Source: a virus
Direction: 5' to 3' (one strand)
DNA: 64,000 nucleotides
Virus record (IMG/VR): IMGVR_UViG_3300045971_000674
Coordinates: 45,230-109,229 of that record
A program made the position numbers and the translations under genes. Below the pieces are notes generated by a model. It ran no database searches and was not told where the DNA came from. It saw nothing but the letters and a program-made list of their open reading frames with translations. How positions within the stretch are numbered: the first letter of the stretch is position 1; the number at the start of each line of letters is the position of its first letter. Below are positions 1-64,000 of the stretch, piece after piece.

Positions 1-74
1 TATGGCAGACCCCCGAACATCGCGCTAAAGTGGTGCAAGCCCAGCGCAATGCGCATATGAAGGGGCTTGCGTAA

Positions 75-1772
75 ATGCGTCTTACCTTCCGTCAAGGTAT
101 CGTTAGGTTCCAAACAGACATCAATGGTCAGTCGATATTTCTCCAGAAATCGACACAAGATGCGCAGTTTGTAGACTTAAACGTTTCACCAGACCCCACG
201 ATCATTGCGTTCGCGCATCGTGGGGCCAACTACATCTACGAAGAGGCACGCGGGGTCAAGCGGGCTTGGGGCCCGTTCACCACCAACAAGACAGCGTATC
301 TCTACTGGGACATCAACGTCCTGACAGGCGAGCTGACTCGTGGCTTCACCTACCTGCCGCCACTGAACTCAGGCGTAGAGCCGCACGAGCCGGCTGTTGA
401 TCAACACTGGTTCGACACTGAGAACACCCTGATGAAGGTGTGGAACGGTGCCAAGTGGATCGAGAAGATCCGTGTCTTCGCTGCTGCCTACTCGTCTTCC
501 GCTGTCATCAAGGGCTACTCGCTCGGTTCCCAGGTCGGCATCAATGTCGACACTGAAGCCGGCAACATCGTCCTCGATTCCTACAACAAGCCGCTGCGCC
601 AATCAGACGGCTCATTCGTTACGTCAACGACTGGCATGTCCGTCGTTGGTATCGCCACCAAGAAGATTCGAATTGAGGGCGAGATACTCAATCTCTTGGC
701 GACAGAGTACATCCCCAAATTCAACTGTGTTCAGGCCCGTTCGGGCCGTACGGCTATTATGGCGCGCAGCAACAACCGCATGTCACGGGTCTCAGGCATT
801 GCTGTTGAAGACATGTACCAGGGCGAGACGAGCATCATCATCTCTAGCGGTCTGCTTCGGAATGAGATGTGGAACTGGCCTGCAGCCTCAGTCAACCGCC
901 CGCTGTTCTGCAATGCTGACGGTGAACTGACCTTGACCCCACCGAGCACTGGCGTTCTTCAGCAGGTTGGCAGTGTCTATGACACTGACTGCATCTACGT
1001 TCACATCTATCCGTCGATCACCCTCGACCACCCAGATGGTATCTACCAACCACCGCTGCCAGATCCAATCTCGTACCCTGTCGCCAACTTCACAGCTCAG
1101 CCACTGACACTCACTGGTAATGCACCGCTGTTGGTCAACTTCGTCGACCTCTCCACTGGCGGTCCGATCACGAGCTACGAATGGGACTTCACAAACGACG
1201 GCTCTGTCGATGCAACGACCCAGAATCCGAGCTACACGTTCGCTTCTCCTGGCACATACTCGGTTCGTCTCAAGGTTCGCAACTTGGCTGGTGCCAATGA
1301 AGTCATCAAGACCCAGTACGTGGTTGTTGGTGAGCCGTTGGCTGAACCAGGCAAGACCAACCTCGACGTTCGGATCACTATCAATGGTCAAGAAGACAAC
1401 GGTCATCTCGAGATTCCGCGTGGCGACAACTTCACAGTTCGCTGCCGCATCAGCAACATTGGTACGCAGACCGCCCACACTGTCACTCGCGTCTTCATCG
1501 TGTTCGACGTAGACAACCAGCAAGTGACGCCGATGACGCCAATCCCAGCAGGGCTCAGCACCTCTCGTGGCATTGGCTACAACCAGATCCTCTTCACTCC
1601 TGTGGCCTCCATGGTTCCAGGTGGTGTCGTTGATGTGCCAGCCTTCACGCTGCGCGCCCCAATTCTAGGCAGCCAGATCCGAATGGAAGCTGTCGTTCGC
1701 AGTGCCGACGGTGAGGTAGATGCTGACACCACGAACAACAACCGTGCTCTGACCGTGAGGCTCGTATCATGA
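75..1772 (+). CDS. virion structural/fibre-associated protein with PKD (Ig-like) domain and C-terminal Ig-like domain
   Basis: 565 aa. Classic PKD signature (PVANFTA...APLLVNFVDLSTGGPITSYEWDF...TQNPSYTFASPGTYSVRLKVRN) and a fibre-type P..P.vd.hWFD motif. First gene of a fibre cluster. Confidence 0.7.
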   Translation: MRLTFRQGIVRFQTDINGQSIFLQKSTQDAQFVDLNVSPDPTIIAFAHRGANYIYEEARGVKRAWGPFTTNKTAYLYWDINVLTGELTRGFTYLPPLNSGVEPHEPAVDQHWFDTENTLMKVWNGAKWIEKIRVFAAAYSSSAVIKGYSLGSQVGINVDTEAGNIVLDSYNKPLRQSDGSFVTSTTGMSVVGIATKKIRIEGEILNLLATEYIPKFNCVQARSGRTAIMARSNNRMSRVSGIAVEDMYQGETSIIISSGLLRNEMWNWPAASVNRPLFCNADGELTLTPPSTGVLQQVGSVYDTDCIYVHIYPSITLDHPDGIYQPPLPDPISYPVANFTAQPLTLTGNAPLLVNFVDLSTGGPITSYEWDFTNDGSVDATTQNPSYTFASPGTYSVRLKVRNLAGANEVIKTQYVVVGEPLAEPGKTNLDVRITINGQEDNGHLEIPRGDNFTVRCRISNIGTQTAHTVTRVFIVFDVDNQQVTPMTPIPAGLSTSRGIGYNQILFTPVASMVPGGVVDVPAFTLRAPILGSQIRMEAVVRSADGEVDADTTNNNRALTVRLVS

Positions 1773-2461
1773 GCACCAAGCGCATCTTCCGTCCTGCGTA
1801 TGTAATCGATGAGCTGGGTGAACTGGGTCGGACACCAGACGGTGCCATCTCCAACATCGGCGGTACCGACAGCCCGACCTTTACCGTTGGTGGATTCCCA
1901 GTCGTCGTCGACACTGGCGTCGGCCCAAGCAATGCAAACCTGCAAAGCGTCTATGATCTGTCTGTCACAGGAAACACCAACCTGTCGACTGGCAAGAACT
2001 GGTCGATCAATGCCCTGAACGGCAACAAGCTGATCGTTGATGCTGCCACTGGCAATGTCACGATCAACGGGCTGATCAACGGTGTCAACCTCGGTCTTCT
2101 CAATGCCCACGTCGATGGTGCAGTTACTCCTGCCAAGCACACTGCTTCACAGGTTTCAGCTGACACATCAACGATGGTCAACATTGTTGGCGCATCAGTT
2201 CAGCAGGCCCTTGAATCGATTGACGGTCAACTTGGTGTTTTGGCAGTTGGCAACGCTGCTGGCTACGAATACATCAAGGCGATTCCAGCTACTGTTTGGA
2301 CAATCGTCCATAGCAACAACACCAAACGAGTTCAAGTCCAGATCTGGGACGAAAGCGACAATATGGTCTTCGCAGACACTGTCAGTATCGTCGATTCCAA
2401 CACTGTCCGTGTCGTTTTCAGTACTGCCCAGGCGGGCCGGGCAATCTTGATGCTTTTCTGA
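1769..2461 (+). CDS. fibre-associated protein with C-terminal W-x-I-x-H module
   Basis: 230 aa, ATGA-coupled to the upstream gene. Gly/Thr/Asn-rich. C-terminal WTIVHSNN...VQVQIWD...TVRVVFSTAQAGRA. Confidence 0.6.
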   Translation: MSTKRIFRPAYVIDELGELGRTPDGAISNIGGTDSPTFTVGGFPVVVDTGVGPSNANLQSVYDLSVTGNTNLSTGKNWSINALNGNKLIVDAATGNVTINGLINGVNLGLLNAHVDGAVTPAKHTASQVSADTSTMVNIVGASVQQALESIDGQLGVLAVGNAAGYEYIKAIPATVWTIVHSNNTKRVQVQIWDESDNMVFADTVSIVDSNTVRVVFSTAQAGRAILMLF

Positions 2462-2514
2462 TCCTTTTCTGAAGCCATCAATAAATACGGTGGTAAGAGA
2501 AAAGATCAAGCCAT

Positions 2515-2742
2515 ATGACACGAAACCTTGAAACAAGCGATATCGTCCTTGCGGCAACGCTTAAGGTCCAGGGTCAGAAACTTGACAGGATCGAAAAGCA
2601 GGGCAATCGCGGGATTTTCTGCTTCGTCGATGTAGATGAAACCTTGCTGAACGAGTTTGATCTCGGCCATGCATTGGTGGAACCGGTTTCCCTAAATAAC
2701 GCCATCAAGGCACTGACCACCGCGACTCGTCGCATCAGCTAA
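2515..2742 (+). CDS. small conserved phage protein (DUF5659-like)
   Basis: 75 aa, preceded by TAAATA. N-terminal ETSDIVLAATLK pattern resembles the DUF5659 family (recognised by eye). Confidence 0.5.
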   Translation: MTRNLETSDIVLAATLKVQGQKLDRIEKQGNRGIFCFVDVDETLLNEFDLGHALVEPVSLNNAIKALTTATRRIS

Positions 2743-2767
2743 TCAACCGTCCTAGGAGACACTCACT

Positions 2768-5578
2768 ATGAAGATCAATGGCTCACTGGTATTTGACGCA
2801 TCGTCTGCATCAGAAATCCAAAACCTGCGCGTCGAAAAGTTCTCGTCCACGCCGTCGCACAACCAGGGTTCTGACCAGGGCCGTGCGATTTTCAACACGA
2901 CCGAAAACGTCCTGTACTACGGTTCGGCAACTGCTTGGGTGCCTATCGCTACTGGCGGCAACGCTGCAAACCTGCAGACCGAAGTCAATGCAATCGAAAC
3001 ATCGATTGGCGCCGTCGTCAACAGCGCCGGTGTGTTCGTACCGGGTCAAGTGACCCTGGCAACTGGCCCTTCAGCCGCCACTTCGATTACCGGCATTCTG
3101 CAAGAAATCGCTACCTACGCTACAGGCAAGGACCAGCTGGCTGAGCTCAGCGACGTTGCAATGACTTCACCAGGCACTGGTGACTTCCTGCGTTACAACG
3201 GTACCAAGTGGACTGATGCTGTCATCGACTTCGTCGCTGACCTTGGTCTCACAGTCACCCCAGCTGAACTGAACGAACTTCACACTGCCGGCGCCGTTCT
3301 TGCCGATTTCGTGAAGCTGCACGCTGTCACAGCTTCTGCTGCTGATCTGAACCTGCTGACTGCCGCTGAAGCCGGTACTGCTCTGACACCATTCGCTGGT
3401 GCTGCCATCACATCGACGAACCTGAGCCACCTGTCTGGTTCGACCTCGAACATTCAGACCCAACTGAACAACAAGCAGCCGCTTGACGCTACGTTGACAG
3501 CTCTTGCTGGCATCGATGCGCTGACTGGCATTCTGGTTGAGACTGGCACGAACACGTTCGTTGCTCGCTCACTCGTGGAGCCTGCTGCTGGTGTCACGAT
3601 CGCTGACCCAGCAGGCATTCTCGGCAACCCAACGTTCGCTCTTGCAAACGACCTGGCTGCCCTCGAAGGTCTGGCTGCCACCGGTATCGCTGTTCGCACT
3701 GGTGTTGATGCTTGGACACAAGTTGCAATCACACAATCCGCTGGCCGCACTGTGGTCACGAACGGTGACGGCGTTGCCGGTGCACCAACAATCGACCTTG
3801 CAACTGTCGCAAACTCTGGCACGGGCACGTTCCTGAAGCTGGCTACTGACACATACGGCCGCGTTACTGGTACTGCAGCTGTTCTGACCGCTGACATCAC
3901 CGGTCTCGTAGACGCCACATACGTGAATGTTACCGGCGACACGATGGCAACTGCAGCTAACCTCACGTTCGTTGGTGGTGGTGAAGTTCTTGGTCTGCCA
4001 AGCACCCCATCAGTTGACTCTGCCGCCGCTTCGAAGGCTTACGTTGACTCTGTCGCTGCTGGCCTGTCATGGAAGCAATCAGTTCGCGTCGCTTCAATTG
4101 CTGACGTCACGGTCGCATCGGCTCCTGCAGCAATCGACGGCATCACGCTCGTCTCTGGCGACCGCGTTCTGTTGAAGAGCCAGACTGCTGGCGCCGAAAA
4201 CGGTATCTACGTGTTCAATGGCACTGGTGCAGCAATGACCCGTGCAGTTGACATGAATACTGCAGTTGAATTCTCTGGTGCTACCGTGTTCGTTGCAGAG
4301 GGCGCAACGTTCGCTGACTCTGGTTGGACACAGACTGCCGAAGTCGTGACTGTTGGCACTACCGCAGTTTCCTTTACGCAGTTCTCTGGTTCCTCGACTT
4401 ACACTTGGGGCGTCGGTCTTGCTCTTACTGGCAACACCGTCAACGTCAACCTCGGTGCTGGTATTGCTCAGCTCCCATCGGACGAAGTTGGTATCGACCT
4501 GTTCAACACGACCACCGGCGCCGTCATTCTGACGGACGACGGCTCCACTCGTGCTGCTTCTCCAGCCTCGAACTCGAAGCTTCACCTTCTGCTTGATACG
4601 ACTGCTACTGGTGGTCTTGATCAAGGCACCCTCGGTCTGTTCATCAAGGCTGCTGGTGTCACGAACGCTCAACTCGCAAACAGCACGATCACTCTCGATG
4701 CTGACGACGTTGGCTCTGCCACTGTCGCCCTTGGCGCTACCCTGAAGGTCTTCGGTGACACTGCTTCTGGCGTGTCTACCTCGATCAACGCTGGTGGTTT
4801 CAAGGTTGTTGTTGGTGATGCCGCTTACGCTCAGAAGGGTGTTGCTCAATTCACAACCGGCACATTCGCAGTGACCGCTGGTGTTGTTGATGTGGCTGCC
4901 GCTGGTATCACAAACGTGATGCTGGCAAACAGCACGATCAACTTTGCTGGTGCTACTGGCGCTGATACTGTTGCTCTCGGTGAAACGTTCACGTTCACGG
5001 ACGGCGGTTCGCACGCTGTTGCTGGTCGTCTGGTGGACACGACTGTTGCTGCCAATGCAGTGACTGTCAAGGTCCGCGAAGCAACTGCTTCACTGCTTGG
5101 CGTGGCTTCCTTCGATGCCAACATGTTCACGGTCACCGCTGGTGCCGTAACGCTGACAGCAACGCTTGACGATCTGACCAACGTTGCTGGCGCTGACGCT
5201 GCTGGTAACGGTGACCTGCTCACGAAGACTGCAACCGACTGGGTGCCAGTTACTCGCACCGCATTCTTGGGTGCAATGACCCTTGGCGATCTGGGCGATG
5301 TCGGCACTGCACCAGCAACGACTCCTGGCCAAGTGCTGGTTGCCGACGGTGCTGCTTGGCAAGCCAAGTCAGCTTACTACCTGCACTCGCAAGCTGTGGC
5401 AGCTTCAACATGGACAGTGACCCACAACCTGGGCCAACAGTTCTGCAACGTGACAGTTCTTGATGACACGAACAACGTGGTCATTCCACAGTCAATCGTC
5501 ATGGGTAGCACGACCGGTCTCGTTGTGACCTTCAACACTGCTGTCGCCGGCAAGGTTGTTGTGATGGGCATTGCCTAA
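2768..5578 (+). CDS. long tail/head fibre protein
   Basis: 936 aa, Ala/Thr/Gly/Val-rich. Motifs DAASKAYVD, WKQSVRVAS, GDRVLLKSQT...ENGIYV, TDTYGRVTG and L-x-D/E-L-x-D-V repeats. RBS GGAG; followed by a terminator. Confidence 0.8.
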   Translation: MKINGSLVFDASSASEIQNLRVEKFSSTPSHNQGSDQGRAIFNTTENVLYYGSATAWVPIATGGNAANLQTEVNAIETSIGAVVNSAGVFVPGQVTLATGPSAATSITGILQEIATYATGKDQLAELSDVAMTSPGTGDFLRYNGTKWTDAVIDFVADLGLTVTPAELNELHTAGAVLADFVKLHAVTASAADLNLLTAAEAGTALTPFAGAAITSTNLSHLSGSTSNIQTQLNNKQPLDATLTALAGIDALTGILVETGTNTFVARSLVEPAAGVTIADPAGILGNPTFALANDLAALEGLAATGIAVRTGVDAWTQVAITQSAGRTVVTNGDGVAGAPTIDLATVANSGTGTFLKLATDTYGRVTGTAAVLTADITGLVDATYVNVTGDTMATAANLTFVGGGEVLGLPSTPSVDSAAASKAYVDSVAAGLSWKQSVRVASIADVTVASAPAAIDGITLVSGDRVLLKSQTAGAENGIYVFNGTGAAMTRAVDMNTAVEFSGATVFVAEGATFADSGWTQTAEVVTVGTTAVSFTQFSGSSTYTWGVGLALTGNTVNVNLGAGIAQLPSDEVGIDLFNTTTGAVILTDDGSTRAASPASNSKLHLLLDTTATGGLDQGTLGLFIKAAGVTNAQLANSTITLDADDVGSATVALGATLKVFGDTASGVSTSINAGGFKVVVGDAAYAQKGVAQFTTGTFAVTAGVVDVAAAGITNVMLANSTINFAGATGADTVALGETFTFTDGGSHAVAGRLVDTTVAANAVTVKVREATASLLGVASFDANMFTVTAGAVTLTATLDDLTNVAGADAAGNGDLLTKTATDWVPVTRTAFLGAMTLGDLGDVGTAPATTPGQVLVADGAAWQAKSAYYLHSQAVAASTWTVTHNLGQQFCNVTVLDDTNNVVIPQSIVMGSTTGLVVTFNTAVAGKVVVMGIA

Positions 5579-5600
5579 GCTCTACTGAGCATCTCCTGAC

Positions 5601-5626
5601 AAGGGCAGCTTCGGCTGCCCTTTCTT
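5601..5626 (+). terminator. rho-independent terminator
   Basis: AAGGGCAGC-TTCG-GCTGCCCTT followed by TCTT, immediately after the fibre gene. Confidence 0.85.
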
Positions 5627-5689
5627 CTGCCTGGGCCTAGCACTCACCATAAATACCAGGATCCAACACCTAACCTCAAGGACACCTCC

Positions 5690-6289
5690 ATGAAGTTCTA
5701 CGGCGACGCCAATCTTCAACAGAACGAGCTCCAGAACGCTGTTCTCTCTACCCTCACGCAGTTTCCATCACCCCCAAAGCAAGGTCAGATCGCGTTTGTT
5801 CGCAGCGTTGTCTACATCTGCGTTACGGCTGGCGAGCTTCCTGTCTGGGTTCCGCTGACGAATGAAATCACGGCTTACACCCACAACCAAGAAGGCTTGT
5901 CTGCCAACTGGTCGATCAGCCACCCACTGAACACGATGTCGGTGAACGTGCAGGTTTATGACGGCACCAACAACGTGATCATTCCCGATTCGATCGTCAC
6001 CACTGGTCCAGGCACCGTGCTTGTGAACTTCTCGACGGCAACTGGTGGTCGTGCTGTCGTGATCACCGGTCAGTTCGACGGCAACCCAAAGCCAACATAC
6101 GCCTTCACGTACTACCAGAACCCAGCCTCCACAACTTGGACAATCACCCACAATCTTGGCTACAACCCAGTTGTGCGTGTGTTCATTGGCAATGACGAAG
6201 TTCAGCCGCTCACGACCAGCCACCCTTCGATCATGCAGACAGTTATCACATTCACCACAGCTCAGGCCGGCTACGCTCGCCTGATTTAA
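5690..6289 (+). CDS. fibre-associated protein with two W-x-I-x-H modules
   Basis: 199 aa with WSISHPLN and WTITHNLG modules. TAAATA at 5650-5655 and RBS AGGA. Confidence 0.65.
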   Translation: MKFYGDANLQQNELQNAVLSTLTQFPSPPKQGQIAFVRSVVYICVTAGELPVWVPLTNEITAYTHNQEGLSANWSISHPLNTMSVNVQVYDGTNNVIIPDSIVTTGPGTVLVNFSTATGGRAVVITGQFDGNPKPTYAFTYYQNPASTTWTITHNLGYNPVVRVFIGNDEVQPLTTSHPSIMQTVITFTTAQAGYARLI

Positions 6290-6298
6290 GGAGCTGTC

Positions 6299-6526
6299 AT
6301 GTCACTAACTCGCACTCTCGCAATGCTCTACACTCACACGCAGGACGTTCCTGCAACTGAGTGGGTGATCGTTCACAACCTCAACCTCTATCCAATCGTG
6401 GATTGCTACGTGACGGACAATGGTGTCAACCAGAAGATCCTTCCAAGTGCCATCACATTCATCAATCTCAACACCTGCATGGTGACCTTTACGGTTGCCA
6501 CGGCAGGACACGCAACGGTGGTGTAA
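6299..6526 (+). CDS. stand-alone W-x-I-x-H-N-L module protein
   Basis: 75 aa, WVIVHNLNLYPIVDCYV...VTFTVATAGHA. RBS AGGAG. Confidence 0.65.
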   Translation: MSLTRTLAMLYTHTQDVPATEWVIVHNLNLYPIVDCYVTDNGVNQKILPSAITFINLNTCMVTFTVATAGHATVV

Positions 6527-6527
6527 C

Positions 6528-6752
6528 ATGGCACGCTCAGTAGGTATTCCCGTTTTCCACCACACGCAAGATTCCTCGTCTATGACGTGGACCATTGTTC
6601 ACAATCTCGGTCACCGCCCAACCCATGATGTGTGCGTCATGAATGACGGCGTGCTCGAGAAGATCTATCCGCTGCGTGTGACCCACGTAGACGACAACAC
6701 CCTCATGCTGGAATTTTCGATTCCACGTACAGGATTCGCCCGCCTGTTTTAA
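6528..6752 (+). CDS. stand-alone W-x-I-x-H-N-L module protein
   Basis: 74 aa from ATG 6528, WTIVHNLGHRPTHDVCV...LEFSIPRTGFARL. Paralog of the upstream gene. Confidence 0.65.
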   Translation: MARSVGIPVFHHTQDSSSMTWTIVHNLGHRPTHDVCVMNDGVLEKIYPLRVTHVDDNTLMLEFSIPRTGFARLF

Positions 6753-6782
6753 TAGGGCGCATACGCATAGGAGCATACCAAG

Positions 6783-7196
6783 ATGGGATTTCTATCAGTC
6801 ATCGGAATCAAGGGCGTTGTGATCATCGCCCTTGTTCTTGGCCTTGGCGGTTGGGCAGGCTACAACCACTATCAGATCTCATCTGCTAAGGCGGAGCGCG
6901 ACACAGCAATCGCCGAACGCGATGAAGCAGGCATTGCACGTGACAAGGCTGTTGAAGCCAACAAGGTCACGCAGGCCACGATCGAGCAGTTGACCAAAGA
7001 GAAGGCCGACATTCAAGTGGCGCTCAACAACCTCGATGCCGATCGGAAGAAGAACCAGACGGTCATCAACAACCTGTCATCGGTCATTCGCTCGATGGCG
7101 GCCGACCCAGCCAACAAGGTGGCTCTGAGCCCGGTGTTGCAGCGGACGGTCGATGACATTCAGAAGCAGCGCGCTGCACGGGAGGCATTGCCATGA
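6783..7196 (+). CDS. inner-membrane spanin (Rz-like)
   Basis: 137 aa with an N-terminal TM helix and a long coiled coil. Overlaps a lipoprotein gene by 4 bp. Confidence 0.7.
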   Translation: MGFLSVIGIKGVVIIALVLGLGGWAGYNHYQISSAKAERDTAIAERDEAGIARDKAVEANKVTQATIEQLTKEKADIQVALNNLDADRKKNQTVINNLSSVIRSMAADPANKVALSPVLQRTVDDIQKQRAAREALP

Positions 7197-7522
7197 AGCG
7201 CATCATTCTAGCCCTTGCGGCCACTCTCGCTCTTGCTGGTTGCGATACCTTCGTCCGCAAGGAAGTTGTTGTTGAGACGCACTACGTTGTGCGCAAGGCG
7301 ACCGATCAACAGAAGGCTCTGCCTCCATACCCAGCACCGCTGAATGTGGCAACTGCCGATCAGCTGTCCCTTGCTGACTGGATTGCCCAGAGCGAGAAGC
7401 GCCAATACGATCTCGAATCAATCATCAAGCGGCTCGTGGAATACTACGAGCAAGCCCCAACCCCTGAAGAGAAGGCTGCTGCCCCGGCTGCACCCGCGTC
7501 GGCTGCCTCTGCCGCTAAATGA
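7193..7522 (+). CDS. outer-membrane lipoprotein spanin (Rz1-like)
   Basis: 109 aa, signal peptide with lipobox LAG-C, Pro-rich segment. ATGA overlap with the i-spanin candidate. Confidence 0.7.
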   Translation: MKRIILALAATLALAGCDTFVRKEVVVETHYVVRKATDQQKALPPYPAPLNVATADQLSLADWIAQSEKRQYDLESIIKRLVEYYEQAPTPEEKAAAPAAPASAASAAK

Positions 7523-9144
7523 GCTGCTGTCCTGAAGCACCACAGATCAACGTTGCAGATGTAGGCACTGACGAGCCATCTCAAGGTGCTGAGGTCGAGC
7601 GCATTCCTGGCGAGAGCGAGGACTGTTATGTCAAGCGTGCTGGCAATGTCAACTCCACTGGATCTGTTGGTGACAAGACCGAGGAAGTAGCAGACAAGAT
7701 TGCGCAGAACTCGGTGGTGCCAGACGGAACTGCAGCCATCAATCTGCAGTTCACGATGTCGAAGGGCTCTCAAGTCCCTGATCATTGGGTGTTCGAGCCT
7801 GCTTCTGTTGGCGGTGTGACGGGTACTTCGAGCGGACTATTCAGCGGAACATTCGACCCGAACGTCTTTGGCACGAAGCTCCAGATTCGGGTGAAGGCCA
7901 TGAAGGCTGACAACTCGGTCATCGACGATCGCACCTACAGCTTCTCGCCTACGATCTATGACAGCTCGAACTCGATCAAGCTACAGCACCCACTTCCTGG
8001 CTCCATCACCACCTCCAAGTTCGGTCCTCGGAAGCCTCCTGCAACTGGCGCAAGCTCGAACCACTTCGCCCTTGACTTTGCCTACGGTGGTGGGACCACA
8101 AAGGATGTCTGCTGCGCTGCTGATGGTGAAGTCACGCTTGCACGACCCGGTTCTGGCTATGGCAACTATGTGATGGTGAAGCACAAGGACGCTTCAGGCA
8201 AGCACCTCATCACCACCCTCTACGCCCACATGGAGACATTGTACGTCAAGGTCGGACAGAAGGTTTCTGCTGGTCAGACTCTCGGCAAGGAAGGCAACAC
8301 CGGCATCGGTTCGGGTGCTCACCTCCACTTCGAGGTTCGACTGCCTGACGACACGAAGGTAGATCCAACTCCATACCTGAATGGTGGGGTGCAGGTGGCT
8401 AACGGCGTTCGACCAAACAACACACCTGATGACAGCGGCACTTCACCTCCGCTGGATGGCGGCAAGGCCATCACGAAGGCTGAAGTAGATGCACGCCAGT
8501 CATGCGAAGCATTCGGCACATCCTATCCAGCAGGTGCTCCAGGATCTACTCCTCCACCAGAAAGTGGCGGCATTACCCCTCCGCCTGGAGCTAATGCCTT
8601 CGAGAAGACATGGTTCTACACCATGACACACGAAGTCAGTCCTCGTTGGGGTAGCGATGCATCATGGTCGCCGACAGATGCAGACGTGGCTGCTGGCAAG
8701 ATGGACACATCGAACCAGAAGCTGCACGTTGGCTACCTCGACCATCCTAAAGACCCAGGTGGTTTGACGAAGTTCGGCGTGGCACAGCGCTACAACCCGA
8801 ACGTCCAGATCTTTGACATGTCCTACGAGCAAGCACGCTCGACTGGCTACAACGTCTACTGGCTTGCCAAGCAGAATGACTGCTCGCAGATCACATCGGG
8901 CAAGATTGCCTGCATGGCTTTCGACATGAACTACGCCCTCGGCCCGGGCACTGCAAAGGCGTTGATGCAGAAGGCTGGAATTACCGGCAACGAGACAGGT
9001 GCTGCAGAGATTGCCGCTGTAGAGAAGCTAGGTGATGTCTACATCGCCTACTATCTGTCTCGCCCTGCCGACAAGGTTGCGGCGTTCGGTAAGGGCTGGA
9101 CCGCGCGGGTCAAGCGTGGTGTTGAGTTTGCGAAGACGGTCTGA
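7519..9144 (+). CDS. dual peptidoglycan hydrolase: M23 peptidase + GH108-type lysozyme
   Basis: M23 motifs HFALDF, YGNYVMVKH, TLYAHM, GAHLHFEVR. C-terminal GYLDHPKDPGGLTKFGVAQ is GH108-like. Confidence 0.8.
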   Translation: MSCCPEAPQINVADVGTDEPSQGAEVERIPGESEDCYVKRAGNVNSTGSVGDKTEEVADKIAQNSVVPDGTAAINLQFTMSKGSQVPDHWVFEPASVGGVTGTSSGLFSGTFDPNVFGTKLQIRVKAMKADNSVIDDRTYSFSPTIYDSSNSIKLQHPLPGSITTSKFGPRKPPATGASSNHFALDFAYGGGTTKDVCCAADGEVTLARPGSGYGNYVMVKHKDASGKHLITTLYAHMETLYVKVGQKVSAGQTLGKEGNTGIGSGAHLHFEVRLPDDTKVDPTPYLNGGVQVANGVRPNNTPDDSGTSPPLDGGKAITKAEVDARQSCEAFGTSYPAGAPGSTPPPESGGITPPPGANAFEKTWFYTMTHEVSPRWGSDASWSPTDADVAAGKMDTSNQKLHVGYLDHPKDPGGLTKFGVAQRYNPNVQIFDMSYEQARSTGYNVYWLAKQNDCSQITSGKIACMAFDMNYALGPGTAKALMQKAGITGNETGAAEIAAVEKLGDVYIAYYLSRPADKVAAFGKGWTARVKRGVEFAKTV

Positions 9145-9279
9145 CAGGTCCCGGTTCTCCACATTGGTCCGCAGGATCTCGAGCCACTCAGGGATCTTCC
9201 AGCCGTCTTCAGTCAACTGCGCGAAGACGGTCTCCAGGTGATCCACCTGTTCGGCGGTTATTGATCCCAGCCAAACCAT
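9028..9279 (-). CDS. hypothetical protein (3' part antisense to the hydrolase gene)
   Basis: ATG at 9279 is coupled to the upstream TGA; 83 aa. Confidence 0.4.
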   Translation of the reverse strand: MVWLGSITAEQVDHLETVFAQLTEDGWKIPEWLEILRTNVENRDLSDRLRKLNTTLDPRGPALTERRNLVGRARQIVGDVDIT

Positions 9280-9280
9280 T

Positions 9281-9580
9281 TCAGTTTCCTTTTGCTGCCT
9301 TCTTCGCGGCCAGAGTGGCGCGCAACTTCGCGAGACGGGCGGCCTTCTTGGCCTTGATTGCTTCGTTTGCGATCCACTCATCGCGTACGATCTTGTACAG
9401 CTCGTGGGTGCGCTTGTTCGCCATGAACAGCCTGCTGCACTTGCGATTGTCCAGGTAGATCGAGTACGAAGCATCGCACACGTCGTAGTCCTTGCGGTAC
9501 AGAGCACCACGTCGGCCAAGCTCGAGTGTGATGCCGAGGATCATGTCCATCGAGTAGACGACTTCGCGATAGACTCTCAT
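9281..9580 (-). CDS. hypothetical protein, basic C-terminus
   Basis: 99 aa from ATG 9580 with an ATGA overlap and phage-typical codons. Confidence 0.6.
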   Translation of the reverse strand: MRVYREVVYSMDMILGITLELGRRGALYRKDYDVCDASYSIYLDNRKCSRLFMANKRTHELYKIVRDEWIANEAIKAKKAARLAKLRATLAAKKAAKGN

Positions 9581-9852
9581 TTGTCGATCCTTTGTGCGTC
9601 GAACCACTCTTCGAGTGAGTAGAATTCGGGGAAGTAGAACTGATCGAGACCGTGCGAGTGGAACGTGCACGAGTTGAACTCCATGCCAGCGAACCAAAAC
9701 GCGCCGCGTAGTTCGGGGTTGGTGTGTGCTTCCGTGCAGAGCCGCTCGAAATCGATGAGGGCGTCGCATGCAGACACATACTCGAATGGTAGGCTCACAT
9801 CGCACGAGTACGTGCAGCCGTCGCCGTCAGTGTAGAACATCACGCACTTCAT
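9577..9852 (-). CDS. hypothetical protein
   Basis: 91 aa in a chain of ATGA-coupled genes. Confidence 0.6.
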   Translation of the reverse strand: MKCVMFYTDGDGCTYSCDVSLPFEYVSACDALIDFERLCTEAHTNPELRGAFWFAGMEFNSCTFHSHGLDQFYFPEFYSLEEWFDAQRIDK

Positions 9853-10085
9853 TGCATCACCAGCATCAGTTCAGGATCCTTCATGCAGAAGGCGATGGCT
9901 TCGAGTGTGTCGGCGACCCAGCACGGATCCCACTGCCGGCTCTCCATCTCGAGAAGCAGGAGCTGCAGCCGAAGGACATTTGTTGGTGCAGCCATCACAG
10001 CCTCGGACACCGCGGTCGGCGTCTGGAACGGGAAGCCGAGGGTGCGGCCATCGGCCACGAAAACGAAGGCGAGGTTCATTGACAT
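9849..10085 (-). CDS. hypothetical protein
   Basis: 78 aa from ATG 10085, coupled to its neighbours. Confidence 0.55.
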   Translation of the reverse strand: MSMNLAFVFVADGRTLGFPFQTPTAVSEAVMAAPTNVLRLQLLLLEMESRQWDPCWVADTLEAIAFCMKDPELMLVMQ

Positions 10086-10324
10086 ACGACCACCAGAAGT
10101 TCGCGTTGAACGGCGAGCAAGAAGCGTGTCTTGCGTTGCAGAGCAATGCCGCGCAGTTCGCCGTCGCAGCACAGGTTTTCGGGGCTGAGGTCACAGTCGA
10201 GCTGCTGTTGCAGCCGGTTGCGATCAGCGACCGTCAGGGTCTTGATGTCCAGCTTCTTGGTCTTGCTGAAGTCAGCCCAGACATTCTGTTGCTGGATGTA
10301 CGTGAGGAGGTTGGGGGTGTTCAT
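10076..10324 (-). CDS. small hypothetical phage protein (LSPENLCCDGE motif)
   Basis: 82 aa, directly downstream of a TG-A-TAGAAT extended -10. Confidence 0.65.
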   Translation of the reverse strand: MNTPNLLTYIQQQNVWADFSKTKKLDIKTLTVADRNRLQQQLDCDLSPENLCCDGELRGIALQRKTRFLLAVQRELLVVVCQ

Positions 10325-10388
10325 ACTGCTATTCTATCACAGCCATGGCCGGCGTAAATAGCCAGATGTGTAACAGTTGGGAGATGTC

Positions 10389-10685
10389 ATGGGAAACGTC
10401 GTGAGAATCGGAGACTCTGTTTCTTGTGGTGACCATGCCGCTCAGGGATCCTCCAACGTCTTCGCTAACGGGATGCCCATCACCCATCAGGGCAAGAAGG
10501 TCACTACGGGTCATGGATGTTTTCCACCTACTGTCTTCATTGGCCCCTACACATCTACGGTCTTCGTGAACAACCAACCTGTGGCCTTGAAAGGCAAGAC
10601 GAAGATTCAAGTGCACGCGTGCGGCAAATCAAAGCATGACGGCGTAGCATCTTCTGGCGCAGCGACAGTCTCCTTCGAGGAATGA
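10389..10685 (+). CDS. PAAR-like spike-tip protein (T4 gp5.4-like)
   Basis: RIGDSVSCGDH, GSSNVFANG, GHGCFPP and STVFVNNQP motifs. RBS GGAG; TAAATA at 10355-10360. Confidence 0.8.
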   Translation: MGNVVRIGDSVSCGDHAAQGSSNVFANGMPITHQGKKVTTGHGCFPPTVFIGPYTSTVFVNNQPVALKGKTKIQVHACGKSKHDGVASSGAATVSFEE

Positions 10686-10686
10686 C

Positions 10687-11631
10687 ATGCCAAGTGGACT
10701 TCTTCCTGTCTACTCCTATCGACCGCCCAAGAAGTCTGGGGAGCCACAGCTTCGCACTTGCTCGTCCCTGCGTGCTCGGCTCTGGGCTGGCAACACGTAC
10801 TTTCGGTCCCGCGATCCTGGGCTAAAAAGCAACCTCATCTCAGTGCAGGTGATCGAGTACACCGATCCGGACCAAGCGGTCTGTGTCGTGACCAACTACG
10901 GGTTGATGACGTCGGAGCTCGTGACTGGTCCTGTCGAAGCCGAGGTCTTTGACGTCCATCTGCAAAGCAACGACAAGATCAAAATTACCGACCTCACCAC
11001 CACACCACACGCCGCGATTTATAGCATTAGCTTCAAGATAGCGCGCGCAGATACCCTGGTGACCGATCTTGGGGAAGTTCAGCTCTCTCGTCTTTTCAGC
11101 ATTCCTGGTATGCTGGCAGCTAAGCTCACCCCGCAAGCCACCGGATTGACACCCGCCGATGCGATTGTCATCACTCCGAGACGCCGGGTGTACCAATTGG
11201 TGTCGAAAACGGTGACCCCACCGGCCGCCGCAGATGGCGGCGCATCCGTACCAGTTACGGGGTGGGACATTGAGGACCTGCGGACGCAGATCAATGCCAA
11301 CGATCCATGGGTAGAGATGCCTGCTCGACCTGGTCCAGCGGCGGCACTACCCGCAGATGGCAGCCCAGCACTTGTGATCGACGAGAGTGGGCTGTGGGCT
11401 GACAAGCAGGACACTCTCCGGGATGGAGACGTGCTTGTTGCCTTCGCTGAGAAGCGAGTAGCAGGTGGTGATGGCTTGCCTGACACTCCAGACCGTGAAT
11501 GCACTGGACCGTTCAGGTCGCTAGTGCATGTCAACTACGGTGAAGCTACAAACGGTGCTCTCAAGGAGATCAACACCGTCTACGAATGGAACGGCAAGAA
11601 CTCCGCTGAAGGAACCTGGAAGAGCTACTAG
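10687..11631 (+). CDS. hypothetical protein, probably virion-associated
   Basis: 314 aa, co-transcribed with the PAAR gene. Confidence 0.55.
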   Translation: MPSGLLPVYSYRPPKKSGEPQLRTCSSLRARLWAGNTYFRSRDPGLKSNLISVQVIEYTDPDQAVCVVTNYGLMTSELVTGPVEAEVFDVHLQSNDKIKITDLTTTPHAAIYSISFKIARADTLVTDLGEVQLSRLFSIPGMLAAKLTPQATGLTPADAIVITPRRRVYQLVSKTVTPPAAADGGASVPVTGWDIEDLRTQINANDPWVEMPARPGPAAALPADGSPALVIDESGLWADKQDTLRDGDVLVAFAEKRVAGGDGLPDTPDRECTGPFRSLVHVNYGEATNGALKEINTVYEWNGKNSAEGTWKSY

Positions 11632-12020
11632 TGAGCCTTCGTGTAGTTGAAGGTCAGTACATGCGTAGCGATACCTGACTGGGCGTAATCAAGCACGAGC
11701 TCATGATCAACCAGCTTGGAGTAGCACTTGATCTGGGCGGTAACACCTTCAGCACCATCAAGCATGTCGATGAATGCCACGTAGTCGAACTTTGCTAGAT
11801 CGCCGATCATGTCAAGCAGTGTCTGCGCATGGGCGGCCGGTTGCTCAACCCACACCTTGATCTCGCCCTTCACCATGTTCACGTAGATGCGCGTCGTTTG
11901 CGCCGTCAACAGGTTGAATTGGTTGCCCTCACCAATCCGAAACCGGAATTGGTGAGACATTGTTGGGTGAAGAATGCCGAAGCCAACGCCGGGAATGCCG
12001 AACTCTTGTAGTGATGTCAT
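11628..12020 (-). CDS. tail-tube-like paralog (short)
   Basis: 130 aa. N-terminal SLQEFGIPG..GILHPTMSHQFRF and later FIDMLDG resemble myovirus tail-tube proteins. TAAATA upstream. Confidence 0.5.
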   Translation of the reverse strand: MTSLQEFGIPGVGFGILHPTMSHQFRFRIGEGNQFNLLTAQTTRIYVNMVKGEIKVWVEQPAAHAQTLLDMIGDLAKFDYVAFIDMLDGAEGVTAQIKCYSKLVDHELVLDYAQSGIATHVLTFNYTKAH

Positions 12021-12048
12021 GATGGGTCTCCTGTATGCGGAGACCTAT

Positions 12049-12699
12049 TTACTCAGTCGGCGTAAACCAATCCTGGTACCTTCCGGGGAAGTTCGCCGGT
12101 TGGTAGAGCCAAGGCCCACCTTCCATGGTGGTCAGCTTGATGGCGACCTTTACGTGCTCATACGAGCCGACCAGAATCGGAGAGATGGCAGTGATGAAGT
12201 GTGGTCCTGCTGGGAACAGAACGAGAGTGCCACGCTGTGGGACCAGGCTGAAGTCATAAGCTGCGAACTCGAGCTTGCCGCCGTACACCTCGAAGCGAGT
12301 ATCCAACGGCACTCCGCCATTGTAGTCCTTCAGCCAGAGGAAGCCGACCAAGTCGACGTCACGGCTCTTGACCCACTTCTTGCGAATGAACTTGGCGTTC
12401 TCACAGCCGTGTGGCTCACAAGGATCATTCGGATTCTCGAAGTACTGCTGGAAGAGGGGGCTCTCCATGCCAGCAACTATTCCCGCATAACGATCTTCGA
12501 TTTCAGACACGTGCGGCTGAAGGAGTTGAACGATAGGGGCGTTCGTTGCGGCATCGCGCATGATGCGATCATGGCGGAGCGGTCGGTTCTTGTTCTTCTC
12601 GTCAAAGGACGGGACCTTGATGCCGAGTTCAGCAATGAGCGTCTCACACCTGGCAGGTGAGATTGCGTCTTCGACGATGAAGAAAGGACTTTTGATCAT
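12049..12699 (-). CDS. 2OG-Fe(II) oxygenase-family protein (prolyl-hydroxylase-like fold)
   Basis: FFIVEDAISP start, EVYGGKLEF, VPQRGTLVLFP. Start at 12699 lies just after TAAATA. Confidence 0.65.
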   Translation of the reverse strand: MIKSPFFIVEDAISPARCETLIAELGIKVPSFDEKNKNRPLRHDRIMRDAATNAPIVQLLQPHVSEIEDRYAGIVAGMESPLFQQYFENPNDPCEPHGCENAKFIRKKWVKSRDVDLVGFLWLKDYNGGVPLDTRFEVYGGKLEFAAYDFSLVPQRGTLVLFPAGPHFITAISPILVGSYEHVKVAIKLTTMEGGPWLYQPANFPGRYQDWFTPTE

Positions 12700-12707
12700 G
12701 CGGGTAT

Positions 12708-13244
12708 TTACACCAGCCCGAGATGCTTCGCTGTGACAGCGTCCAGGATGATGTGTGGGCGACGTGCAGCTCGGCCCATATTGACCTCGCACATACGACC
12801 GAACTTGGCGCTCAGCTGCATGTTGGTACGCAGACCTGCCTCTTCACGCCAGAACGTGTAGGTGTTCTCAGCCAGCTTGTAGGTGATCTTGTCGTCACCG
12901 GTCAGGTCAACAACGCGGAGCAGCGGGAACGAATACGAGCGATCGAGATAGGCAGTGACCTTCTCGCCGTCCACAGATACTTCGCCGATGGCTTCAGTGG
13001 TTGGCTCTTCCTCAGCAGGCATTTCTTCAGCAGGCGCTTCGTCAGCTGGTGGCTCTTCAGCAGGTGCTTCGTCAGCTGGTGGCTCTTCGGTGGGGGCTTC
13101 CTCATCCATCATGCCAACTGCCATGTGCAGAAGATTGACAGGAGTTGCTTCAACCACTTCAACTTCGTGGCCTGCATCCTTGAGCGCTTGTTCGCCAGCG
13201 GAAACGTCTTCACCTGGTGGTGCAAAGATAACGACTTGTGCCAT
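12708..13244 (-). CDS. hypothetical protein with acidic Pro/Glu/Ala repeat
   Basis: 178 aa, PPADEAPAEE x2 (30-bp DNA repeat at about 13025-13089). RBS GGAG. Confidence 0.65.
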   Translation of the reverse strand: MAQVVIFAPPGEDVSAGEQALKDAGHEVEVVEATPVNLLHMAVGMMDEEAPTEEPPADEAPAEEPPADEAPAEEMPAEEEPTTEAIGEVSVDGEKVTAYLDRSYSFPLLRVVDLTGDDKITYKLAENTYTFWREEAGLRTNMQLSAKFGRMCEVNMGRAARRPHIILDAVTAKHLGLV

Positions 13245-13247
13245 GGG

Positions 13248-13688
13248 TTACTCCAGCCCCGCCAAACGGCGGAAACGCTTGCGGGTTGCAGCAGCCTCTT
13301 CTTGGAGGGCTGCGCTCTTTGCTTCAACGATTGAAACGGGCATGCTGCTTTGTGCAGTTGCAGCAAGCTTGGACTTGTCGATGCCGATGCGCTTGACCAC
13401 TTGATAGGTCTTCGTGCTGTCGCCGCAATTGACACCAACAGAGAACACGATGTCGAAGGCAGCAACTGCGTCTACATTGCCGTACGAGACGGGCGTGATG
13501 CTGTTGGCATACACGGTAATGTTCTTGCAGTCGAGGTCAGCGGCAGGCGCGCCAATGGCGATGTCATCGTAATCAGCATCGTAGGCATCGTCATGCGAAG
13601 GGGTCATTGAAGCAGTGATATCACCAGTCACGCCGAGGGCGGCAGCGCTGATGATTGGCATGTTCATTTCGTTTGTGGTCTCAGCCAT
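13248..13688 (-). CDS. hypothetical late protein with C-terminal RKRFRRLAGL
   Basis: RBS GGAG before ATG 13688 (alternative start 13709). TAAATA at 13717-13722. Confidence 0.6.
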   Translation of the reverse strand: MAETTNEMNMPIISAAALGVTGDITASMTPSHDDAYDADYDDIAIGAPAADLDCKNITVYANSITPVSYGNVDAVAAFDIVFSVGVNCGDSTKTYQVVKRIGIDKSKLAATAQSSMPVSIVEAKSAALQEEAAATRKRFRRLAGLE

Positions 13689-13705
13689 AGCTTCTCCAAT
13701 GGATT

Positions 13706-14380
13706 TCATACAGAGCTATTTACAGCGTGGGCCCAGTAAGCTGCAGCCCGGTCGCGTAGCTCTTGCATGTGATCCGCAAGCTTGACCTTGAATTCTTGAG
13801 GAAAGCCACTGTCTGCCACCATGAGAATGAAGCCGTCCTTGATGGTAGTGCCGAACATTTCATTGTGCGCCATACCGTAGAAACACAATTGGCACTTGTA
13901 ATTCCCGATGTCACTATGTCCCTTGACGCGCGATGCAGTTTTGAAGTCGACAATGGCTGGTACGCCCTTGTAAACACCGATGAGATCGCAACGACCGGCG
14001 ATCTCGATCTCGTGGGAGACCAAGCAGACCTCTTGGCCCCACACTTCGTCGACCTTCTTGAGCAGCATCTTCAGCGCATTGAAGGAAGCCATGTCCGCTT
14101 CAGACACTGGCTTGCCCTCGATCGGTGCATTGACGACTTCACCCTTGAGGAAGCGTTCAGCCAGCAAGTGGACTGTAGTGCCGCGATCGGTGGCGAACTT
14201 CGACTTCTCAACTGCCAATGAACCGAGTGCATCTTGCCAGCGCTTCAGCGAAGCCTTCTTTTCAGGCGCTTCGGTAAAGCCCAAAATCGTGGTGATTGAG
14301 GGCATCGGTCCGGCATCAGTGAGATACCATCGCCCACCCAGATGGGTTTCAGTTGTTATCTCGGGATATGGAAATTGCAT
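13706..14380 (-). CDS. PD-(D/E)XK exonuclease (Cas4-like phage exonuclease)
   Basis: PSITTILG, RGTTVH, IAGRCDLIG, AIVDFKTA and QLCFYGMA motifs. Confidence 0.85.
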   Translation of the reverse strand: MQFPYPEITTETHLGGRWYLTDAGPMPSITTILGFTEAPEKKASLKRWQDALGSLAVEKSKFATDRGTTVHLLAERFLKGEVVNAPIEGKPVSEADMASFNALKMLLKKVDEVWGQEVCLVSHEIEIAGRCDLIGVYKGVPAIVDFKTASRVKGHSDIGNYKCQLCFYGMAHNEMFGTTIKDGFILMVADSGFPQEFKVKLADHMQELRDRAAAYWAHAVNSSV

Positions 14381-14972
14381 CTTCTCGCCTTTTAGACCAA
14401 TATGCGCGGCGTGCAGCAGCGATTTTGGCTCTATGTTCTTCTGTTTTGGGACCACTCAAATTTTTCCGATGTTCTTCAGATAACGGAACACCTTTGAAAA
14501 GTGCAGATATGTCAGGTCGAGAAACACCTTTACGAGCCGCAGACATCTTAGCTTTCGTTTCAGAGGTTGCACGTCTTGTGCGATTTGCCTCGCTGATTTT
14601 GCCTCGATGATCAACAGAAAGACATTTACCAGTTTTCGCTTTGCTAATCTTAGCACGAATGGTCTCTGACGGATTGGCAAGCCCTTCACCACCATCAGTC
14701 AAATTAAGAAGCGGACCTTTGCCAAGATCCTTTCGTCCTATTACAGCAATGAGACATCGCTCCAGAAATAGTGCATGCGCCTCATCTAATGCCAAAACAA
14801 TTTCTATTTTGGGAGACGTGCCATCACGTTTCATTTGTTGCAATGTATTTGTGAAATGACACCTGTCGCTGCGCTTTAGATGGCTAAAAGCCCTGTTACC
14901 AGACCCCTTACCAACGTAAAACGGTTCGTCGGTATCTGGCCGACGATAGATGTAGGAATAAAATTGTCTCAC
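14349..14972 (-). mobile_element. free-standing GIY-YIG/NUMOD3 homing endonuclease
   Basis: FYSYIYRRP...PFYVGKG..NRAFSH, NLTDGGEG and repeated H..KIS/ETKAKMS NUMOD3 motifs. Visibly AT-richer than the flanks. Confidence 0.85.
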
Positions 14973-15661
14973 TTCTTATGTGATATGCGTTTGTTATACG
15001 CCACAAGCCGCTTCGATAATGGCTTTCTGCGTGTAATTCTGCCTTTCAATAATCTGATAATCCGCTTCTTCTTGGAGGCGATGCGAAGCTTCAGACGGGT
15101 ACGTGCCTTTGGTCGTGGCTTGTAAGCGTTCTTGATGTTGCTTACAACACGACCCTTGCGCCAGCCGGAAGTAACGCGGAAGCCACGTTTGATCTTCTTG
15201 CCAGAGCGACGGAATGCGCGCTTGACCCCTTCTTCGAGCTCCACTTCGGGCTCAGCTGCCTCAACATCTACAGCTTCAGGGTCAATTGTATCATCTTGCC
15301 CAGGCCCTTCGGCACCTTCGATAGGTTGTTCGGCCTCGTGCTCTTCAATGCCCATCTCTTTCAGAGTGGTTTGGTCGAGGACGACTCCGGTCGGGTAGGC
15401 CTTGTCACCTTCACGAGATAGGACGATCGTCCCATCACCAATCTCCACGAAGACTGGGTTGTCGTCGTGGTCATACACCTCTCCGTCCTGACCATCTTCA
15501 GCCAGGTCGAAGAGAGCATTGAGTTGGTCCAAGTCCAACTTCATCGAGAAGCCATCACATGAGATGAGGATGCCGTGGTGAGCCAGATGCCCCACGTTCC
15601 AGCCACCTTCAGGGGTGACTGGACCTTGGATTTCCTCGGTGACTTCTCGAAGTAGACGCAT
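14969..15661 (-). CDS. prohead core-like protein (acidic N-terminus, T4 gp68-like basic C-terminus)
   Basis: C-terminal VKRAFRRSGKKIKRGFRVTSGWRKGRVV...SKRLVAYNK resembles the basic prohead core proteins of large myophages. Confidence 0.55.
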   Translation of the reverse strand: MRLLREVTEEIQGPVTPEGGWNVGHLAHHGILISCDGFSMKLDLDQLNALFDLAEDGQDGEVYDHDDNPVFVEIGDGTIVLSREGDKAYPTGVVLDQTTLKEMGIEEHEAEQPIEGAEGPGQDDTIDPEAVDVEAAEPEVELEEGVKRAFRRSGKKIKRGFRVTSGWRKGRVVSNIKNAYKPRPKARTRLKLRIASKKKRIIRLLKGRITRRKPLSKRLVAYNKRISHKK

Positions 15662-17373
15662 TACTGCAGATCGCGACCGCGTTGGCTGAGGCGCTTCGAC
15701 AGGGTGTCCATCATGCGAGCGATGGTAGACCCAGCATTCTTGTCACCTTGTTGCACGAGCTTCATCTTGCGGGCGACTTGTGGTGGAAGGGTCTCAGAGT
15801 TGATGCCAAGAGCGAGCAGCAAGTTGTGCGTAGCAGTCTCGACTTCAGTTGCCGCAGGAGCTTGGCCAGCCCTTGGTGCAACAGGCGCTTGAGTTTGCAT
15901 GGCAGGAGCTTCAGACAAAGCACGACCTGAACGACGGCGTGCTTCCATCTTGGCTTCAGCAGCTTCGTCATCGAGAGGAGCCATTGCGTCAGAAGGCTTG
16001 AGGCCCATGCGAACAGCCAGCATGCGCATCTTGAGCTTCAGATCGGAGTTGTCTTCGATGACCTTCGAGGCACGGTACAGGGCAGTCTTGACTTGCTGTG
16101 GGCCAGTCGTTGACACGAGATCTTCTGGCAGGCCAAGCTTCACGAGGATGGTCTCGAGCTGCTTCTGCAGATAGTTGCCAGCCTTGAGCTTGGCTTCGTT
16201 GAGGCCTTCCTTCATGGCGAGTTCGTCAGGAGTAACTTCCTTCGGAGCATCCTTTTCGATGGCATGGCCAGTAGCAGTGGCATAGACCTTCAGGAAGTCC
16301 ATGAATGCGCGACGCACAGACAGTTGCTGACGCAGCATCTCAGCAGCTTCTTGCACGCCGGTGGTGATGCCTTCGGTGTTGAGCTTCAGACCAGGGATGC
16401 CGAGCAGCGAGAACAGCACGATGACCTGCTTCTCAAGCTTGAACTTCAGCTTCGACACCAGCATGCGCTGCTGGCCGTCGAGTGGGATGTTGAAGCCGTC
16501 GATCACGCCGTCGCGATCCTCAGCTGGCTTTGCTGGCGCCTTGCCAGCTTCTTCGAGATGTCCTTCGCTCAGTACGCGCTGAAGGAATTTGTTACCAATG
16601 CTCATGTTGTCTCCTTGGGGGTTGTAGCCTTCAGCTGCTTTCATTTTCTTGCCAACATTCTTCAGCTTCGAATGTTTGTCTTTGCCCTTGTCCTCTTCCT
16701 CTTCAGGAGGAGTCTCTTCTTCACCGCCTTCAGGTGCGGCTTCGCCTTCACCCTCTTCGCCTTCTTCGCCCGCTGCCGGCTCTTGCGAGACTTCGTCAGC
16801 GGTTCCGTTGGTGCGGTCTACACCGTCGTCGTCAGCAGTTCCGATGACATCCATCTCGTCATCATCTTCATCAGGTTCAGCATCATGGGCTGGGTCGCCC
16901 ACATCGGCTTGATCATCCATGTTGACAGCATTGGGATCTTCAGCATCGGCTGCAGCGTTGGGGCCTTCGCCCTTTGGCCAGATCACGTCAACGATGTCGA
17001 ACCGGCCAGCCAGCTCATTGATGGCTTCTTCAATGTCATCTTCCATGCCGAGCAGCTTCTTCATCTCGGCTTCAAAGGCATCGGCTTGGGTGGCATTCAC
17101 GTAGACCTTGACGATCTTGCCGTCATCGGTCTCGAGGCCGTACAGCACGCTGTCAACTTCGTCGTTCAGGTCCTTGGCCTTCTCGAGGTAGTTGGCAACA
17201 TCAGAGCCAGAGATCTTGCCATCGGCATTGATGGTGTTGCGCATCAGCGAGAACTTGACGTCAGTTTGTATTCCACCGGCTTTCTTGGAGACATCTCCCT
17301 TGCCAGCATCCGAGCCATCGCTACGCGATAGATCGGTTTGGCTGACGAATTCGAGCAGTGAACGGTAGGTCAT
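15661..17373 (-). CDS. acidic hypothetical protein, possibly head-internal/scaffold
   Basis: 570 aa with long D/E/G-rich low-complexity tracts, repeated L-x-E motifs and strong phage codon bias. Confidence 0.6.
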   Translation of the reverse strand: MTYRSLLEFVSQTDLSRSDGSDAGKGDVSKKAGGIQTDVKFSLMRNTINADGKISGSDVANYLEKAKDLNDEVDSVLYGLETDDGKIVKVYVNATQADAFEAEMKKLLGMEDDIEEAINELAGRFDIVDVIWPKGEGPNAAADAEDPNAVNMDDQADVGDPAHDAEPDEDDDEMDVIGTADDDGVDRTNGTADEVSQEPAAGEEGEEGEGEAAPEGGEEETPPEEEEDKGKDKHSKLKNVGKKMKAAEGYNPQGDNMSIGNKFLQRVLSEGHLEEAGKAPAKPAEDRDGVIDGFNIPLDGQQRMLVSKLKFKLEKQVIVLFSLLGIPGLKLNTEGITTGVQEAAEMLRQQLSVRRAFMDFLKVYATATGHAIEKDAPKEVTPDELAMKEGLNEAKLKAGNYLQKQLETILVKLGLPEDLVSTTGPQQVKTALYRASKVIEDNSDLKLKMRMLAVRMGLKPSDAMAPLDDEAAEAKMEARRRSGRALSEAPAMQTQAPVAPRAGQAPAATEVETATHNLLLALGINSETLPPQVARKMKLVQQGDKNAGSTIARMMDTLSKRLSQRGRDLQ

Positions 17374-17375
17374 GG

Positions 17376-20009
17376 TTACTTGTCCTTCTTCATGTCTTTC
17401 GGTGCCTCAAACTTTACGTGCTTGAAGGTGCGGCGGCGCTTGACAATTTCGCGGCCCGTTCCTGGTACGACGTAAGAGCCAATGGCTCCAGCATTGGTTG
17501 CGGCGGCGTTCTGTGCTTGGGCAAGTGGGGCGGTTCCAATCGGCGCAGAGCCGGGTGTTGGGATAGGACCCTCACCATCCTCCGTGATCTTCGAAATGCT
17601 TTGCAGCAGCTTCATCTCTTGCACCATGTCTCCGTTCTGTGCTGCTTGGTCGCCGGCTGCCAGCAGTGTGGCGCTCATGATAGCCCGCAGTCTAGTCAAC
17701 AGCGGCGAGTTACCAACAAACTGGGAAACCAGGTAGAACAGCTTCGTTTGAAACTTCACCTTCTCGTCAAAGGTCAATTCGTCGTAACGCATCATCCCAT
17801 CGAGTAGAGTATTTATGCGCTCGACATTCAGACCTGGCGCAATCTGAAGGATACGGAAGACCTTGCGATGATCTTCCCATTCGATTGGTGTCTCACGACC
17901 GTAGCTCAGGTCAATGTGAATGAACTTCCAAAGCTGAGGCGGAACGCGTCGCGTCACACTGAACAGCTGCTTGGCAACCTTCGGCCCAAGCAGCTTCTTG
18001 ACGGCTGGAGTTCCAGAGCGCCACACTGGGTAGCCCCAGAAGTTGAGTGCGCCCATGTCCATGTCGAACTTCTGCAGCCGCATGTGCGTCTTGTCACGTA
18101 GCAGCCGCATGCCTGGCTTGTCCTTCTCACGATAGATCAGGCCAGCCATGAGATATGAGGCGATGTAGGTGCAGAGGATGTTCGCAGCATCTCTGCCCTT
18201 GTACATCGACATGTCCGAGTGTTCACGCTTCTCGGTGATCAGGTCTTCCTTCAACGAGACATTACCACCGTACTCGATGTCAGCATCAGCGAGGACATTC
18301 CAGATGTCATCCTCGTCAAAGTCCTTCTTGGTGGTCAGCTCGAATTCAAAGCCACCACCCTCTCCGTCTTCATCGAAGAGGCGAACGAGCTTTACCTTGC
18401 CAAGCTTCTTCAGCTGCTGGACCATCAGCTCTTCTTGCTCGGCCTGATCTTGAATGCCTTCATCAGGATGCAGCGTGATGGACCAGACTTGGGATTCTGT
18501 CAAGCTCTCAGCAACTTTCTCTTCTTCCTCCGGCGCTTCGTGCACTGCCTTGGCAGTACGACCGTAGAGCAGGGCAACCAGCTGTGGCAGATTCTGGGTC
18601 TTCCCAATCTTGCCGCCGAGTTCGTCGAGATCCCGCTTGGCCTCTGCAAATGCGAGCAGAGTGCGGCGGATAATCTCGGCGCTCAGACCAATGGTGCGAC
18701 CACCCTTGAGCTTCAGCTGGAACTGGTCCTTGTTAGCCTTGAAGTCCTTGAGCGAGGCAAGCAGCTTCTGCCTGGTGGCATCGATCAGCGCGATGATCTT
18801 CGTGCGGGTGCTACGATAGTCTTCGTTGCCATGCAGTTCGTTGGCGACATTGCGGACAGTCTCTTCTGGGGTCTTGCCCTTGACCGTCTGGAAGATCTTC
18901 TTGGCTGGACCACCACGAGCGAGGTCGATGTTGCCAAGTAGGTCGGCGATCGTCAGCTTCAGTTCACCAAGCAGACCACCACGGGCTTCGATGCTGGCCT
19001 GTGGATCAGTAGTCTTGACCACACCAGAGATGGAGGATCGAACCGCATGGTTGAAGGTGTTGATCGTCGTGAAGGTGTCCTTGTCGACGATCTTGATCTG
19101 CTCGCCATTTTCGGGATCCTTGAGCACAACGCCCTCGATACCGATGTCTTCATCCTGAGTCAAGTCGTCAGAAGCGAGGGGAGACTTCACCTTGCCAACG
19201 AACTTGTCGAGCAGCTCCTTCTTGATCGGCAGCTTGAAGTCGGTCATGATGGTGGCCAACACCTGGGCCTTGGCCAACTTGGCAGCTGCACGCTCTGTCT
19301 TGTCGAACGAACCAAGAGAGGCGGTTGCCAGATCGAAGTTCGTCATCGTCTTCAGACCGATGGTTGTCTTCGTCCGCAGGAACCGCTGCAGGTTGTCGAG
19401 CTGCTTGGAGACGTCGGTGGCCTTCAGGTGGGTGGTGTCAATCTTCTGGACACCAACGAATTGGAAAGTGACTTCAGTCGGGAGGAGCTTGAGGTTCTCA
19501 CCATCGACGGTGTCGACAGTCTGGACTCGAACCGAGGCGATGTGGTTTGCCAGTCGGTTTGCGAGCTGATCAACGAGCATGTCAGGAGTAGACTCCAAGC
19601 CGCGAAGGAAGGCGATGTAGTTCTTGCCACCTGCACCGTAGGTCACAGCATTTGGTTGGCGACCGTACAGAACTTCTATCTCGACCATGTCATTTGGTCG
19701 GATGACTTGCTTGATCTCGGCCTCAACAGACTTCAGGGCGGCGTGTGCAGCACGGAAACCGTTGTAGGCAGCGAAGTACGGGTAGTCCGATTCGTTGTAG
19801 ACTGGCTCAGCACCCTTCCGCTTGGCGGCACGGGTGGTGTAGAACTTGCCATCCTTGTCCAACCCGAAGGATAGTTCGGCTCCATCGAGCTTCTCAGTCG
19901 CCTGCATCTTGGTGATGTTGGCAACTGCCCTGACAAAAGCAGAGACGTCCAAGTCTTCCAGGTGGGTGATACCTTCAGACAAGAGTGAGATTGTGCGCAG
20001 TTGGGTCAT
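17376..20009 (-). CDS. large protein with N-terminal ATP-dependent ligase-like (nucleotidyltransferase) fold
   Basis: 877 aa from ATG 20009. TEKLDG (motif I), IEGVVLK (motif IV), IKIVDK (motif V-like). TAAATA at 20014-20019. Confidence 0.6.
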   Translation of the reverse strand: MTQLRTISLLSEGITHLEDLDVSAFVRAVANITKMQATEKLDGAELSFGLDKDGKFYTTRAAKRKGAEPVYNESDYPYFAAYNGFRAAHAALKSVEAEIKQVIRPNDMVEIEVLYGRQPNAVTYGAGGKNYIAFLRGLESTPDMLVDQLANRLANHIASVRVQTVDTVDGENLKLLPTEVTFQFVGVQKIDTTHLKATDVSKQLDNLQRFLRTKTTIGLKTMTNFDLATASLGSFDKTERAAAKLAKAQVLATIMTDFKLPIKKELLDKFVGKVKSPLASDDLTQDEDIGIEGVVLKDPENGEQIKIVDKDTFTTINTFNHAVRSSISGVVKTTDPQASIEARGGLLGELKLTIADLLGNIDLARGGPAKKIFQTVKGKTPEETVRNVANELHGNEDYRSTRTKIIALIDATRQKLLASLKDFKANKDQFQLKLKGGRTIGLSAEIIRRTLLAFAEAKRDLDELGGKIGKTQNLPQLVALLYGRTAKAVHEAPEEEEKVAESLTESQVWSITLHPDEGIQDQAEQEELMVQQLKKLGKVKLVRLFDEDGEGGGFEFELTTKKDFDEDDIWNVLADADIEYGGNVSLKEDLITEKREHSDMSMYKGRDAANILCTYIASYLMAGLIYREKDKPGMRLLRDKTHMRLQKFDMDMGALNFWGYPVWRSGTPAVKKLLGPKVAKQLFSVTRRVPPQLWKFIHIDLSYGRETPIEWEDHRKVFRILQIAPGLNVERINTLLDGMMRYDELTFDEKVKFQTKLFYLVSQFVGNSPLLTRLRAIMSATLLAAGDQAAQNGDMVQEMKLLQSISKITEDGEGPIPTPGSAPIGTAPLAQAQNAAATNAGAIGSYVVPGTGREIVKRRRTFKHVKFEAPKDMKKDK

Positions 20010-20025
20010 GGAGTATTTATGCCAC

Positions 20026-20055
20026 AAAGGGCAGGGAGGTTGCCCTCTCTGCCCT
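20026..20055 (-). terminator. rho-independent terminator
   Basis: AGGGCAGGGAGG/CCTCTCTGCCCT hairpin followed by TTT on the minus strand. Confidence 0.6.
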
Positions 20056-20077
20056 AATCGATCGAAGCGGGAAGTGC

Positions 20078-20332
20078 TTACTCGGCGGCTGGTTCAGCAG
20101 CGGCAGCTTCGGCAGCGGCCTTCTTCTCGTCGAGTTCCTTCTTCACAGCGGCGCTGATCTGGTTGCCGACGGACTGCATAGCAGCTTGGTTCTTCACCAC
20201 GTCGAGCTGGGCCTTCTGCAGGTCAGCGGCGAACACGTTGTAGATACCGACGGCCTGTTGGACGCCTTCGCTGAACTGGGCCACGTCGTAGCTGATGCCG
20301 TCGAGGGTGATGGTGCGAGCTTGCTCGGTCAT
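20078..20332 (-). CDS. small coiled-coil hypothetical protein
   Basis: 84 aa, RBS AGGAG, TAAATA at 20388-20393. Confidence 0.65.
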   Translation of the reverse strand: MTEQARTITLDGISYDVAQFSEGVQQAVGIYNVFAADLQKAQLDVVKNQAAMQSVGNQISAAVKKELDEKKAAAEAAAAEPAAE

Positions 20333-20390
20333 TTGAGTATCTCCTGATGGGGATGGTTGGGATGGAAAGGGAGGTTTTCCCAGCAACTAT

Positions 20391-21770
20391 TTATTCGGCG
20401 GGGGAAGTCGATTGTTGACCTCCCAGCAGGTCGTTGATTGACCTGCGACGACCTGGGGTAGCTGCCGGAAGATCGGCCCCAGATCGTGGTTTCTTGTGCA
20501 ACTCCAACTGGCTCTTGTCCATGTCAGAGATGATGAGGGATTTCTTGCTCCAAGCCATCTCGATGCGCTTGCCTGTGGCATCCGAGTTACGGGCCTTCGG
20601 GAAGCCGAACCGGAAGATGCCTGCTTCGTGCATGGCCTGCGTCTTCTCCATCGAGATCTGCAAGTCGGCTGTGTTCGTCTTTGAAGAGCCACCCTGGATG
20701 TCGCCTTGGTGGATGATCTTGCCTTCCTCGATGGCTTCAGTGGCATGCTTGCCGAGCTGGGAACCTGAGATGCCGATTGAGTTCTCGTCGAAGTTCAGAG
20801 CCCGGAACTCTTCAGCCACGAACTTGTCCTTCAGGAACATGGAGTCGCCAGCACCCTTCTGGTCCGGACCCATGATGTCGAGGTAGTCGCCAACGATGAA
20901 GTCAGGCCGGAAACCGTAACGCACTCGCAGTTCACGGAGATAGGCGGCCATGTCAGATGCGCGGGTCGTACCTTCCCGCATCCGCTTCACGTGGAAGCTG
21001 ACGCCTGTCTGCTCATGGAACTTGTGGATCTCGTGTGCCACTTCAGTCTTGTTGAGGCTGATCATGCCACTTGCCATCCGAGCCAGCATCTGGTCGGTAC
21101 GCATCGTGACCTTCTTGTCCTTCATTTCCAGCGAGATGTAGACGCCGCTCAGACCCTGGCGCATCAGGTTGTGGGCCAGGTTCAGCATGCCGACGGACTT
21201 ACCACCGCCAGACGGAGCCAGGAAGAGCACGAGTTCCTGACGACCGACACCACCACCGATCAGATCGTCGACAGACTTCCAGCCAGTGGAGATGACTTCG
21301 TCTTCGCTCTCGTAGGATGCAAGACGCTCTTCGACATTCTCGAAGTAGTTGATGCCGAGGTCGGCAAGCAGGCCCATCTCGGAAGCTTCCTTGAACTTCG
21401 CGACCATCGTGCCGAGGTCGCCCTTCTCGAGGTAGCCACCCGTACCAACTGCACGCTGCACCTGCTCGATGACTGCCTTGAAGCGACAGAATTGGGCGAT
21501 CTGGTTGAGCACGAACTCACCGTCTTCCCGGTTCAGGAGCACGACATCTGTTGGCAGCTTCGTAGCAGCGGTGAAGATGGAGGTGGCTGGCACTGAATGG
21601 TTCTCGGCGAAGTACTCCTTCAGGAACTTCACACCCTTTGCGATGTGGGGATCGAAGAAGGTGGGGCTCAGCAGGTTCTGCACCCGGACAAACAGATCCG
21701 GGTTGTTGATCATTGCATTCACGTACAGACGCTGTGCGTCTTCGTCCATCATTGGCACGTCATTGTTCAT
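20391..21770 (-). CDS. replicative DnaB-family helicase (T4 gp41-like)
   Basis: Walker A APSGGGKS, YISLEM, Walker B FIVGDYLDIM. ATGA-coupled to the primase. Confidence 0.9.
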   Translation of the reverse strand: MNNDVPMMDEDAQRLYVNAMINNPDLFVRVQNLLSPTFFDPHIAKGVKFLKEYFAENHSVPATSIFTAATKLPTDVVLLNREDGEFVLNQIAQFCRFKAVIEQVQRAVGTGGYLEKGDLGTMVAKFKEASEMGLLADLGINYFENVEERLASYESEDEVISTGWKSVDDLIGGGVGRQELVLFLAPSGGGKSVGMLNLAHNLMRQGLSGVYISLEMKDKKVTMRTDQMLARMASGMISLNKTEVAHEIHKFHEQTGVSFHVKRMREGTTRASDMAAYLRELRVRYGFRPDFIVGDYLDIMGPDQKGAGDSMFLKDKFVAEEFRALNFDENSIGISGSQLGKHATEAIEEGKIIHQGDIQGGSSKTNTADLQISMEKTQAMHEAGIFRFGFPKARNSDATGKRIEMAWSKKSLIISDMDKSQLELHKKPRSGADLPAATPGRRRSINDLLGGQQSTSPAE

Positions 21771-22762
21771 CGATAGGTCCCAAATGTTCCGTTGTTGAGG
21801 ATCCCGATCCGCTGCATGATCGAGGAGCGTGTGACGTTCTTCATGAGCTGGAAGATGGTTAGCGGCAGTCCGTACTGCTCCACCATTGCGCTTGCGTCCA
21901 TGTCTTTCTTGTCGAAGTAGCTGATCTCCCACCCATGCTCAATAGCGAGAGCGGTCAGTGCGTCACCATTGCCATCAGGATCTTGCACGAAGATGATCCG
22001 TCGTCTGCTCTTCTTTAGGATCTCCAGCTTCGCAGCGTTGAGAGTCGATCCAAGAATGCAGACACCTTTGAGGACGATGGCGTCAAAGACGCCTTCGCAC
22101 ACAAAGAGCGGCGTGGGAGTGTATGTATAGAGGCGGTCGTAGCCGTATAGGATCGCATCACGTGGGTTAGATGAATTGAGATACCGCGGCTTGATGTTGT
22201 CAATGGTTCTCGACTGCCAGTAGATGATCTTGCCATCACGGTAATACGGAATGATGACACGCCGCAGGTGCCGAGGATCGAGACTGAAGCATGCACCAAT
22301 CTCCAGTGGATCGATCTTACGCTTCAGCAGATACTCGATGAGTGGTTCCTGCAACTCGTCATGGTGGTCTACTCCAAGCGGATGTGTCCGATCTGGGAGC
22401 GCCACCTCAGGCGTAACAAGCTTGACCTTCTTCAGCTCCTCAAGATTGATCTCTGGCTCTTCCTCCTTCTGTGGCTGAAGCAACGCTGAACGGATGGCAG
22501 TGAGGTCATCGCGCGTGATGCCGAAGTCCTCAAGGATACCACGTGCGTTTTTCGTGAACTTGCCGGTGCCCTCTTCGACATTGAAGGCGGACTTGCAGTT
22601 CCAGCACGAATAGACGGTGTGCGTGTCTTCGAACTTGAACCCAGCCCGCACTTGGTAGTCGCTGCAGCAGGGGCAACGTACCTCGAACCAGCCACGAGCA
22701 TTCTCTGGGCCAAGGGGAACCTTGTCACGGATGATGTCAGCGAGTGTACGTTGTTCGAGCAT
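21767..22762 (-). CDS. DNA primase (T4 gp61-like)
   Basis: N-terminal Zn finger CPCC...CWNC, YWQSR, TOPRIM VCEGVFDA and DPDGNG. Confidence 0.9.
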   Translation of the reverse strand: MLEQRTLADIIRDKVPLGPENARGWFEVRCPCCSDYQVRAGFKFEDTHTVYSCWNCKSAFNVEEGTGKFTKNARGILEDFGITRDDLTAIRSALLQPQKEEEPEINLEELKKVKLVTPEVALPDRTHPLGVDHHDELQEPLIEYLLKRKIDPLEIGACFSLDPRHLRRVIIPYYRDGKIIYWQSRTIDNIKPRYLNSSNPRDAILYGYDRLYTYTPTPLFVCEGVFDAIVLKGVCILGSTLNAAKLEILKKSRRRIIFVQDPDGNGDALTALAIEHGWEISYFDKKDMDASAMVEQYGLPLTIFQLMKNVTRSSIMQRIGILNNGTFGTYR

Positions 22763-22808
22763 GTTTCATTGTAACATGCACGGCCAAGGATAGGACCTGA
22801 AACTCGAT

Positions 22809-23429
22809 TCAGCTACGCTTCATTGCAGCAAGCTTGCGCTCGGCGCCGATGGCGTAGTGGTAGTCAGCACCGACTGCCTTCGCCCCGGTTGGGCCGCGAT
22901 TGTAGGCATTGAGCAGGTCACGCCCGCGCAGCCCGTATTCGGCAGAGAGAATCGTCAGATACATGGCAGCAACGTGAATGTTGAAGCGCTCATTCAGGAT
23001 CAGGTTTGCCTTGATCTCGTCGTCAGTCTTCGTGTGAAAGCCGTACTCCGAGAACAATGCAGGCCACTTCTGCAGCACCGTCTTGGCGACAACCAGCTTG
23101 ATCTGCATGGGACCGAAGTAGGCGTTGGGGCCAGGGTTGGCGACGTTGTAGGATGCAGCCGCGCCGGCCCCGGTCTCCTGCAGCAGGACTGCCTGCAGAA
23201 TCTCCGGGCTCTTGAGCTTTGCTTCAACACCGACATCATAGGCCATGTTGAGCAGCTCGTGCTGCTTGTCCGTCATGTTGGACGGCAGGAGGGTTGCCAC
23301 ACGGGCACCGTCTCCCTGTTCTGCAATGACCGAGTTTCCGATTGGTGTCGGGACGTGCTGATACAGTTGGGCCGCGCCAAAAATGACGAGCGCGGCAATC
23401 AGCGAAAGGGCACTAATGACCTTCTTCAT
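22809..23429 (-). CDS. lytic transglycosylase (SLT domain) with N-terminal signal/TM segment
   Basis: AVLLQET (catalytic Glu), GPMQI, NIHVAAMYL, LNAYNRGP. Hydrophobic N-terminus. Confidence 0.8.
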   Translation of the reverse strand: MKKVISALSLIAALVIFGAAQLYQHVPTPIGNSVIAEQGDGARVATLLPSNMTDKQHELLNMAYDVGVEAKLKSPEILQAVLLQETGAGAAASYNVANPGPNAYFGPMQIKLVVAKTVLQKWPALFSEYGFHTKTDDEIKANLILNERFNIHVAAMYLTILSAEYGLRGRDLLNAYNRGPTGAKAVGADYHYAIGAERKLAAMKRS

Positions 23430-23529
23430 GTTCTACTCCAGGTAGGTTGCGGCCTTATCGTTGGCCAAGGTATGTTTCTATGATCTCATTCTAACATGAG
23501 CTCTACCCGGAGTACAACCTAAAAAATGA

Positions 23530-23550
23530 ATGGGGCCGCGAGGGCCCCAT
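23530..23550 (-). terminator. rho-independent terminator
   Basis: GGGGCC stem hairpin followed by a T run on the minus strand. Confidence 0.65.
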
Positions 23551-23575
23551 GGTGTACGAAAGTCGGGAACTGTAT

Positions 23576-24007
23576 TTACAGTCCGGGTGCCAAGCCTGAA
23601 ACGGTGCCTTGGTCGCCGCGGGTGAACTCGGAACCGATCTGCTTGTCGGAACCGTAGACTTCAACAGAAGCCAGGCCGCCGCCGAGGACTGCACCGCGAG
23701 GACGCTTGACCTTGACGTAGTTCATGTGGAAGAAGTCGAGTGGGTTGACGCCATTGTTCAGCTTGCCCTGTGACAGAAGTTCCCACAGCGGATACTTGTC
23801 AGCGTGAACGGACACGAGGAACTTCTTCAGACGGGCCTTGTCGATGTTGTGAAGCTTGTCGACTTCGATGCCATAGATGGTGCCATCATTGGCTTCCATG
23901 ACGACGGCGACTTCCTTGAGGATTCCGTCGTCGTTCCAGTCGATCAGATAGACGTGACGAAGGTTGGTTGGACGCTTCTCAATGCGCGGGGTTGCAGCTG
24001 TAGCCAT
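23576..24007 (-). CDS. hypothetical protein
   Basis: 143 aa, RBS AGGAG, TATAAATA upstream (about 24105-24112). Confidence 0.7.
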   Translation of the reverse strand: MATAATPRIEKRPTNLRHVYLIDWNDDGILKEVAVVMEANDGTIYGIEVDKLHNIDKARLKKFLVSVHADKYPLWELLSQGKLNNGVNPLDFFHMNYVKVKRPRGAVLGGGLASVEVYGSDKQIGSEFTRGDQGTVSGLAPGL

Positions 24008-24132
24008 GCTTGTTTCTCCTAGCAGGTTGAGGGAATGCGTGAGACGCTTTAGAGACCCGAGGGTCAGACCCATTAACGTGTCGACGGGATGTCAACCACG
24101 CACCTATTTATACTGGAGAAACGGGCAGATTG

Positions 24133-24375
24133 CTACTGGAACCACCAGAAACAGGCGGTCATGCATCGCACAGTACCACGCTTCTTGATGATGGCCGTGC
24201 GCCAGCTGATGACGCGAAAGACTTGTTCGTCATCATCCAGCCACTTCTGATACATGAAACGCCAAGTGCTGGTAACTGGTTTCGACTTGCTGACGCGAAC
24301 CCTGACATCATTTTGCCATGTCTTGAAGTTGTCCAACAGAATGCCAATGGCAAAGAGATATCTACCGTCCTTCAT
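24133..24375 (-). CDS. hypothetical protein
   Basis: 80 aa, ATGA-coupled to the PQ-loop gene. Confidence 0.45.
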   Translation of the reverse strand: MKDGRYLFAIGILLDNFKTWQNDVRVRVSKSKPVTSTWRFMYQKWLDDDEQVFRVISWRTAIIKKRGTVRCMTACFWWFQ

Positions 24376-24629
24376 GTCCCTATTCTCCGCGGGCAAATCT
24401 TGAACCACACGATGACAAGTAGCAGCAGAAAATTGACGAGATAGTTGACCAACAGCGGAAGTTTGCCTGTCGGCCACACGTACACCACCATCAGCAACTC
24501 ACCGCTGCCCCACATCCAAAGCATGAACTTGTCAATGCCTTCCGCATGCCCTTTGCGTAGGCAATCAATCACCTGTGGTACCACACACGTAGCCAGCAGG
24601 AGTCCGCCAATCCAACCAATTGCTTCCAT
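24372..24629 (-). CDS. PQ-loop / SemiSWEET-like membrane protein
   Basis: 85 aa, three TM helices, IGWIGG...VPQV motif. Confidence 0.8.
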   Translation of the reverse strand: MEAIGWIGGLLLATCVVPQVIDCLRKGHAEGIDKFMLWMWGSGELLMVVYVWPTGKLPLLVNYLVNFLLLLVIVWFKICPRRIGT

Positions 24630-25639
24630 CAGAACACCAGTGTTGACTTTCGCTTCTTCTCTGCATTGAGCGCCTTGGTCTCTTCCTTCAACGGAGAGTT
24701 GCGACCTGTGCTGGAGAAGAGCTCAACGAAGTGTTGGGCCTCATCGGCGATCTTGCGAAGGCCAAACTTGGCACAGAACTTCTGAAAGTGGAAGAAGCTG
24801 AAGGCACCGTGATGAAGGATCTCGTGCTCGACCATCTCGGTCATGAGCGCACGGATATGTGGTGGCTGACGCTCGAGGTTCATGAGGGTCTGGTTCTCTT
24901 CGAACAGATCGCCAACTCGCAAGGTGCGCTTCTCGCCAGTCTCTGGCTCGCTGAACACCCACGTGTGGTTCATCATGTTGGTACGCTCGTACTCGTCCGT
25001 GTACGCCTTCTGGATCTTCGTGGAGAAGACACGTGGATAGGCAGTGAGAACGTTGTCGCCGCTGTCGCCACGAATTGCCTTCTCGAACATGAAGTACTCG
25101 GGATCAATCTTGTCGCCTGTCTCCTTGTCCCAGCCACGTAGCTTGCCGTCGTCTGGATTGACGATCGATACACCCGGATTCTTCAGCAGTTGGATGAAGT
25201 CCTTGTCACCTGAGAGCACGACAACCTCGTCGCCCTTGGCAGAGAAGTACTGGACATAGGCAGCGATGCTGTCATCGCCTTCCAGCTCGGGCCGTGAGAG
25301 GCATACAAGGGAGGTATGGTTGCGTGCCAGATCCTCGAAGGCAGCGATCAGTTCGTAGAAGGCGGCCTTGCTGTCGTCAGTGACGCGGTTGCCCTTGTAG
25401 TACCGGCGCGATACGCAGGTCTCAGCCTTCGTGTAGGCCTTGCGCCAATTGTTCTTGCCCTCGAAAGCAACTGCCACTTGGTCCGGTTGGATCTTGCGGT
25501 AGTGCGACTTCAGGGTGTTTAATGCCATATGCATCGCGAGACCCGCTTGGTCTGCAGGATCCCCACCTTGGTTGTACTTGCCATGGGCAGATGCAACCCG
25601 AAAGAGGATGTTGGAGGTGTCAACTACGAGACGCTTCAT
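24629..25639 (-). CDS. rnh: RNase H / 5'-3' exonuclease (T4 Rnh, FEN-like)
   Basis: VDTSNILFR, VAFEGK, EGDDSIA, SGDKDFIQL and GDSGDNV motifs. Confidence 0.9.
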   Translation of the reverse strand: MKRLVVDTSNILFRVASAHGKYNQGGDPADQAGLAMHMALNTLKSHYRKIQPDQVAVAFEGKNNWRKAYTKAETCVSRRYYKGNRVTDDSKAAFYELIAAFEDLARNHTSLVCLSRPELEGDDSIAAYVQYFSAKGDEVVVLSGDKDFIQLLKNPGVSIVNPDDGKLRGWDKETGDKIDPEYFMFEKAIRGDSGDNVLTAYPRVFSTKIQKAYTDEYERTNMMNHTWVFSEPETGEKRTLRVGDLFEENQTLMNLERQPPHIRALMTEMVEHEILHHGAFSFFHFQKFCAKFGLRKIADEAQHFVELFSSTGRNSPLKEETKALNAEKKRKSTLVF

Positions 25640-25647
25640 GGTGTGCC

Positions 25648-25980
25648 TTACGTGTTCCGGTGTGGGTGGGCTGCGGGCGGCATCATCCCGTAGAACATGT
25701 CATCTACATTGTCGCCGCGCATCTTGCCCATTTCGACAGCTGCATTGAGCAGAGGCTGCCATGAAGGTAAGCTGCGCTGACGCGAGAAGCTCGTGCGCAG
25801 ATACATTGCCAGTTCGATGGTCTCGAACGATTGGCGACCCTGCATCACCTCCTGTAGCCGTGTCTCCAGCGCTGACATGTTGCCGACGCTGTCATCCAGA
25901 AAGCTGAAGATGTCTGGGGCAGCAATGAGGCCCATGACCTCCTCGGCAATTTCCTGCAGTCGTTTGGAGCGTGCGCTCAT
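25648..25980 (-). CDS. hypothetical protein
   Basis: 110 aa within the replication operon. Confidence 0.55.
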   Translation of the reverse strand: MSARSKRLQEIAEEVMGLIAAPDIFSFLDDSVGNMSALETRLQEVMQGRQSFETIELAMYLRTSFSRQRSLPSWQPLLNAAVEMGKMRGDNVDDMFYGMMPPAAHPHRNT

Positions 25981-26336
25981 CCCACCCTCAGCTCGTTCTG
26001 GATCTGGCTGAGTTGGGGATGTGTAGACGACTGCACTGCATCGTCCTGCGGATCTCCAGCCAGGTGAGTGGGGCGCATTGACGACGTGTAGAAGAACAGC
26101 TGCACCGTGTCTTCGTCCGTCTCTGCTTCGAAACCCAGGCCCTTGATCTTCTCAATGAAGGTCTGGTTCCAGTTGAACTTGATCTTGATGCGGCCATCAT
26201 CCTCGAAGCCGCCTACCTCGAAGGAGGCCCACGGCTTGTCAGATGCTTCCTTCTCGGCCAGATACTCAGCCTCGTGATCGACTGCGACTGGTCCGAGGTT
26301 CCCGAAGTAGTTCTTGATGGCGTCCCAGAACTTCAT
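25977..26336 (-). CDS. hypothetical protein
   Basis: 119 aa from ATG 26336, FNWNQTFIEKIKGLGF motif. Confidence 0.65.
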   Translation of the reverse strand: MKFWDAIKNYFGNLGPVAVDHEAEYLAEKEASDKPWASFEVGGFEDDGRIKIKFNWNQTFIEKIKGLGFEAETDEDTVQLFFYTSSMRPTHLAGDPQDDAVQSSTHPQLSQIQNELRVG

Positions 26337-26340
26337 GATG

Positions 26341-26697
26341 TCACCACTTCCCAGCACTTGCGACGCTTGCGACTGCACGTTGTGCCGCCTCAATCTCAGG
26401 CCGAATGACGGCAGCAAGATGATCGAACACGAGGTTCTTCATCACGGCGTCAGTGACGGTCGATGTCGACCAGTTGATGTCGTTGTTGATCAGCGCCGCA
26501 TTTGGCAATGCAACGGTCACTCGCTTGCCGCCGAAACCGACGGTGACACGAAGGATATTGCCTTCATTGGCGGTGGCCACGATCGGCGTCCACTTGTCAG
26601 CCATCGGCTTGGCTTCACCAAGCAGACGGGTCAGATGGCGGACCTGTTCCTCCAGGCTCATCACGTATTCGTTGCGGGTCTTGTCGATGTCTTGCAT
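26341..26697 (-). CDS. hypothetical protein
   Basis: 118 aa within the operon. Confidence 0.6.
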   Translation of the reverse strand: MQDIDKTRNEYVMSLEEQVRHLTRLLGEAKPMADKWTPIVATANEGNILRVTVGFGGKRVTVALPNAALINNDINWSTSTVTDAVMKNLVFDHLAAVIRPEIEAAQRAVASVASAGKW

Positions 26698-26698
26698 A

Positions 26699-27424
26699 TC
26701 AGTCCTCGTTGTACTCGTTCATGACCAAGAGCGAGTAGCCCTTGACCAAGGTGGTGATGGAACCCGCCTGGCCAAACACCAGATCGATGGTCTCATCATC
26801 GCGTTTCAGGTCTCGAACGCCCACGTCAAGTACCGTGGTGAGGTACGGTGCTGCATAGGTGAAGAGAATGGCCTCAGCTTCATCGATGAACTCAGCCGGC
26901 TTTTCAGTGCCTGTCGAGAACTGGTCGTTCGTGCTGTCGACGCATTCAATATGTACATCTCCCGCGGAGGAGATTTTGAAGATGATCGTCTCGGCGCCAA
27001 AGATCTTGGCAGCCTTGGTGAGGGTGCTCACCTCAGCCTTGGTCATCGTCAGGGCCACCAACGGAGGATCTTGGTTTTCCTTGGGGTGAAGGACCATCGA
27101 CGTGGCGCTGCAGCGGAACTGGGCCTTCGTCTTGCCAGCAGCGATGGTCATACGGCCGATTTCGCCGTTCTTGGCAACATCGCCGGTGATAGAGACCGAG
27201 CCAGTGAAGAGACCAAGCCGCTTCTCAAGGTCAGAGAGGCGGCCAATGCCAACGGGAACCGTGGGATCGATCGAGAGCTTCGTCTCGGAGATGATGGCTA
27301 CCTTCTTGTTGGACATGGCACCCATGACCTTGCCACCAGCAAGGACGCAGCCATCGATACCGACGGTCTTGCAAAGGGCGAGGATGGCGCGGAGTTCATC
27401 CACATCGGAGGGGCTAAAGTTCAT
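26699..27424 (-). CDS. probable sliding clamp (gp45/PCNA-like)
   Basis: 241 aa, two-domain alpha/beta pattern, between the polymerase and RNase H. Inferred from size, pattern and context only. Confidence 0.5.
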   Translation of the reverse strand: MNFSPSDVDELRAILALCKTVGIDGCVLAGGKVMGAMSNKKVAIISETKLSIDPTVPVGIGRLSDLEKRLGLFTGSVSITGDVAKNGEIGRMTIAAGKTKAQFRCSATSMVLHPKENQDPPLVALTMTKAEVSTLTKAAKIFGAETIIFKISSAGDVHIECVDSTNDQFSTGTEKPAEFIDEAEAILFTYAAPYLTTVLDVGVRDLKRDDETIDLVFGQAGSITTLVKGYSLLVMNEYNED

Positions 27425-27795
27425 TTGACGACCACTTCGTATTCATGTTGACCCATTGTAACACGTTGGGTTTTCGGTTGCAGCAGCTTTTGCAGGTGGA
27501 CGAGCGTGACTTTGAGCCATCGGGATCCATCCCAGATGGCCATCATGCCAGCAAATGGTTCACCCACCATATCTCCGACAGTTGGCAGCGCTGCAGTCGG
27601 ATCCATCATGCGAAGGGCATGACAGTTCTGGATGATCCAGTCTTCCTTGTAGTACTCGAACTCCTGCTGGCCATCCTTGTTGATTGGATGATCATCGAAC
27701 TCAGCGAAGTTGATCTCGATGTGATCAACGTCGGATGGTTGCTGTTCGACGGGTTTCTCTGGCAGCTTCTTGCCGCGCTTGCTGATGATGGCCAT
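27421..27795 (-). CDS. hypothetical protein
   Basis: 124 aa from ATG 27795, immediately downstream of the polymerase. Confidence 0.6.
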   Translation of the reverse strand: MAIISKRGKKLPEKPVEQQPSDVDHIEINFAEFDDHPINKDGQQEFEYYKEDWIIQNCHALRMMDPTAALPTVGDMVGEPFAGMMAIWDGSRWLKVTLVHLQKLLQPKTQRVTMGQHEYEVVVK

Positions 27796-27797
27796 TG

Positions 27798-30614
27798 TTA
27801 GAACCTCAGGATGCTGTTGACATGGGTATTCTGTGGGGTGGGGACTTCCCAACCGATGGCGCCGAAGATGCCCTTCAGCTTGTTGTCGAACATCTTCTCT
27901 TCAGTGAGCTTGCGGTCTACCTCAAACTCACCAGTGAACCAATCAGGAAAGCGCTCGAGTTCGGCAGGGATGCCAATGGATTTCCACCCGTGGGCATTGC
28001 CCTTGAGATAGAAGATGCGGACCTTGTCACCACCGCGAATGAGCTTGGCGCCCTCTTCAAAGGTGGGTGCAATTTCGTTGTAGTGGATGGCAGCACGTAC
28101 TTGACCAGGAACTGACGTGCCTGTGTAACCTGGACGATCCATCTCGCTGGGCAGCATGACCTTGCCGGCTGATGGGCGACCCTTGCGAACCCATGCAGAG
28201 TAGTACTCGTCGAGATTGTTGGCTTGCTTCGCCACACCCATCGCGAAGATGTCGCCGTTCTTGCCAGCAAGAATCTTGCGCTGCTGATTGACGAACTTCT
28301 CAATGGATGGGTAGTCATCGCCAGACAGAATGCGGCTCATCAGATCCTTGAGGAAGGCCTGAATGATCTTCGGGGTGTCCGACTTCTTGATTTCGGAACC
28401 CTGTGACTTCAGCTTGTAACCGCCAGATGGGGTCACACCTTCATTGTCAACGACCTTCAGCACGTACTTCTTCTTGGCTTGGAAGAGGCCGCGTTCAGCA
28501 ACAACTTCGCGACCAGCCTTCATGCGACCGTTGAATGATGGCTGCACGTTGAAGCGCTTCGCCATGAACTCGGTCCATCCGGCGTTTACGTGTGCTGCCA
28601 CCTCGTCAGCGATCTTGATCGCATCAGCCTTGTTGGTAGCCTTCGTGCGAAAGTAGCACGAGTCGGTGTCACCATAGATGATGACGTCGCTGTCGATGCC
28701 ATATGCGTTGGTGACAGTGCCATCCTTCTCCACCTCAGTCGTCTTGACCAGGCGCTTGAAGTTCTTCTCGATGTACTCGTGAATCGTCTGCATCATGTGC
28801 GTGGTGGTGCCACGGCCGCATGCAGTCACTGACGCGCCCATCTCCATACGACCGAAGCGGAACGCAATGTTGAGCAGAGCCCCGTAGGTCGAGTTCAGCT
28901 GGATCTTCTTGGTCAGCTGGAGCAGGTCGTAGTGGGCTTCCTGCTTCTCGTACTCTGCCTTCTTGACAGAATCGGTCTCCTCACGAGCCAGCTTGCCGTA
29001 CTTCTTCTTCTCGCCTTGTAGCCGCTTGCGCTCGGCAAACCAGAATGACAGCACTTCGGGTACGAGACCCATTTCGCCAGATTGGTCGAAGATGGTGCCG
29101 TAGGCGGTGAGCGCCCACTTCTGTTCGATGAGAACAGCGCGCCACTCTTCGGCTGTGGCTTCCATGAAGTCGCCGTCGTCTGTCTCCAGGCGGTAGAGGA
29201 TGTCCTCGGCCACTTCCTTGCCGTCGACGTCTTCGCCGAACATGATGCCGAACCATGCAGCATCGCACTCAGCGAACTGACCACGGAACATCTCGGGCGA
29301 GATGTTGAGCGACATGATCTCGGTCGGGTACAGAGACACCAAGTCGACTGAGCCCAGAAATTCGTGCAACCCGATCTTCGGGGTCAACACGATGGCACCC
29401 TCAACCTTCGGGTGCTTGATCAGTGGAGGCTTGTCAGGAACGATGACCTTCTTGGCCGTGTGGGCGAAGTTGGTGATGCCAGTCTCAACGTAGCGCACCG
29501 TACCCAGCATCGCGCTGTAGTTGACAGTGTTCTCGTGCGCCATCTGGTTCACCATCGTGATGAACCGGAACTTGGCTTCCAAGTCAACCATGCCGCTGAC
29601 GTCACGGAAGTTGTAGGCGCAGAAGGTGGGGAAGTCGTTGTGGTAGAGCTGCTCGAGGGTGCCCTCGTAGTGCAGCTTGCCGTGGTCTACCTCTTCAGCC
29701 AGGATGTTGGCAAGGGCGTACGACTCACGACCTTCGAACGTGAACTTCTCGAAGAGGTCCTTGTAGTCCAGGTGAGAACGACCGAAGATCGTGTACGTGA
29801 TCTCAGGTGAGCCGAACTTGTCGACTTCACCTTGGCGCGGCTTCTTGCAGCCAACGAAGCACATCTTGTGAACGAGCTTGGACCACACCAGCTCGAGGCG
29901 CTTCATGATGTATGGAAGGTCGAAGAACTCCGAGTTCCAGCCGCTGATGATGTCAGCGTCCTCGATGTCCATGAGCATGTGATGAAGGAGCTCGCCCTCA
30001 TTGGCACAGATCACGATCTCGGGGTAGATGCCCTTGGCAAGGTTGCCTTCTTCCATCAGGCGAGTGAACTCAGCCTTGATGTCCTCAACGGTGCCGTTCC
30101 ATCGAACACCATCATTGATGGGCGGAATCACGTACTGCTTGTACGTCTTCGTCCACGACTGATAGATCGTGATGGCGTTGATGATGGCATACGGGTTCTT
30201 GGGGCCCGCAAAGCCGATCTTCGACTTGTAATCGACTTCGATGTCGAGGAAGGCGAAGTTGACCACTGGCGTGGGGAGGTCCACGTAGTGGTTCATCAGG
30301 ATCTTCAGCTCGGTCGGGATGTCCGACTCATGCAACGTTCCCTGCGGGAAGTGGCGACGGCCCTCTTCGAAGTCCTTGCGGGTATCGAAGTCGAAGCGCA
30401 GCAGCTTCTTGCCGTAGAGCGAGGTGTAACCTGCAGACACGTCGCAGTATGGCACGCCATCGCCAACTGAACGAGCAATCTCCTCTGGCACATAGAAGTA
30501 GTGCTCAGCCTTCCATCGGCGTAGGACGCGTTGTCCGTCAGGGTCGCGCTCCCACACGAGGACCTTGTCACTGTCCCAGTCGTAGACTGCGCCGATGTAG
30601 TTATTTGTCGTCAT
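27798..30614 (-). CDS. family B DNA polymerase (T4 gp43-like)
   Basis: ExoI FLDIEVD, ExoII GWNSEFFDLPYI, ExoIII YNFRDV. Pol motifs VDLVSLYP, KIQLNSTYG, YGDTDS. Uninterrupted ORF. Confidence 0.95.
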   Translation of the reverse strand: MTTNNYIGAVYDWDSDKVLVWERDPDGQRVLRRWKAEHYFYVPEEIARSVGDGVPYCDVSAGYTSLYGKKLLRFDFDTRKDFEEGRRHFPQGTLHESDIPTELKILMNHYVDLPTPVVNFAFLDIEVDYKSKIGFAGPKNPYAIINAITIYQSWTKTYKQYVIPPINDGVRWNGTVEDIKAEFTRLMEEGNLAKGIYPEIVICANEGELLHHMLMDIEDADIISGWNSEFFDLPYIMKRLELVWSKLVHKMCFVGCKKPRQGEVDKFGSPEITYTIFGRSHLDYKDLFEKFTFEGRESYALANILAEEVDHGKLHYEGTLEQLYHNDFPTFCAYNFRDVSGMVDLEAKFRFITMVNQMAHENTVNYSAMLGTVRYVETGITNFAHTAKKVIVPDKPPLIKHPKVEGAIVLTPKIGLHEFLGSVDLVSLYPTEIMSLNISPEMFRGQFAECDAAWFGIMFGEDVDGKEVAEDILYRLETDDGDFMEATAEEWRAVLIEQKWALTAYGTIFDQSGEMGLVPEVLSFWFAERKRLQGEKKKYGKLAREETDSVKKAEYEKQEAHYDLLQLTKKIQLNSTYGALLNIAFRFGRMEMGASVTACGRGTTTHMMQTIHEYIEKNFKRLVKTTEVEKDGTVTNAYGIDSDVIIYGDTDSCYFRTKATNKADAIKIADEVAAHVNAGWTEFMAKRFNVQPSFNGRMKAGREVVAERGLFQAKKKYVLKVVDNEGVTPSGGYKLKSQGSEIKKSDTPKIIQAFLKDLMSRILSGDDYPSIEKFVNQQRKILAGKNGDIFAMGVAKQANNLDEYYSAWVRKGRPSAGKVMLPSEMDRPGYTGTSVPGQVRAAIHYNEIAPTFEEGAKLIRGGDKVRIFYLKGNAHGWKSIGIPAELERFPDWFTGEFEVDRKLTEEKMFDNKLKGIFGAIGWEVPTPQNTHVNSILRF

Positions 30615-30828
30615 TGATGTAGTGCCGGCCAGGACCGTCAAGGATGTCCCGCCGTTTGACCCATGCGTTTGTCAGAAGCGATTGTACCACACTGCCATCG
30701 CTGCTTACGTCCCAAAGACGATTGCAACGATCGCAGTTCTCGCCTCGCTTGTCACCAGCAGGAACAAGCACGGTGGCCCGGTGGCCACACATGCAAGTGA
30801 AGGCGACTGCTACTGCCTTACTCGTCAT
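30601..30828 (-). CDS. small Zn-ribbon protein
   Basis: 75 aa, CMC-H...CDRC. Confidence 0.5.
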   Translation of the reverse strand: MTSKAVAVAFTCMCGHRATVLVPAGDKRGENCDRCNRLWDVSSDGSVVQSLLTNAWVKRRDILDGPGRHYINDDK

Positions 30829-31159
30829 CAGACGGGGTGTGGGTCAGCGCGATGCCGGCGTCGGTCATCACGATCTCGACCAAGGTCAGCTGCTGCTCAA
30901 GGCCTTCCTTGCGCTGCTGGTAGTCGTTGTTGAAGGTCATCGCCACGAAGTTGTTGAAGATGGCTGGCTTGAGGCCGAGTTCTTCGAGACATGTGTCACG
31001 CAGCACCTTGATGTTCTGCTGCTCGTAGGCGATCTTGCCCTTGCACTTGACGGCTTCGTCGACAGCATTGGTCAGCTTGGCCTTGGACTTCGGGTCGCGC
31101 ATGATCTCTTCGATCGAGCGAAACTTCTTGGCCTTGGGTGCGAGTTCTTTGGTTGCCAC
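30818..31159 (-). CDS. dsDNA-binding protein (T4 DsbA / GapR-like)
   Basis: 113 aa. EQQNIKVLRDTCLEELGLKPAIFNNFV resembles the phage DsbA/GapR family. GTG start with RBS GGAG. Confidence 0.6.
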   Translation of the reverse strand: MATKELAPKAKKFRSIEEIMRDPKSKAKLTNAVDEAVKCKGKIAYEQQNIKVLRDTCLEELGLKPAIFNNFVAMTFNNDYQQRKEGLEQQLTLVEIVMTDAGIALTHTPSDDE

Positions 31160-31235
31160 TATGGTCTCCGGTGATGGAACAGTTACGATACATTCATTGT
31201 ACCACGGAACCCGATGGCTGACAGCCTCAGGTAGG

Positions 31236-31640
31236 TTAGTTTACGAGTCGGATTGTCTTAGGACGTTCAGTCGAAAACACGCGCGCTTGAGCAACGGCAT
31301 GGATCTGTCCGACCTTCTCCATGGCTTCGTCGAAGATCCAGAGGCGTGAGACCTCTCCTGCATCCCAATCCTTGGACAAGGTGGCCTGTCCGTTGTTGTA
31401 GACTGGGTTGACCTCAGACGACAGCTTGAAGGTCTGCTTTTCCGCGGCGGCAGTAGCGATGTGTGCCTTCATGTCATCCATGAAGGACTTGCAGGATGCA
31501 AGACACTCGTCGTAGTTGGGGAACTCACGTGACGAGACGTTGATGTCAGAAGCACCAGGATACTTGTCCTTGAACACGGTAACTTGCTGTGTGCCGTGAA
31601 TGAGCTTGACGGCTGCGGTGAAAGTGAATGCCTGCATCAA
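31236..31640 (-). CDS. hypothetical protein
   Basis: 134 aa. Confidence 0.55.
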   Translation of the reverse strand: MMQAFTFTAAVKLIHGTQQVTVFKDKYPGASDINVSSREFPNYDECLASCKSFMDDMKAHIATAAAEKQTFKLSSEVNPVYNNGQATLSKDWDAGEVSRLWIFDEAMEKVGQIHAVAQARVFSTERPKTIRLVN

Positions 31641-32104
31641 TTTAACACCGTACTCTTGTTGGATTGCACGATGTCGCTGTAAGATGGGATCTCGAACTGA
31701 CGGTACTCGATCTTGGCGGCGATCATGGTGTCATCGCCATCCTTGACCTCGATGATCTTGAGGGTGTATGGGTTGCCATTCATCCCGACGAATCGAATGT
31801 TGTCATGACGTGCATCAAGGTTGAGGGTCTCGTCGATCAACGCCATCTCGCCTGGCACGTACAGTGGGTTGTAGGTTGCCTTGACATCGAGCCGATCGGC
31901 AGCAATGCATGACAAGCCGGTGATGTGGTCCATCGATGTGGTCAGACTGGCATCAGCATTGACGTCACTCTCGAAGTCAGCCGACACGAGCACCACGGCT
32001 TCGATGTCGTTTGCACTGCGAGGCGCAAACTCAGCGACGGCTTGCTGAGCAGCTTCGCCTTCTGCGCGCAACATGAAGAAGCAAGAGGTTGGTGCAGTGA
32101 TCAT
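31637..32104 (-). CDS. hypothetical protein
   Basis: 155 aa, ATGA-coupled. Confidence 0.55.
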   Translation of the reverse strand: MITAPTSCFFMLRAEGEAAQQAVAEFAPRSANDIEAVVLVSADFESDVNADASLTTSMDHITGLSCIAADRLDVKATYNPLYVPGEMALIDETLNLDARHDNIRFVGMNGNPYTLKIIEVKDGDDTMIAAKIEYRQFEIPSYSDIVQSNKSTVLN

Positions 32105-33297
32105 GCGTCAGGCCCCACGATGAGTTGACCGTCAATAGTCAACTGTTCAGTTTCACCGATAACGATTTTCTGGGTCACTGCGATGATTGGATCTGGATCG
32201 AATCGGCCACCAGTTGAACCCAATGGTAGGCGAGCTGGCGGATAGAATGCCACAACAGAACTCTGTGTGACATCGAGAACTGCGGTGCTGCTCACGACAT
32301 GGTACTTCAGGTAGTCGCGATCTGTGCTCATAGTGTCCAGTGAAACCATTAGATTGAGATAGCGATCCAATGGAGAGTACGGCTTGCGCGCCAACATGAA
32401 GCACGCCTTCGTTTGTGGCAGCGTGATTGTTCCACTTCCAGTGTTCACGATCAGGTCGCCATACGGAGACATGATGGTATTGAGGTCAATGGCTGTCGTG
32501 TCGAGAATGTCGAACTTGAAGATGTAGTAGCGGGTCCAGACACCATTCACCAGACGTTCGAAGAAGCTCACATTCTCCCATGCACCAGCGAAGGTGCGGG
32601 ATGGAGTGTCCACGTTTCGAACGAAGGTCAGAATCTTGGTCGTTTGGGCAAGAGCCTTCGACACCACCACGTCTACCTGTGTGGTGCCAGGTAGGCTGAC
32701 TGGAGAATTGAACGAGACGATGTTGTCTGGCACGGAGGACGAGGCAGATCCATCATTGATCTGGAACTGATCTGCAGCAGTGCCGCGCTCTAGCTTGACG
32801 CCATTGAGATAGACCTCAATGAGATCAGGATCTAGACCGTACGCCTTGAAGCGCAACGTCTTCTTCTCTGGGCCGTTTTCGACACCAGCAACGGAGGCGA
32901 AGGTGGTATCGAATCGGAACGTGTACTGCCTGAAGCTCTTTGGCGTGTCAGTGCGAACAGCAAGCTCCAGACGAGCGGTGGCTGAATCTGCTGGAGGTAC
33001 AGCAAGAGCAAGAGCCAACACGAGCTGACCGTAAGATCCGGTGGCAGTGTTGATTAGCGAAACCTCTGGCACCATCGGGCCAACTGTCGTCTCAGTAGTC
33101 GTGCGTTGGTGCCAGTCAGTTACCCCCGACGCCGAAGCTGCAGTGATCTGGCCATTGGACAGATACTGGACGGGCACAAGACGACCACCACACTGATACG
33201 TGATCGTGCACTTATCAGGGCTGATATGAGAATTGTCGACGAGCTTGTCGATTGTCCGTTTGCAGGTAGTGCAGCTGAGTCGGAGGAATTTCTTCAT
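32101..33297 (-). CDS. probable virion structural protein with N-terminal Cys motif
   Basis: 398 aa, CTTC...CTITYQC, beta-rich, IEVYLNGVKL. TAAATA upstream (33446-33451). Confidence 0.55.
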   Translation of the reverse strand: MKKFLRLSCTTCKRTIDKLVDNSHISPDKCTITYQCGGRLVPVQYLSNGQITAASASGVTDWHQRTTTETTVGPMVPEVSLINTATGSYGQLVLALALAVPPADSATARLELAVRTDTPKSFRQYTFRFDTTFASVAGVENGPEKKTLRFKAYGLDPDLIEVYLNGVKLERGTAADQFQINDGSASSSVPDNIVSFNSPVSLPGTTQVDVVVSKALAQTTKILTFVRNVDTPSRTFAGAWENVSFFERLVNGVWTRYYIFKFDILDTTAIDLNTIMSPYGDLIVNTGSGTITLPQTKACFMLARKPYSPLDRYLNLMVSLDTMSTDRDYLKYHVVSSTAVLDVTQSSVVAFYPPARLPLGSTGGRFDPDPIIAVTQKIVIGETEQLTIDGQLIVGPDA

Positions 33298-33533
33298 TGA
33301 GACGTTACCGTGCGGTACCGCCTGAGAAGCACGTTGACATCAGCACAACCGTATGCGTGGCCGTTCTCGTAGTTGACGACCTTGACGCAAGCGCCTGCCT
33401 TATCCTGGTGCACCTCAGGCAAGAGCCTGTTGTCGATGTACCAGCTATTTATGGCGACGAGAACAGCCACCAGGACTGACATCGTGATGGCAAGCCCGAA
33501 GAGCTGAAGGGTTGAAAGGGTGACAAAGCGCAT
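33294..33533 (-). CDS. small membrane protein
   Basis: 79 aa, N-terminal TM helix, two Cys. Confidence 0.55.
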   Translation of the reverse strand: MRFVTLSTLQLFGLAITMSVLVAVLVAINSWYIDNRLLPEVHQDKAGACVKVVNYENGHAYGCADVNVLLRRYRTVTSQ

Positions 33534-33724
33534 CACTTTTCCTTGGCTGCGACGATGCTGAAGAGCGTGGTCGGATTGACCCACTTCTTCCATGTGCCAT
33601 CGTCTTGGTTGACAGGAGTGACTTCACACATCACAAGCTTCTTACCGCCTGGCATGGGCTTCTCGGCCATTCTACCAGTCTTCTTCACCTCGAATTCACC
33701 GAGGACGAATGTTTCTTCAGTCAT
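33533..33724 (-). CDS. hypothetical protein
   Basis: 63 aa, ATGA-coupled. Confidence 0.55.
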   Translation of the reverse strand: MTEETFVLGEFEVKKTGRMAEKPMPGGKKLVMCEVTPVNQDDGTWKKWVNPTTLFSIVAAKEK

Positions 33725-34269
33725 TTCTGGAGCGCCTTCACGCGATGGATATCGCATTTGATGTCATGTGCCTTGCAGAATCCTTCCCACAGAAGATGGA
33801 GATTTTCAGCGCCCTTGATGTTGGCTGAATGGATGCGAACTCGCCGAATTGCCGTGCAGTCCCACGTTTCATCGAGATGACCGTTGATGAGCCACCACAT
33901 GAACTTCGTGGAAACCGGTTGGTCTTGGCCGAGATCGTGGTCGTAGCTGATGTCGCATGGCAAACCATGCTGTTGAACCAAAGCTTGCGCTTCGTGGACA
34001 GACCGAGCAATGAGCACGGCTGTGGCACCCAGCACGTAGTTGGCATCTGCAGGCGCTCGCTCATCATCGAGGAACAACGCCCATTCTTTGCCGTTACTAG
34101 AGGACAGAATCAACCACTTTGGGTGGGCATAGATGTACATGCACCCATCGATGGTGTTGAAGTAGCAGTCGCCCTGTGCTGGATTTGGGGGCGGAGTCGT
34201 CGACGCTTGAAGCATGTTCATGCCCGCCGCCACGTGTGTCTGCCAGTTCATACCCGGATTGATCGTCAT
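33721..34269 (-). CDS. cyclic-phosphate-processing receiver-like domain protein
   Basis: LFLDDER, IARS..EA, ISYDHDLG and IHSANIKGA motifs. Extended -10 upstream. Confidence 0.7.
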   Translation of the reverse strand: MTINPGMNWQTHVAAGMNMLQASTTPPPNPAQGDCYFNTIDGCMYIYAHPKWLILSSSNGKEWALFLDDERAPADANYVLGATAVLIARSVHEAQALVQQHGLPCDISYDHDLGQDQPVSTKFMWWLINGHLDETWDCTAIRRVRIHSANIKGAENLHLLWEGFCKAHDIKCDIHRVKALQK

Positions 34270-34307
34270 GGTCTATTCTATCACAACGACCAACCTGCGG
34301 GGATCTG

Positions 34308-34931
34308 TTACAGTTGGATCCCGAGGCTCTCTGCCCCAGCCGTGCACAGCGCTTTGATGCTTTGAAGTACCGTGAGGGTCAACTCGGCATCAGAGAGGGC
34401 GTTGTGCTTGTCGCGGCGTTCACCGCAGAAGATCTCGAAGACGTCATTGGAGCGATACTTGCCGATCGCGACGAACGAAGTGCCTGACGTATCGATCACG
34501 ACGTGGTACAGATCAGGCATGACGCCGTGCTTCTCGAGCAGTTGGCGCATGGCTTCGATGTCGAAGTACGGGTTGTGACCGGCGAACATCACCTTGCCAG
34601 TACCGAAGTGGGTGAGGATGAATTCAGCAAGGGTGGCTGCAGCTTCTTCATCGTCCAGACCTTCAGCTTCGAGCTGCTCGCGTGACAGGCCGTGCACCTT
34701 CTCAGCGCTCTCAGACCACTCGTACTTGGTGCCGTCGAACTTGACGGTGAAGTAGAGCTTGGCAATGGGTTGGAAGGTCAGGTTGTCAGCAACGATGGCA
34801 CCGAACGACACGGCTTGGTACTGCTTGAAGGTGTCTTCATAGCTGCCGAAGCTGGAACCTGAGGTCTCGGTGTCGAGGATCAGGATGTTCTTGCCAGGGC
34901 CGTGGCGCGAATAGGTTGGTGGCTTAGTCAA
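34308..34931 (-). CDS. DEDDh 3'-5' exonuclease (DnaQ-like)
   Basis: ILDTETSG, AGHNPYFDIEAM, HNALSDAELT. Confidence 0.9.
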   Translation of the reverse strand: MTKPPTYSRHGPGKNILILDTETSGSSFGSYEDTFKQYQAVSFGAIVADNLTFQPIAKLYFTVKFDGTKYEWSESAEKVHGLSREQLEAEGLDDEEAAATLAEFILTHFGTGKVMFAGHNPYFDIEAMRQLLEKHGVMPDLYHVVIDTSGTSFVAIGKYRSNDVFEIFCGERRDKHNALSDAELTLTVLQSIKALCTAGAESLGIQL

Positions 34932-35202
34932 GGGATTGGTCCTCGATGGTTGGGAATGGCCAAGCCGGCTTCGGTTCTTTGACCTTGGTCGGCTTCGGTG
35001 GGTTGAGCTTCACAGCCTTGGGTTTGTTGACGTGCTTGACAATGCTGAGCACCGGAATGTTCAGTGGTCCATCCATCTCTGCCGAGATCATGAAGGCCGT
35101 CTTGCCATCATCAGCGAACAGCACCACGTGGTTGATGCAGCTTGCATCCACCCGACCAATGGTGAAACCCTTGAGCTTCTTGAAACCGCGATCTTTGGTC
35201 AT
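34924..35202 (-). CDS. hypothetical protein
   Basis: 92 aa, coupled. Confidence 0.55.
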   Translation of the reverse strand: MTKDRGFKKLKGFTIGRVDASCINHVVLFADDGKTAFMISAEMDGPLNIPVLSIVKHVNKPKAVKLNPPKPTKVKEPKPAWPFPTIEDQSLD

Positions 35203-35819
35203 AGTGTGAGGAGGAAGTCGGAAACTTGTTTGACCCGTTCCGGGATACCCTTCTCGGTGATGGTCAATTTGCGGGTGGTCAGGAACCTGGAGCTCTCGAG
35301 GAAGCGTTCCACATCCTCGTAGACGGCATCGACTGTGGCCCGTTCAGCACGATTGGGGTCGTCTTGCCAAGGCACGCTGTCCATGTACGGAAGCAGCATG
35401 ACGGCATCGTAGCACTTTTCCTGCGCCCCATTGCAGAGACTCAGGTAGCGCGTCAGCCAAGGGCTGGCTTCGCGAACATCCCACTTGTGCTCATCGAGCA
35501 GCCGCCATGTCCACTGGAGAGTGTAGGCGGCGATGTCAGCGAAGGTGCGTTCGGTGACGATGAGGTAGGAGACGCCTTGGCCTTCTTGTTCCTTGAGATA
35601 GAGGTCACGCTCGTACTTCTGGCGGTATACCTCCATCTGGAATTTCGTCATGGTGTCTGGGTGTTCCATGACCCGATTGAGACTGTCCCAGCCAAGTTGG
35701 GCTTGCACTGCACGCGAAACCCGGAAGCTGTCGACAGACCAACCTTGACTCATGAGACCCGTCAGGATGGAGCTTTTGCCGGCGCCTTGTGCACCGGAGA
35801 GACCGACGACCTTAGCCAT
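35199..35819 (-). CDS. P-loop nucleotide kinase-like protein
   Basis: VVGLSGAQGAGKSS Walker A, IVTERTFAD, and a DDPNRA lid. Confidence 0.75.
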   Translation of the reverse strand: MAKVVGLSGAQGAGKSSILTGLMSQGWSVDSFRVSRAVQAQLGWDSLNRVMEHPDTMTKFQMEVYRQKYERDLYLKEQEGQGVSYLIVTERTFADIAAYTLQWTWRLLDEHKWDVREASPWLTRYLSLCNGAQEKCYDAVMLLPYMDSVPWQDDPNRAERATVDAVYEDVERFLESSRFLTTRKLTITEKGIPERVKQVSDFLLTL

Positions 35820-36168
35820 AGATCAGCTTGCTCAGAGGCTTCATGTCGCGCTCGAGCTCCTTTGCTGTGAGATCCTTGGCATGGAAGCCAAGATCGTCTT
35901 GATCGAATTGCTTGAAGGTGAAGGTCAGAACCTGTTTGGGCTCCTGAGTCAGGAACATCATGGGCGTCGTGGACCAAGCACCGTCGTGGCGCTCGTTCAA
36001 CTGAAAGCTCGTGATCCCTCGATTGCACAAGAAGGCAGTGACGAAGTCAATGAGGGTTTGACCGCGCTTCAGGTTGGTGATCCCCTTACTGGTGAAGGTC
36101 TCCAACCTGCCGCCTTCAACTCCGGTGATGGAGGATCCGACAACTTTGATGAACTGGCGTTGTTTCAT
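35812..36168 (-). CDS. hypothetical protein
   Basis: 118 aa from ATG 36168. Extended -10 TG-T-TACAAT upstream. Confidence 0.55.
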   Translation of the reverse strand: MKQRQFIKVVGSSITGVEGGRLETFTSKGITNLKRGQTLIDFVTAFLCNRGITSFQLNERHDGAWSTTPMMFLTQEPKQVLTFTFKQFDQDDLGFHAKDLTAKELERDMKPLSKLIYG

Positions 36169-36283
36169 GGAGGGCAGTGTAGTGTAACTGTTCCATTGTA
36201 ACAACTTCTGGAAACAATTCCCGGGACCTTCAGGTTAGCATACCGCGTATAAATAGGTCGTAAAAATCCCCAGGATTCCAGTC

Positions 36284-36754
36284 ATGCAGAAGATTTCCTT
36301 CAAGCAGTTTCTCGAGTACCAACACGTCGCTGCAAACGACCTTCCTTGCCCAGAGACCCTGGACGAAGGACTGCTGGACTTCATCAAGGCAAAGCTTCAG
36401 AAGTCTGCCAAGCTCACTGACAGTGAACTTGCAAAGCTCTTCAAGGTTGCCAAGGAAGGCGATGCCGCTGCCAAGCGCACGCTCAAGAACTACGCAGCTC
36501 AGCTCGAAAAGAAGGGCGAACAGACTGGCGCCATCAAGAAGATCTTGGCCTCACTGCAAGATCAAGAAGATCACAAGGAAAACGAGTTCCAGCGCTCACG
36601 TGCCGAGGCAGAACAGGCAGAACAAGGTTCCTCACGCCGCAGCCGAGCCGAAGCAGGTTCAGTCAGCAAGCGTGCCGAACCAACTTGGAATCCAAAGACC
36701 AAGGAATGGGAACGTGGAGCCAACGCCTGGGCCCACGTAGGCAAGCACAGCTAA
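36284..36754 (+). CDS. hypothetical late protein
   Basis: 156 aa, TATAAATA at 36248-36255. N-terminus ISFKQFLE, L-x-E motifs. Confidence 0.65.
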   Translation: MQKISFKQFLEYQHVAANDLPCPETLDEGLLDFIKAKLQKSAKLTDSELAKLFKVAKEGDAAAKRTLKNYAAQLEKKGEQTGAIKKILASLQDQEDHKENEFQRSRAEAEQAEQGSSRRSRAEAGSVSKRAEPTWNPKTKEWERGANAWAHVGKHS

Positions 36755-36945
36755 GGATATCGGGCCAGAATTCGCCTGGCTTGGTAGCAAATCCAAACCA
36801 ATCGCACGTTGGTGATCGCCAACCCGATGTAGAGTGGTAGCAACATGATGGCTGCTTTCAGGTATGCCATGAAGCTGGGCTTGGATTTACGAGATGTCTT
36901 CATGACAAATTGATTGTACACTGTTGGTGGGTTTCGTGTTGACAA
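36751..36945 (-). CDS. possible small membrane protein
   Basis: 64 aa with a hydrophobic stretch. Start uncertain. Confidence 0.3.
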   Translation of the reverse strand: MSTRNPPTVYNQFVMKTSRKSKPSFMAYLKAAIMLLPLYIGLAITNVRLVWICYQARRILARYP

Positions 36946-36982
36946 TAGTGTAACGATCCTCCCCGTAGGGAGGATGTAACCA

Positions 36983-37834
36983 CTACCACTTGAGCAATTC
37001 AGCCCTCGTCAGGATCTGAGTCATCAGCGGCTTGGCATCACCGAAGAGGATGTCCACGGCTTCCTCTTCTTTCGACAGCCACACGTCCATCTCCTTGATC
37101 TCGGTGCGCGTGATTTCCTTGGTCGCCCTGAACTGCTCCCAGTACGCCTCAGGCACGCGCTCGAAGTCTGCCGTCTCGATCGGTCTGGTCACCGTGATCC
37201 GCTTCACGAAGGTGCCGCGCTTGAAGAATGGCGGGTAGTCGTTGAAGTTGATGCCCTTCTCCTTGAACATCTTCTCCTGCATCTCGGGCCCATGCAGCCC
37301 CTGCAGCGACTTGTGCGAGAACATCGACTGAGCAGCCATGGAGATGGCGTTCTTGGTTGCGTCCTGCTGCCGCCACAGGAAGGCGTGGTAGGCTTCCTTG
37401 ATGTTCGGCACCACGAAGGAACGTGCATCGAAGATCGGCAGCTTGTCAGCCTTCTCAGGAATGAGGGTGGGAAGCAGACGGTTGAAGACTGCTGTGGCAT
37501 AGGCTGCGAGCAGGCTCTCGAGCTTCTGGAACCGACCCGAGAATGGGTACTCCGTGGTCTCATGCGGAGCGGAGTACCAAGCGAGGGTGATCTCGTCGGA
37601 CTGCGTGTAGCCCACCTTGGCTTGGAAGTGATCGACCAGTGCGGTCGTGACCTGCACCATGAGCTTCGAAAGGCGCTCATCGTAAGGCCGCTTCAGGCCC
37701 TTGCAGAAGGTGTGGAAGCTCTTGCCGTCCAGGCGGACGATCAGTGGCTGGCCCTTGAATGCGACACGGGATGTCGTGGGCTGCTCGTACGACTTCATCC
37801 GGTCGCCAAGCGTAGTTTTGTCTGTAGCTGACAT
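36983..37834 (-). CDS. thg1: tRNA(His) guanylyltransferase Thg1-like protein (3'-5' polymerase family)
   Basis: VRLDGKSFH, GYTQSDEI, FSGRFQKL, FDARSF, WRQQDATKNAI, KRGTF. Confidence 0.9.
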   Translation of the reverse strand: MSATDKTTLGDRMKSYEQPTTSRVAFKGQPLIVRLDGKSFHTFCKGLKRPYDERLSKLMVQVTTALVDHFQAKVGYTQSDEITLAWYSAPHETTEYPFSGRFQKLESLLAAYATAVFNRLLPTLIPEKADKLPIFDARSFVVPNIKEAYHAFLWRQQDATKNAISMAAQSMFSHKSLQGLHGPEMQEKMFKEKGINFNDYPPFFKRGTFVKRITVTRPIETADFERVPEAYWEQFRATKEITRTEIKEMDVWLSKEEEAVDILFGDAKPLMTQILTRAELLKW

Positions 37835-37887
37835 GGTCTCGTTCTCCGAGGTAGTGGAAAGAACCCTCTCGTGAAGGGTGTAAGTGT

Positions 37888-37917
37888 ATTGTAACCCGTT
37901 GAACCCGAAGGTGTCAA
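37888..37917 (-). promoter_or_regulatory. sigma70-type promoter for the Thg1-like gene
   Basis: TTGACA-N18-TACAAT on the minus strand. Confidence 0.75.
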
Positions 37918-37923
37918 CAAAAA

Positions 37924-38349
37924 TCAGGTTAGAACGCGGTTCGCTCTGTTCAGAACGTAGAAGTACTTGGTGCTGTCGTCCAAGCTGAAGGGGTCGAGGT
38001 CGATCTGGGCTTGCATCAGGAAACAGACGAGGGCCGACATGTTGGCCCAGTACTCATTCAGCACATCAAGTTCCATCTCATCCCGAGACAGTGGACTTGG
38101 AATCCCCTTCTTCCAGGCTTCTAGCACCGAAGCCATCTTGGTTGGCAGGTCACCTAGCTGGCCGATGCAGAAGTTGAGCTCTGCAGTTCGCATCTCATCT
38201 GCTCTCGACTGCATCGGGTATCGCTCAAGGTAGAAGACGGTGTGCTCAAACAGGAGATCAACCTGTCGTAACAACCCGATGTAAGCAATCTCTGCCTGAA
38301 CTATGAGCTCAGATCGAAGCTGGTGGTTTGTGTGCATGCGGTCTCCCAT
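37924..38349 (-). CDS. hypothetical protein
   Basis: 141 aa, GGAGG RBS region and TAAATA at 38356-38361. Confidence 0.5.
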   Translation of the reverse strand: MGDRMHTNHQLRSELIVQAEIAYIGLLRQVDLLFEHTVFYLERYPMQSRADEMRTAELNFCIGQLGDLPTKMASVLEAWKKGIPSPLSRDEMELDVLNEYWANMSALVCFLMQAQIDLDPFSLDDSTKYFYVLNRANRVLT

Positions 38350-38386
38350 GTGTCATATTTACGCCCTCCATACCCATCCAACCCGA

Positions 38387-38392
38387 TAAATA
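38387..38392 (+). promoter_or_regulatory. late-type promoter TAAATA driving the AAA/peptidase/vWA operon
   Basis: Same motif as upstream of structural genes; 30 nt before ATG 38422. Confidence 0.65.
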
Positions 38393-38421
38393 GGTGGTAC
38401 AATCCCACCCAGGAAGTTAGA

Positions 38422-38685
38422 ATGAAACTTCATCACTTCATCACGGCGCAGCCTTCCGAAGCAGCTAACCGTGTGCGAGATTTGGGCAAGGCGCTTTCGC
38501 CTGCCAAGTTGCCAGTTGTCTCTCTGCCAGAGCCAGTCGTTGAAACTCAGGAAGATCCTGTTGAAGACACCGGTCCAGTTGCTGAACCACATGAGAAGGA
38601 AGCACATCGCCGCCATGCTCATGAACAAGCCAAGGGCAGCAAAGCTTGCCATCACGTGCATGTCATGTACGACAACTACAGCTAA
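38422..38685 (+). CDS. small protein with His-rich C-terminus
   Basis: 87 aa, HEKEAHRRHAHEQ...CHHVHV. First gene after TAAATA. Confidence 0.55.
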   Translation: MKLHHFITAQPSEAANRVRDLGKALSPAKLPVVSLPEPVVETQEDPVEDTGPVAEPHEKEAHRRHAHEQAKGSKACHHVHVMYDNYS

Positions 38686-38694
38686 GAGAGCAAC

Positions 38695-41244
38695 ATGAGA
38701 AAACTCGAAGTAGCTGCCCTTGACGTCAGCGGCAAAATCAAGACCCTCGAGCATATCTTTGACGATATGCACACACGGTCTCGTGGTCTCGGCCAATCTG
38801 GTTACCTTCTCGGTGGCGACACCGGTGTGGGCAAGACTTCATTCGTTCGTGACCTAGCACAGCTGCTCGGCCTCGAGCTGGTGATGATCGAAACACCACA
38901 CATCGTTGAAGAACACATCATCGACATCCCATTCATCGTGGTCAAGCCAAATGGCGAAGCCTCGACGAAGCGTGAGGTTGTCGATACCAAGTCGTCTCGC
39001 GCTGAGTTCGACATCAAGTTCGCCAAGTCGCACCTGTTCACCACTCTCGTGGCCTCGAAGCAAGCGCCTGATGCAGCTCTTCTGGCCCAAGTGCAGAAGC
39101 GTCAAGACCTCTTCATGATCTGGGAAAAGCTTGGTGGCACCGCTACCACAATCCCTGACGAGATCAAGCAACTGCGCGCCAAGTTCAAGACGATCTTGTT
39201 CCTGGACGAATACTTCCGCCAGACTTCGAACTCTATCCGCAACATGCTGCGTTCGATCCTGAACGGTCGCATCGGTCAGAACACCATCCCTGCTGACATT
39301 TACGTTCTGTTTGCTTCGAACCTGGTTGACAGCGGCGTTGGCGACATCCTCGAGAACGAGGACTTCGTCATGATGAACTTTGACACGCCGAACTTGGACG
39401 AGTGGTTTGCGTACCTCATCACGAAGTACAAGAACAACCCGAAGATCAAGCTCGACGAGGAACTGCTGCACGACTTCTACAAACTGATGAAGAAGAATGC
39501 AGGATCGTTGTCCACTGACGACATGGCTGCGGACGTTCGCGTCTCGCCACGCCGTTGGGAACAGCTCGTGGTGTACCTGTCAACTGCCCTTCCGGTCAAG
39601 GACCAGCGCGATGCTGACTTGCTGCTGAAGAACGTTGCTGTCAACTTCCAGAACTACGTCGATGGCAAGCAGGCCGAAATCGCCAAGGACGTTCTCAAGA
39701 CCGTCAAGGACCTGATCAAGGAACGCCAGGAAATCACCGGTGACGAGAAGAACGTCAAGGACCACGACTGGCGCGAAACCCTCGAGCATCAGATCAAGAC
39801 ACGCATGAAGGCAGGCGAGGCACGCAAGTACGTGCCTGTCATCGCTGGCCCTCCTGGTGCTGGCAAGACCAAGCACATCAAGGACATCGCTACTGACCTG
39901 AACCTGGTGCCGATCGTCATCGACGTTCAGAATGCTTCTCCTGAAGAAGCCATCGGCGTTCCACTCGCCAAGGAAGGCAAGAACGACAGCATCGAGGTGG
40001 CATTCTCCAAGCCGCCAATGAACGATGACATCCAGAACCAGATGAAGGAAGGCGAGAAGCACCTCAAGGAACGTCTCATCAAGTTCCACGGTGCAGATGC
40101 AGGTGGCAAGATGTTCGCTGCTTGGCAGAAGTCCGACACGAAGTACCTGATCTTCTTCGACGAATTGAACCGCACGAACGTCAAGGTGTTCAACGCCATG
40201 CGTAAGGTGCTGCTCGAGAAGGAGTTCAACGACGAGTACAAGCTGCCACCCGAATCGATCCTCGTGGCCGCCATCAACCCAACGGGTAAGGGCGTCATCG
40301 AACTGACCAAGCACGTTCGCGACGTGTTCGACGTCATTCCGGTTGGTTTGGATTGGAACCAGTTCCAGAAGCACCTCGGCACGATCAACCTCGGTGTAGA
40401 CCCAGTCGTTGCTGACTTCTCCCGCAATGTCATCACTGCATTTGCAGATCGCTTCAAGCTCAAGGGCGGTGCCCCAGGCAACATCGATCCACACTTCTAC
40501 CTGAGCATCGGCCCAACGCCGCTGTACATCTCAGGCCGTGAGTACAACAAGATGCTGGTGCTTGTGGCCCAGGGTGCTGAACGCGCCTACCAACGGGAAG
40601 TGGCTCACCTCGGTGAACCAGGTCACGAAGTGGACAAGAGTGAAGCCAAGGTCCGTGGTGCAATCGCCGACAAACTGATCCATGCCCTCGACCACATTAT
40701 CAAGAACAAGCACGGCGTTGACGCGCCCGAGTTCAATGGTGACCTGCGCGAATGGGCTCTGACCACTGACGGCTTCTCACTGGGCGACGCCTTCAAGAAG
40801 AAGGTCAAGACCATCAAGAACCTGTCTGCTCTGCTCGACCGCTCGTTCGCTGACCAAAGCGAAGACCTGTTCAACGAGCAGGAATTCATCAACTACGTTA
40901 CGTCTGTCGACGCCACGGTCTTCAAGGAAGACCTGACCGAGTTCATGACCAACGCTGTGATGAAGGATGCCAAGAACGCCTTCGCCAAGTTCGGCAAGGA
41001 GAAGACCCTGGCAGGCACAAAGGCCAAGGTTACTGCCAAGGAAGTGTCCAAGCTGGAGTTCATCACACGCGAAGTGCTGCACGCCCTCAAGCTGCATGAC
41101 ATCTCCAACAAGATGATGCAGATGGTGAAGGTCGCTGTTCGTGACACCCTCGAGAAGGTTGCTGACGCTGAGTCAGACACCATCATGGACGTCATGAACT
41201 TCAGCCGCGAGATGAACGCCTACATCAAGAAACTATCAGTGTGA
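38695..41244 (+). CDS. tandem (double) AAA+ ATPase, MoxR/dynein-related clade
   Basis: Two modules: GDTGVGKT...FLDEYFR...FASN and GPPGAGKT...FFDELNR...AAINP. Confidence 0.85.
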   Translation: MRKLEVAALDVSGKIKTLEHIFDDMHTRSRGLGQSGYLLGGDTGVGKTSFVRDLAQLLGLELVMIETPHIVEEHIIDIPFIVVKPNGEASTKREVVDTKSSRAEFDIKFAKSHLFTTLVASKQAPDAALLAQVQKRQDLFMIWEKLGGTATTIPDEIKQLRAKFKTILFLDEYFRQTSNSIRNMLRSILNGRIGQNTIPADIYVLFASNLVDSGVGDILENEDFVMMNFDTPNLDEWFAYLITKYKNNPKIKLDEELLHDFYKLMKKNAGSLSTDDMAADVRVSPRRWEQLVVYLSTALPVKDQRDADLLLKNVAVNFQNYVDGKQAEIAKDVLKTVKDLIKERQEITGDEKNVKDHDWRETLEHQIKTRMKAGEARKYVPVIAGPPGAGKTKHIKDIATDLNLVPIVIDVQNASPEEAIGVPLAKEGKNDSIEVAFSKPPMNDDIQNQMKEGEKHLKERLIKFHGADAGGKMFAAWQKSDTKYLIFFDELNRTNVKVFNAMRKVLLEKEFNDEYKLPPESILVAAINPTGKGVIELTKHVRDVFDVIPVGLDWNQFQKHLGTINLGVDPVVADFSRNVITAFADRFKLKGGAPGNIDPHFYLSIGPTPLYISGREYNKMLVLVAQGAERAYQREVAHLGEPGHEVDKSEAKVRGAIADKLIHALDHIIKNKHGVDAPEFNGDLREWALTTDGFSLGDAFKKKVKTIKNLSALLDRSFADQSEDLFNEQEFINYVTSVDATVFKEDLTEFMTNAVMKDAKNAFAKFGKEKTLAGTKAKVTAKEVSKLEFITREVLHALKLHDISNKMMQMVKVAVRDTLEKVADAESDTIMDVMNFSREMNAYIKKLSV

Positions 41245-42440
41245 AGCCAAACGAAAAACGTCTGCGCCAGCTCTTCGCTGGTACACATCGTCTGACCGAA
41301 GACAACGTCAAGCGGGCTATCGGCAGCGGGGTGCTTCCCACCTCGTCACTGTCTGACCCGCACATTCGTAAGATCATCGATCACATCCACAAGACCTCGA
41401 AGATCTCCGTGGCTGACATCGAGGATGAGATCAGCAGCGAAGTTGCACGCATTGCCAAGCAACATGCCAAGTCGCCATTGCTCTTTGGTTCGATGATGGC
41501 CAATGCTGTTGAGGCCGCGCTCTTCGACATGTTCTCTCCGAAGGCAGCCCGCACGAAGCCTGAGCACAACCTTCGCAAGCGCAAGAACAATGCCGGCGAA
41601 GACGAGATCGTGCCAAAGATCCAGGCGGTTCCCAAGTCAACCGTGCCAAAGTGGGATCCGGTCATCTTCTCGGCACTTGTTCGTCGCATCAAGGCTGAGA
41701 ACCAGTCCATCTTCCCGCTGCGTAACTTCTACAACAAGAAGCCGATCATCTCTCCGCGCATCATCTATGTGCCGAGCAAGCATGAGGTAGATCAAAAGCA
41801 GTTCGGCGACATCGACACCGCTGCTGCCACGCCGAAGGGTGAGTTCATCTTCAATCTGCACTTCATGCAGCAGTGCATGGACTTCTCCCACACCAAGGGC
41901 ATCAAGCCGAAGGGCAAGAAGTACGTGAGCAATGGTGGTGAGTTCCCCGATGAATACTGCATGATCGAGTTCCTGATCCTGCACGAGTTCTTCCACTACA
42001 CCCATGCCGACTTCCACTACCACAAGGTGCTGAAGGACGACGAGGGCAAGAAGGCTGTTGGCAAGATCATCAACTGGGTCGGCGACTTCCGCACCAACTA
42101 CGACTTGATCAAGGCTGGTCATGAAGGCATTCCGATGGGTCTGTACAACGAGCTGGTCAACTACGACCGCCAGTACACCTACGAAGAGATGTACAACCTC
42201 GTCAAGAACGAGTTGAAGAAGCTGAAAGAGAAGAAGGTGCCGAAGGTCGGCGACCTCGTCAAGGATCTCAAAGGTAAGGGCTACCACATCGTCACTGCTG
42301 TCGACATGGTCAAGGGCGAGGTTGATGCTCGTCCAGCCACGCAGGCCGAGATCGATGCTGTGTTGAAGCCAGCACCCGCCCCACAGATCGTTCAGGTAAA
42401 GGGTGGGCCAGCTCCCGCCAGTTCAGCAGGTAATCCATGA
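41241..42440 (+). CDS. HEXXH metallopeptidase-like protein (DUF2201_N-like)
   Basis: IDTAAAT, ILHEFFH, NWVGDFRTN. Small SH3-like segment (PKVGDLV...) near the C-terminus. Confidence 0.75.
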   Translation: MKPNEKRLRQLFAGTHRLTEDNVKRAIGSGVLPTSSLSDPHIRKIIDHIHKTSKISVADIEDEISSEVARIAKQHAKSPLLFGSMMANAVEAALFDMFSPKAARTKPEHNLRKRKNNAGEDEIVPKIQAVPKSTVPKWDPVIFSALVRRIKAENQSIFPLRNFYNKKPIISPRIIYVPSKHEVDQKQFGDIDTAAATPKGEFIFNLHFMQQCMDFSHTKGIKPKGKKYVSNGGEFPDEYCMIEFLILHEFFHYTHADFHYHKVLKDDEGKKAVGKIINWVGDFRTNYDLIKAGHEGIPMGLYNELVNYDRQYTYEEMYNLVKNELKKLKEKKVPKVGDLVKDLKGKGYHIVTAVDMVKGEVDARPATQAEIDAVLKPAPAPQIVQVKGGPAPASSAGNP

Positions 42441-43585
42441 GCAAGTTCACACTAGACGAGATTGAAGTTGTCGAAGGCCCTTCGAAGAAGAAAAAGAAGG
42501 GTCAGGGCGGTGGTGGCGGTCAAGGCGAACCACAACCCGGTGGCGGTGGTGAACCCGGCGACGAAGAGGGCGACGGTTCTGGTGGTGAGGGTGAAGGCGA
42601 AGGTGAAGAGGGCGACGAAGAGGGTGAAGGCGCTGGCGGTGAAGCTGGTGAAGAACTCGACCGTCGTTCTGGCGATGACCACAGCACCCACCATGGCGAA
42701 GATGAGGATGATCCTGATGGTGAAACACCATCCAAGGAAGACCTAGAGAAGCATAGCAAGAAGGTCTCCAAGGCCACTGGCGAGAAGGACGAAGGAGCCA
42801 AGGCCGGCAAGGCTGGTGACGATCGTCCTGGCGAGAAGAGCGGCCGAGGCGGTCCTGGTTCCCACACCAATCTCCAACCGCATGAGGTCGATTGGGCTTC
42901 CATTCGTCCACGCTACAACTGGAAGGATCTGTTGGCTCGTCTGATCCACGCATCCGACTCTACCGAAATCACCTACCAGAAGGTGCACCGTCGTGCTGTC
43001 ACTTCGATGCACACGGCTGCTCAGACCGGCGCTGGCGTAGTTCGCCCAGGCGAGAAGGACTTCCCAGCCAACCTGGTGAAGCTCTGCATTGTCATCGACT
43101 CATCTGGCTCCATGTCGAGCGCCATCAAGACAGTGTTCGCGAACATCTCCAAGCTGTTCACTGAGAACTCGGCTGGCATTGCAAAGGAGTTCGCAATCGT
43201 CGAATTCTCAGGCAACTTCCACCCGTATGCGTGCACGCTGAATGGCAAGGCAGGTACTGCTCGAGCCATCACGGGTGTAGAGGGCATGAAGGGCGCGGGT
43301 GGCGGGGAGCGTGTCGATCTGTCTGTGATCCTGAGTCGCCATGAGGGCGGTGGTACCAACTTCGACGAGCCGCTGGTGACTTGCCTGAAGGGGTTCGTCA
43401 AGGAGAAGTACAACGTGCTGGTCCTGACAGACCACGACATCACATCAGGTGGCAATCGTGAGAGCTTCTTGGACCTCTACGCATCCAACCACCAGCAGGT
43501 CTTCCTGATCCTCGACAGCAAGGAGACCTTCGTGAGTGTGATCAAGAGTCTGAAGCAGGCATCTGCCAACATCAGCCACATGTGA
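42437..43585 (+). CDS. vWA-domain protein (DUF2201-like) with acidic Gly/Glu linker
   Basis: MIDAS VIDSSGSMS, GGGTNF, VLTD. G/E-rich N-terminal tract. Confidence 0.8.
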   Translation: MSKFTLDEIEVVEGPSKKKKKGQGGGGGQGEPQPGGGGEPGDEEGDGSGGEGEGEGEEGDEEGEGAGGEAGEELDRRSGDDHSTHHGEDEDDPDGETPSKEDLEKHSKKVSKATGEKDEGAKAGKAGDDRPGEKSGRGGPGSHTNLQPHEVDWASIRPRYNWKDLLARLIHASDSTEITYQKVHRRAVTSMHTAAQTGAGVVRPGEKDFPANLVKLCIVIDSSGSMSSAIKTVFANISKLFTENSAGIAKEFAIVEFSGNFHPYACTLNGKAGTARAITGVEGMKGAGGGERVDLSVILSRHEGGGTNFDEPLVTCLKGFVKEKYNVLVLTDHDITSGGNRESFLDLYASNHQQVFLILDSKETFVSVIKSLKQASANISHM

Positions 43586-43604
43586 TCCTACACCAGACAA
43601 AACA

Positions 43605-43624
43605 AAAGGGCCTCCGGGCCCTTT
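43605..43624. terminator. bidirectional rho-independent terminator
   Basis: AAAGGGCC-TCCG-GGCCCTTT between convergent units. Confidence 0.8.
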
Positions 43625-43678
43625 GTGGTGCTATCTAGCAATGCCCAGGCAGCGCGGTGCGCTATCTTGAAGCTAATG

Positions 43679-43939
43679 CTATTCCGGGAGCGGCTGATAG
43701 CGGGGAGAGTGGTGATACCTCGAGCGCAGATCACCGACCGATATCTTGAACGGCGATCTGTTGACGTGATTCTCATCTGCGTGCATTCCGATTTCAGCAG
43801 CTTCGAGTTCGACATCGAAGCAGCTGACTGATCGGATCTTCACGAAGGCGTCATGGCTGTTGGCACGCCAGATATTCCCTTCAATGAGAGGATAGTTGCA
43901 GGTGCGAATAGCGGGTTGGGGGCGAAAAACGGTATTCAT
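43679..43939 (-). CDS. hypothetical protein
   Basis: 86 aa with its own TG-A-TATAAT promoter (43976-43981). Atypical, AT-richer codons. Confidence 0.45.
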   Translation of the reverse strand: MNTVFRPQPAIRTCNYPLIEGNIWRANSHDAFVKIRSVSCFDVELEAAEIGMHADENHVNRSPFKISVGDLRSRYHHSPRYQPLPE

Positions 43940-44023
43940 TTCAAGCACTTTCCAATCAATTTAAGACACAAGATCATTATATCATGGTCCTGGAAAGTGT
44001 GTAGGAAATAATGTAACGCCGCG

Positions 44024-44233
44024 TTAACGACGTGACGATCTGGGTGGCCCGTAATCTTCCCTACGCTCCACGCCGCTGAACGTGTAGTGGAACATGCCCT
44101 CGCCATCATCGCAGTCGACGAAGTCATGCAGCACGTGGTCGCCGTTGCAGATTGTGGTGTACCACTTGCCTTTGAAGAGAACCCACTTGCCGCCCTTCCA
44201 CCAGCGGTAGAGCTTGAAATTAGAGAGCTTCAT
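44024..44233 (-). CDS. hypothetical Trp/Lys-rich protein
   Basis: 69 aa from ATG 44233. Confidence 0.5.
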   Translation of the reverse strand: MKLSNFKLYRWWKGGKWVLFKGKWYTTICNGDHVLHDFVDCDDGEGMFHYTFSGVERREDYGPPRSSRR

Positions 44234-45014
44234 AGCGCGCCTTGATGTCTGCGGAGAGTGCGTTCTCGGGAGCAGCTTGCCAAGAACCCGGAACTCGGCC
44301 TTCAGGTTGCAGGAATTGAATGGCGCTGAATTTGGTGTGACCCTTGGGGTCGTAGGCCATCTCGTGACAGAGGATCTGCGTGGCCATCTTCGCGTGTTCG
44401 CCGCCCAGCAATCCGCCGAACATGGCGAGTTCGCGGGTGGCCGCGTGAATGCGCTGATACAGAACCGCCCGCAGTTGGTCGGCACCAGCCAGGTAGATGT
44501 TCGTGTGATCGCTCCAACGCACCAGCTCGAAGATCACCGTCAAGGCGTTCATGCGAGTGCAGGTCTGGTAGTAGTTGTTCAGCGAGTTCGTGAAGGCGCC
44601 CAAGCAGGTCGGGTTGCCCTCTTGGCTCTGCCAGATCACATCGACACCGTACGTATCCTTGAACGCTGCAAGCAGCACCTTGTCGCTGAAGTTGGGGCAG
44701 GCGCCAATGTGGTAGCGCGAAAAGCGTTTTGCCTCTTCAAACGCGTCGATCACGCGCTTGACGCGGTCATCGACCGTGCAGTACCGGTTGCGCAGCTTGG
44801 CCGGGATCTCCACCAGCCGGGCGAAGTGCTCGCCCATGATGGCTTTGACGACGTTCTTGAACTCTTCACCGTGTGGAACTTCGGCCCGCGGATCGTACTG
44901 ATCACGACAGCCCTCGACCACGTAGGTGCAGAGCTCAGTAACGATCTTCCACCGGGCCTGCAGCTCCTCGAGCGGGTAGGTCTCGATGAAGAAGGGGCAG
45001 AACTCAGAAGTCAT
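44220..45014 (-). CDS. hypothetical protein with similarity to the C-terminal half of the class Ia aminoacyl-tRNA synthetase (IleRS-like) catalytic domain
   Basis: NIYLAGADQLR and QILCHEMAYDPKGHTKFS resemble IleRS DLYLEGSDQHR and VLTHGFV.D.KG.KMSKS. No HIGH motif seen. Confidence 0.4.
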   Translation of the reverse strand: MTSEFCPFFIETYPLEELQARWKIVTELCTYVVEGCRDQYDPRAEVPHGEEFKNVVKAIMGEHFARLVEIPAKLRNRYCTVDDRVKRVIDAFEEAKRFSRYHIGACPNFSDKVLLAAFKDTYGVDVIWQSQEGNPTCLGAFTNSLNNYYQTCTRMNALTVIFELVRWSDHTNIYLAGADQLRAVLYQRIHAATRELAMFGGLLGGEHAKMATQILCHEMAYDPKGHTKFSAIQFLQPEGRVPGSWQAAPENALSADIKARYEAL

Positions 45015-45432
45015 GATCGAGGTCTCCGAAGTTGCTGTCGTTGTCGCCTTCGTTTGTGTTGATCTCGAGGAAACCGAACACGAGGACACCGTTGACCTCG
45101 AAGCACTCGAACGGCCGGGAGAACTTGATCAGATGCGTGGTTGCATCCAGCTCCTTGCCATCGAGATGTTCCAGCGGGATGATGCCGATGGTGCCTGAAT
45201 CCACGAGGAACTTGCGCTTGCCTGAGCTGTACTCGCCGTCACCGAACTTGGTGTAGAAGGCGACGACAGAACCAGGAAGCCCGTTGGCGCGTGTCCAGGT
45301 CGACTGACATTGGTGTTTGAAGTTCCCGCAGTTGTCCAACACTTCATCCCAGTTGTCGTCGGGGATGTTGTAGGCGGGATCTCCCACGACGTAGGAGCCA
45401 GCCGGCAAGGTCACGCGCATGGGGTTGGTCAT
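45004..45432 (-). CDS. hypothetical protein (GDP.Y...GDGEY...VDSG.IG motif family)
   Basis: 142 aa with a recurrent phage/bacterial motif pattern. Confidence 0.6.
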   Translation of the reverse strand: MTNPMRVTLPAGSYVVGDPAYNIPDDNWDEVLDNCGNFKHQCQSTWTRANGLPGSVVAFYTKFGDGEYSSGKRKFLVDSGTIGIIPLEHLDGKELDATTHLIKFSRPFECFEVNGVLVFGFLEINTNEGDNDSNFGDLDHDF

Positions 45433-45434
45433 GA

Positions 45435-45869
45435 TCAGCAGACGATGTCGAAGACGGTTTCCGACACCGGCACGATCTTGCAGGTGCTGGCGGGTTGGTA
45501 GTCCTTGTTGCCGGCCAAGCGCTGAGCGGCGACTTCGGTCATCGTGTTCGACTTGCCGGCCGTCACGACCTCGAGGGCGCGCTGTGCAGCATCGACAGTC
45601 TGGGCGCGGCGCTCAACGTGATTCGGCATGCCGATGATCTTCGGCACCTTGCGTTCGGGGGCGGAGGCAGAGCCGTCGGGTTGCAGGATGGGATTGACGG
45701 GGTGCATCTCGTCTTCCAGCGGTTGCGGCAGCGAGAGCGCGTACTTCTCGGCTTGATTCTTCGCAAGGATCGTGGCACCGCCAGCGGCGATCCATGCCGG
45801 TCCCATGGCGCAACCTGAAGCCAGTGCGATGGTGGTCAGAGCGGCGAGAGTGGTCAGAGTGCGCTTCAT
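45435..45869 (-). CDS. putative lipoprotein
   Basis: Signal peptide with lipobox ASG-C; first gene after an early promoter. Confidence 0.65.
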   Translation of the reverse strand: MKRTLTTLAALTTIALASGCAMGPAWIAAGGATILAKNQAEKYALSLPQPLEDEMHPVNPILQPDGSASAPERKVPKIIGMPNHVERRAQTVDAAQRALEVVTAGKSNTMTEVAAQRLAGNKDYQPASTCKIVPVSETVFDIVC

Positions 45870-45901
45870 GATGGACCTTTCGGTTGTTGGGTTGATGATT
45901 G

Positions 45902-45944
45902 ATTATACATCAACCTGCGCCCACGTGCACATCTAAAGTGTAAC
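45902..45944 (-). promoter_or_regulatory. early promoter (GTTACA box / GTGCAC / extended -10 TG-TATAAT)
   Basis: GTTACA-N31-TATAAT; same architecture at 48156-48198 and 56223-56265. Confidence 0.75.
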
Positions 45945-45954
45945 GCCGTGTATC

Positions 45955-46398
45955 TCAGTAGTTTTCGGTGTAGGTCGAGCACCATGCGGTCTTGTCACCG
46001 AGATCGATGTCGAGCTTGATGGCGAGTTGCGCCAGTTCGTAGGTTGCTGCGCAGTGCTTGACCAGCGCCTTGGCCTTCGAGGTGCCCCACACGGAGAGCG
46101 TGACGTCCGTGGTGTACGAGTAGCCCTTTTGGCCGACCGGCATCACGGTGACGTCGAGGTAGGCGAGGAAGCTTTCCTTGCCGTAGATCGGCTGGAGCTT
46201 CGAGTTCAGGAGGATCTTGATGGTGTCGTAGAACTTCAGACGGATCTGCGAACCGTTGGGGAAGGTGACTTGATGGATGTAGGGAGTGCGACCGACGACG
46301 AAGTTGCCCTTGAGCAGCTCCAGCACTTCATCCTTGCGGAAGGCACGCTTGAAAGCGTCTTGATCGGGAAGGAGGGCCTGCAGTTCGTCGAGGTTCAT
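45955..46398 (-). CDS. hypothetical protein
   Basis: 147 aa, RBS AAGGA, TATAAT promoter at 46426-46431. Confidence 0.65.
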   Translation of the reverse strand: MNLDELQALLPDQDAFKRAFRKDEVLELLKGNFVVGRTPYIHQVTFPNGSQIRLKFYDTIKILLNSKLQPIYGKESFLAYLDVTVMPVGQKGYSYTTDVTLSVWGTSKAKALVKHCAATYELAQLAIKLDIDLGDKTAWCSTYTENY

Positions 46399-46465
46399 GA
46401 GGAGTCCTTGGGAGTTGATAGGTCCATTATATCATGCTGGCCCGGGCATGACACAGAAGATTGCG

Positions 46466-46756
46466 TTACTCGCGCACCCAGCTCGCCAGGTCTTCAGTCG
46501 AATCGAGGACGTTGCCCTCTTCGTCCAGAATCTGGAACTCGTGACAGCACATGCAGCGGCAGTTCTGTGCGATGTTGTACTCGAGGCGGGCCATCGTTGG
46601 CGACTCATCGAACACCGTCATGATGTAGTTGCTCAGCGTGGTGACCGCGCCCTCGGCAAACCAGTTGACCATGCGAGCGATCTGCTCGGGTGTGACGGGC
46701 TCGCCGTAGTCGACGAGATACTGGCGAATGCGATCGGCGGAAACGTAGTTCAACAT
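46466..46756 (-). CDS. hypothetical protein
   Basis: 96 aa from ATG 46756, CRCMCC. Confidence 0.55.
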   Translation of the reverse strand: MLNYVSADRIRQYLVDYGEPVTPEQIARMVNWFAEGAVTTLSNYIMTVFDESPTMARLEYNIAQNCRCMCCHEFQILDEEGNVLDSTEDLASWVRE

Positions 46757-47025
46757 TTGGCTTTCCTTCGTTCGTCGCAGGTCTTGCAGACACAGCGACC
46801 ATGGCTGGCTTGACGAGCAGAGTGCCAGAGCACGCGATCGCAGAAGTCGATCCACTCGGCGTTCATCTGGAGCACGACGCGTTGTTCGTCTGTCGGCTTG
46901 CCCTTCAAGGTCTTGCGGTACGCCATGGCGTCGTCATACGCCATCTTCCACTTCTTCCAGTCCTCTTCGCCGAGGAAGTCACGAGCATCGTATTCGCAAA
47001 GCTGCTTGGGCGAGAGAGCCGTCAT
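46750..47025 (-). CDS. hypothetical protein with C-terminal CVCKTC
   Basis: 91 aa from ATG 47025. Confidence 0.55.
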   Translation of the reverse strand: MTALSPKQLCEYDARDFLGEEDWKKWKMAYDDAMAYRKTLKGKPTDEQRVVLQMNAEWIDFCDRVLWHSARQASHGRCVCKTCDERRKAKC

Positions 47026-47273
47026 TTCGGCGCCGTCCAGCGAACTTGGTTCAGAGGCTCCGACTCGTAGCGGATGTTGTCGACCTCGATCACGCTGACG
47101 TCGTAGATCACGACCGCTACGAGCATGTCCTTGATGCGGTGCCCACGGTACTTCTCGATGCAGGCAGCGATGATGGCTGCACGGCTGCATCCGTCGTAGC
47201 GGCACTTGTCGATGGTCGGGAACGGGTCCCAGACCAGACACTCGACATGGGTCTGCATCGGCAGGTATTTCAT
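47022..47273 (-). CDS. hypothetical protein
   Basis: 83 aa from ATG 47273, ATGA-coupled. Confidence 0.55.
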   Translation of the reverse strand: MKYLPMQTHVECLVWDPFPTIDKCRYDGCSRAAIIAACIEKYRGHRIKDMLVAVVIYDVSVIEVDNIRYESEPLNQVRWTAPK

Positions 47274-47671
47274 GATGGGTTCTTCTCGAAGACTACGAGG
47301 TTGCGAACGTCGTCGTACTCGGCATTCCACGAATGACCGGTGATCTTGGACAGATCCTCGATCCAGTCGGCGACGTTCACGTTGTAGTGAGCACGCGTAT
47401 GGCACTCGATGCGGTAGCGATCGCCCCAAATCGGCTTGACGTTCTCGTGAATGTCGACCCGTTCCAGGATGTCGTTCGAGTACTGATCGCGCTCGAGAAC
47501 GACAGGGCCGAAGCCGGGAATGCTCTTCTTCAGGAGCCAGTAGCCGCGCGTGTAGCTGCCATTCTTGCCAGGAATGATCTCACGTTCACACGTGTAGGCG
47601 TGTTCACCGTCAACGAGGATGGAGAAGCAGACGTTGCCGTCATCATCAACTCGTTCGATCTTCTTGGTCAT
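47270..47671 (-). CDS. hypothetical protein
   Basis: 133 aa from ATG 47671, RBS GGAG. Confidence 0.6.
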   Translation of the reverse strand: MTKKIERVDDDGNVCFSILVDGEHAYTCEREIIPGKNGSYTRGYWLLKKSIPGFGPVVLERDQYSNDILERVDIHENVKPIWGDRYRIECHTRAHYNVNVADWIEDLSKITGHSWNAEYDDVRNLVVFEKNPS

Positions 47672-47733
47672 GGCTTGTATCTCCTGCCCGCAAAGGGCCC
47701 GAAGGCCCTTATTGGGAAGATCTCGCGAGGAGA

Positions 47734-48078
47734 TCATTCGGCCGTTGCGGCACCGGCGGGAGCGGCTTCGACTTCGGCGCTGGCTTCGGCGGCAACCGGA
47801 GCTTGCGAGGCTTCGTAGTCGGCTTCCAGCTTGGCGGCGACCTTGGCGCGCAGGGTGGCCAGCTTCAGCTTCTTCAGATCGCTCGGGGCGCCGGCCTTGA
47901 GGATGACGGCGTGGGCGAGCAGCTTGGTTTGGTCGGTGGCCTTGCCGGCCAGGACAGCGGCGGTCCAGGTCGGGCCGAACGAGAAGCGCTTGCGGCTGGC
48001 GCGTTGGGCGACAGACTTCGGGGTGGCGACGGCTTGGGTTTCGACGGCGACGGTGGTGGTGGTGGTTTGAGCGGTCAT
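47734..48078 (-). CDS. Ala/Lys-rich early protein
   Basis: 114 aa with extreme codon bias, RBS GGAG and a consensus early promoter. Confidence 0.7.
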   Translation of the reverse strand: MTAQTTTTTVAVETQAVATPKSVAQRASRKRFSFGPTWTAAVLAGKATDQTKLLAHAVILKAGAPSDLKKLKLATLRAKVAAKLEADYEASQAPVAAEASAEVEAAPAGAATAE

Positions 48079-48155
48079 TTGGAAATCTCCAGGTGGTTGA
48101 CGAAGGGTTTGAACTTTGGTCTCGATCAGCTTTTGTTTGTTTAGCCGATAGATAG

Positions 48156-48198
48156 ATTATACATCCACCACCAACGATGTACACAACTAGAGTGTAAC
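48156..48198 (-). promoter_or_regulatory. early promoter (GTTACA box / GTGTAC / TG-TATAAT)
   Basis: GTTACA-N31-TATAAT with GTGTAC 17 nt upstream of the -10. Confidence 0.75.
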
Positions 48199-48216
48199 AG
48201 TCCTCAACCTACGCGG

Positions 48217-48726
48217 TCAACTTGTAACCTCTTCCCACTTGAAGAAGCCATGGCCACTGATCTCTTCGTACAGCTGGCGCATCACCCGAAGGGTGGCTTC
48301 CCGTTCATCAGGCGTGCAGCCACAGCCGATGATTTGGTCAGGGTCCCGATCAAGGCCGAAGTCGTGGCGGTAGCGCAGGGCCATAGAGTAGAGCAGGCCC
48401 GCAGGTGGCTCTACTGGTAGACCCTGCGGCAACCGCGCAGATCCGTTGAGGCGCTCAGCCAACTTCAACGAGTAGGCCAGACGAGAAGCGTCATCGTAGA
48501 AATCTCCGCCGACCTTCAGCATCACGTCATGGTCGAAATTGTCCGATGAGATGTGCCGACCATCAGCTGACACCTGCCAAGGACCAGTATCGACCTCCAC
48601 CTGCGTTCCCACGAGGGCCTCGCATCCAGCGCGAATGCGGTTGAGAGTACCGTAGCGAAGGTTGGGGTTGCGATGAACGTCGACAAGAATCTCGACGTCC
48701 TTCATGATGTCATCGATTTCCTTCAT
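48217..48726 (-). CDS. hypothetical protein
   Basis: 169 aa, ATGA-coupled. Confidence 0.55.
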   Translation of the reverse strand: MKEIDDIMKDVEILVDVHRNPNLRYGTLNRIRAGCEALVGTQVEVDTGPWQVSADGRHISSDNFDHDVMLKVGGDFYDDASRLAYSLKLAERLNGSARLPQGLPVEPPAGLLYSMALRYRHDFGLDRDPDQIIGCGCTPDEREATLRVMRQLYEEISGHGFFKWEEVTS

Positions 48727-49214
48727 TGAGACATCTTCTGTTCGACCCAGCGAACGATTGCTTCGCGCAGCATGGGCTTGAGGTCTTCCTTGGAGAGGAG
48801 GGTGCGCTCAGCGAACACCAGCTTGCCGTCAGCATTGACGTCTGCAGTGCCATGCGATGCGATGCAGTCGATCAGATCGGCAGTGGCATGGTCCATCGCC
48901 TCGTCGTAGTCGATGTTGCCGATCAGGTTTGCGAGTGCGTCCTGTGCGACCTCGGCCTGATGGCTCATCATGATGAGCTCGGCCGTCAGCATGCCGACCT
49001 GCAGCTGCTGGATCTCGACTGTGCGTTCGTACGTGTGGAGGATCGCCTCTGTCTGATCGATCAGGTCTTCGAGGTTGTCACCAACGACGTACAACGCGCC
49101 TGAGCCATCTGGGCCAATGGCGCCGCCACTGCACTCGGTCACGATTCCCTGCAGTGTTTCAATGTGTTCGTCGAAATCTTCTTGATCGTCGGGGCGGCTA
49201 GAAATTACGGCCAT
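48723..49214 (-). CDS. acidic hypothetical protein
   Basis: 163 aa from ATG 49214, RBS AGGAG. Confidence 0.6.
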   Translation of the reverse strand: MAVISSRPDDQEDFDEHIETLQGIVTECSGGAIGPDGSGALYVVGDNLEDLIDQTEAILHTYERTVEIQQLQVGMLTAELIMMSHQAEVAQDALANLIGNIDYDEAMDHATADLIDCIASHGTADVNADGKLVFAERTLLSKEDLKPMLREAIVRWVEQKMSQ

Positions 49215-49224
49215 CTTCTTCTCC

Positions 49225-49494
49225 TCAGTCTTTGATGAATCCGACCCGAGGAGTGATGTCACAGGCTGGGTGGGCGAGGGCAACAAGCCCGTCCAACTCT
49301 GCCGATGACACGTCCGCCGGATCTACTGGGAGGAATCGATCGATGAAGATCTCGTCCTCCATCATTCCCTTGAAACCCTGCCCAACGTAGGTCACCGTCT
49401 CGCCATTGCGGGCACAGACGATCAGGTAGCTGTTTTTCTCTTCGTCGAGGAACAGCATACCTGGGAGGATGATGAGGGGTTTGGTTGCATTCAA
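49225..49494 (-). CDS. hypothetical protein
   Basis: Probable TTG start at 49494 after GGAG. TACAAT promoter at 49529-49534. Confidence 0.5.
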   Translation of the reverse strand: MNATKPLIILPGMLFLDEEKNSYLIVCARNGETVTYVGQGFKGMMEDEIFIDRFLPVDPADVSSAELDGLVALAHPACDITPRVGFIKD

Positions 49495-49571
49495 TTGTAA
49501 CTCCAGTGGGTGTGAATGTGTAGGAATCATTGTAACAACCCATCATCCTCTTGTATACCTACGGTCCTTCG

Positions 49572-51932
49572 TTACGTCACTACAATGCAGGTCGGACGGC
49601 TCAGTACATCTTGACCGCCTGCATTGGTGGCACGACAGCTGACACGATACGTACCTGAAGATGACAGCGTCACGGTCAGCACATTGCCCGTGTTGTTGAA
49701 TGTGCCAGAGCCATATGCCCATTCTACCATAGTTGGTGAACCCGTACCATTGTAAGTGAAGGTCACCGACAGTGGGGCAACACCTGATGTCTGTGATGTG
49801 ATAAAGCTGGCTACTGGTGGTGGAGTGAAGAACGATGGTGCCCACACTGCTGATGAACCAGTTGCTGGGTGCTCAACCGACAGCGGCTTCGGGAAGAAGG
49901 CTGTGTCTGCACCAAACGTTGACGCGTCACGTACAGTTGAAGCCAACACGGTCGTTGCCCCCGAGAGACCTCCCACGCCGGTGACTGTCAACCGGATCTG
50001 AAGGTAGGCAGTGCCAGCAACACCGTTGCCAGGGTGGGTCAAAGCAGCCACTGAGACCGAATTAGCCCCTGAAGAAAGCGTAGCCAAAGTGACATGACCC
50101 GCACCTGCCGCCTGTAGACCACCGGCAATTACAGCAGCCGATAGCGTGAGCGGCAGTGAATTGCCGAAGACACGGACCTTGTCAGCAGTAAGGCGCCAGG
50201 TGTTGTACGTATCCACGAATGCCTTGAATGCGGTGTCATTGGCAGTTGGGCTACCCGGCAAGGTGTAGTCAATCTTCAAATCGATTGCGGATCCGCCATT
50301 GATGAACCGCTGCTTCTGTTCATCAGCGTCAAAGAAGAGGTTCATGTAGATGAAGGACGATGACCCGCCGGCGTAGAAGCCGGTGGTCTTACCAACGATC
50401 TGTGTAGCAACAGTGTCAGCAAGGGTTGTCACACCAGGAACACCGCTGGTGCCGCTGATCGCCTTCATGTCATAGCGACGGCTGTTAGCAGTGGCCAGCA
50501 CGTTCATGGTTTCAGCATAGAGGCGAGCACTAGAGATAGAACCAGTGCGGCGCTTTGAGGCACGACGATTGGATGGCTTGCGCACGTCAGAGTAGAGCGC
50601 CTGCAGTGGGGGATACGGCCCCATTCCATCCTGTGTGAATGGGCTGTCGCTAATGTCTTGGGCCATGCCAATTGGCAGATCAAGACGATCAACTGCCCAA
50701 CGAGTTGCGGCCAGCAAACGATCCCAATCCTGTGATGTGGGTTCGGCTGCAATGTCCCGTGGGCGGCCTGGTGGAGCCACACTAGGATCTTGGCCATTGC
50801 GTATCCAACGGGCCACCATCGCAGCATCAGCAGTGTTGAGATCCGCTAGATCCAAACCACGAGCTGCATCATTGCCACCAAAAGAGACTGGTGCACCAAT
50901 GAGCGCGCAGAGGCGTTCCAACATGGCATCGTATTCAGCACGAGCACCATGGAATTCAACTGGTGGCCACACTTGGTCCCAGCCGCCGATGCCTACTGTT
51001 CCACCAGTGGCACACGGAACAAAGAACCCTTCATTGATGACGTGAACAGCAGTGTCCCAGATGGTTGCTGCGAGCACACCAGGCGCATTCTGGGTGTCAT
51101 AGCTGCCCACATTGATGGTGCCAATCAGCCGCTGATTGGATGCCGGGGTGAATGCCACCCATGATGTGTTGTCGTCATATTCCCAGACACCAAGACCTAC
51201 ATGGCGAACAGCACGGAAGGTGGAGGTGCCAACGTCCCACATGATGAAGTGCGAACCTGGTTGGGATGTGCTAACAGCGCCTCGAGGAATTGTTGCGAGC
51301 ACTGCATTGTCCACATAGATCTGTCCATCTACATCAGCCTGTGTAGCACCGCTGAATCCATGAATGTACACTTCGCTGTAGTTCGAAAGCGTGAAGGTCT
51401 GGTAGTTGATCTTTGCCATTGCATACGGTGCTGCGGCTGCAGCCGCAGCCGGAAATGCATGTTCAACATAAGGGTCCCATGATGTTGTTGGGAAACGACC
51501 AAGCCCGGTGTAGACGTACAGCGCTCCGCTGAGGGCACCAGTACGATCGAACCAAATATCACCAAGATTTGGGAATGATGGTGGCGTGCCAGAAGAAACC
51601 TGAATGCCTGCAAGATCTTCCCACACGATTGGGGAGATGGAGGTGCAGAGCTTCAGCACGCCATTGGCATTGTCATACCAATTCTGGCCGAGAGTCGGGT
51701 AGAGCGGAGCAGTCGGGCTGGCGAAGTTCTCGAGCACTGCCAACAGATTCATCTGCTGGAGTTGACCGTAACCTGCAGCACCCTTGCCTGTCAGAGTGAG
51801 CGAGGAGTTGTTCTCAACGCCTGGAGTTCCCTGGCCTGGCGCAAGGGAAGCGGTGGATGGGACGTTGATGGCGTGCTTGCCAGCAAGGGTCGGGTTTGTC
51901 CACTGGAGAATGTACATGATGTGTTCCTTCAC
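49572..51932 (-). CDS. virion structural protein (baseplate/fibre-like) with C-terminal PKD domain
   Basis: 786 aa. N-terminal LTLTGKG..GYGQ...NLLAVLENFASPTAP..PTLGQNWYD; C-terminal PVASF...SGVAPLSVTF...SGTYRVSCRATN. TAAATA at 51981-51986. Confidence 0.7.
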   Translation of the reverse strand: MKEHIMYILQWTNPTLAGKHAINVPSTASLAPGQGTPGVENNSSLTLTGKGAAGYGQLQQMNLLAVLENFASPTAPLYPTLGQNWYDNANGVLKLCTSISPIVWEDLAGIQVSSGTPPSFPNLGDIWFDRTGALSGALYVYTGLGRFPTTSWDPYVEHAFPAAAAAAAPYAMAKINYQTFTLSNYSEVYIHGFSGATQADVDGQIYVDNAVLATIPRGAVSTSQPGSHFIMWDVGTSTFRAVRHVGLGVWEYDDNTSWVAFTPASNQRLIGTINVGSYDTQNAPGVLAATIWDTAVHVINEGFFVPCATGGTVGIGGWDQVWPPVEFHGARAEYDAMLERLCALIGAPVSFGGNDAARGLDLADLNTADAAMVARWIRNGQDPSVAPPGRPRDIAAEPTSQDWDRLLAATRWAVDRLDLPIGMAQDISDSPFTQDGMGPYPPLQALYSDVRKPSNRRASKRRTGSISSARLYAETMNVLATANSRRYDMKAISGTSGVPGVTTLADTVATQIVGKTTGFYAGGSSSFIYMNLFFDADEQKQRFINGGSAIDLKIDYTLPGSPTANDTAFKAFVDTYNTWRLTADKVRVFGNSLPLTLSAAVIAGGLQAAGAGHVTLATLSSGANSVSVAALTHPGNGVAGTAYLQIRLTVTGVGGLSGATTVLASTVRDASTFGADTAFFPKPLSVEHPATGSSAVWAPSFFTPPPVASFITSQTSGVAPLSVTFTYNGTGSPTMVEWAYGSGTFNNTGNVLTVTLSSSGTYRVSCRATNAGGQDVLSRPTCIVVT

Positions 51933-51998
51933 CGGCTTGGAGGGGTTTGTCGCAGGGCCGGTATCTGATCTGCAACCTTCTATTTATGCGCAACAAAA

Positions 51999-52020
51999 AG
52001 GGGAGCCACGTGGCTCCCCT
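51999..52020 (-). terminator. rho-independent terminator after phoH
   Basis: Perfect palindrome AGGGGAGCCACGTGGCTCCCCT followed by a T run on the minus strand. Confidence 0.8.
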
Positions 52021-52042
52021 GAGATTGCTGCGGTGTCCTCCC

Positions 52043-52822
52043 TTAGGACTGGAGAAGGGATGGGGCTGAAGAACGGCCGTTCGAGTGGTGGCTTGGCTTC
52101 AACTCCGACTTTGGCTCTGGCGCATCGATGAACCGTAGGATGTCCTGAACGATCTGTGATCGGACGCAATCAGATGCCGTGAATTCAATGACGTTGATAT
52201 CAGAACTCCTTCCTCGTAGTTTGCGTGTGACCCAATCGAGTCCATTCTCTTTCACCTTCAGGTCCGTCTGGGACCCGTCGCCATTGATCGCGAACTGACT
52301 GCCTTCACCGATACGGGTGATGAACAACTTCATCTGTTCGATCGTCGTATTCTGCGCTTCGTCAAGAATGACGTAGGAGAAATTGAACGTTCGACCACGC
52401 ATGTACGCCAATGGCGCAAACTCGATACGCTTCTCTTCAAGCAACTTCTTGGCCATGGTGGGGCCTACGAGGTCATTGAGGGCGTCAAGCAGTGGTAGCA
52501 GATAGGGGGCGATCTTTTCTTCGAAGGTGCCTGGAAGGAAGCCAAGAGATTCTCCTGCTTCGCACACTGGGCGTGTGATGACAACCTTCGTCACCTCATT
52601 GTTGAGCAGCTTGCCAACGGCAACTGACATGGCGAGGAATGACTTGCCGGAACCAGCTGGGCCGGTACCGATGGTGAGTGTGGACTCTTCTAGCGACTCC
52701 TTGTAGAGACGCTGCGATTCGTTCTTTGGATGCGGATTGAACTTCAGTCGGATTACCTTGGCTCCTTCTTCATTGATCGGTTGTGGATATTTCTGTTTGG
52801 CTACTGCCAGCTTTCTTCCCAT
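52043..52822 (-). CDS. phoH: PhoH-family ATPase
   Basis: GPAGSGKS, ITRP, LGFLPG, AYMRGRTF, ILDEAQN, GDGSQTDL. Confidence 0.95.
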   Translation of the reverse strand: MGRKLAVAKQKYPQPINEEGAKVIRLKFNPHPKNESQRLYKESLEESTLTIGTGPAGSGKSFLAMSVAVGKLLNNEVTKVVITRPVCEAGESLGFLPGTFEEKIAPYLLPLLDALNDLVGPTMAKKLLEEKRIEFAPLAYMRGRTFNFSYVILDEAQNTTIEQMKLFITRIGEGSQFAINGDGSQTDLKVKENGLDWVTRKLRGRSSDINVIEFTASDCVRSQIVQDILRFIDAPEPKSELKPSHHSNGRSSAPSLLQS

Positions 52823-53001
52823 TGAATCCTCCTACGGGGATGGGAGAACGGAGGTCCGTGTTATGTCACGGGGCGAAATGAACCAGCGGGGCTAAGGTAG
52901 GTGCTTTGAGGGGAACGAATTCCCTTCTCAACTTAGTGTAGGAAGTATGCCCTTGGTCGTACAAGGTGGCAGGGCGCAATGTCCTGACCACCGTGATTGG
53001 T

Positions 53002-53388
53002 TTAGCGCTGCTTCGAGAGAACGTACTTCTGCCATTCCACGAGATCGAGATCTTTGTCGTGGAGGGCACATTCACCCGCTGCAATGCAATCTTTGAGGTA
53101 CTGTGCCAGAGCGACGCTGTCTTCAGGCTTCATTGCCTTCATGGCAGCAACGACGACGGAGCTCGTGGCTTTTGATTCGAAGTCAAGCGGCACCTCTGAT
53201 TGGAGGGTGAGCGACTTGAGACCGTTCTTGAAGAACTCGGACAGCTTGGCCATCACGAAGTTCTGATACGGGTTGGTGACCTTGCCAGCGCGAATGACTT
53301 CGTCAAGCGTCAGTGCGTAGGAGACAGGACCTTGACCTTCAATGGTCAGGATCGGGGCTTCAGAGATGATGGCTTGGTGGAGCTTCAT
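53002..53388 (-). CDS. hypothetical late protein
   Basis: 128 aa, TATAAATA upstream (53413-53420). N-terminal IISE/ILTIE. Confidence 0.6.
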   Translation of the reverse strand: MKLHQAIISEAPILTIEGQGPVSYALTLDEVIRAGKVTNPYQNFVMAKLSEFFKNGLKSLTLQSEVPLDFESKATSSVVVAAMKAMKPEDSVALAQYLKDCIAAGECALHDKDLDLVEWQKYVLSKQR

Positions 53389-53482
53389 GTGGGTACCTTG
53401 TTCGTCATGCTCTATTTATACCTGCCTTAGTCCAATACTACCACAACCGGCCAACGATAGATAGATGAAAGGAGATTGACAC

Positions 53483-53728
53483 ATGGCAACTAACAACTAC
53501 TTTGACCGTCCCGATGGCGAGACCTTCGCTGATGTACCAACCAAACCGATTCCGCCTGCTGACACTTGGCACACACTGTCAGTCAATCAGCTTGTTGAAG
53601 TGCAAGTGCTACTTCAAACGCGGGCCTGGGAGTTTCGCAATAATCCTGCGATTGCGAAGGCATTGAACATGAGTCTACAGAACATCCAAGCAATGGTTTC
53701 CCAAAAGCTTTTGGACGGTTCTTGTTAG
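53483..53728 (+). CDS. hypothetical protein
   Basis: 81 aa, RBS AGGAG. Confidence 0.6.
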   Translation: MATNNYFDRPDGETFADVPTKPIPPADTWHTLSVNQLVEVQVLLQTRAWEFRNNPAIAKALNMSLQNIQAMVSQKLLDGSC

Positions 53729-53955
53729 TGGATCTTGTGCCAGCTGAGTACCACTTCTAGGCGCTCAACTAGCTTTCCACCCTCGTTCGCAAGCCATTGC
53801 GGATTGGAACGACTAAGGACTCGAGACAGCAAATTGTAACACTCGTAGATGAGGTCATCTTTGTCCTCATCGTCAAGCTCACTCTGTGCTGGGATCAATT
53901 CCTCTTCAACTTCAATTTTCGGTTGCTCCATCATGCTCTCCAGTATGTGGTGCAT
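53725..53955 (-). CDS. small acidic hypothetical protein
   Basis: 76 aa, TAAATA at 53961-53966. Confidence 0.45.
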   Translation of the reverse strand: MHHILESMMEQPKIEVEEELIPAQSELDDEDKDDLIYECYNLLSRVLSRSNPQWLANEGGKLVERLEVVLSWHKIH

Positions 53956-54006
53956 GATAGTATTTACCGGCCCCGGCTCATCTGCAACCATTTCCCGGGC
54001 AGCAGA

Positions 54007-54029
54007 AAGGGTGCAGATCGTGCACCCTT
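54007..54029 (-). terminator. hairpin terminator ending the Rnl1-GNAT unit
   Basis: AAGGGTGCA-GATCG-TGCACCCTT, followed by TCT on the minus strand. Confidence 0.55.
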
Positions 54030-54055
54030 CGTGATGGTTCTGAGTGAAACCGACG

Positions 54056-54439
54056 TCAAGTTTCGAGCGCTGTCAGCCCGTTACGTTTCCAGAACTTTTC
54101 CGAGCCTTCAAGACCTATGTAGGAGACGATCCCAGCAGGTCGATCCCCAAGAGCCCGAACACATCGAGAAGCATATCCATTACGGCGCTCACTGTCCTTG
54201 CAGAAAGCCATGAGCGTGGGCCGTTCCAATTCTGATTGTCGCCACGGACTCCAATCAGTGATGAAGGCGAGTGCTACAGGTTCCTTGTCCTTGAAGCACA
54301 CTGCAAGACGATCTTTGGTTGGATCAGCATTAGTCAATGACGGGCGAAGAGCCCAGCTGGCAACGTAGAGACGTGCTTCGAGACAGACATCGACACCCTC
54401 GTCAAGTGTGCCGCCTTCGTAGACACGAACCCGAATCAT
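54056..54439 (-). CDS. GNAT-family acetyltransferase
   Basis: Motif A-like FCKDSERRNGYASRCV and SEKFWKRNG. Confidence 0.6.
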   Translation of the reverse strand: MIRVRVYEGGTLDEGVDVCLEARLYVASWALRPSLTNADPTKDRLAVCFKDKEPVALAFITDWSPWRQSELERPTLMAFCKDSERRNGYASRCVRALGDRPAGIVSYIGLEGSEKFWKRNGLTALET

Positions 54440-54867
54440 GGCTTGACGATCTTGTAGGAGCGGCCGATGGCCTTACGACCCAGGTGGGGCAGCAGTCGCT
54501 TCGCTTGCTCCGGCGAGATCTTGCGACGGCCGGGGTTGCACGTATCGGCAATCTCAGCACCGAACTTCGGGTGTTTGCGAAGTTGTTCTTCCGACCAGCC
54601 AGTCTTGGACATCAACTGCCGGATCTTCCTGGCTTCTGCCTTGCCCGGTACGTGCGGTCGGCAGCGAAGCTCATTGGACAGCTCAGCGACTGAGGCACGG
54701 ATGGCCACAGAATTGCCACCCTCGACCAATCGGCAGGCGACCAACGTGCGGACTTCGAAACCATCCTTCAGCTCGCCTTCACGTTCCAGCATCCGTTCCT
54801 CGTTCCGAACGGCGCGGCGGGCGGCCAGGAGTTCCTTCGTGTTCAGATCAGCTAGCGTCGGGTTCAT
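54436..54867 (-). CDS. basic hypothetical protein
   Basis: 143 aa, coupled. Confidence 0.55.
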   Translation of the reverse strand: MNPTLADLNTKELLAARRAVRNEERMLEREGELKDGFEVRTLVACRLVEGGNSVAIRASVAELSNELRCRPHVPGKAEARKIRQLMSKTGWSEEQLRKHPKFGAEIADTCNPGRRKISPEQAKRLLPHLGRKAIGRSYKIVKP

Positions 54868-55069
54868 GGCATTTCTGCTTCAGCAGGTCGTCGAGTGGTG
54901 AGGTGATGCCAGGCTGCATGGCCTTTTCGGCAGCAGCGCTAGCAATGGCCAGTTCGATCAGCTCTGTCAACTTCATGCTGTATTTGGCAGCACCAGGACG
55001 ACGATGGCGTTCTTCCATTAGAAGATGCGTGAGCATCTTCGCCACGACATCCCGGTAGTCGACGTTCAT
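54848..55069 (-). CDS. hypothetical protein
   Basis: 73 aa, ATGA-coupled to the RNA ligase. Confidence 0.5.
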   Translation of the reverse strand: MNVDYRDVVAKMLTHLLMEERHRRPGAAKYSMKLTELIELAIASAAAEKAMQPGITSPLDDLLKQKCHEPDAS

Positions 55070-56199
55070 ACGTTGATCTCCACCACCTCCAGCGACCAGT
55101 CGTTGTCCAGATGGTTCTTGGCGTACCAGTCCATCCAGTCGACTTCACCACCACGGAAGGTGCGCATGATCTGACCGAAGAGCTCATGGCCCTTGTGGCG
55201 CTCCGCCATCTCCTTCGGCGTGCACTTGTCAAGGTGGCCATCGGCCGCCATCAACTCGACATACGCCTTCGGTTCGGCGATCGACTCCTTGATCTCGCGC
55301 TCCACCTTCAGGATCGGCTCGATCGAACGGCCCGTCATCGCGAATGCGCCCTTCAGGTCATCCGACTGGTCTGCAGCGACCGTGCGGGCGATGTCACGCC
55401 ACCGGGTGAAAGTCACTGCATGGTGCAGATCCATGTACCACTTCGTCTTCACCTTGACCATGTCGCCGTCTTCGAACTGCACGACCCAGCCTTCGAGACC
55501 TTCCATCGTTTCCTGCATCGTCTTCAGGATGTCCCACGACACGAGGTTCGCAGGCAATCCCGGTGGGCAGAACTGCATCTTCAGGTTCTTCACCACTGGG
55601 AAGGGCGGGTTCAGGAACGTGATCTCGCGCTCCGTCAGGTAACGACCCGACACGTTCTCACGGATGTGGAGCAACGTGAGCTCGTCCTTGTCGTACTTGA
55701 GCACGATCGGGAACTTCGGCGACGTCACCTCGAAAGTTGGCGTCAGGTCAGCACGAAGCAGGTTGCAGATCCAATGATGACGACCATCGAGCGAACCGAG
55801 ATCATCGGCAAGCGCCGCTTCCGGCGAACCGAAGGTCTTCTTGGTCTTCATCTTCCAGTTTGCGCCGCTCGGCAGCATCACGGGCGTGACCATCGAGCCG
55901 TCACGCTTCTCCATGATCCGGTCGACCTTGCCCCACGAGATGTTGTGCGGTTGCACCGACTCGTGTTCGCCGACGTTGAAGAACTTGTGAAGACAACGTC
56001 CTGCGATCTTGCCGTCCGGATGGAAGGTGATGCCGCGGCATTCGACCGCGAACTGGAGGTCGGTGCCGGCGAAGGTGTCTTCATCCTGCACCATGTACGA
56101 CACGACCGTGTGACCGGTCGATTCGACCTTGGCACGAATCTGTTGGTTGTGCTGGATGTGCGGGAGGAGGTCGTCGATGTGGGCGATCTGCGGGAACAT
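55066..56199 (-). CDS. rnl1: RNA ligase 1 (T4 Rnl1-like)
   Basis: ECRGITF, LHKFFNVGE, motif I EKRDGSM, PTFEVTSP, EGWVV and motif V VKVKTKWY. Confidence 0.9.
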   Translation of the reverse strand: MFPQIAHIDDLLPHIQHNQQIRAKVESTGHTVVSYMVQDEDTFAGTDLQFAVECRGITFHPDGKIAGRCLHKFFNVGEHESVQPHNISWGKVDRIMEKRDGSMVTPVMLPSGANWKMKTKKTFGSPEAALADDLGSLDGRHHWICNLLRADLTPTFEVTSPKFPIVLKYDKDELTLLHIRENVSGRYLTEREITFLNPPFPVVKNLKMQFCPPGLPANLVSWDILKTMQETMEGLEGWVVQFEDGDMVKVKTKWYMDLHHAVTFTRWRDIARTVAADQSDDLKGAFAMTGRSIEPILKVEREIKESIAEPKAYVELMAADGHLDKCTPKEMAERHKGHELFGQIMRTFRGGEVDWMDWYAKNHLDNDWSLEVVEINV

Positions 56200-56222
56200 G
56201 GCAGTCCTTGGTTGTTGATGCT

Positions 56223-56265
56223 ATTATACATCAACCTGACGGAGTGTACACAGCTGAAGTGTTAC
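56223..56265 (-). promoter_or_regulatory. early promoter of the RNA ligase unit
   Basis: GTAACA-N31-TATAAT with GTGTAC at -35 and CAGGTTGATG before the -10. Confidence 0.75.
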
Positions 56266-56459
56266 GCGGCCTCGAGGAGGCTGATACACTTTCGGATCTC
56301 GCGAAGCGCGTTCTGGTTCGTCTGATCCGCCATCTTCGTACCTTCGCGCTGGTCAGGCGTCTTCGCTGCGTACTTCATCGTGTCGATGATCTTCTCCATC
56401 CGCTCGAGATGAGCAAGGTAGTCACGAAGCCGGTTCAGGGCAAGTTGAACGTTGTCCAT
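56262..56459 (-). CDS. small coiled-coil hypothetical protein
   Basis: 65 aa from ATG 56459. Confidence 0.55.
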   Translation of the reverse strand: MDNVQLALNRLRDYLAHLERMEKIIDTMKYAAKTPDQREGTKMADQTNQNALREIRKCISLLEAA

Positions 56460-56461
56460 GA

Positions 56462-56782
56462 TCAGCAGCCTGCCGGATGCCAGCCGACCCACGCGAACGT
56501 GAATGCTGGCTCAGAGAACGTGGATGACTGCCGCGCGACCGGGTCCCACACGTTGTGATGGCACTTCCCGACGGCCTGGCCGAGCTTCTTCACGCTCATG
56601 ATCGCATACGAAACATCGGCGGCAGAGATGTGGCCGAGCTCGTCGCCTTCATGGCTGAACACGTCATACCCACCACCGGTGATGGAGTGCTGACGGAATG
56701 CGACACCGTCGTACATCAACTGGATGACTTGGGCGATGTGCAGCCCAGCTTCGGCACGGGCACGTTGAATCAGAGGGTTCAT
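56462..56782 (-). CDS. hypothetical protein
   Basis: 106 aa from ATG 56782, RBS AAGGA. Confidence 0.55.
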   Translation of the reverse strand: MNPLIQRARAEAGLHIAQVIQLMYDGVAFRQHSITGGGYDVFSHEGDELGHISAADVSYAIMSVKKLGQAVGKCHHNVWDPVARQSSTFSEPAFTFAWVGWHPAGC

Positions 56783-56784
56783 GA

Positions 56785-56985
56785 TCAGTCCTTGTCTGCG
56801 ACGTAGTAACAGTACGTGGTGTCCGGAACTCGCCGACACCGGAACCGCTGAGGGCATCGGATCTCACCGGCGTGCGCTCGCTTCTCGCAGATCAGATGCC
56901 GACCCGGCCCTGGACTCTGCGGCACGATCGTGCACCCGACCAGAGTCAGGACAGCGAGGATCGCGACGTGGCGACGAACGCTCAT
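56785..56985 (-). CDS. small Cys-rich lipoprotein (paralog B)
   Basis: 66 aa, lipobox LVG-C, TIVPQSPGPGRH, four further Cys, TYCYYVADK. Confidence 0.65.
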   Translation of the reverse strand: MSVRRHVAILAVLTLVGCTIVPQSPGPGRHLICEKRAHAGEIRCPQRFRCRRVPDTTYCYYVADKD

Positions 56986-57179
56986 GGCTTGTCCGCGACG
57001 TAGTGGCAGTACGTGACCAAGATAACGTTCTGCCGCTGGCATTCCGTCTGCGCGCACAACGGGGCGTAGTTGTACGTCTCCTGCGTGTGGCAAGTCTTGT
57101 GCCGACCGGGACCAGGGCTCTGCGGCACCGTGGTGCAGCCGGCCAGGAACAGGCCGAGGATCAGAATCGAAGTCTTCAT
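56982..57179 (-). CDS. small Cys-rich lipoprotein (paralog A)
   Basis: 65 aa, lipobox LAG-C, TTVPQSPGPGRH, four further Cys, TYCHYVADK. Confidence 0.7.
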   Translation of the reverse strand: MKTSILILGLFLAGCTTVPQSPGPGRHKTCHTQETYNYAPLCAQTECQRQNVILVTYCHYVADKP

Positions 57180-57269
57180 GATCAGTCCTTGAATACGGTC
57201 TTTGACGCTCATGTCGCCATTATACACCAACCTGCGATTACAGGTTGACGAAGTTGCAACTGTTACAAC

Positions 57270-57440
57270 TTACAGGAAGTGAAGCGCGAGGGTCAGAGCA
57301 ACGTTGAACACGAAGGACGCTGCAAGCCAGAGGCGCAGGCTGTCGATCTGCTTGGATTGCTTGGTATCGACTTGGTCGATTGAAGCCAAAACGTTGGTGA
57401 TGTCAGTGGACGTGACAGCTTGATCACTGTAGATCTTCAT
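57270..57440 (-). CDS. small membrane-anchored protein (absent from the ORF track)
   Basis: Translated by hand: MKIYSDQAVTSTDITNVLASIDQVDTKQSKQIDSLRLWLAASFVFNVALTLALHFL, 56 aa. RBS AAGGA. Confidence 0.6.
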   Translation of the reverse strand: MKIYSDQAVTSTDITNVLASIDQVDTKQSKQIDSLRLWLAASFVFNVALTLALHFL

Positions 57441-57452
57441 GATGTGTATTCC

Positions 57453-58091
57453 TTACTCGTAGACAATCTCGCCCTTGACCAAGCGAACTGGCAGCTCGTG
57501 CTTCAATTCAACAAGCTTCTTGGCCTTTGGCTTCTTGGGTTCGACAGCCTTGATCGGCTTGTCCATAGCTGCATGGGCGGCTTCACGTGCAATGATCGGC
57601 TGGTACTCGACCTTGACAGGGGCCGATGGGGCGGTCAGGCTCTTGAAGAAGTCTGGTGGCAGGGTGATCTTGCGCTGGACAACTGGGGGCGGTGATTGAA
57701 CCACCGGTTCTTCAGCAACAACTTCAGCAGGCGCTTCGACTGCGGCTTCTTCAACCTCTTCTGGTTCTTCATGGCGCACATCTTGAACAGGCGGCCGCGC
57801 TGGTTCCGGTGTTGGGTTTGGTGCAGCAACAACCTCAGGACCGAAGAGTTCAACTTGCTTGGTGAGCGGTGTGAAGTGCCGGTTACCAACCATGACTTCA
57901 ACGCGTAGATCATACTTGCCGCTTGCTACGCTTGCTGGAATGTCCAGCTCGGCAGCCCATTCATCGCCCTGCTTTTCAGCTGGGAAGGACAGTTCAGGTT
58001 TCGTACCAAGGATCACACGCACCTTTGGATCGGCGCTGGTGCCCATTACGTTCACCTTGAACTTGATGTTGGTTGTTTGACCGATTAGCAT
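57453..58091 (-). CDS. hypothetical late protein (Ig-like N-terminus, Pro/Glu-rich linker)
   Basis: 212 aa, TAAATA at 58117-58122. Confidence 0.6.
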   Translation of the reverse strand: MLIGQTTNIKFKVNVMGTSADPKVRVILGTKPELSFPAEKQGDEWAAELDIPASVASGKYDLRVEVMVGNRHFTPLTKQVELFGPEVVAAPNPTPEPARPPVQDVRHEEPEEVEEAAVEAPAEVVAEEPVVQSPPPVVQRKITLPPDFFKSLTAPSAPVKVEYQPIIAREAAHAAMDKPIKAVEPKKPKAKKLVELKHELPVRLVKGEIVYE

Positions 58092-58096
58092 GGTGT

Positions 58097-58537
58097 TCAG
58101 ATGTTGAAGTCAGAGATATTTACAGAGACGGGATCATCAAAGTCCAGGTCACTGATCGTAACCATTGGGCCCGTGTCGAAGTCCAAATCACTCACACTGA
58201 CCATCAGTGTGGGCTCAATTGCAAGCCCGGTGACCGTAACGAAGTGGGCTTGCGGCTGGTTCTCGAGTGTCTGCGATCCAGTCTTGCCATGCAGTTCGAC
58301 AGAAACCGTGATGAATGGCTGTTCGAACGTGAGAACTGGCTGCTCTTCGTACTCGAATGGGCGAGCAATCTGGAACTGATTGCGAATGTTCTGTACGTTG
58401 CCACCACGAGTGATGGCTGCTGGTGGTGGTGCAACTGGGTACTTCTCATCCAGCAACCGACCGAGAACAACCTGCCTGCGCGAACCGCAGAAGCTGTTGA
58501 TCGTTGATCGGTTGATTGAACAGAAGTTGATGGACAT
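58097..58537 (-). CDS. hypothetical protein
   Basis: 146 aa, SINFCSINRSTIN start, repeated ISDLDFD at the C-terminus. Confidence 0.6.
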   Translation of the reverse strand: MSINFCSINRSTINSFCGSRRQVVLGRLLDEKYPVAPPPAAITRGGNVQNIRNQFQIARPFEYEEQPVLTFEQPFITVSVELHGKTGSQTLENQPQAHFVTVTGLAIEPTLMVSVSDLDFDTGPMVTISDLDFDDPVSVNISDFNI

Positions 58538-58540
58538 AGA

Positions 58541-59203
58541 TTAGTGGCGGACCTCGTACACAATCTCGAAGTCAGGGCAGTCGTAGAACATCTGCGGTGT
58601 CAGATTCTTCTTCTTGGCGATCATCGCTTCAAGGTTTGCGAAGTCAGTTGCGTAGTTCGGCTCTTGGCTCAGGATGTCACGAACGAGTTCCACACATGAC
58701 AGGTTGCTGTCAGAGGCGAGGTTGAACAGGTTGTCGTACGGACGACCGGCGTACTGTGCGGCTGCCTTGTCAAGGATCGCAGTGAAGTCCTCAAGGTTCA
58801 TTGACTTCGGCTTCAACAGTGCGATTGCATTGCAGAAGGTGACCTCTTCGAACGTGCTGTACTTCACGCCAGCTGCAACGGCTTCAACGAATCGGAAGTC
58901 AGCATCCGTTTCAACACCGTCTTCCAAGTTCATGAACACATGGCCCCAGTAGCTGAACTTCCCAGTGAGGAAGAAATTGCCGAGAGCGACCATGAATGAC
59001 GAGAAGTGGTTCTTGTTCTTCGACACGAGAATGAAGTAATGCTTCGTGAGCTTTTCACGAAGAACATTCTTCTCATACTCCTGGATGCGATCTTCAGGGG
59101 CTAGTCGCCAGTGAATACTACCGAGAGCCTCAATACACAGCTCCAGAAACCAGGCGACTGGCTTCAACTTTGTAAGCTTTGACAGTGCAGTAGCAATGCT
59201 CAT
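58541..59203 (-). CDS. permuted papain-like (NlpC/P60, YiiX-like) enzyme
   Basis: His first (YWGHVFM), VEAV..GV, GRPYDNLF, then Cys (LSCVELV). Confidence 0.75.
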   Translation of the reverse strand: MSIATALSKLTKLKPVAWFLELCIEALGSIHWRLAPEDRIQEYEKNVLREKLTKHYFILVSKNKNHFSSFMVALGNFFLTGKFSYWGHVFMNLEDGVETDADFRFVEAVAAGVKYSTFEEVTFCNAIALLKPKSMNLEDFTAILDKAAAQYAGRPYDNLFNLASDSNLSCVELVRDILSQEPNYATDFANLEAMIAKKKNLTPQMFYDCPDFEIVYEVRH

Positions 59204-59205
59204 TT

Positions 59206-59703
59206 TCACTCTCCAAACGTGAGTGGCCACCCGGTTGAGTAGTCATATGTTGATGGGTTCGGCGATGCATTCATCATCGCTCTGTGGTATTCTGCTCTAG
59301 CGAAGATCGCCATGTCCTGAGCACCAGTCGCCTGAAAGATTCCGACTGCAAGAGCAGGTGTCATCTGAATGAACGTGTCAGTCATCGTCTTCCACATGAT
59401 TCCGGCTGGCATCGAAGCGCCCATCAGCATCAGACCGATCTGCTGAATCCGCGACGAGTCATCTGAGTGGAACCAGCTCGTGCCGACCTTCACACCGTTG
59501 AACTTCCGACGATCACGCTCTGCCTTGATCTCTTCCCACTTCTGAAGCTTCGTCAGCGCCAGCATGAACGTGTCCATCTCGCTCTTTGGCGGGAGCGGAA
59601 GACCATCATCAGCTATCAACAGCGAGTAATCGGTGCCATCACCATCAGCATGGATCTTGCGACCAGGATAGTGTGTCTGAACGACTTCAATGTAATTGGC
59701 CAT
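59206..59703 (-). CDS. tail-fibre assembly-type protein (DUF4376-like)
   Basis: KWEEIKAERDRR...GV..GTSWFHSDDSSR...WKT..DTF; follows fibre genes. Confidence 0.7.
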   Translation of the reverse strand: MANYIEVVQTHYPGRKIHADGDGTDYSLLIADDGLPLPPKSEMDTFMLALTKLQKWEEIKAERDRRKFNGVKVGTSWFHSDDSSRIQQIGLMLMGASMPAGIMWKTMTDTFIQMTPALAVGIFQATGAQDMAIFARAEYHRAMMNASPNPSTYDYSTGWPLTFGE

Positions 59704-60566
59704 TACAGGATCTCCATGATCGTGTATTCAGTCGCAAGCGCACCGCCGAGTGTGACTGTGTTTGTTTGATTAACGTACCAAGTCGTAGTCGTAGACCCGC
59801 CGAAACGTGCTTGTACTGTTACCGGTGTTGTGTTTCCTGGCACAGTCACTGATTGGAATGACATCGCGGCTGACGCGTTGTTCGCAACGATACGGCTAAT
59901 TGCTGCACCAGCGAGAGTTGCTCCATAGAACACTGAGCACAAATTCGTAGTCGAAGTGTTTGAATTCGAGTGTGACAGCGAGAACGAAATGATGATACGA
60001 GATGCTGCCGAAAGCGGCGTGAACGTTGTGCTCCAGATCGCCGTACCTTCTGTAATCAGTGGTGTCGTATTGTCGAATGGAATTGCTGTTGCACCAGTCG
60101 CTGCAGCAATTGTGCCAGACACGACCTGAAGGACTCGGCCCTGCGGAATCCATGTGGCACCGTCAAAGAGTTCGTGATACCCAAGTGTGGTGTTCCAACG
60201 AGTCTGACCTGTTGGTGGAGAGACTGCACGATCAGCGGTGGCGCCAGATGGTGGTGTGTAACCCGCAAGACCTGGTAGAATTGGGTTCGATACGAGACTG
60301 ATTACGGAACCTGAAATGCCGATCTGATTCGCTGTTCCGGTGTAAGTACCGGCAGATCCGACTGAATCCCAAGTTGCACCATTATCTCGGTACATCACCT
60401 TTGTTGTCGTGTCAACAAACAGGCGCCCAACAGTTCCTGCGGCGGGCCGGTTTGCCGTAGTGTCAGATAGAATGGAAGGAGTTCCACCCGCATTTAGCAT
60501 CACGCCCAAGCCATTCACAGTCGGAGTGTCGAGGAATGAGAGATTGCCGAGTACTTCAGTTGTCAT
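59703..60566 (-). CDS. short tail-fibre-like protein
   Basis: 287 aa, RPAAGTVGRLFVDT, SGATADR..SP..GQTRWNTT, GRVLQVV. Gly/Thr-rich. Confidence 0.7.
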   Translation of the reverse strand: MTTEVLGNLSFLDTPTVNGLGVMLNAGGTPSILSDTTANRPAAGTVGRLFVDTTTKVMYRDNGATWDSVGSAGTYTGTANQIGISGSVISLVSNPILPGLAGYTPPSGATADRAVSPPTGQTRWNTTLGYHELFDGATWIPQGRVLQVVSGTIAAATGATAIPFDNTTPLITEGTAIWSTTFTPLSAASRIIISFSLSHSNSNTSTTNLCSVFYGATLAGAAISRIVANNASAAMSFQSVTVPGNTTPVTVQARFGGSTTTTWYVNQTNTVTLGGALATEYTIMEIL

Positions 60567-61291
60567 TGGACTGGCCTGATGTTCGAATTCGCTAGGCTAT
60601 TTACGTAGGTATGGGTGATCGCCGTGGACACCCCAGTGAGCGTCAGGGTGTGACCGTTTCCAGTGAGATCGACAATCGAGGAGGCGGTTGATCCGCTTGA
60701 CAGTTCGTCGAACTCGTATCGGCAGATCAAGCCATTCATGATTCCATGACGTGCCCCGCCAGCGTAGTACATCGTTTCTATCTCATCGGCAGCAAGACCT
60801 CGGCGGTACAGATTGTACTGGTCCACGTAGAATGCTGCGACCTCTGAGGTGGTTCCACCCGGGTACCCGTTGATGTACACCTGATTCAGGTACCCGGTGA
60901 TCTGCGGGTTCACCGTGTCGAGTTGTGAAGCGGCGAGCGTGCCGTTCAGGTACAGTCGGTGCGTCGTTCCATCGAACGTGTACACGACGTGAACCCAGAG
61001 ATTATTGAACGGCGTCATCACCCCGACAGCAGTCCCGACAAGCGTTCCACCACCCCAGGTCCAGCACGTGAGTTCGCCGGCGCCGTTCGAGGTTCCGATC
61101 TGAACGCCAGTGAGTGGTGCCCCGAGAGCGACGTCCGTCAATGGTCCGTACACGCCGACGAGGGAGCGTCGTGAACCTGGGTTCCAGACAGTATTGATCC
61201 AGACGGACACCGAGAACGCGGAGCGCGCAAGCAGACCCATCGTCTGCGAAGAACGAAGGTGCACGTCAGCGGCTGTCGTTAGAATAGCCAT
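60563..61291 (-). CDS. LamG/concanavalin A-like lectin domain protein
   Basis: FSVSVWIN, WVHVVYTFDGTTHRLYLNG, YRRGLAADEI. Confidence 0.8.
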   Translation of the reverse strand: MAILTTAADVHLRSSQTMGLLARSAFSVSVWINTVWNPGSRRSLVGVYGPLTDVALGAPLTGVQIGTSNGAGELTCWTWGGGTLVGTAVGVMTPFNNLWVHVVYTFDGTTHRLYLNGTLAASQLDTVNPQITGYLNQVYINGYPGGTTSEVAAFYVDQYNLYRRGLAADEIETMYYAGGARHGIMNGLICRYEFDELSSGSTASSIVDLTGNGHTLTLTGVSTAITHTYVNSLANSNIRPVQ

Positions 61292-64000
61292 CAGTAGAAC
61301 TCGACTGTCAATTCGGCTAGTAGGAATGCTGAGCCGAGGTTTGTGCCAGTCACGCCGGCGACTCGACGTGTCAGTTCGAACTGATACAGACGATCAGCAG
61401 TCAGGCTGAGTGTTGTCAGAGCGATCGTCTGCGTGCTGTACTGGAAGAAAGCGTTTGTTGGGATTGAAACATTCGCGAGTTCAGAAGCTGCGCTCCAGGC
61501 CCCGACTGCCGCGTTGTTCGGGAGCAGTCGAGAGTACAGACGCGGCTGAACAACTGAGACTGCACCAGGTGCAGTCGTCGCACGGCCACGGATCTTGAAC
61601 GTTATTTGCGTACAGCCCGGTGGAATCGACAGGGTGAACCCGACGCCTTGTTCGACTGTATTGCTGAACGAGCGAACGTTCAGTGCAGTGTACGTCGGAT
61701 CGGTAGTGACTGGCGCCAGAGCGTTCACAGCGAAGTCGGCGTTGTTCGGTGTGTCCAGGGAGTTCGCGAAGTAGCTGAACCGACTGATCAGGTTCAGGTT
61801 CGTCTGACCGGAGCCAGCATCTGACACGACCACCGGACCAGTGAAGTTCAGGGTCGTTGTCGTGGCGCCAATAACAGTCGCGTCCTTCGCCACTGCAAGA
61901 GAACCTGAGCCACCACCACTACCAACTGACAAGCCATTTGCGACTGCCACAACACGGAGTGTCTTTGTATTGCCAACAACCTGAACACGAATTGTGTTTG
62001 TATTTGACAGAACGACTGAGTCAGGAATCACGATCGCGTTCGTAGCACTGTCGAACACCGTTATCACGAGGTTGTTCGTTGCCAGGTTATGTGCGAAGTC
62101 AGCTGAGTATCGCGTTCCAGAGACGAGTGTCCATGCAGCAACACCAGCTTGACCAACACCGATCAGGCCAGCAGCAGAGCCAGCTGATGCAGCAGTGTTC
62201 ACCCAGTTCGTGCCATTGAATGACAGAATGTTCCCAGAAGCTGGCGCTGTCAGAACGACATCTGACAGTTCGTCAAGACCAACAGTTCGGAATGTTGGTA
62301 CACCACCAGCAAGCGGTGCCACGAAGAATGTGCCAGCAGCCTGCGAAGCAAGAGTGCCGGTCAGTACACCTGTACCTGTGACAGGAGAGCCCGTGACTGT
62401 GAAGATCGATGGCAGAGCCAGACCGACAGAGGTCACGGAGCCAGCACCAGTCGCCGAGATCGTGATGTTCCCAATGACGCCATCAGTATTCGAAAGCGAG
62501 ATGCCAGAACCAGCCACGAACGCACGAGTGGTCCAAGTTGAAGTGCCAGTGCGAACAGCAAAGCCTGCAGTTGCAAGACCTTCAACAGCTGCAAGGTCAT
62601 CTGCGAGAGCGAGCGTGATGTTGCCAGCGGTGGTGACCGGTGAACCGGAAACCGTAACACCTGATGCAGGAGCCGTGATGCCAATCGATGTGACCGTGCC
62701 AACGTTGACAATTCCGGTCAATCCGTTGACAGAGAGAACGGAATCGGTTGGCGTCAGAAGCAACTGCCAGTTCGAGAATACGGTAGCGGGAGTCGCGCGC
62801 AGAATGAATGACTGATTCGCATCAGTGCGAACTGCAACATCACCAACTTCGGCTGTGAGGGCCAGCATTGCTGCTTGGGAGGCGACGACGAAAGTATCGG
62901 TGATTGCAATTGCTGGCAGTTGCGTCAGCGTGAGTTTGCCTGCATTGTCGAGAGTTGCAAGACCGTTCACCGCCCCAACGAGAGATGTGTTCACTGCATC
63001 GGTGATGCCGTAACCAGCGATAGTCGTTGGGTTTGTACCGGCAGTCACACGGCCGTAGACGTCGGTTGTCACTGAGCGATAGGTGCCAGCAGAACCAACC
63101 GTTGCAAGGTCGATGCCTACGTTGTTTGCGGTGCCGAGCGGGTTGGTGATTGTGATCGTGCCATTGCCTGACACTACAGAGCGGGTCGTGTAGGTGCCTG
63201 CTGTCGTGCGGGCAACAAAGCCTAGTGTAGAGAGACCAGAAAGACCTTGGAGTTCGGTGCCCAGTGTGAAGGTCAGAGTGCCAGAGCCAGTGATAGGTGA
63301 ACCACCAACCGTGAGACCCGTAGATCCCGTTGCAGCAACTGAGGTGACTGTACCTGAGGTGTTGGCAGTTAGGAGAATGCCACCGGCAGAGTGTGTGACC
63401 GTGATACCAGAGCCGGTGAGAGTCTTGTACTCGGCTGCAGTGCCGAGTGAATTGACACCGAAGATCTGATTTGCAGCGCCAAGCGACGTGAGACCTGTAC
63501 CGCCCTTCGTAGCAGTCAATGTACCAGAGAGGTTGTCGAGTGCAAGGTTGGCTTCTACGACATCGATTGTTGGATTGCCTGCAATGCCGTCACCATTGGC
63601 TACCGTGATCTTGGTCGATCCAGCAATGATGGATCGAACCAGCGCTGTTGTTCCGTTCCGTACGACGATGCCATTGGTAGCCAAGGCTGCCACTGATGTG
63701 AGATATGCCGAAAGCGGCTGAGCATCGGTGATGAAGTATCCAGCGAGGGTGTTTGGATTCGAGCCTGCAGTGACACGGCCCTTGGCATCCACCGTAACAG
63801 ATTGATACGTACCAGCGCCCACACCGGTGTTGCTGAGCGTCGTGTTGATCAGCGTAGTGCCAGTGCCAGCCACATCACCTTGCAGCGTGATGTTCTGGTT
63901 TGTGGTCAGGTATGCAACGTTCGAGCCAGAGACAACTTGACCTGAGGCATTTGTTGTGACGTTGTTGTACGAGCCAGCAGTGCCAACTGGAGTGATGCTG
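61291..64000 (-). CDS. long tail-fibre protein (5' end outside the window)
   Basis: The frame stays open upstream of 63873 to the window edge (SITPVGTAGSYNNVTT...). Fibre repeats GTYQSVTVDAKGRVTAG, VTSV, LDELSDV, plus an H-N-L module. Confidence 0.85.
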   Translation of the reverse strand, partial: SITPVGTAGSYNNVTTNASGQVVSGSNVAYLTTNQNITLQGDVAGTGTTLINTTLSNTGVGAGTYQSVTVDAKGRVTAGSNPNTLAGYFITDAQPLSAYLTSVAALATNGIVVRNGTTALVRSIIAGSTKITVANGDGIAGNPTIDVVEANLALDNLSGTLTATKGGTGLTSLGAANQIFGVNSLGTAAEYKTLTGSGITVTHSAGGILLTANTSGTVTSVAATGSTGLTVGGSPITGSGTLTFTLGTELQGLSGLSTLGFVARTTAGTYTTRSVVSGNGTITITNPLGTANNVGIDLATVGSAGTYRSVTTDVYGRVTAGTNPTTIAGYGITDAVNTSLVGAVNGLATLDNAGKLTLTQLPAIAITDTFVVASQAAMLALTAEVGDVAVRTDANQSFILRATPATVFSNWQLLLTPTDSVLSVNGLTGIVNVGTVTSIGITAPASGVTVSGSPVTTAGNITLALADDLAAVEGLATAGFAVRTGTSTWTTRAFVAGSGISLSNTDGVIGNITISATGAGSVTSVGLALPSIFTVTGSPVTGTGVLTGTLASQAAGTFFVAPLAGGVPTFRTVGLDELSDVVLTAPASGNILSFNGTNWVNTAASAGSAAGLIGVGQAGVAAWTLVSGTRYSADFAHNLATNNLVITVFDSATNAIVIPDSVVLSNTNTIRVQVVGNTKTLRVVAVANGLSVGSGGGSGSLAVAKDATVIGATTTTLNFTGPVVVSDAGSGQTNLNLISRFSYFANSLDTPNNADFAVNALAPVTTDPTYTALNVRSFSNTVEQGVGFTLSIPPGCTQITFKIRGRATTAPGAVSVVQPRLYSRLLPNNAAVGAWSAASELANVSIPTNAFFQYSTQTIALTTLSLTADRLYQFELTRRVAGVTGTNLGSAFLLAELTVEFY

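Follow-up and report, generated by a model that had tools for sequence, protein, structure and literature searches.

The window analysed here, 64,000 nucleotides of a 131-kb IMG/VR contig from an uncultivated jumbo phage, carries a conserved cassette built around a duplicated MoxR-type ATPase. A small open reading frame (ORF) is followed by the double ATPase of 849 amino acids (aa) and by two genes that, as judged from sequence comparison, encode the two halves of one DUF2201-type (N4 gp25-like) zincin-vWA protein. The most likely role, to which we assign a probability of roughly 0.5, is to remodel virion components at the expense of ATP and to process them by proteolysis late in the infection, the motor being kept in the particle. 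This role is favored because the promoter motif of the cassette is common to structural genes and because the ATPase has been recovered from virions of two relatives, one of them Ralstonia phage RsoM2USA, the nearest cultured relative of the phage studied. The elements of the cassette are located in the window as follows.

38386..38392, plus strand: promoter-like ATAAATA(G), 7/8 of the T4 late consensus TATAAATA, 30 nt 5' of the small ORF
38422..38685, plus strand: small ORF P0004, 87 aa with 9 His, the conserved first gene of the cassette
38695..41244, plus strand: double ATPase P0001, 849 aa (ORF call)
38695..39729, plus strand: ATPase module 1, aa 1-345, AAA_5/MoxR-type core and lid
39730..40614, plus strand: ATPase module 2, aa 346-640, AAA_5, the module closest to N4 gp24
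40615..41244, plus strand: ATPase C-terminal domain, aa 641-849, helical/beta-hairpin, poorly conserved (low column conservation)
41241..42440, plus strand: N-terminal half of the partner, P0002, 399 aa, GTG start, GTGA overlap
41982..41996, plus strand: HEFFH (aa 248-252) of the zincin-like domain of P0002, with a conserved N278/D282/N286 helix
42437..43585, plus strand: C-terminal half of the partner, P0003, 382 aa, ATGA overlap; Lys patch, Gly/Glu/Asp-rich linker (aa ~15-140), last DUF2201_N segment (aa ~147-215) and vWA domain
43097..43111, plus strand: MIDAS D221-S-S223-G-S225 of P0003, with T307 and D332/D334
43605..43624, no strand assigned: palindromic GC-rich hairpin AAAGGGCC-TCCG-GGCCCTTT at the operon end

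A preliminary description of this locus had reported a four-ORF operon with 4-bp overlaps, an upstream motif and a closing hairpin, oriented against its neighbours, and all of these elements were found. The neighbouring genes, among them those for Thg1, an exonuclease and DNA polymerase B, are located on the minus strand, Thg1 being preceded by a sigma-70-like TTGACA-N18-TACAAT, and replication and RNA-repair genes surround the cassette, which lies outside the structural block. The hairpin is probably a bidirectional terminator; a terminator scanner assigned its terminator-like score to the minus strand, since the plus-strand T-run is short. Given 182 cluster representatives of the ATPase (E<=1e-30) and 181 homologues of the peptidase half, the genes are real rather than chance ORFs.

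The window contains 11 copies of ATAAATA against 0.57 expected. The whole contig holds 21, nearly all of them positioned 28-65 nt 5' of correctly oriented gene starts. Late expression, as proposed earlier, is supported, since the T4-late-like motif in front of the operon also precedes the tail sheath gene and other large structural genes. Of 43 related loci, 37 likewise have TAAATA 5' of the ATPase gene, mostly 220-310 nt before its start. These data support the assignment of the cassette as a putative late-type transcription unit that is conserved in a clade of jumbo phages.

P0001 contains two complete AAA modules, as had been claimed. Across 73-116 homologues, both modules keep Walker A, Walker B, sensor-1 and sensor-2 with little or no variation (module 1: G41-T48, D171-E172, N209, S284-P285-R286; module 2: G385-T392, D489-E490, N528, S613-G614-R615). 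Module 2 further displays H540-x-[KR]542-D543, with H540 and D543 invariant. Position 221 of module 1 is N or H (N221 here), with no conserved Arg at the canonical finger position, so that one class of ATP sites may be slow or regulatory. Some ATPase homologues harbor LAGLIDADG inteins within the P-loops of both modules, which shows both sites to be conserved and important.

The two modules are homologous to each other (hhalign probability 99.5%, E 7e-23), which bears out the proposed duplication of the motor. Residues 353-626 aligned with residues 9-266 of N4 gp24 (hhalign 96.6%, E 6.6e-10) and residues 383-545 matched Pfam AAA_5 with 41.5 bits (cut-off 22), while tblastn of module 2 returned only marginal matches to N4-like phages. 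By these alignments the protein arose through tandem duplication, within one chain, of an N4 gp24-like MoxR/AAA_5 module, and this duplication happened independently in the N4 gp24-like lineage, apart from Rea1 and dynein. A fusion of two unrelated AAA families, considered as another origin, was ruled out by the full-length homology between the modules. Among PHROGs the ATPase matched only 'ATPase' families and, weakly, PHROG 249, 'porphyrin biosynthesis' (CobS-like). PADLOC and NCBIfam gave no meaningful match for the four cassette proteins, only noise at the P-loop level; the cassette was assigned to none of the families of defence or counter-defence.

The AF2 model of P0001 (pLDDT 91, pTM 0.79) predicts a lateral arrangement of the two modules like that of dynein and Rea1. 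Module 1 (residues 9-338) superimposed on NorQ (9qh8_A) with Z 12.3 and an rmsd of 3.9 Å over 238/254 residues. The best structural matches of the whole protein were two consecutive modules of dynein or Rea1 (TMq ~0.4); residues 9-700 of the model superimposed on two consecutive dynein modules with Z ~15 over ~500 residues (rmsd ~5 Å), and Rea1 gave Z 13.8. A stacked double ring of the p97/ClpA type was disfavoured by the model, its TMq of 0.17 being far below that of the lateral dynein/Rea1 pairs. A separate 178-aa ORF that resembles the C-terminal domain of the ATPase was observed 3' of the partner gene in L016/L041.

P0002 alone had no Pfam match at E<=1. A match to PF13203 is precomputed for most of its homologues, and the fused orthologues (P0034, RsoM2USA_85) scored 30.8, 34.0 and 35.9 bits against this family (cut-off 23.2). 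The intact HEXXH claimed earlier proved to be conserved: H248, E249 and H252, together with N278, D282 and N286, are invariant in 62 homologues. The model of P0002 (pLDDT 88) resembled mostly zincins, at weak scores (selecase, Z 5.6; SPRTN, 5.2; BlaR1; ArdC). Foldseek of the zincin model found nothing in the PDB at E<=0.001, and among AlphaFold clusters only weak matches named 'putative metallopeptidase domain' (E 1.6e-2). The HEXXH and N..D...N segment aligned with residues 72-118 of N4 gp25 at an hhalign probability of only 15.6%.

P0003 matches the fused RsoM2USA_85 over residues 307-610 of the latter (37% identity, E 8e-53), in agreement with the split adaptor of the preliminary description, and it aligned with residues 198-299 of N4 gp25 across the domain junction and MIDAS (hhalign 85.6%, E 5.5e-6), an alignment that covers only the first third of the gp25 vWA domain. 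D221, S223, S225, T307 and D332/D334 of the MIDAS are invariant in 34 sequences. PF09967 and other VWA models in Pfam gave scores below cut-off only (VWA_4, VWA_2 and VWA; 14.8-17.6 bits), and matches to I-domains in the PDB were weak (E>=0.0056). A PHROG match of P0003 to an HNH family was discarded as a spurious effect of low complexity. The description of the peptidase and the vWA protein as stand-alone did not hold, since residues ~147-215 of P0003 represent the C-terminal part of the DUF2201_N domain of gp25. The break falls within the acidic linker, so that the last piece of the peptidase domain goes with the vWA half. A complex prediction for P0002 with residues 130-382 of P0003, from custom-made alignments, gave a score of 0.16 (mark 0.32) and carries no weight either way.

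The small first ORF is part of the conserved unit. It was found upstream in ~36 of 42 related loci, and the syntenic small ORFs can be aligned with P0004 (MKLH.F ... HKI.NYD) and share a C-terminal motif that ends in an aromatic and then an acidic residue. P0004 is rich in His and Cys and its counterpart in L003 carries an acidic DxDxDG-like loop, both being metal-binding styles. P0004 matched nothing in Pfam, PHROG, PADLOC or NCBIfam.

The double ATPase was detected at ~57 IMG/VR loci, with the partner directly 3' in nearly all that reach far enough. A search of 185,579 prokaryote genomes returned 2 matches only, both on phage-like contigs of metagenome-assembled genomes (MAGs), indicating by sequence that the cassette of small ORF, double AAA protein and partner is essentially phage-only. 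RsoM2USA was the sole match when P0001 and P0002 were compared by tblastn with 50,697 phage records and is the only cultured member of the cassette clade found; XacN1, its proposed genus-mate, had no PF13203 match. RsoM2USA ORF87/ORF86/ORF85 (MG752970, annotated 'hypothetical') form an orthologous cassette of small ORF, double AAA protein and DUF2201-type partner, the domains of which were not recognised by the authors of that genome (PMC8504454). Its ATPase (ORF86, 62335-64857; 840 aa) is 39% identical over 99% to that of the window, and a 4-bp overlap and an upstream TAAATA are likewise present. The RsoM2USA cassette differs by a partner that is one fused 610-aa protein, by a GC content of 41% (55% here) and by other neighbouring genes.

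The usual form of this system had been given as a single-module ATPase beside a fused peptidase-vWA protein, and this is indeed the arrangement of the N4-like core genes gp24 (AAA ATPase) and gp25 (vWFA), where a MoxR/AAA_5 ATPase adjoins a DUF2201_N zincin-vWA protein, and of gp265c/gp264c in phAPEC6, a Rak2-like jumbo phage. A pair of the same type in Atu_ph07 is cited by Iyer et al. 2021 (PMC7824862). In contrast to the window, N4-type systems have a single AAA module of 350-440 aa and a compact fused partner (380-480 aa) in which the long acidic linker is missing, and their BLAST-level similarity to the window proteins is nil or marginal. The cassette had also been put forward as the best candidate for an undescribed system, a proposal that has to be withdrawn: the phage pair of MoxR ATPase and metallopeptidase-vWA protein is already in the literature (PMC4193335, PMC7824862). 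The base system (N4 gp24/gp25; Iyer et al. 2021) is described, and the cassette is a variant of it with a doubled motor. A literature search on tandem-AAA MoxR proteins in phages, the coverage of which was incomplete and leaves absence unproven, found no two-module form, and among literature mentioning 'DUF2201' no functional study was found.

Outside phages, the module fold and the MIDAS vWA partner are shared with NorQ/NorD (CbbQ/CbbO, RavA/ViaA class), NorD having a functionally important linker (PMC13036017). NorQ differs in being a homohexamer of single modules, and the NorQ/NorD system lacks a peptidase, inserts metal into a defined enzyme, and is cellular rather than viral. Rea1/midasin and dynein likewise join AAA_5-type modules in one chain, side by side in a planar ring (predicted here), and midasin resembles P0003 in the order of a D/E-rich segment and a MIDAS domain; they have six modules per chain instead of two, are eukaryotic and lack a zincin, and the MIDAS domain of midasin resides within the same polypeptide. 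The p618 (MoxR)/p892 (vWA) pair of Acidianus two-tailed virus, likened here by description only, is archaeal, with a single module and no peptidase; it is tied to virion morphogenesis, as cited in PMC7824862.

The link to virions made in the preliminary description gained outside support from two relatives. RsoM2USA ORF86 was one of ~10 bands identified by SDS-PAGE/LC-MS from purified virions (PMC8504454), and phAPEC6 gp265c, which adjoins the N4 gp25-like gp264c, is listed as 'MoxR ATPase' among virion proteins detected by mass spectrometry (PMC7247149). Both lists include obvious non-structural proteins, namely a putative transposase (PMC8504454) and thymidylate synthase (PMC7247149), so that carry-over is possible. 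The partner proteins are reported in neither list.

A virion-assembly role has already been proposed for the single-module pair (PMC7824862), and MoxR-class motors are remodellers that act via vWA partners rather than threading unfoldases (PMC13036017). For the cassette, duplication of the MoxR-class module would allow one chain to fill two adjacent positions in a planar AAA+ ring; with three chains, a ring of six modules would be complete. The partner, made as two polypeptides broken in the linker, would most likely reassemble. Its vWA half would dock onto the ring and/or the target via the MIDAS, by analogy with NorQ/NorD, Rea1 and p618/p892, hydrolysis of ATP would then drive the remodelling of either the bound protein or the partner's linker, and the zincin, a putative protease, would cleave the remodelled protein. 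Against a late virion-processing role stand the N4 homologous pair, which consists of middle rather than late genes (PMC4193335), the position of the cassette outside the structural block, and the lack of the partners in the virion lists.

The presence of the ATPase in virions of two jumbo phages may also indicate a packaged effector, in which the ATPase, perhaps with the partner, is ejected with the DNA and, once inside the newly infected cell, remodels or degrades host proteins for takeover or counter-defence. Very acidic low-complexity segments are common in ejected or internal proteins, and the partner contains such a segment. The late-type motif would fit packaging, and the cassette is phage-only and widely conserved. 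However, the partners are missing from both virion lists, similarity to known anti-defence proteins and PADLOC matches were absent, and a 96-kDa protein, or a ring of three chains, would have to be unfolded to cross the tail. A morphogenetic factor retained in the particle is compatible with the same data, and we regard ejection as unlikely.

Detection in virions could instead reflect carry-over of an abundant late protein, the cassette being a classical MoxR-vWA maturase that acts in the cytoplasm on an enzyme of phage or host, activating it or inserting a metal into it, like NorQ/NorD, CbbQ/CbbO or CobS/CobT. NorQ was the best single-module structural match, and the CobS-like PHROG match, the metabolic and replication genes in the neighbourhood, the metal-binding styles of the small upstream protein and the other non-structural proteins in the virion lists point the same way. 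Metal-insertion systems, however, contain nothing that corresponds to the invariant HEXXH zincin of the partner, the neighbourhood of the cassette in related loci shows no conserved candidate for a client enzyme, the promoter is of the late type common to structural genes, and ORF86 was abundant enough in virions for a Coomassie band. Such a maturase appears distinctly improbable.

The architecture had been described as rearranged, with a duplicated motor and a split adaptor; both features were borne out, while the split is not peculiar to the window. The partner is mostly fused among relatives and its split recurs in several lineages, having been gained or reversed at least four times. It might be suspected that the gene is truly fused and that the break is a frameshift introduced by assembly or sequencing, since it lies in a repeat-like stretch rich in Gly and Glu, a setting prone to indel errors, and since most relatives have a fused partner. 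This is hardly credible, because the independent contigs L003 and L004 (60-67% identity) carry the same two genes with an identical 4-bp stop/start overlap, conserved ends and starts are seen for each half separately, and other lineages (L044, L045, L049, L062) are broken in the corresponding region, a spacer being present in some of them.

Among phage modules without a tested function, MoxR-vWA-peptidase pairs belong to the most widespread, being core in N4-like phages and common in jumbo phages. The cassette offers three handles on them. RsoM2USA is cultured, and its motor is abundant enough in virions to show on a gel. With the natural split, the protease and adaptor halves come as separate proteins, an advantage for genetics and biochemistry. 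Finally, the two ring positions of the motor have diverged, one apparently without an arginine finger, so that their roles can be dissected by point mutation.

A more far-reaching reading, which we consider quite doubtful, would have three two-module chains form a six-position planar ring with the D/E-rich-linker MIDAS partner, the zincin and a small capping protein, the latter being the first gene product with its conserved aromatic-acidic C-terminus. This machine would be packaged in the capsid, act in the particle or in the next host cell, and represent a phage-born independent step on the path from MoxR modules to the concatenated rings of midasin and dynein. For AAA+ evolution, the double ATPase provides a naturally occurring concatemer of two modules belonging to the type that is thought to have given rise to dynein and midasin.

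The window spans bases 45230-109229 of a 131-kb IMG/VR viral contig of 36% completeness (CheckV), which implies a jumbo phage genome of roughly 350 kb. For the contig's DNA polymerase B, the best match is the enzyme of Ralstonia phage RsoM2USA (41% identity), followed by those of Xanthomonas phage XacN1 and Rak2-like phages. The four open reading frames (ORFs) matched the preliminary description exactly:

38386-38392, plus strand, ATAAATA sequence motif
38422-38685, plus strand, small ORF, 87 aa, 9 His
38695-41244, plus strand, double AAA ATPase, 849 aa
41241-42440, plus strand, zincin half of the partner (P0002), 399 aa, GTG start within a GTGA overlap
42437-43585, plus strand, vWA half of the partner (P0003), 382 aa, ATGA overlap
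43605-43624, no strand assigned, palindromic GC hairpin

The operon is, as had been described, opposed to its neighbours: the flanking opposite-strand genes encode Thg1, an RNase T-like exonuclease, a cREC receiver-like protein, DNA polymerase B, DnaB, PhoH and an Rnl1-type ligase, and Thg1 has a near-consensus sigma-70-type promoter. We also observed around the cassette an RNA-repair style gene set on the minus strand (33721-38349 and 55066-56199), comprising the cREC receiver-like domain, the RNase T-like exonuclease, an AAA_28 kinase-like protein and Thg1 and, further on, the Rnl1-type RNA ligase and PhoH.

In Pfam the ATPase matched AAA_5 (41.5 bits), with generic AAA matches on both halves. 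Motif conservation was read from a MAFFT alignment of 116 homologues and a curated alignment of 73 rows (A1). GxxGxGKT, hhhhDE and the MoxR/AAA_5-typical segment DE(x)xR...N..R..L are retained in both modules, as are the sensor-1 Asn (N209 in module 1, N528 in module 2) and an SPR-type sensor 2 (S284-P-R286; S613-[PG]-R615), in agreement with the claim of two complete MoxR-type modules. In module 2, H540 and D543 are invariant on either side of [KR]542, whereas module 1 has N/H221 at the equivalent position and no basic residue there, and may therefore lack its arginine finger. Homology between the modules extends over their full length, including lids and unusual inserts (hhalign 99.5%, E 7e-23); the motor proposed to be duplicated is thus an internal tandem duplication. 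Module 2 in addition aligns at the profile level to coliphage N4 gp24 (96.6%, E 6.6e-10).

The AlphaFold2 model of the ATPase was confident (pLDDT 91.4, pTM 0.79). In the PDB it best matched pairs of consecutive modules in the dynein motor and in Rea1/midasin (Foldseek TMq ~0.4; VIA Z ~15 over ~500 residues), whereas the stacked double-ring ATPases p97 and ClpA reached a TMq of only 0.17. This predicts that the two modules lie side by side as ring neighbours, like the laterally consecutive modules of dynein and Rea1, and a trimer would give a six-module ring. A single module matched the MoxR ATPase NorQ with Z 12.3.

P0002 on its own had no Pfam match. The nearest of its 181 homologues measure 356-402 aa, while most are ~600 aa long with PF13203 (DUF2201_N), some also with a VWA model; the fused orthologues of the partner score above the PF13203 cut-off. 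P0003 aligns to residues 307-610 of RsoM2USA_85, the fused partner in RsoM2USA (37% identity, E 8e-53), which bears out the proposed split of the adaptor. N4 gp25 is a textbook DUF2201_N (293 bits) plus DUF2201 (158 bits) protein. Its residues 198-299 are matched by the family profile of P0003 (85.6%, E 5.5e-6), a stretch that takes in the last part of the peptidase-domain model and runs on into the MIDAS motif. The gene is thus broken inside an inserted Gly/Glu/Asp-rich linker, and the last 'peptidase'-domain segment goes with the vWA half, which argues for reassembly of P0002 and P0003. The description of a stand-alone peptidase and a stand-alone vWA protein consequently holds for the genes but not for the domains, one of which is divided between the two products. 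The HEXXH of P0002 is not degenerate (H248, E249 and H252 invariant, as are D257, N278, D282 and N286), and the MIDAS of P0003 is equally invariant (D221, S223, S225, T307, D332/D334). The P0002 model was confident (pLDDT 88), and its structural neighbours were nearly all zincins (minigluzincins, SPRTN, BlaR1, M48, ArdC), at low scores (Z<=5.6).

In a full HMMER scan covering 1.84 billion representatives, 305 ATPase relatives were obtained; the 182 at E<=1e-30 are nearly all 830-1000 aa long and match over their full length. The double ATPase occurs in about 57 IMG/VR loci, on contigs of up to 360 kb with 25 to 60% GC, and profile searches of locus ORFs placed the partner directly 3' of it in nearly all loci extending far enough. 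In the non-redundant locus set, 29 loci have a fused partner and 8 a split one, with at least four changes of state on the ATPase tree. The split in L003 and L004 shows the 4-bp overlap seen in the window; the split is therefore real and recurrent, and an assembly error was rejected. Among 50,697 phage records the cassette was present in RsoM2USA only, and it was not found in XacN1. Prokaryotes yielded two ATPase matches among 185,579 species (one genome each), both on contigs of metagenome-assembled genomes (MAGs) resembling binned phage DNA: JAKQFZ010000996.1 (Omnitrophota) and CAZFPB010000002.1 (Pseudobdellovibrionaceae). The latter, at 330 kb, has the size of these jumbo phages, and both contigs are probably phage sequence that was binned into these MAGs.

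About 36 of 42 loci have the small ORF directly 5' of the ATPase. It is variable in its middle (His-rich in the window, an acidic DxDxDG-like loop in L003) and conserved in its C-terminal helix, the last residues being aromatic then acidic (...NP.L[YW].[KR]I.N[WY][DE] in L001-L068 and the window). The ORF seems to be a true additional component of the cassette and may serve as plug, regulator or MIDAS ligand.

The window has 11 copies of ATAAATA (2481, 5649, 17816, 20020, 20394, 24111, 33452, 36249, 38386, 51987 and 53419; 0.57 expected) and the whole contig 21, nearly always 28-65 nt 5' of a correctly oriented gene start. The genes behind it include those for the tail sheath, a 1509-aa structural/decoration-like protein, a PKD-domain virion protein and a 2985-aa giant ORF; ATAAATA[GC] also precedes a GIY-YIG homing endonuclease and a cytidyltransferase, and defines a promoter class. 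In 37 of 43 related loci, GC-rich genomes included, TAAATA is kept 5' of the ATPase gene, mostly 220-310 nt before the ATPase start and just 5' of the small ORF. The motif agrees at 7 of 8 positions with TATAAATA, the T4 late consensus. By inference from this placement and likeness, the late expression previously proposed for the operon is well supported.

The RsoM2USA orthologue of the ATPase, ORF86 (96.44 kDa, 62335-64857), was among ~10 Coomassie bands of purified virions identified by LC-MS/MS, its identity not being recognised (PMC8504454). The locus MK817115 200065-202889 of the Rak2-like coliphage phAPEC6 has the 'MoxR ATPase' gp265c (49.5 kDa) next to the N4 gp25-like gp264c, and gp265c was listed among virion proteins by MS on the strength of 6 peptides (PMC7247149). 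Both lists include evident non-structural proteins and neither includes the partner (PMC8504454, PMC7247149), so that virion association is suggested but not conclusively so. A single-module MoxR and metallopeptidase-vWA pair has been described in group 2.2 jumbo phages and, by analogy to ATV tail chaperones, proposed to function in virion assembly accompanied by proteolytic processing (Iyer et al., PMC7824862); in NorQ/NorD structures a finger of the vWA domain enters the MoxR ring pore and the partner's linker is remodelled (PMC13036017). From these data we prefer to read the cassette as a machine for remodelling and processing that acts late and is associated with the virion (probability about 0.5). 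Of the rival readings, an ejected effector seems unlikely, and a cytoplasmic maturase carried over into virion preparations is more doubtful still. Thymidylate synthase gp259c, present in the phAPEC6 list from which gp264c is absent (PMC7247149), warns of carry-over.

The operon had been put forward as an undescribed system, but its kind is already on record as N4 gp24/gp25 (PMC4193335; PMC7824862). We found no description of a motor duplicated in tandem and predicted to pack laterally in the manner of dynein/Rea1, nor, for the cassette, of the long acidic linker, recurrent partner fission, conserved small first gene and late-type promoter.

Some ATPase homologues carry LAGLIDADG inteins in the P-loop of module 1, module 2 or both, and P-loop inteins are the usual signature of indispensable catalytic sites. 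These proteins (P0145, P0155 and P0188 among them; L061/L065 4983-8627, L059 3837-7547) are 1160-1594 aa long with LAGLIDADG/Hom_end at Walker A, in both modules in P0188. In L016 and L041 (9631-10167), a separate 178-aa ORF right after the partner gene is similar to the ATPase C-terminal domain (profile positions 712-824, E 1e-9) and looks like a duplicated or detached ATPase domain. In L063, a 306-kb contig, the ATPase gene forms two ORFs ~270 nt apart (4611-6230, 539 aa; 6503-8533, 676 aa), an interruption that could reflect an intron, a mobile-element insertion or fission between the modules.
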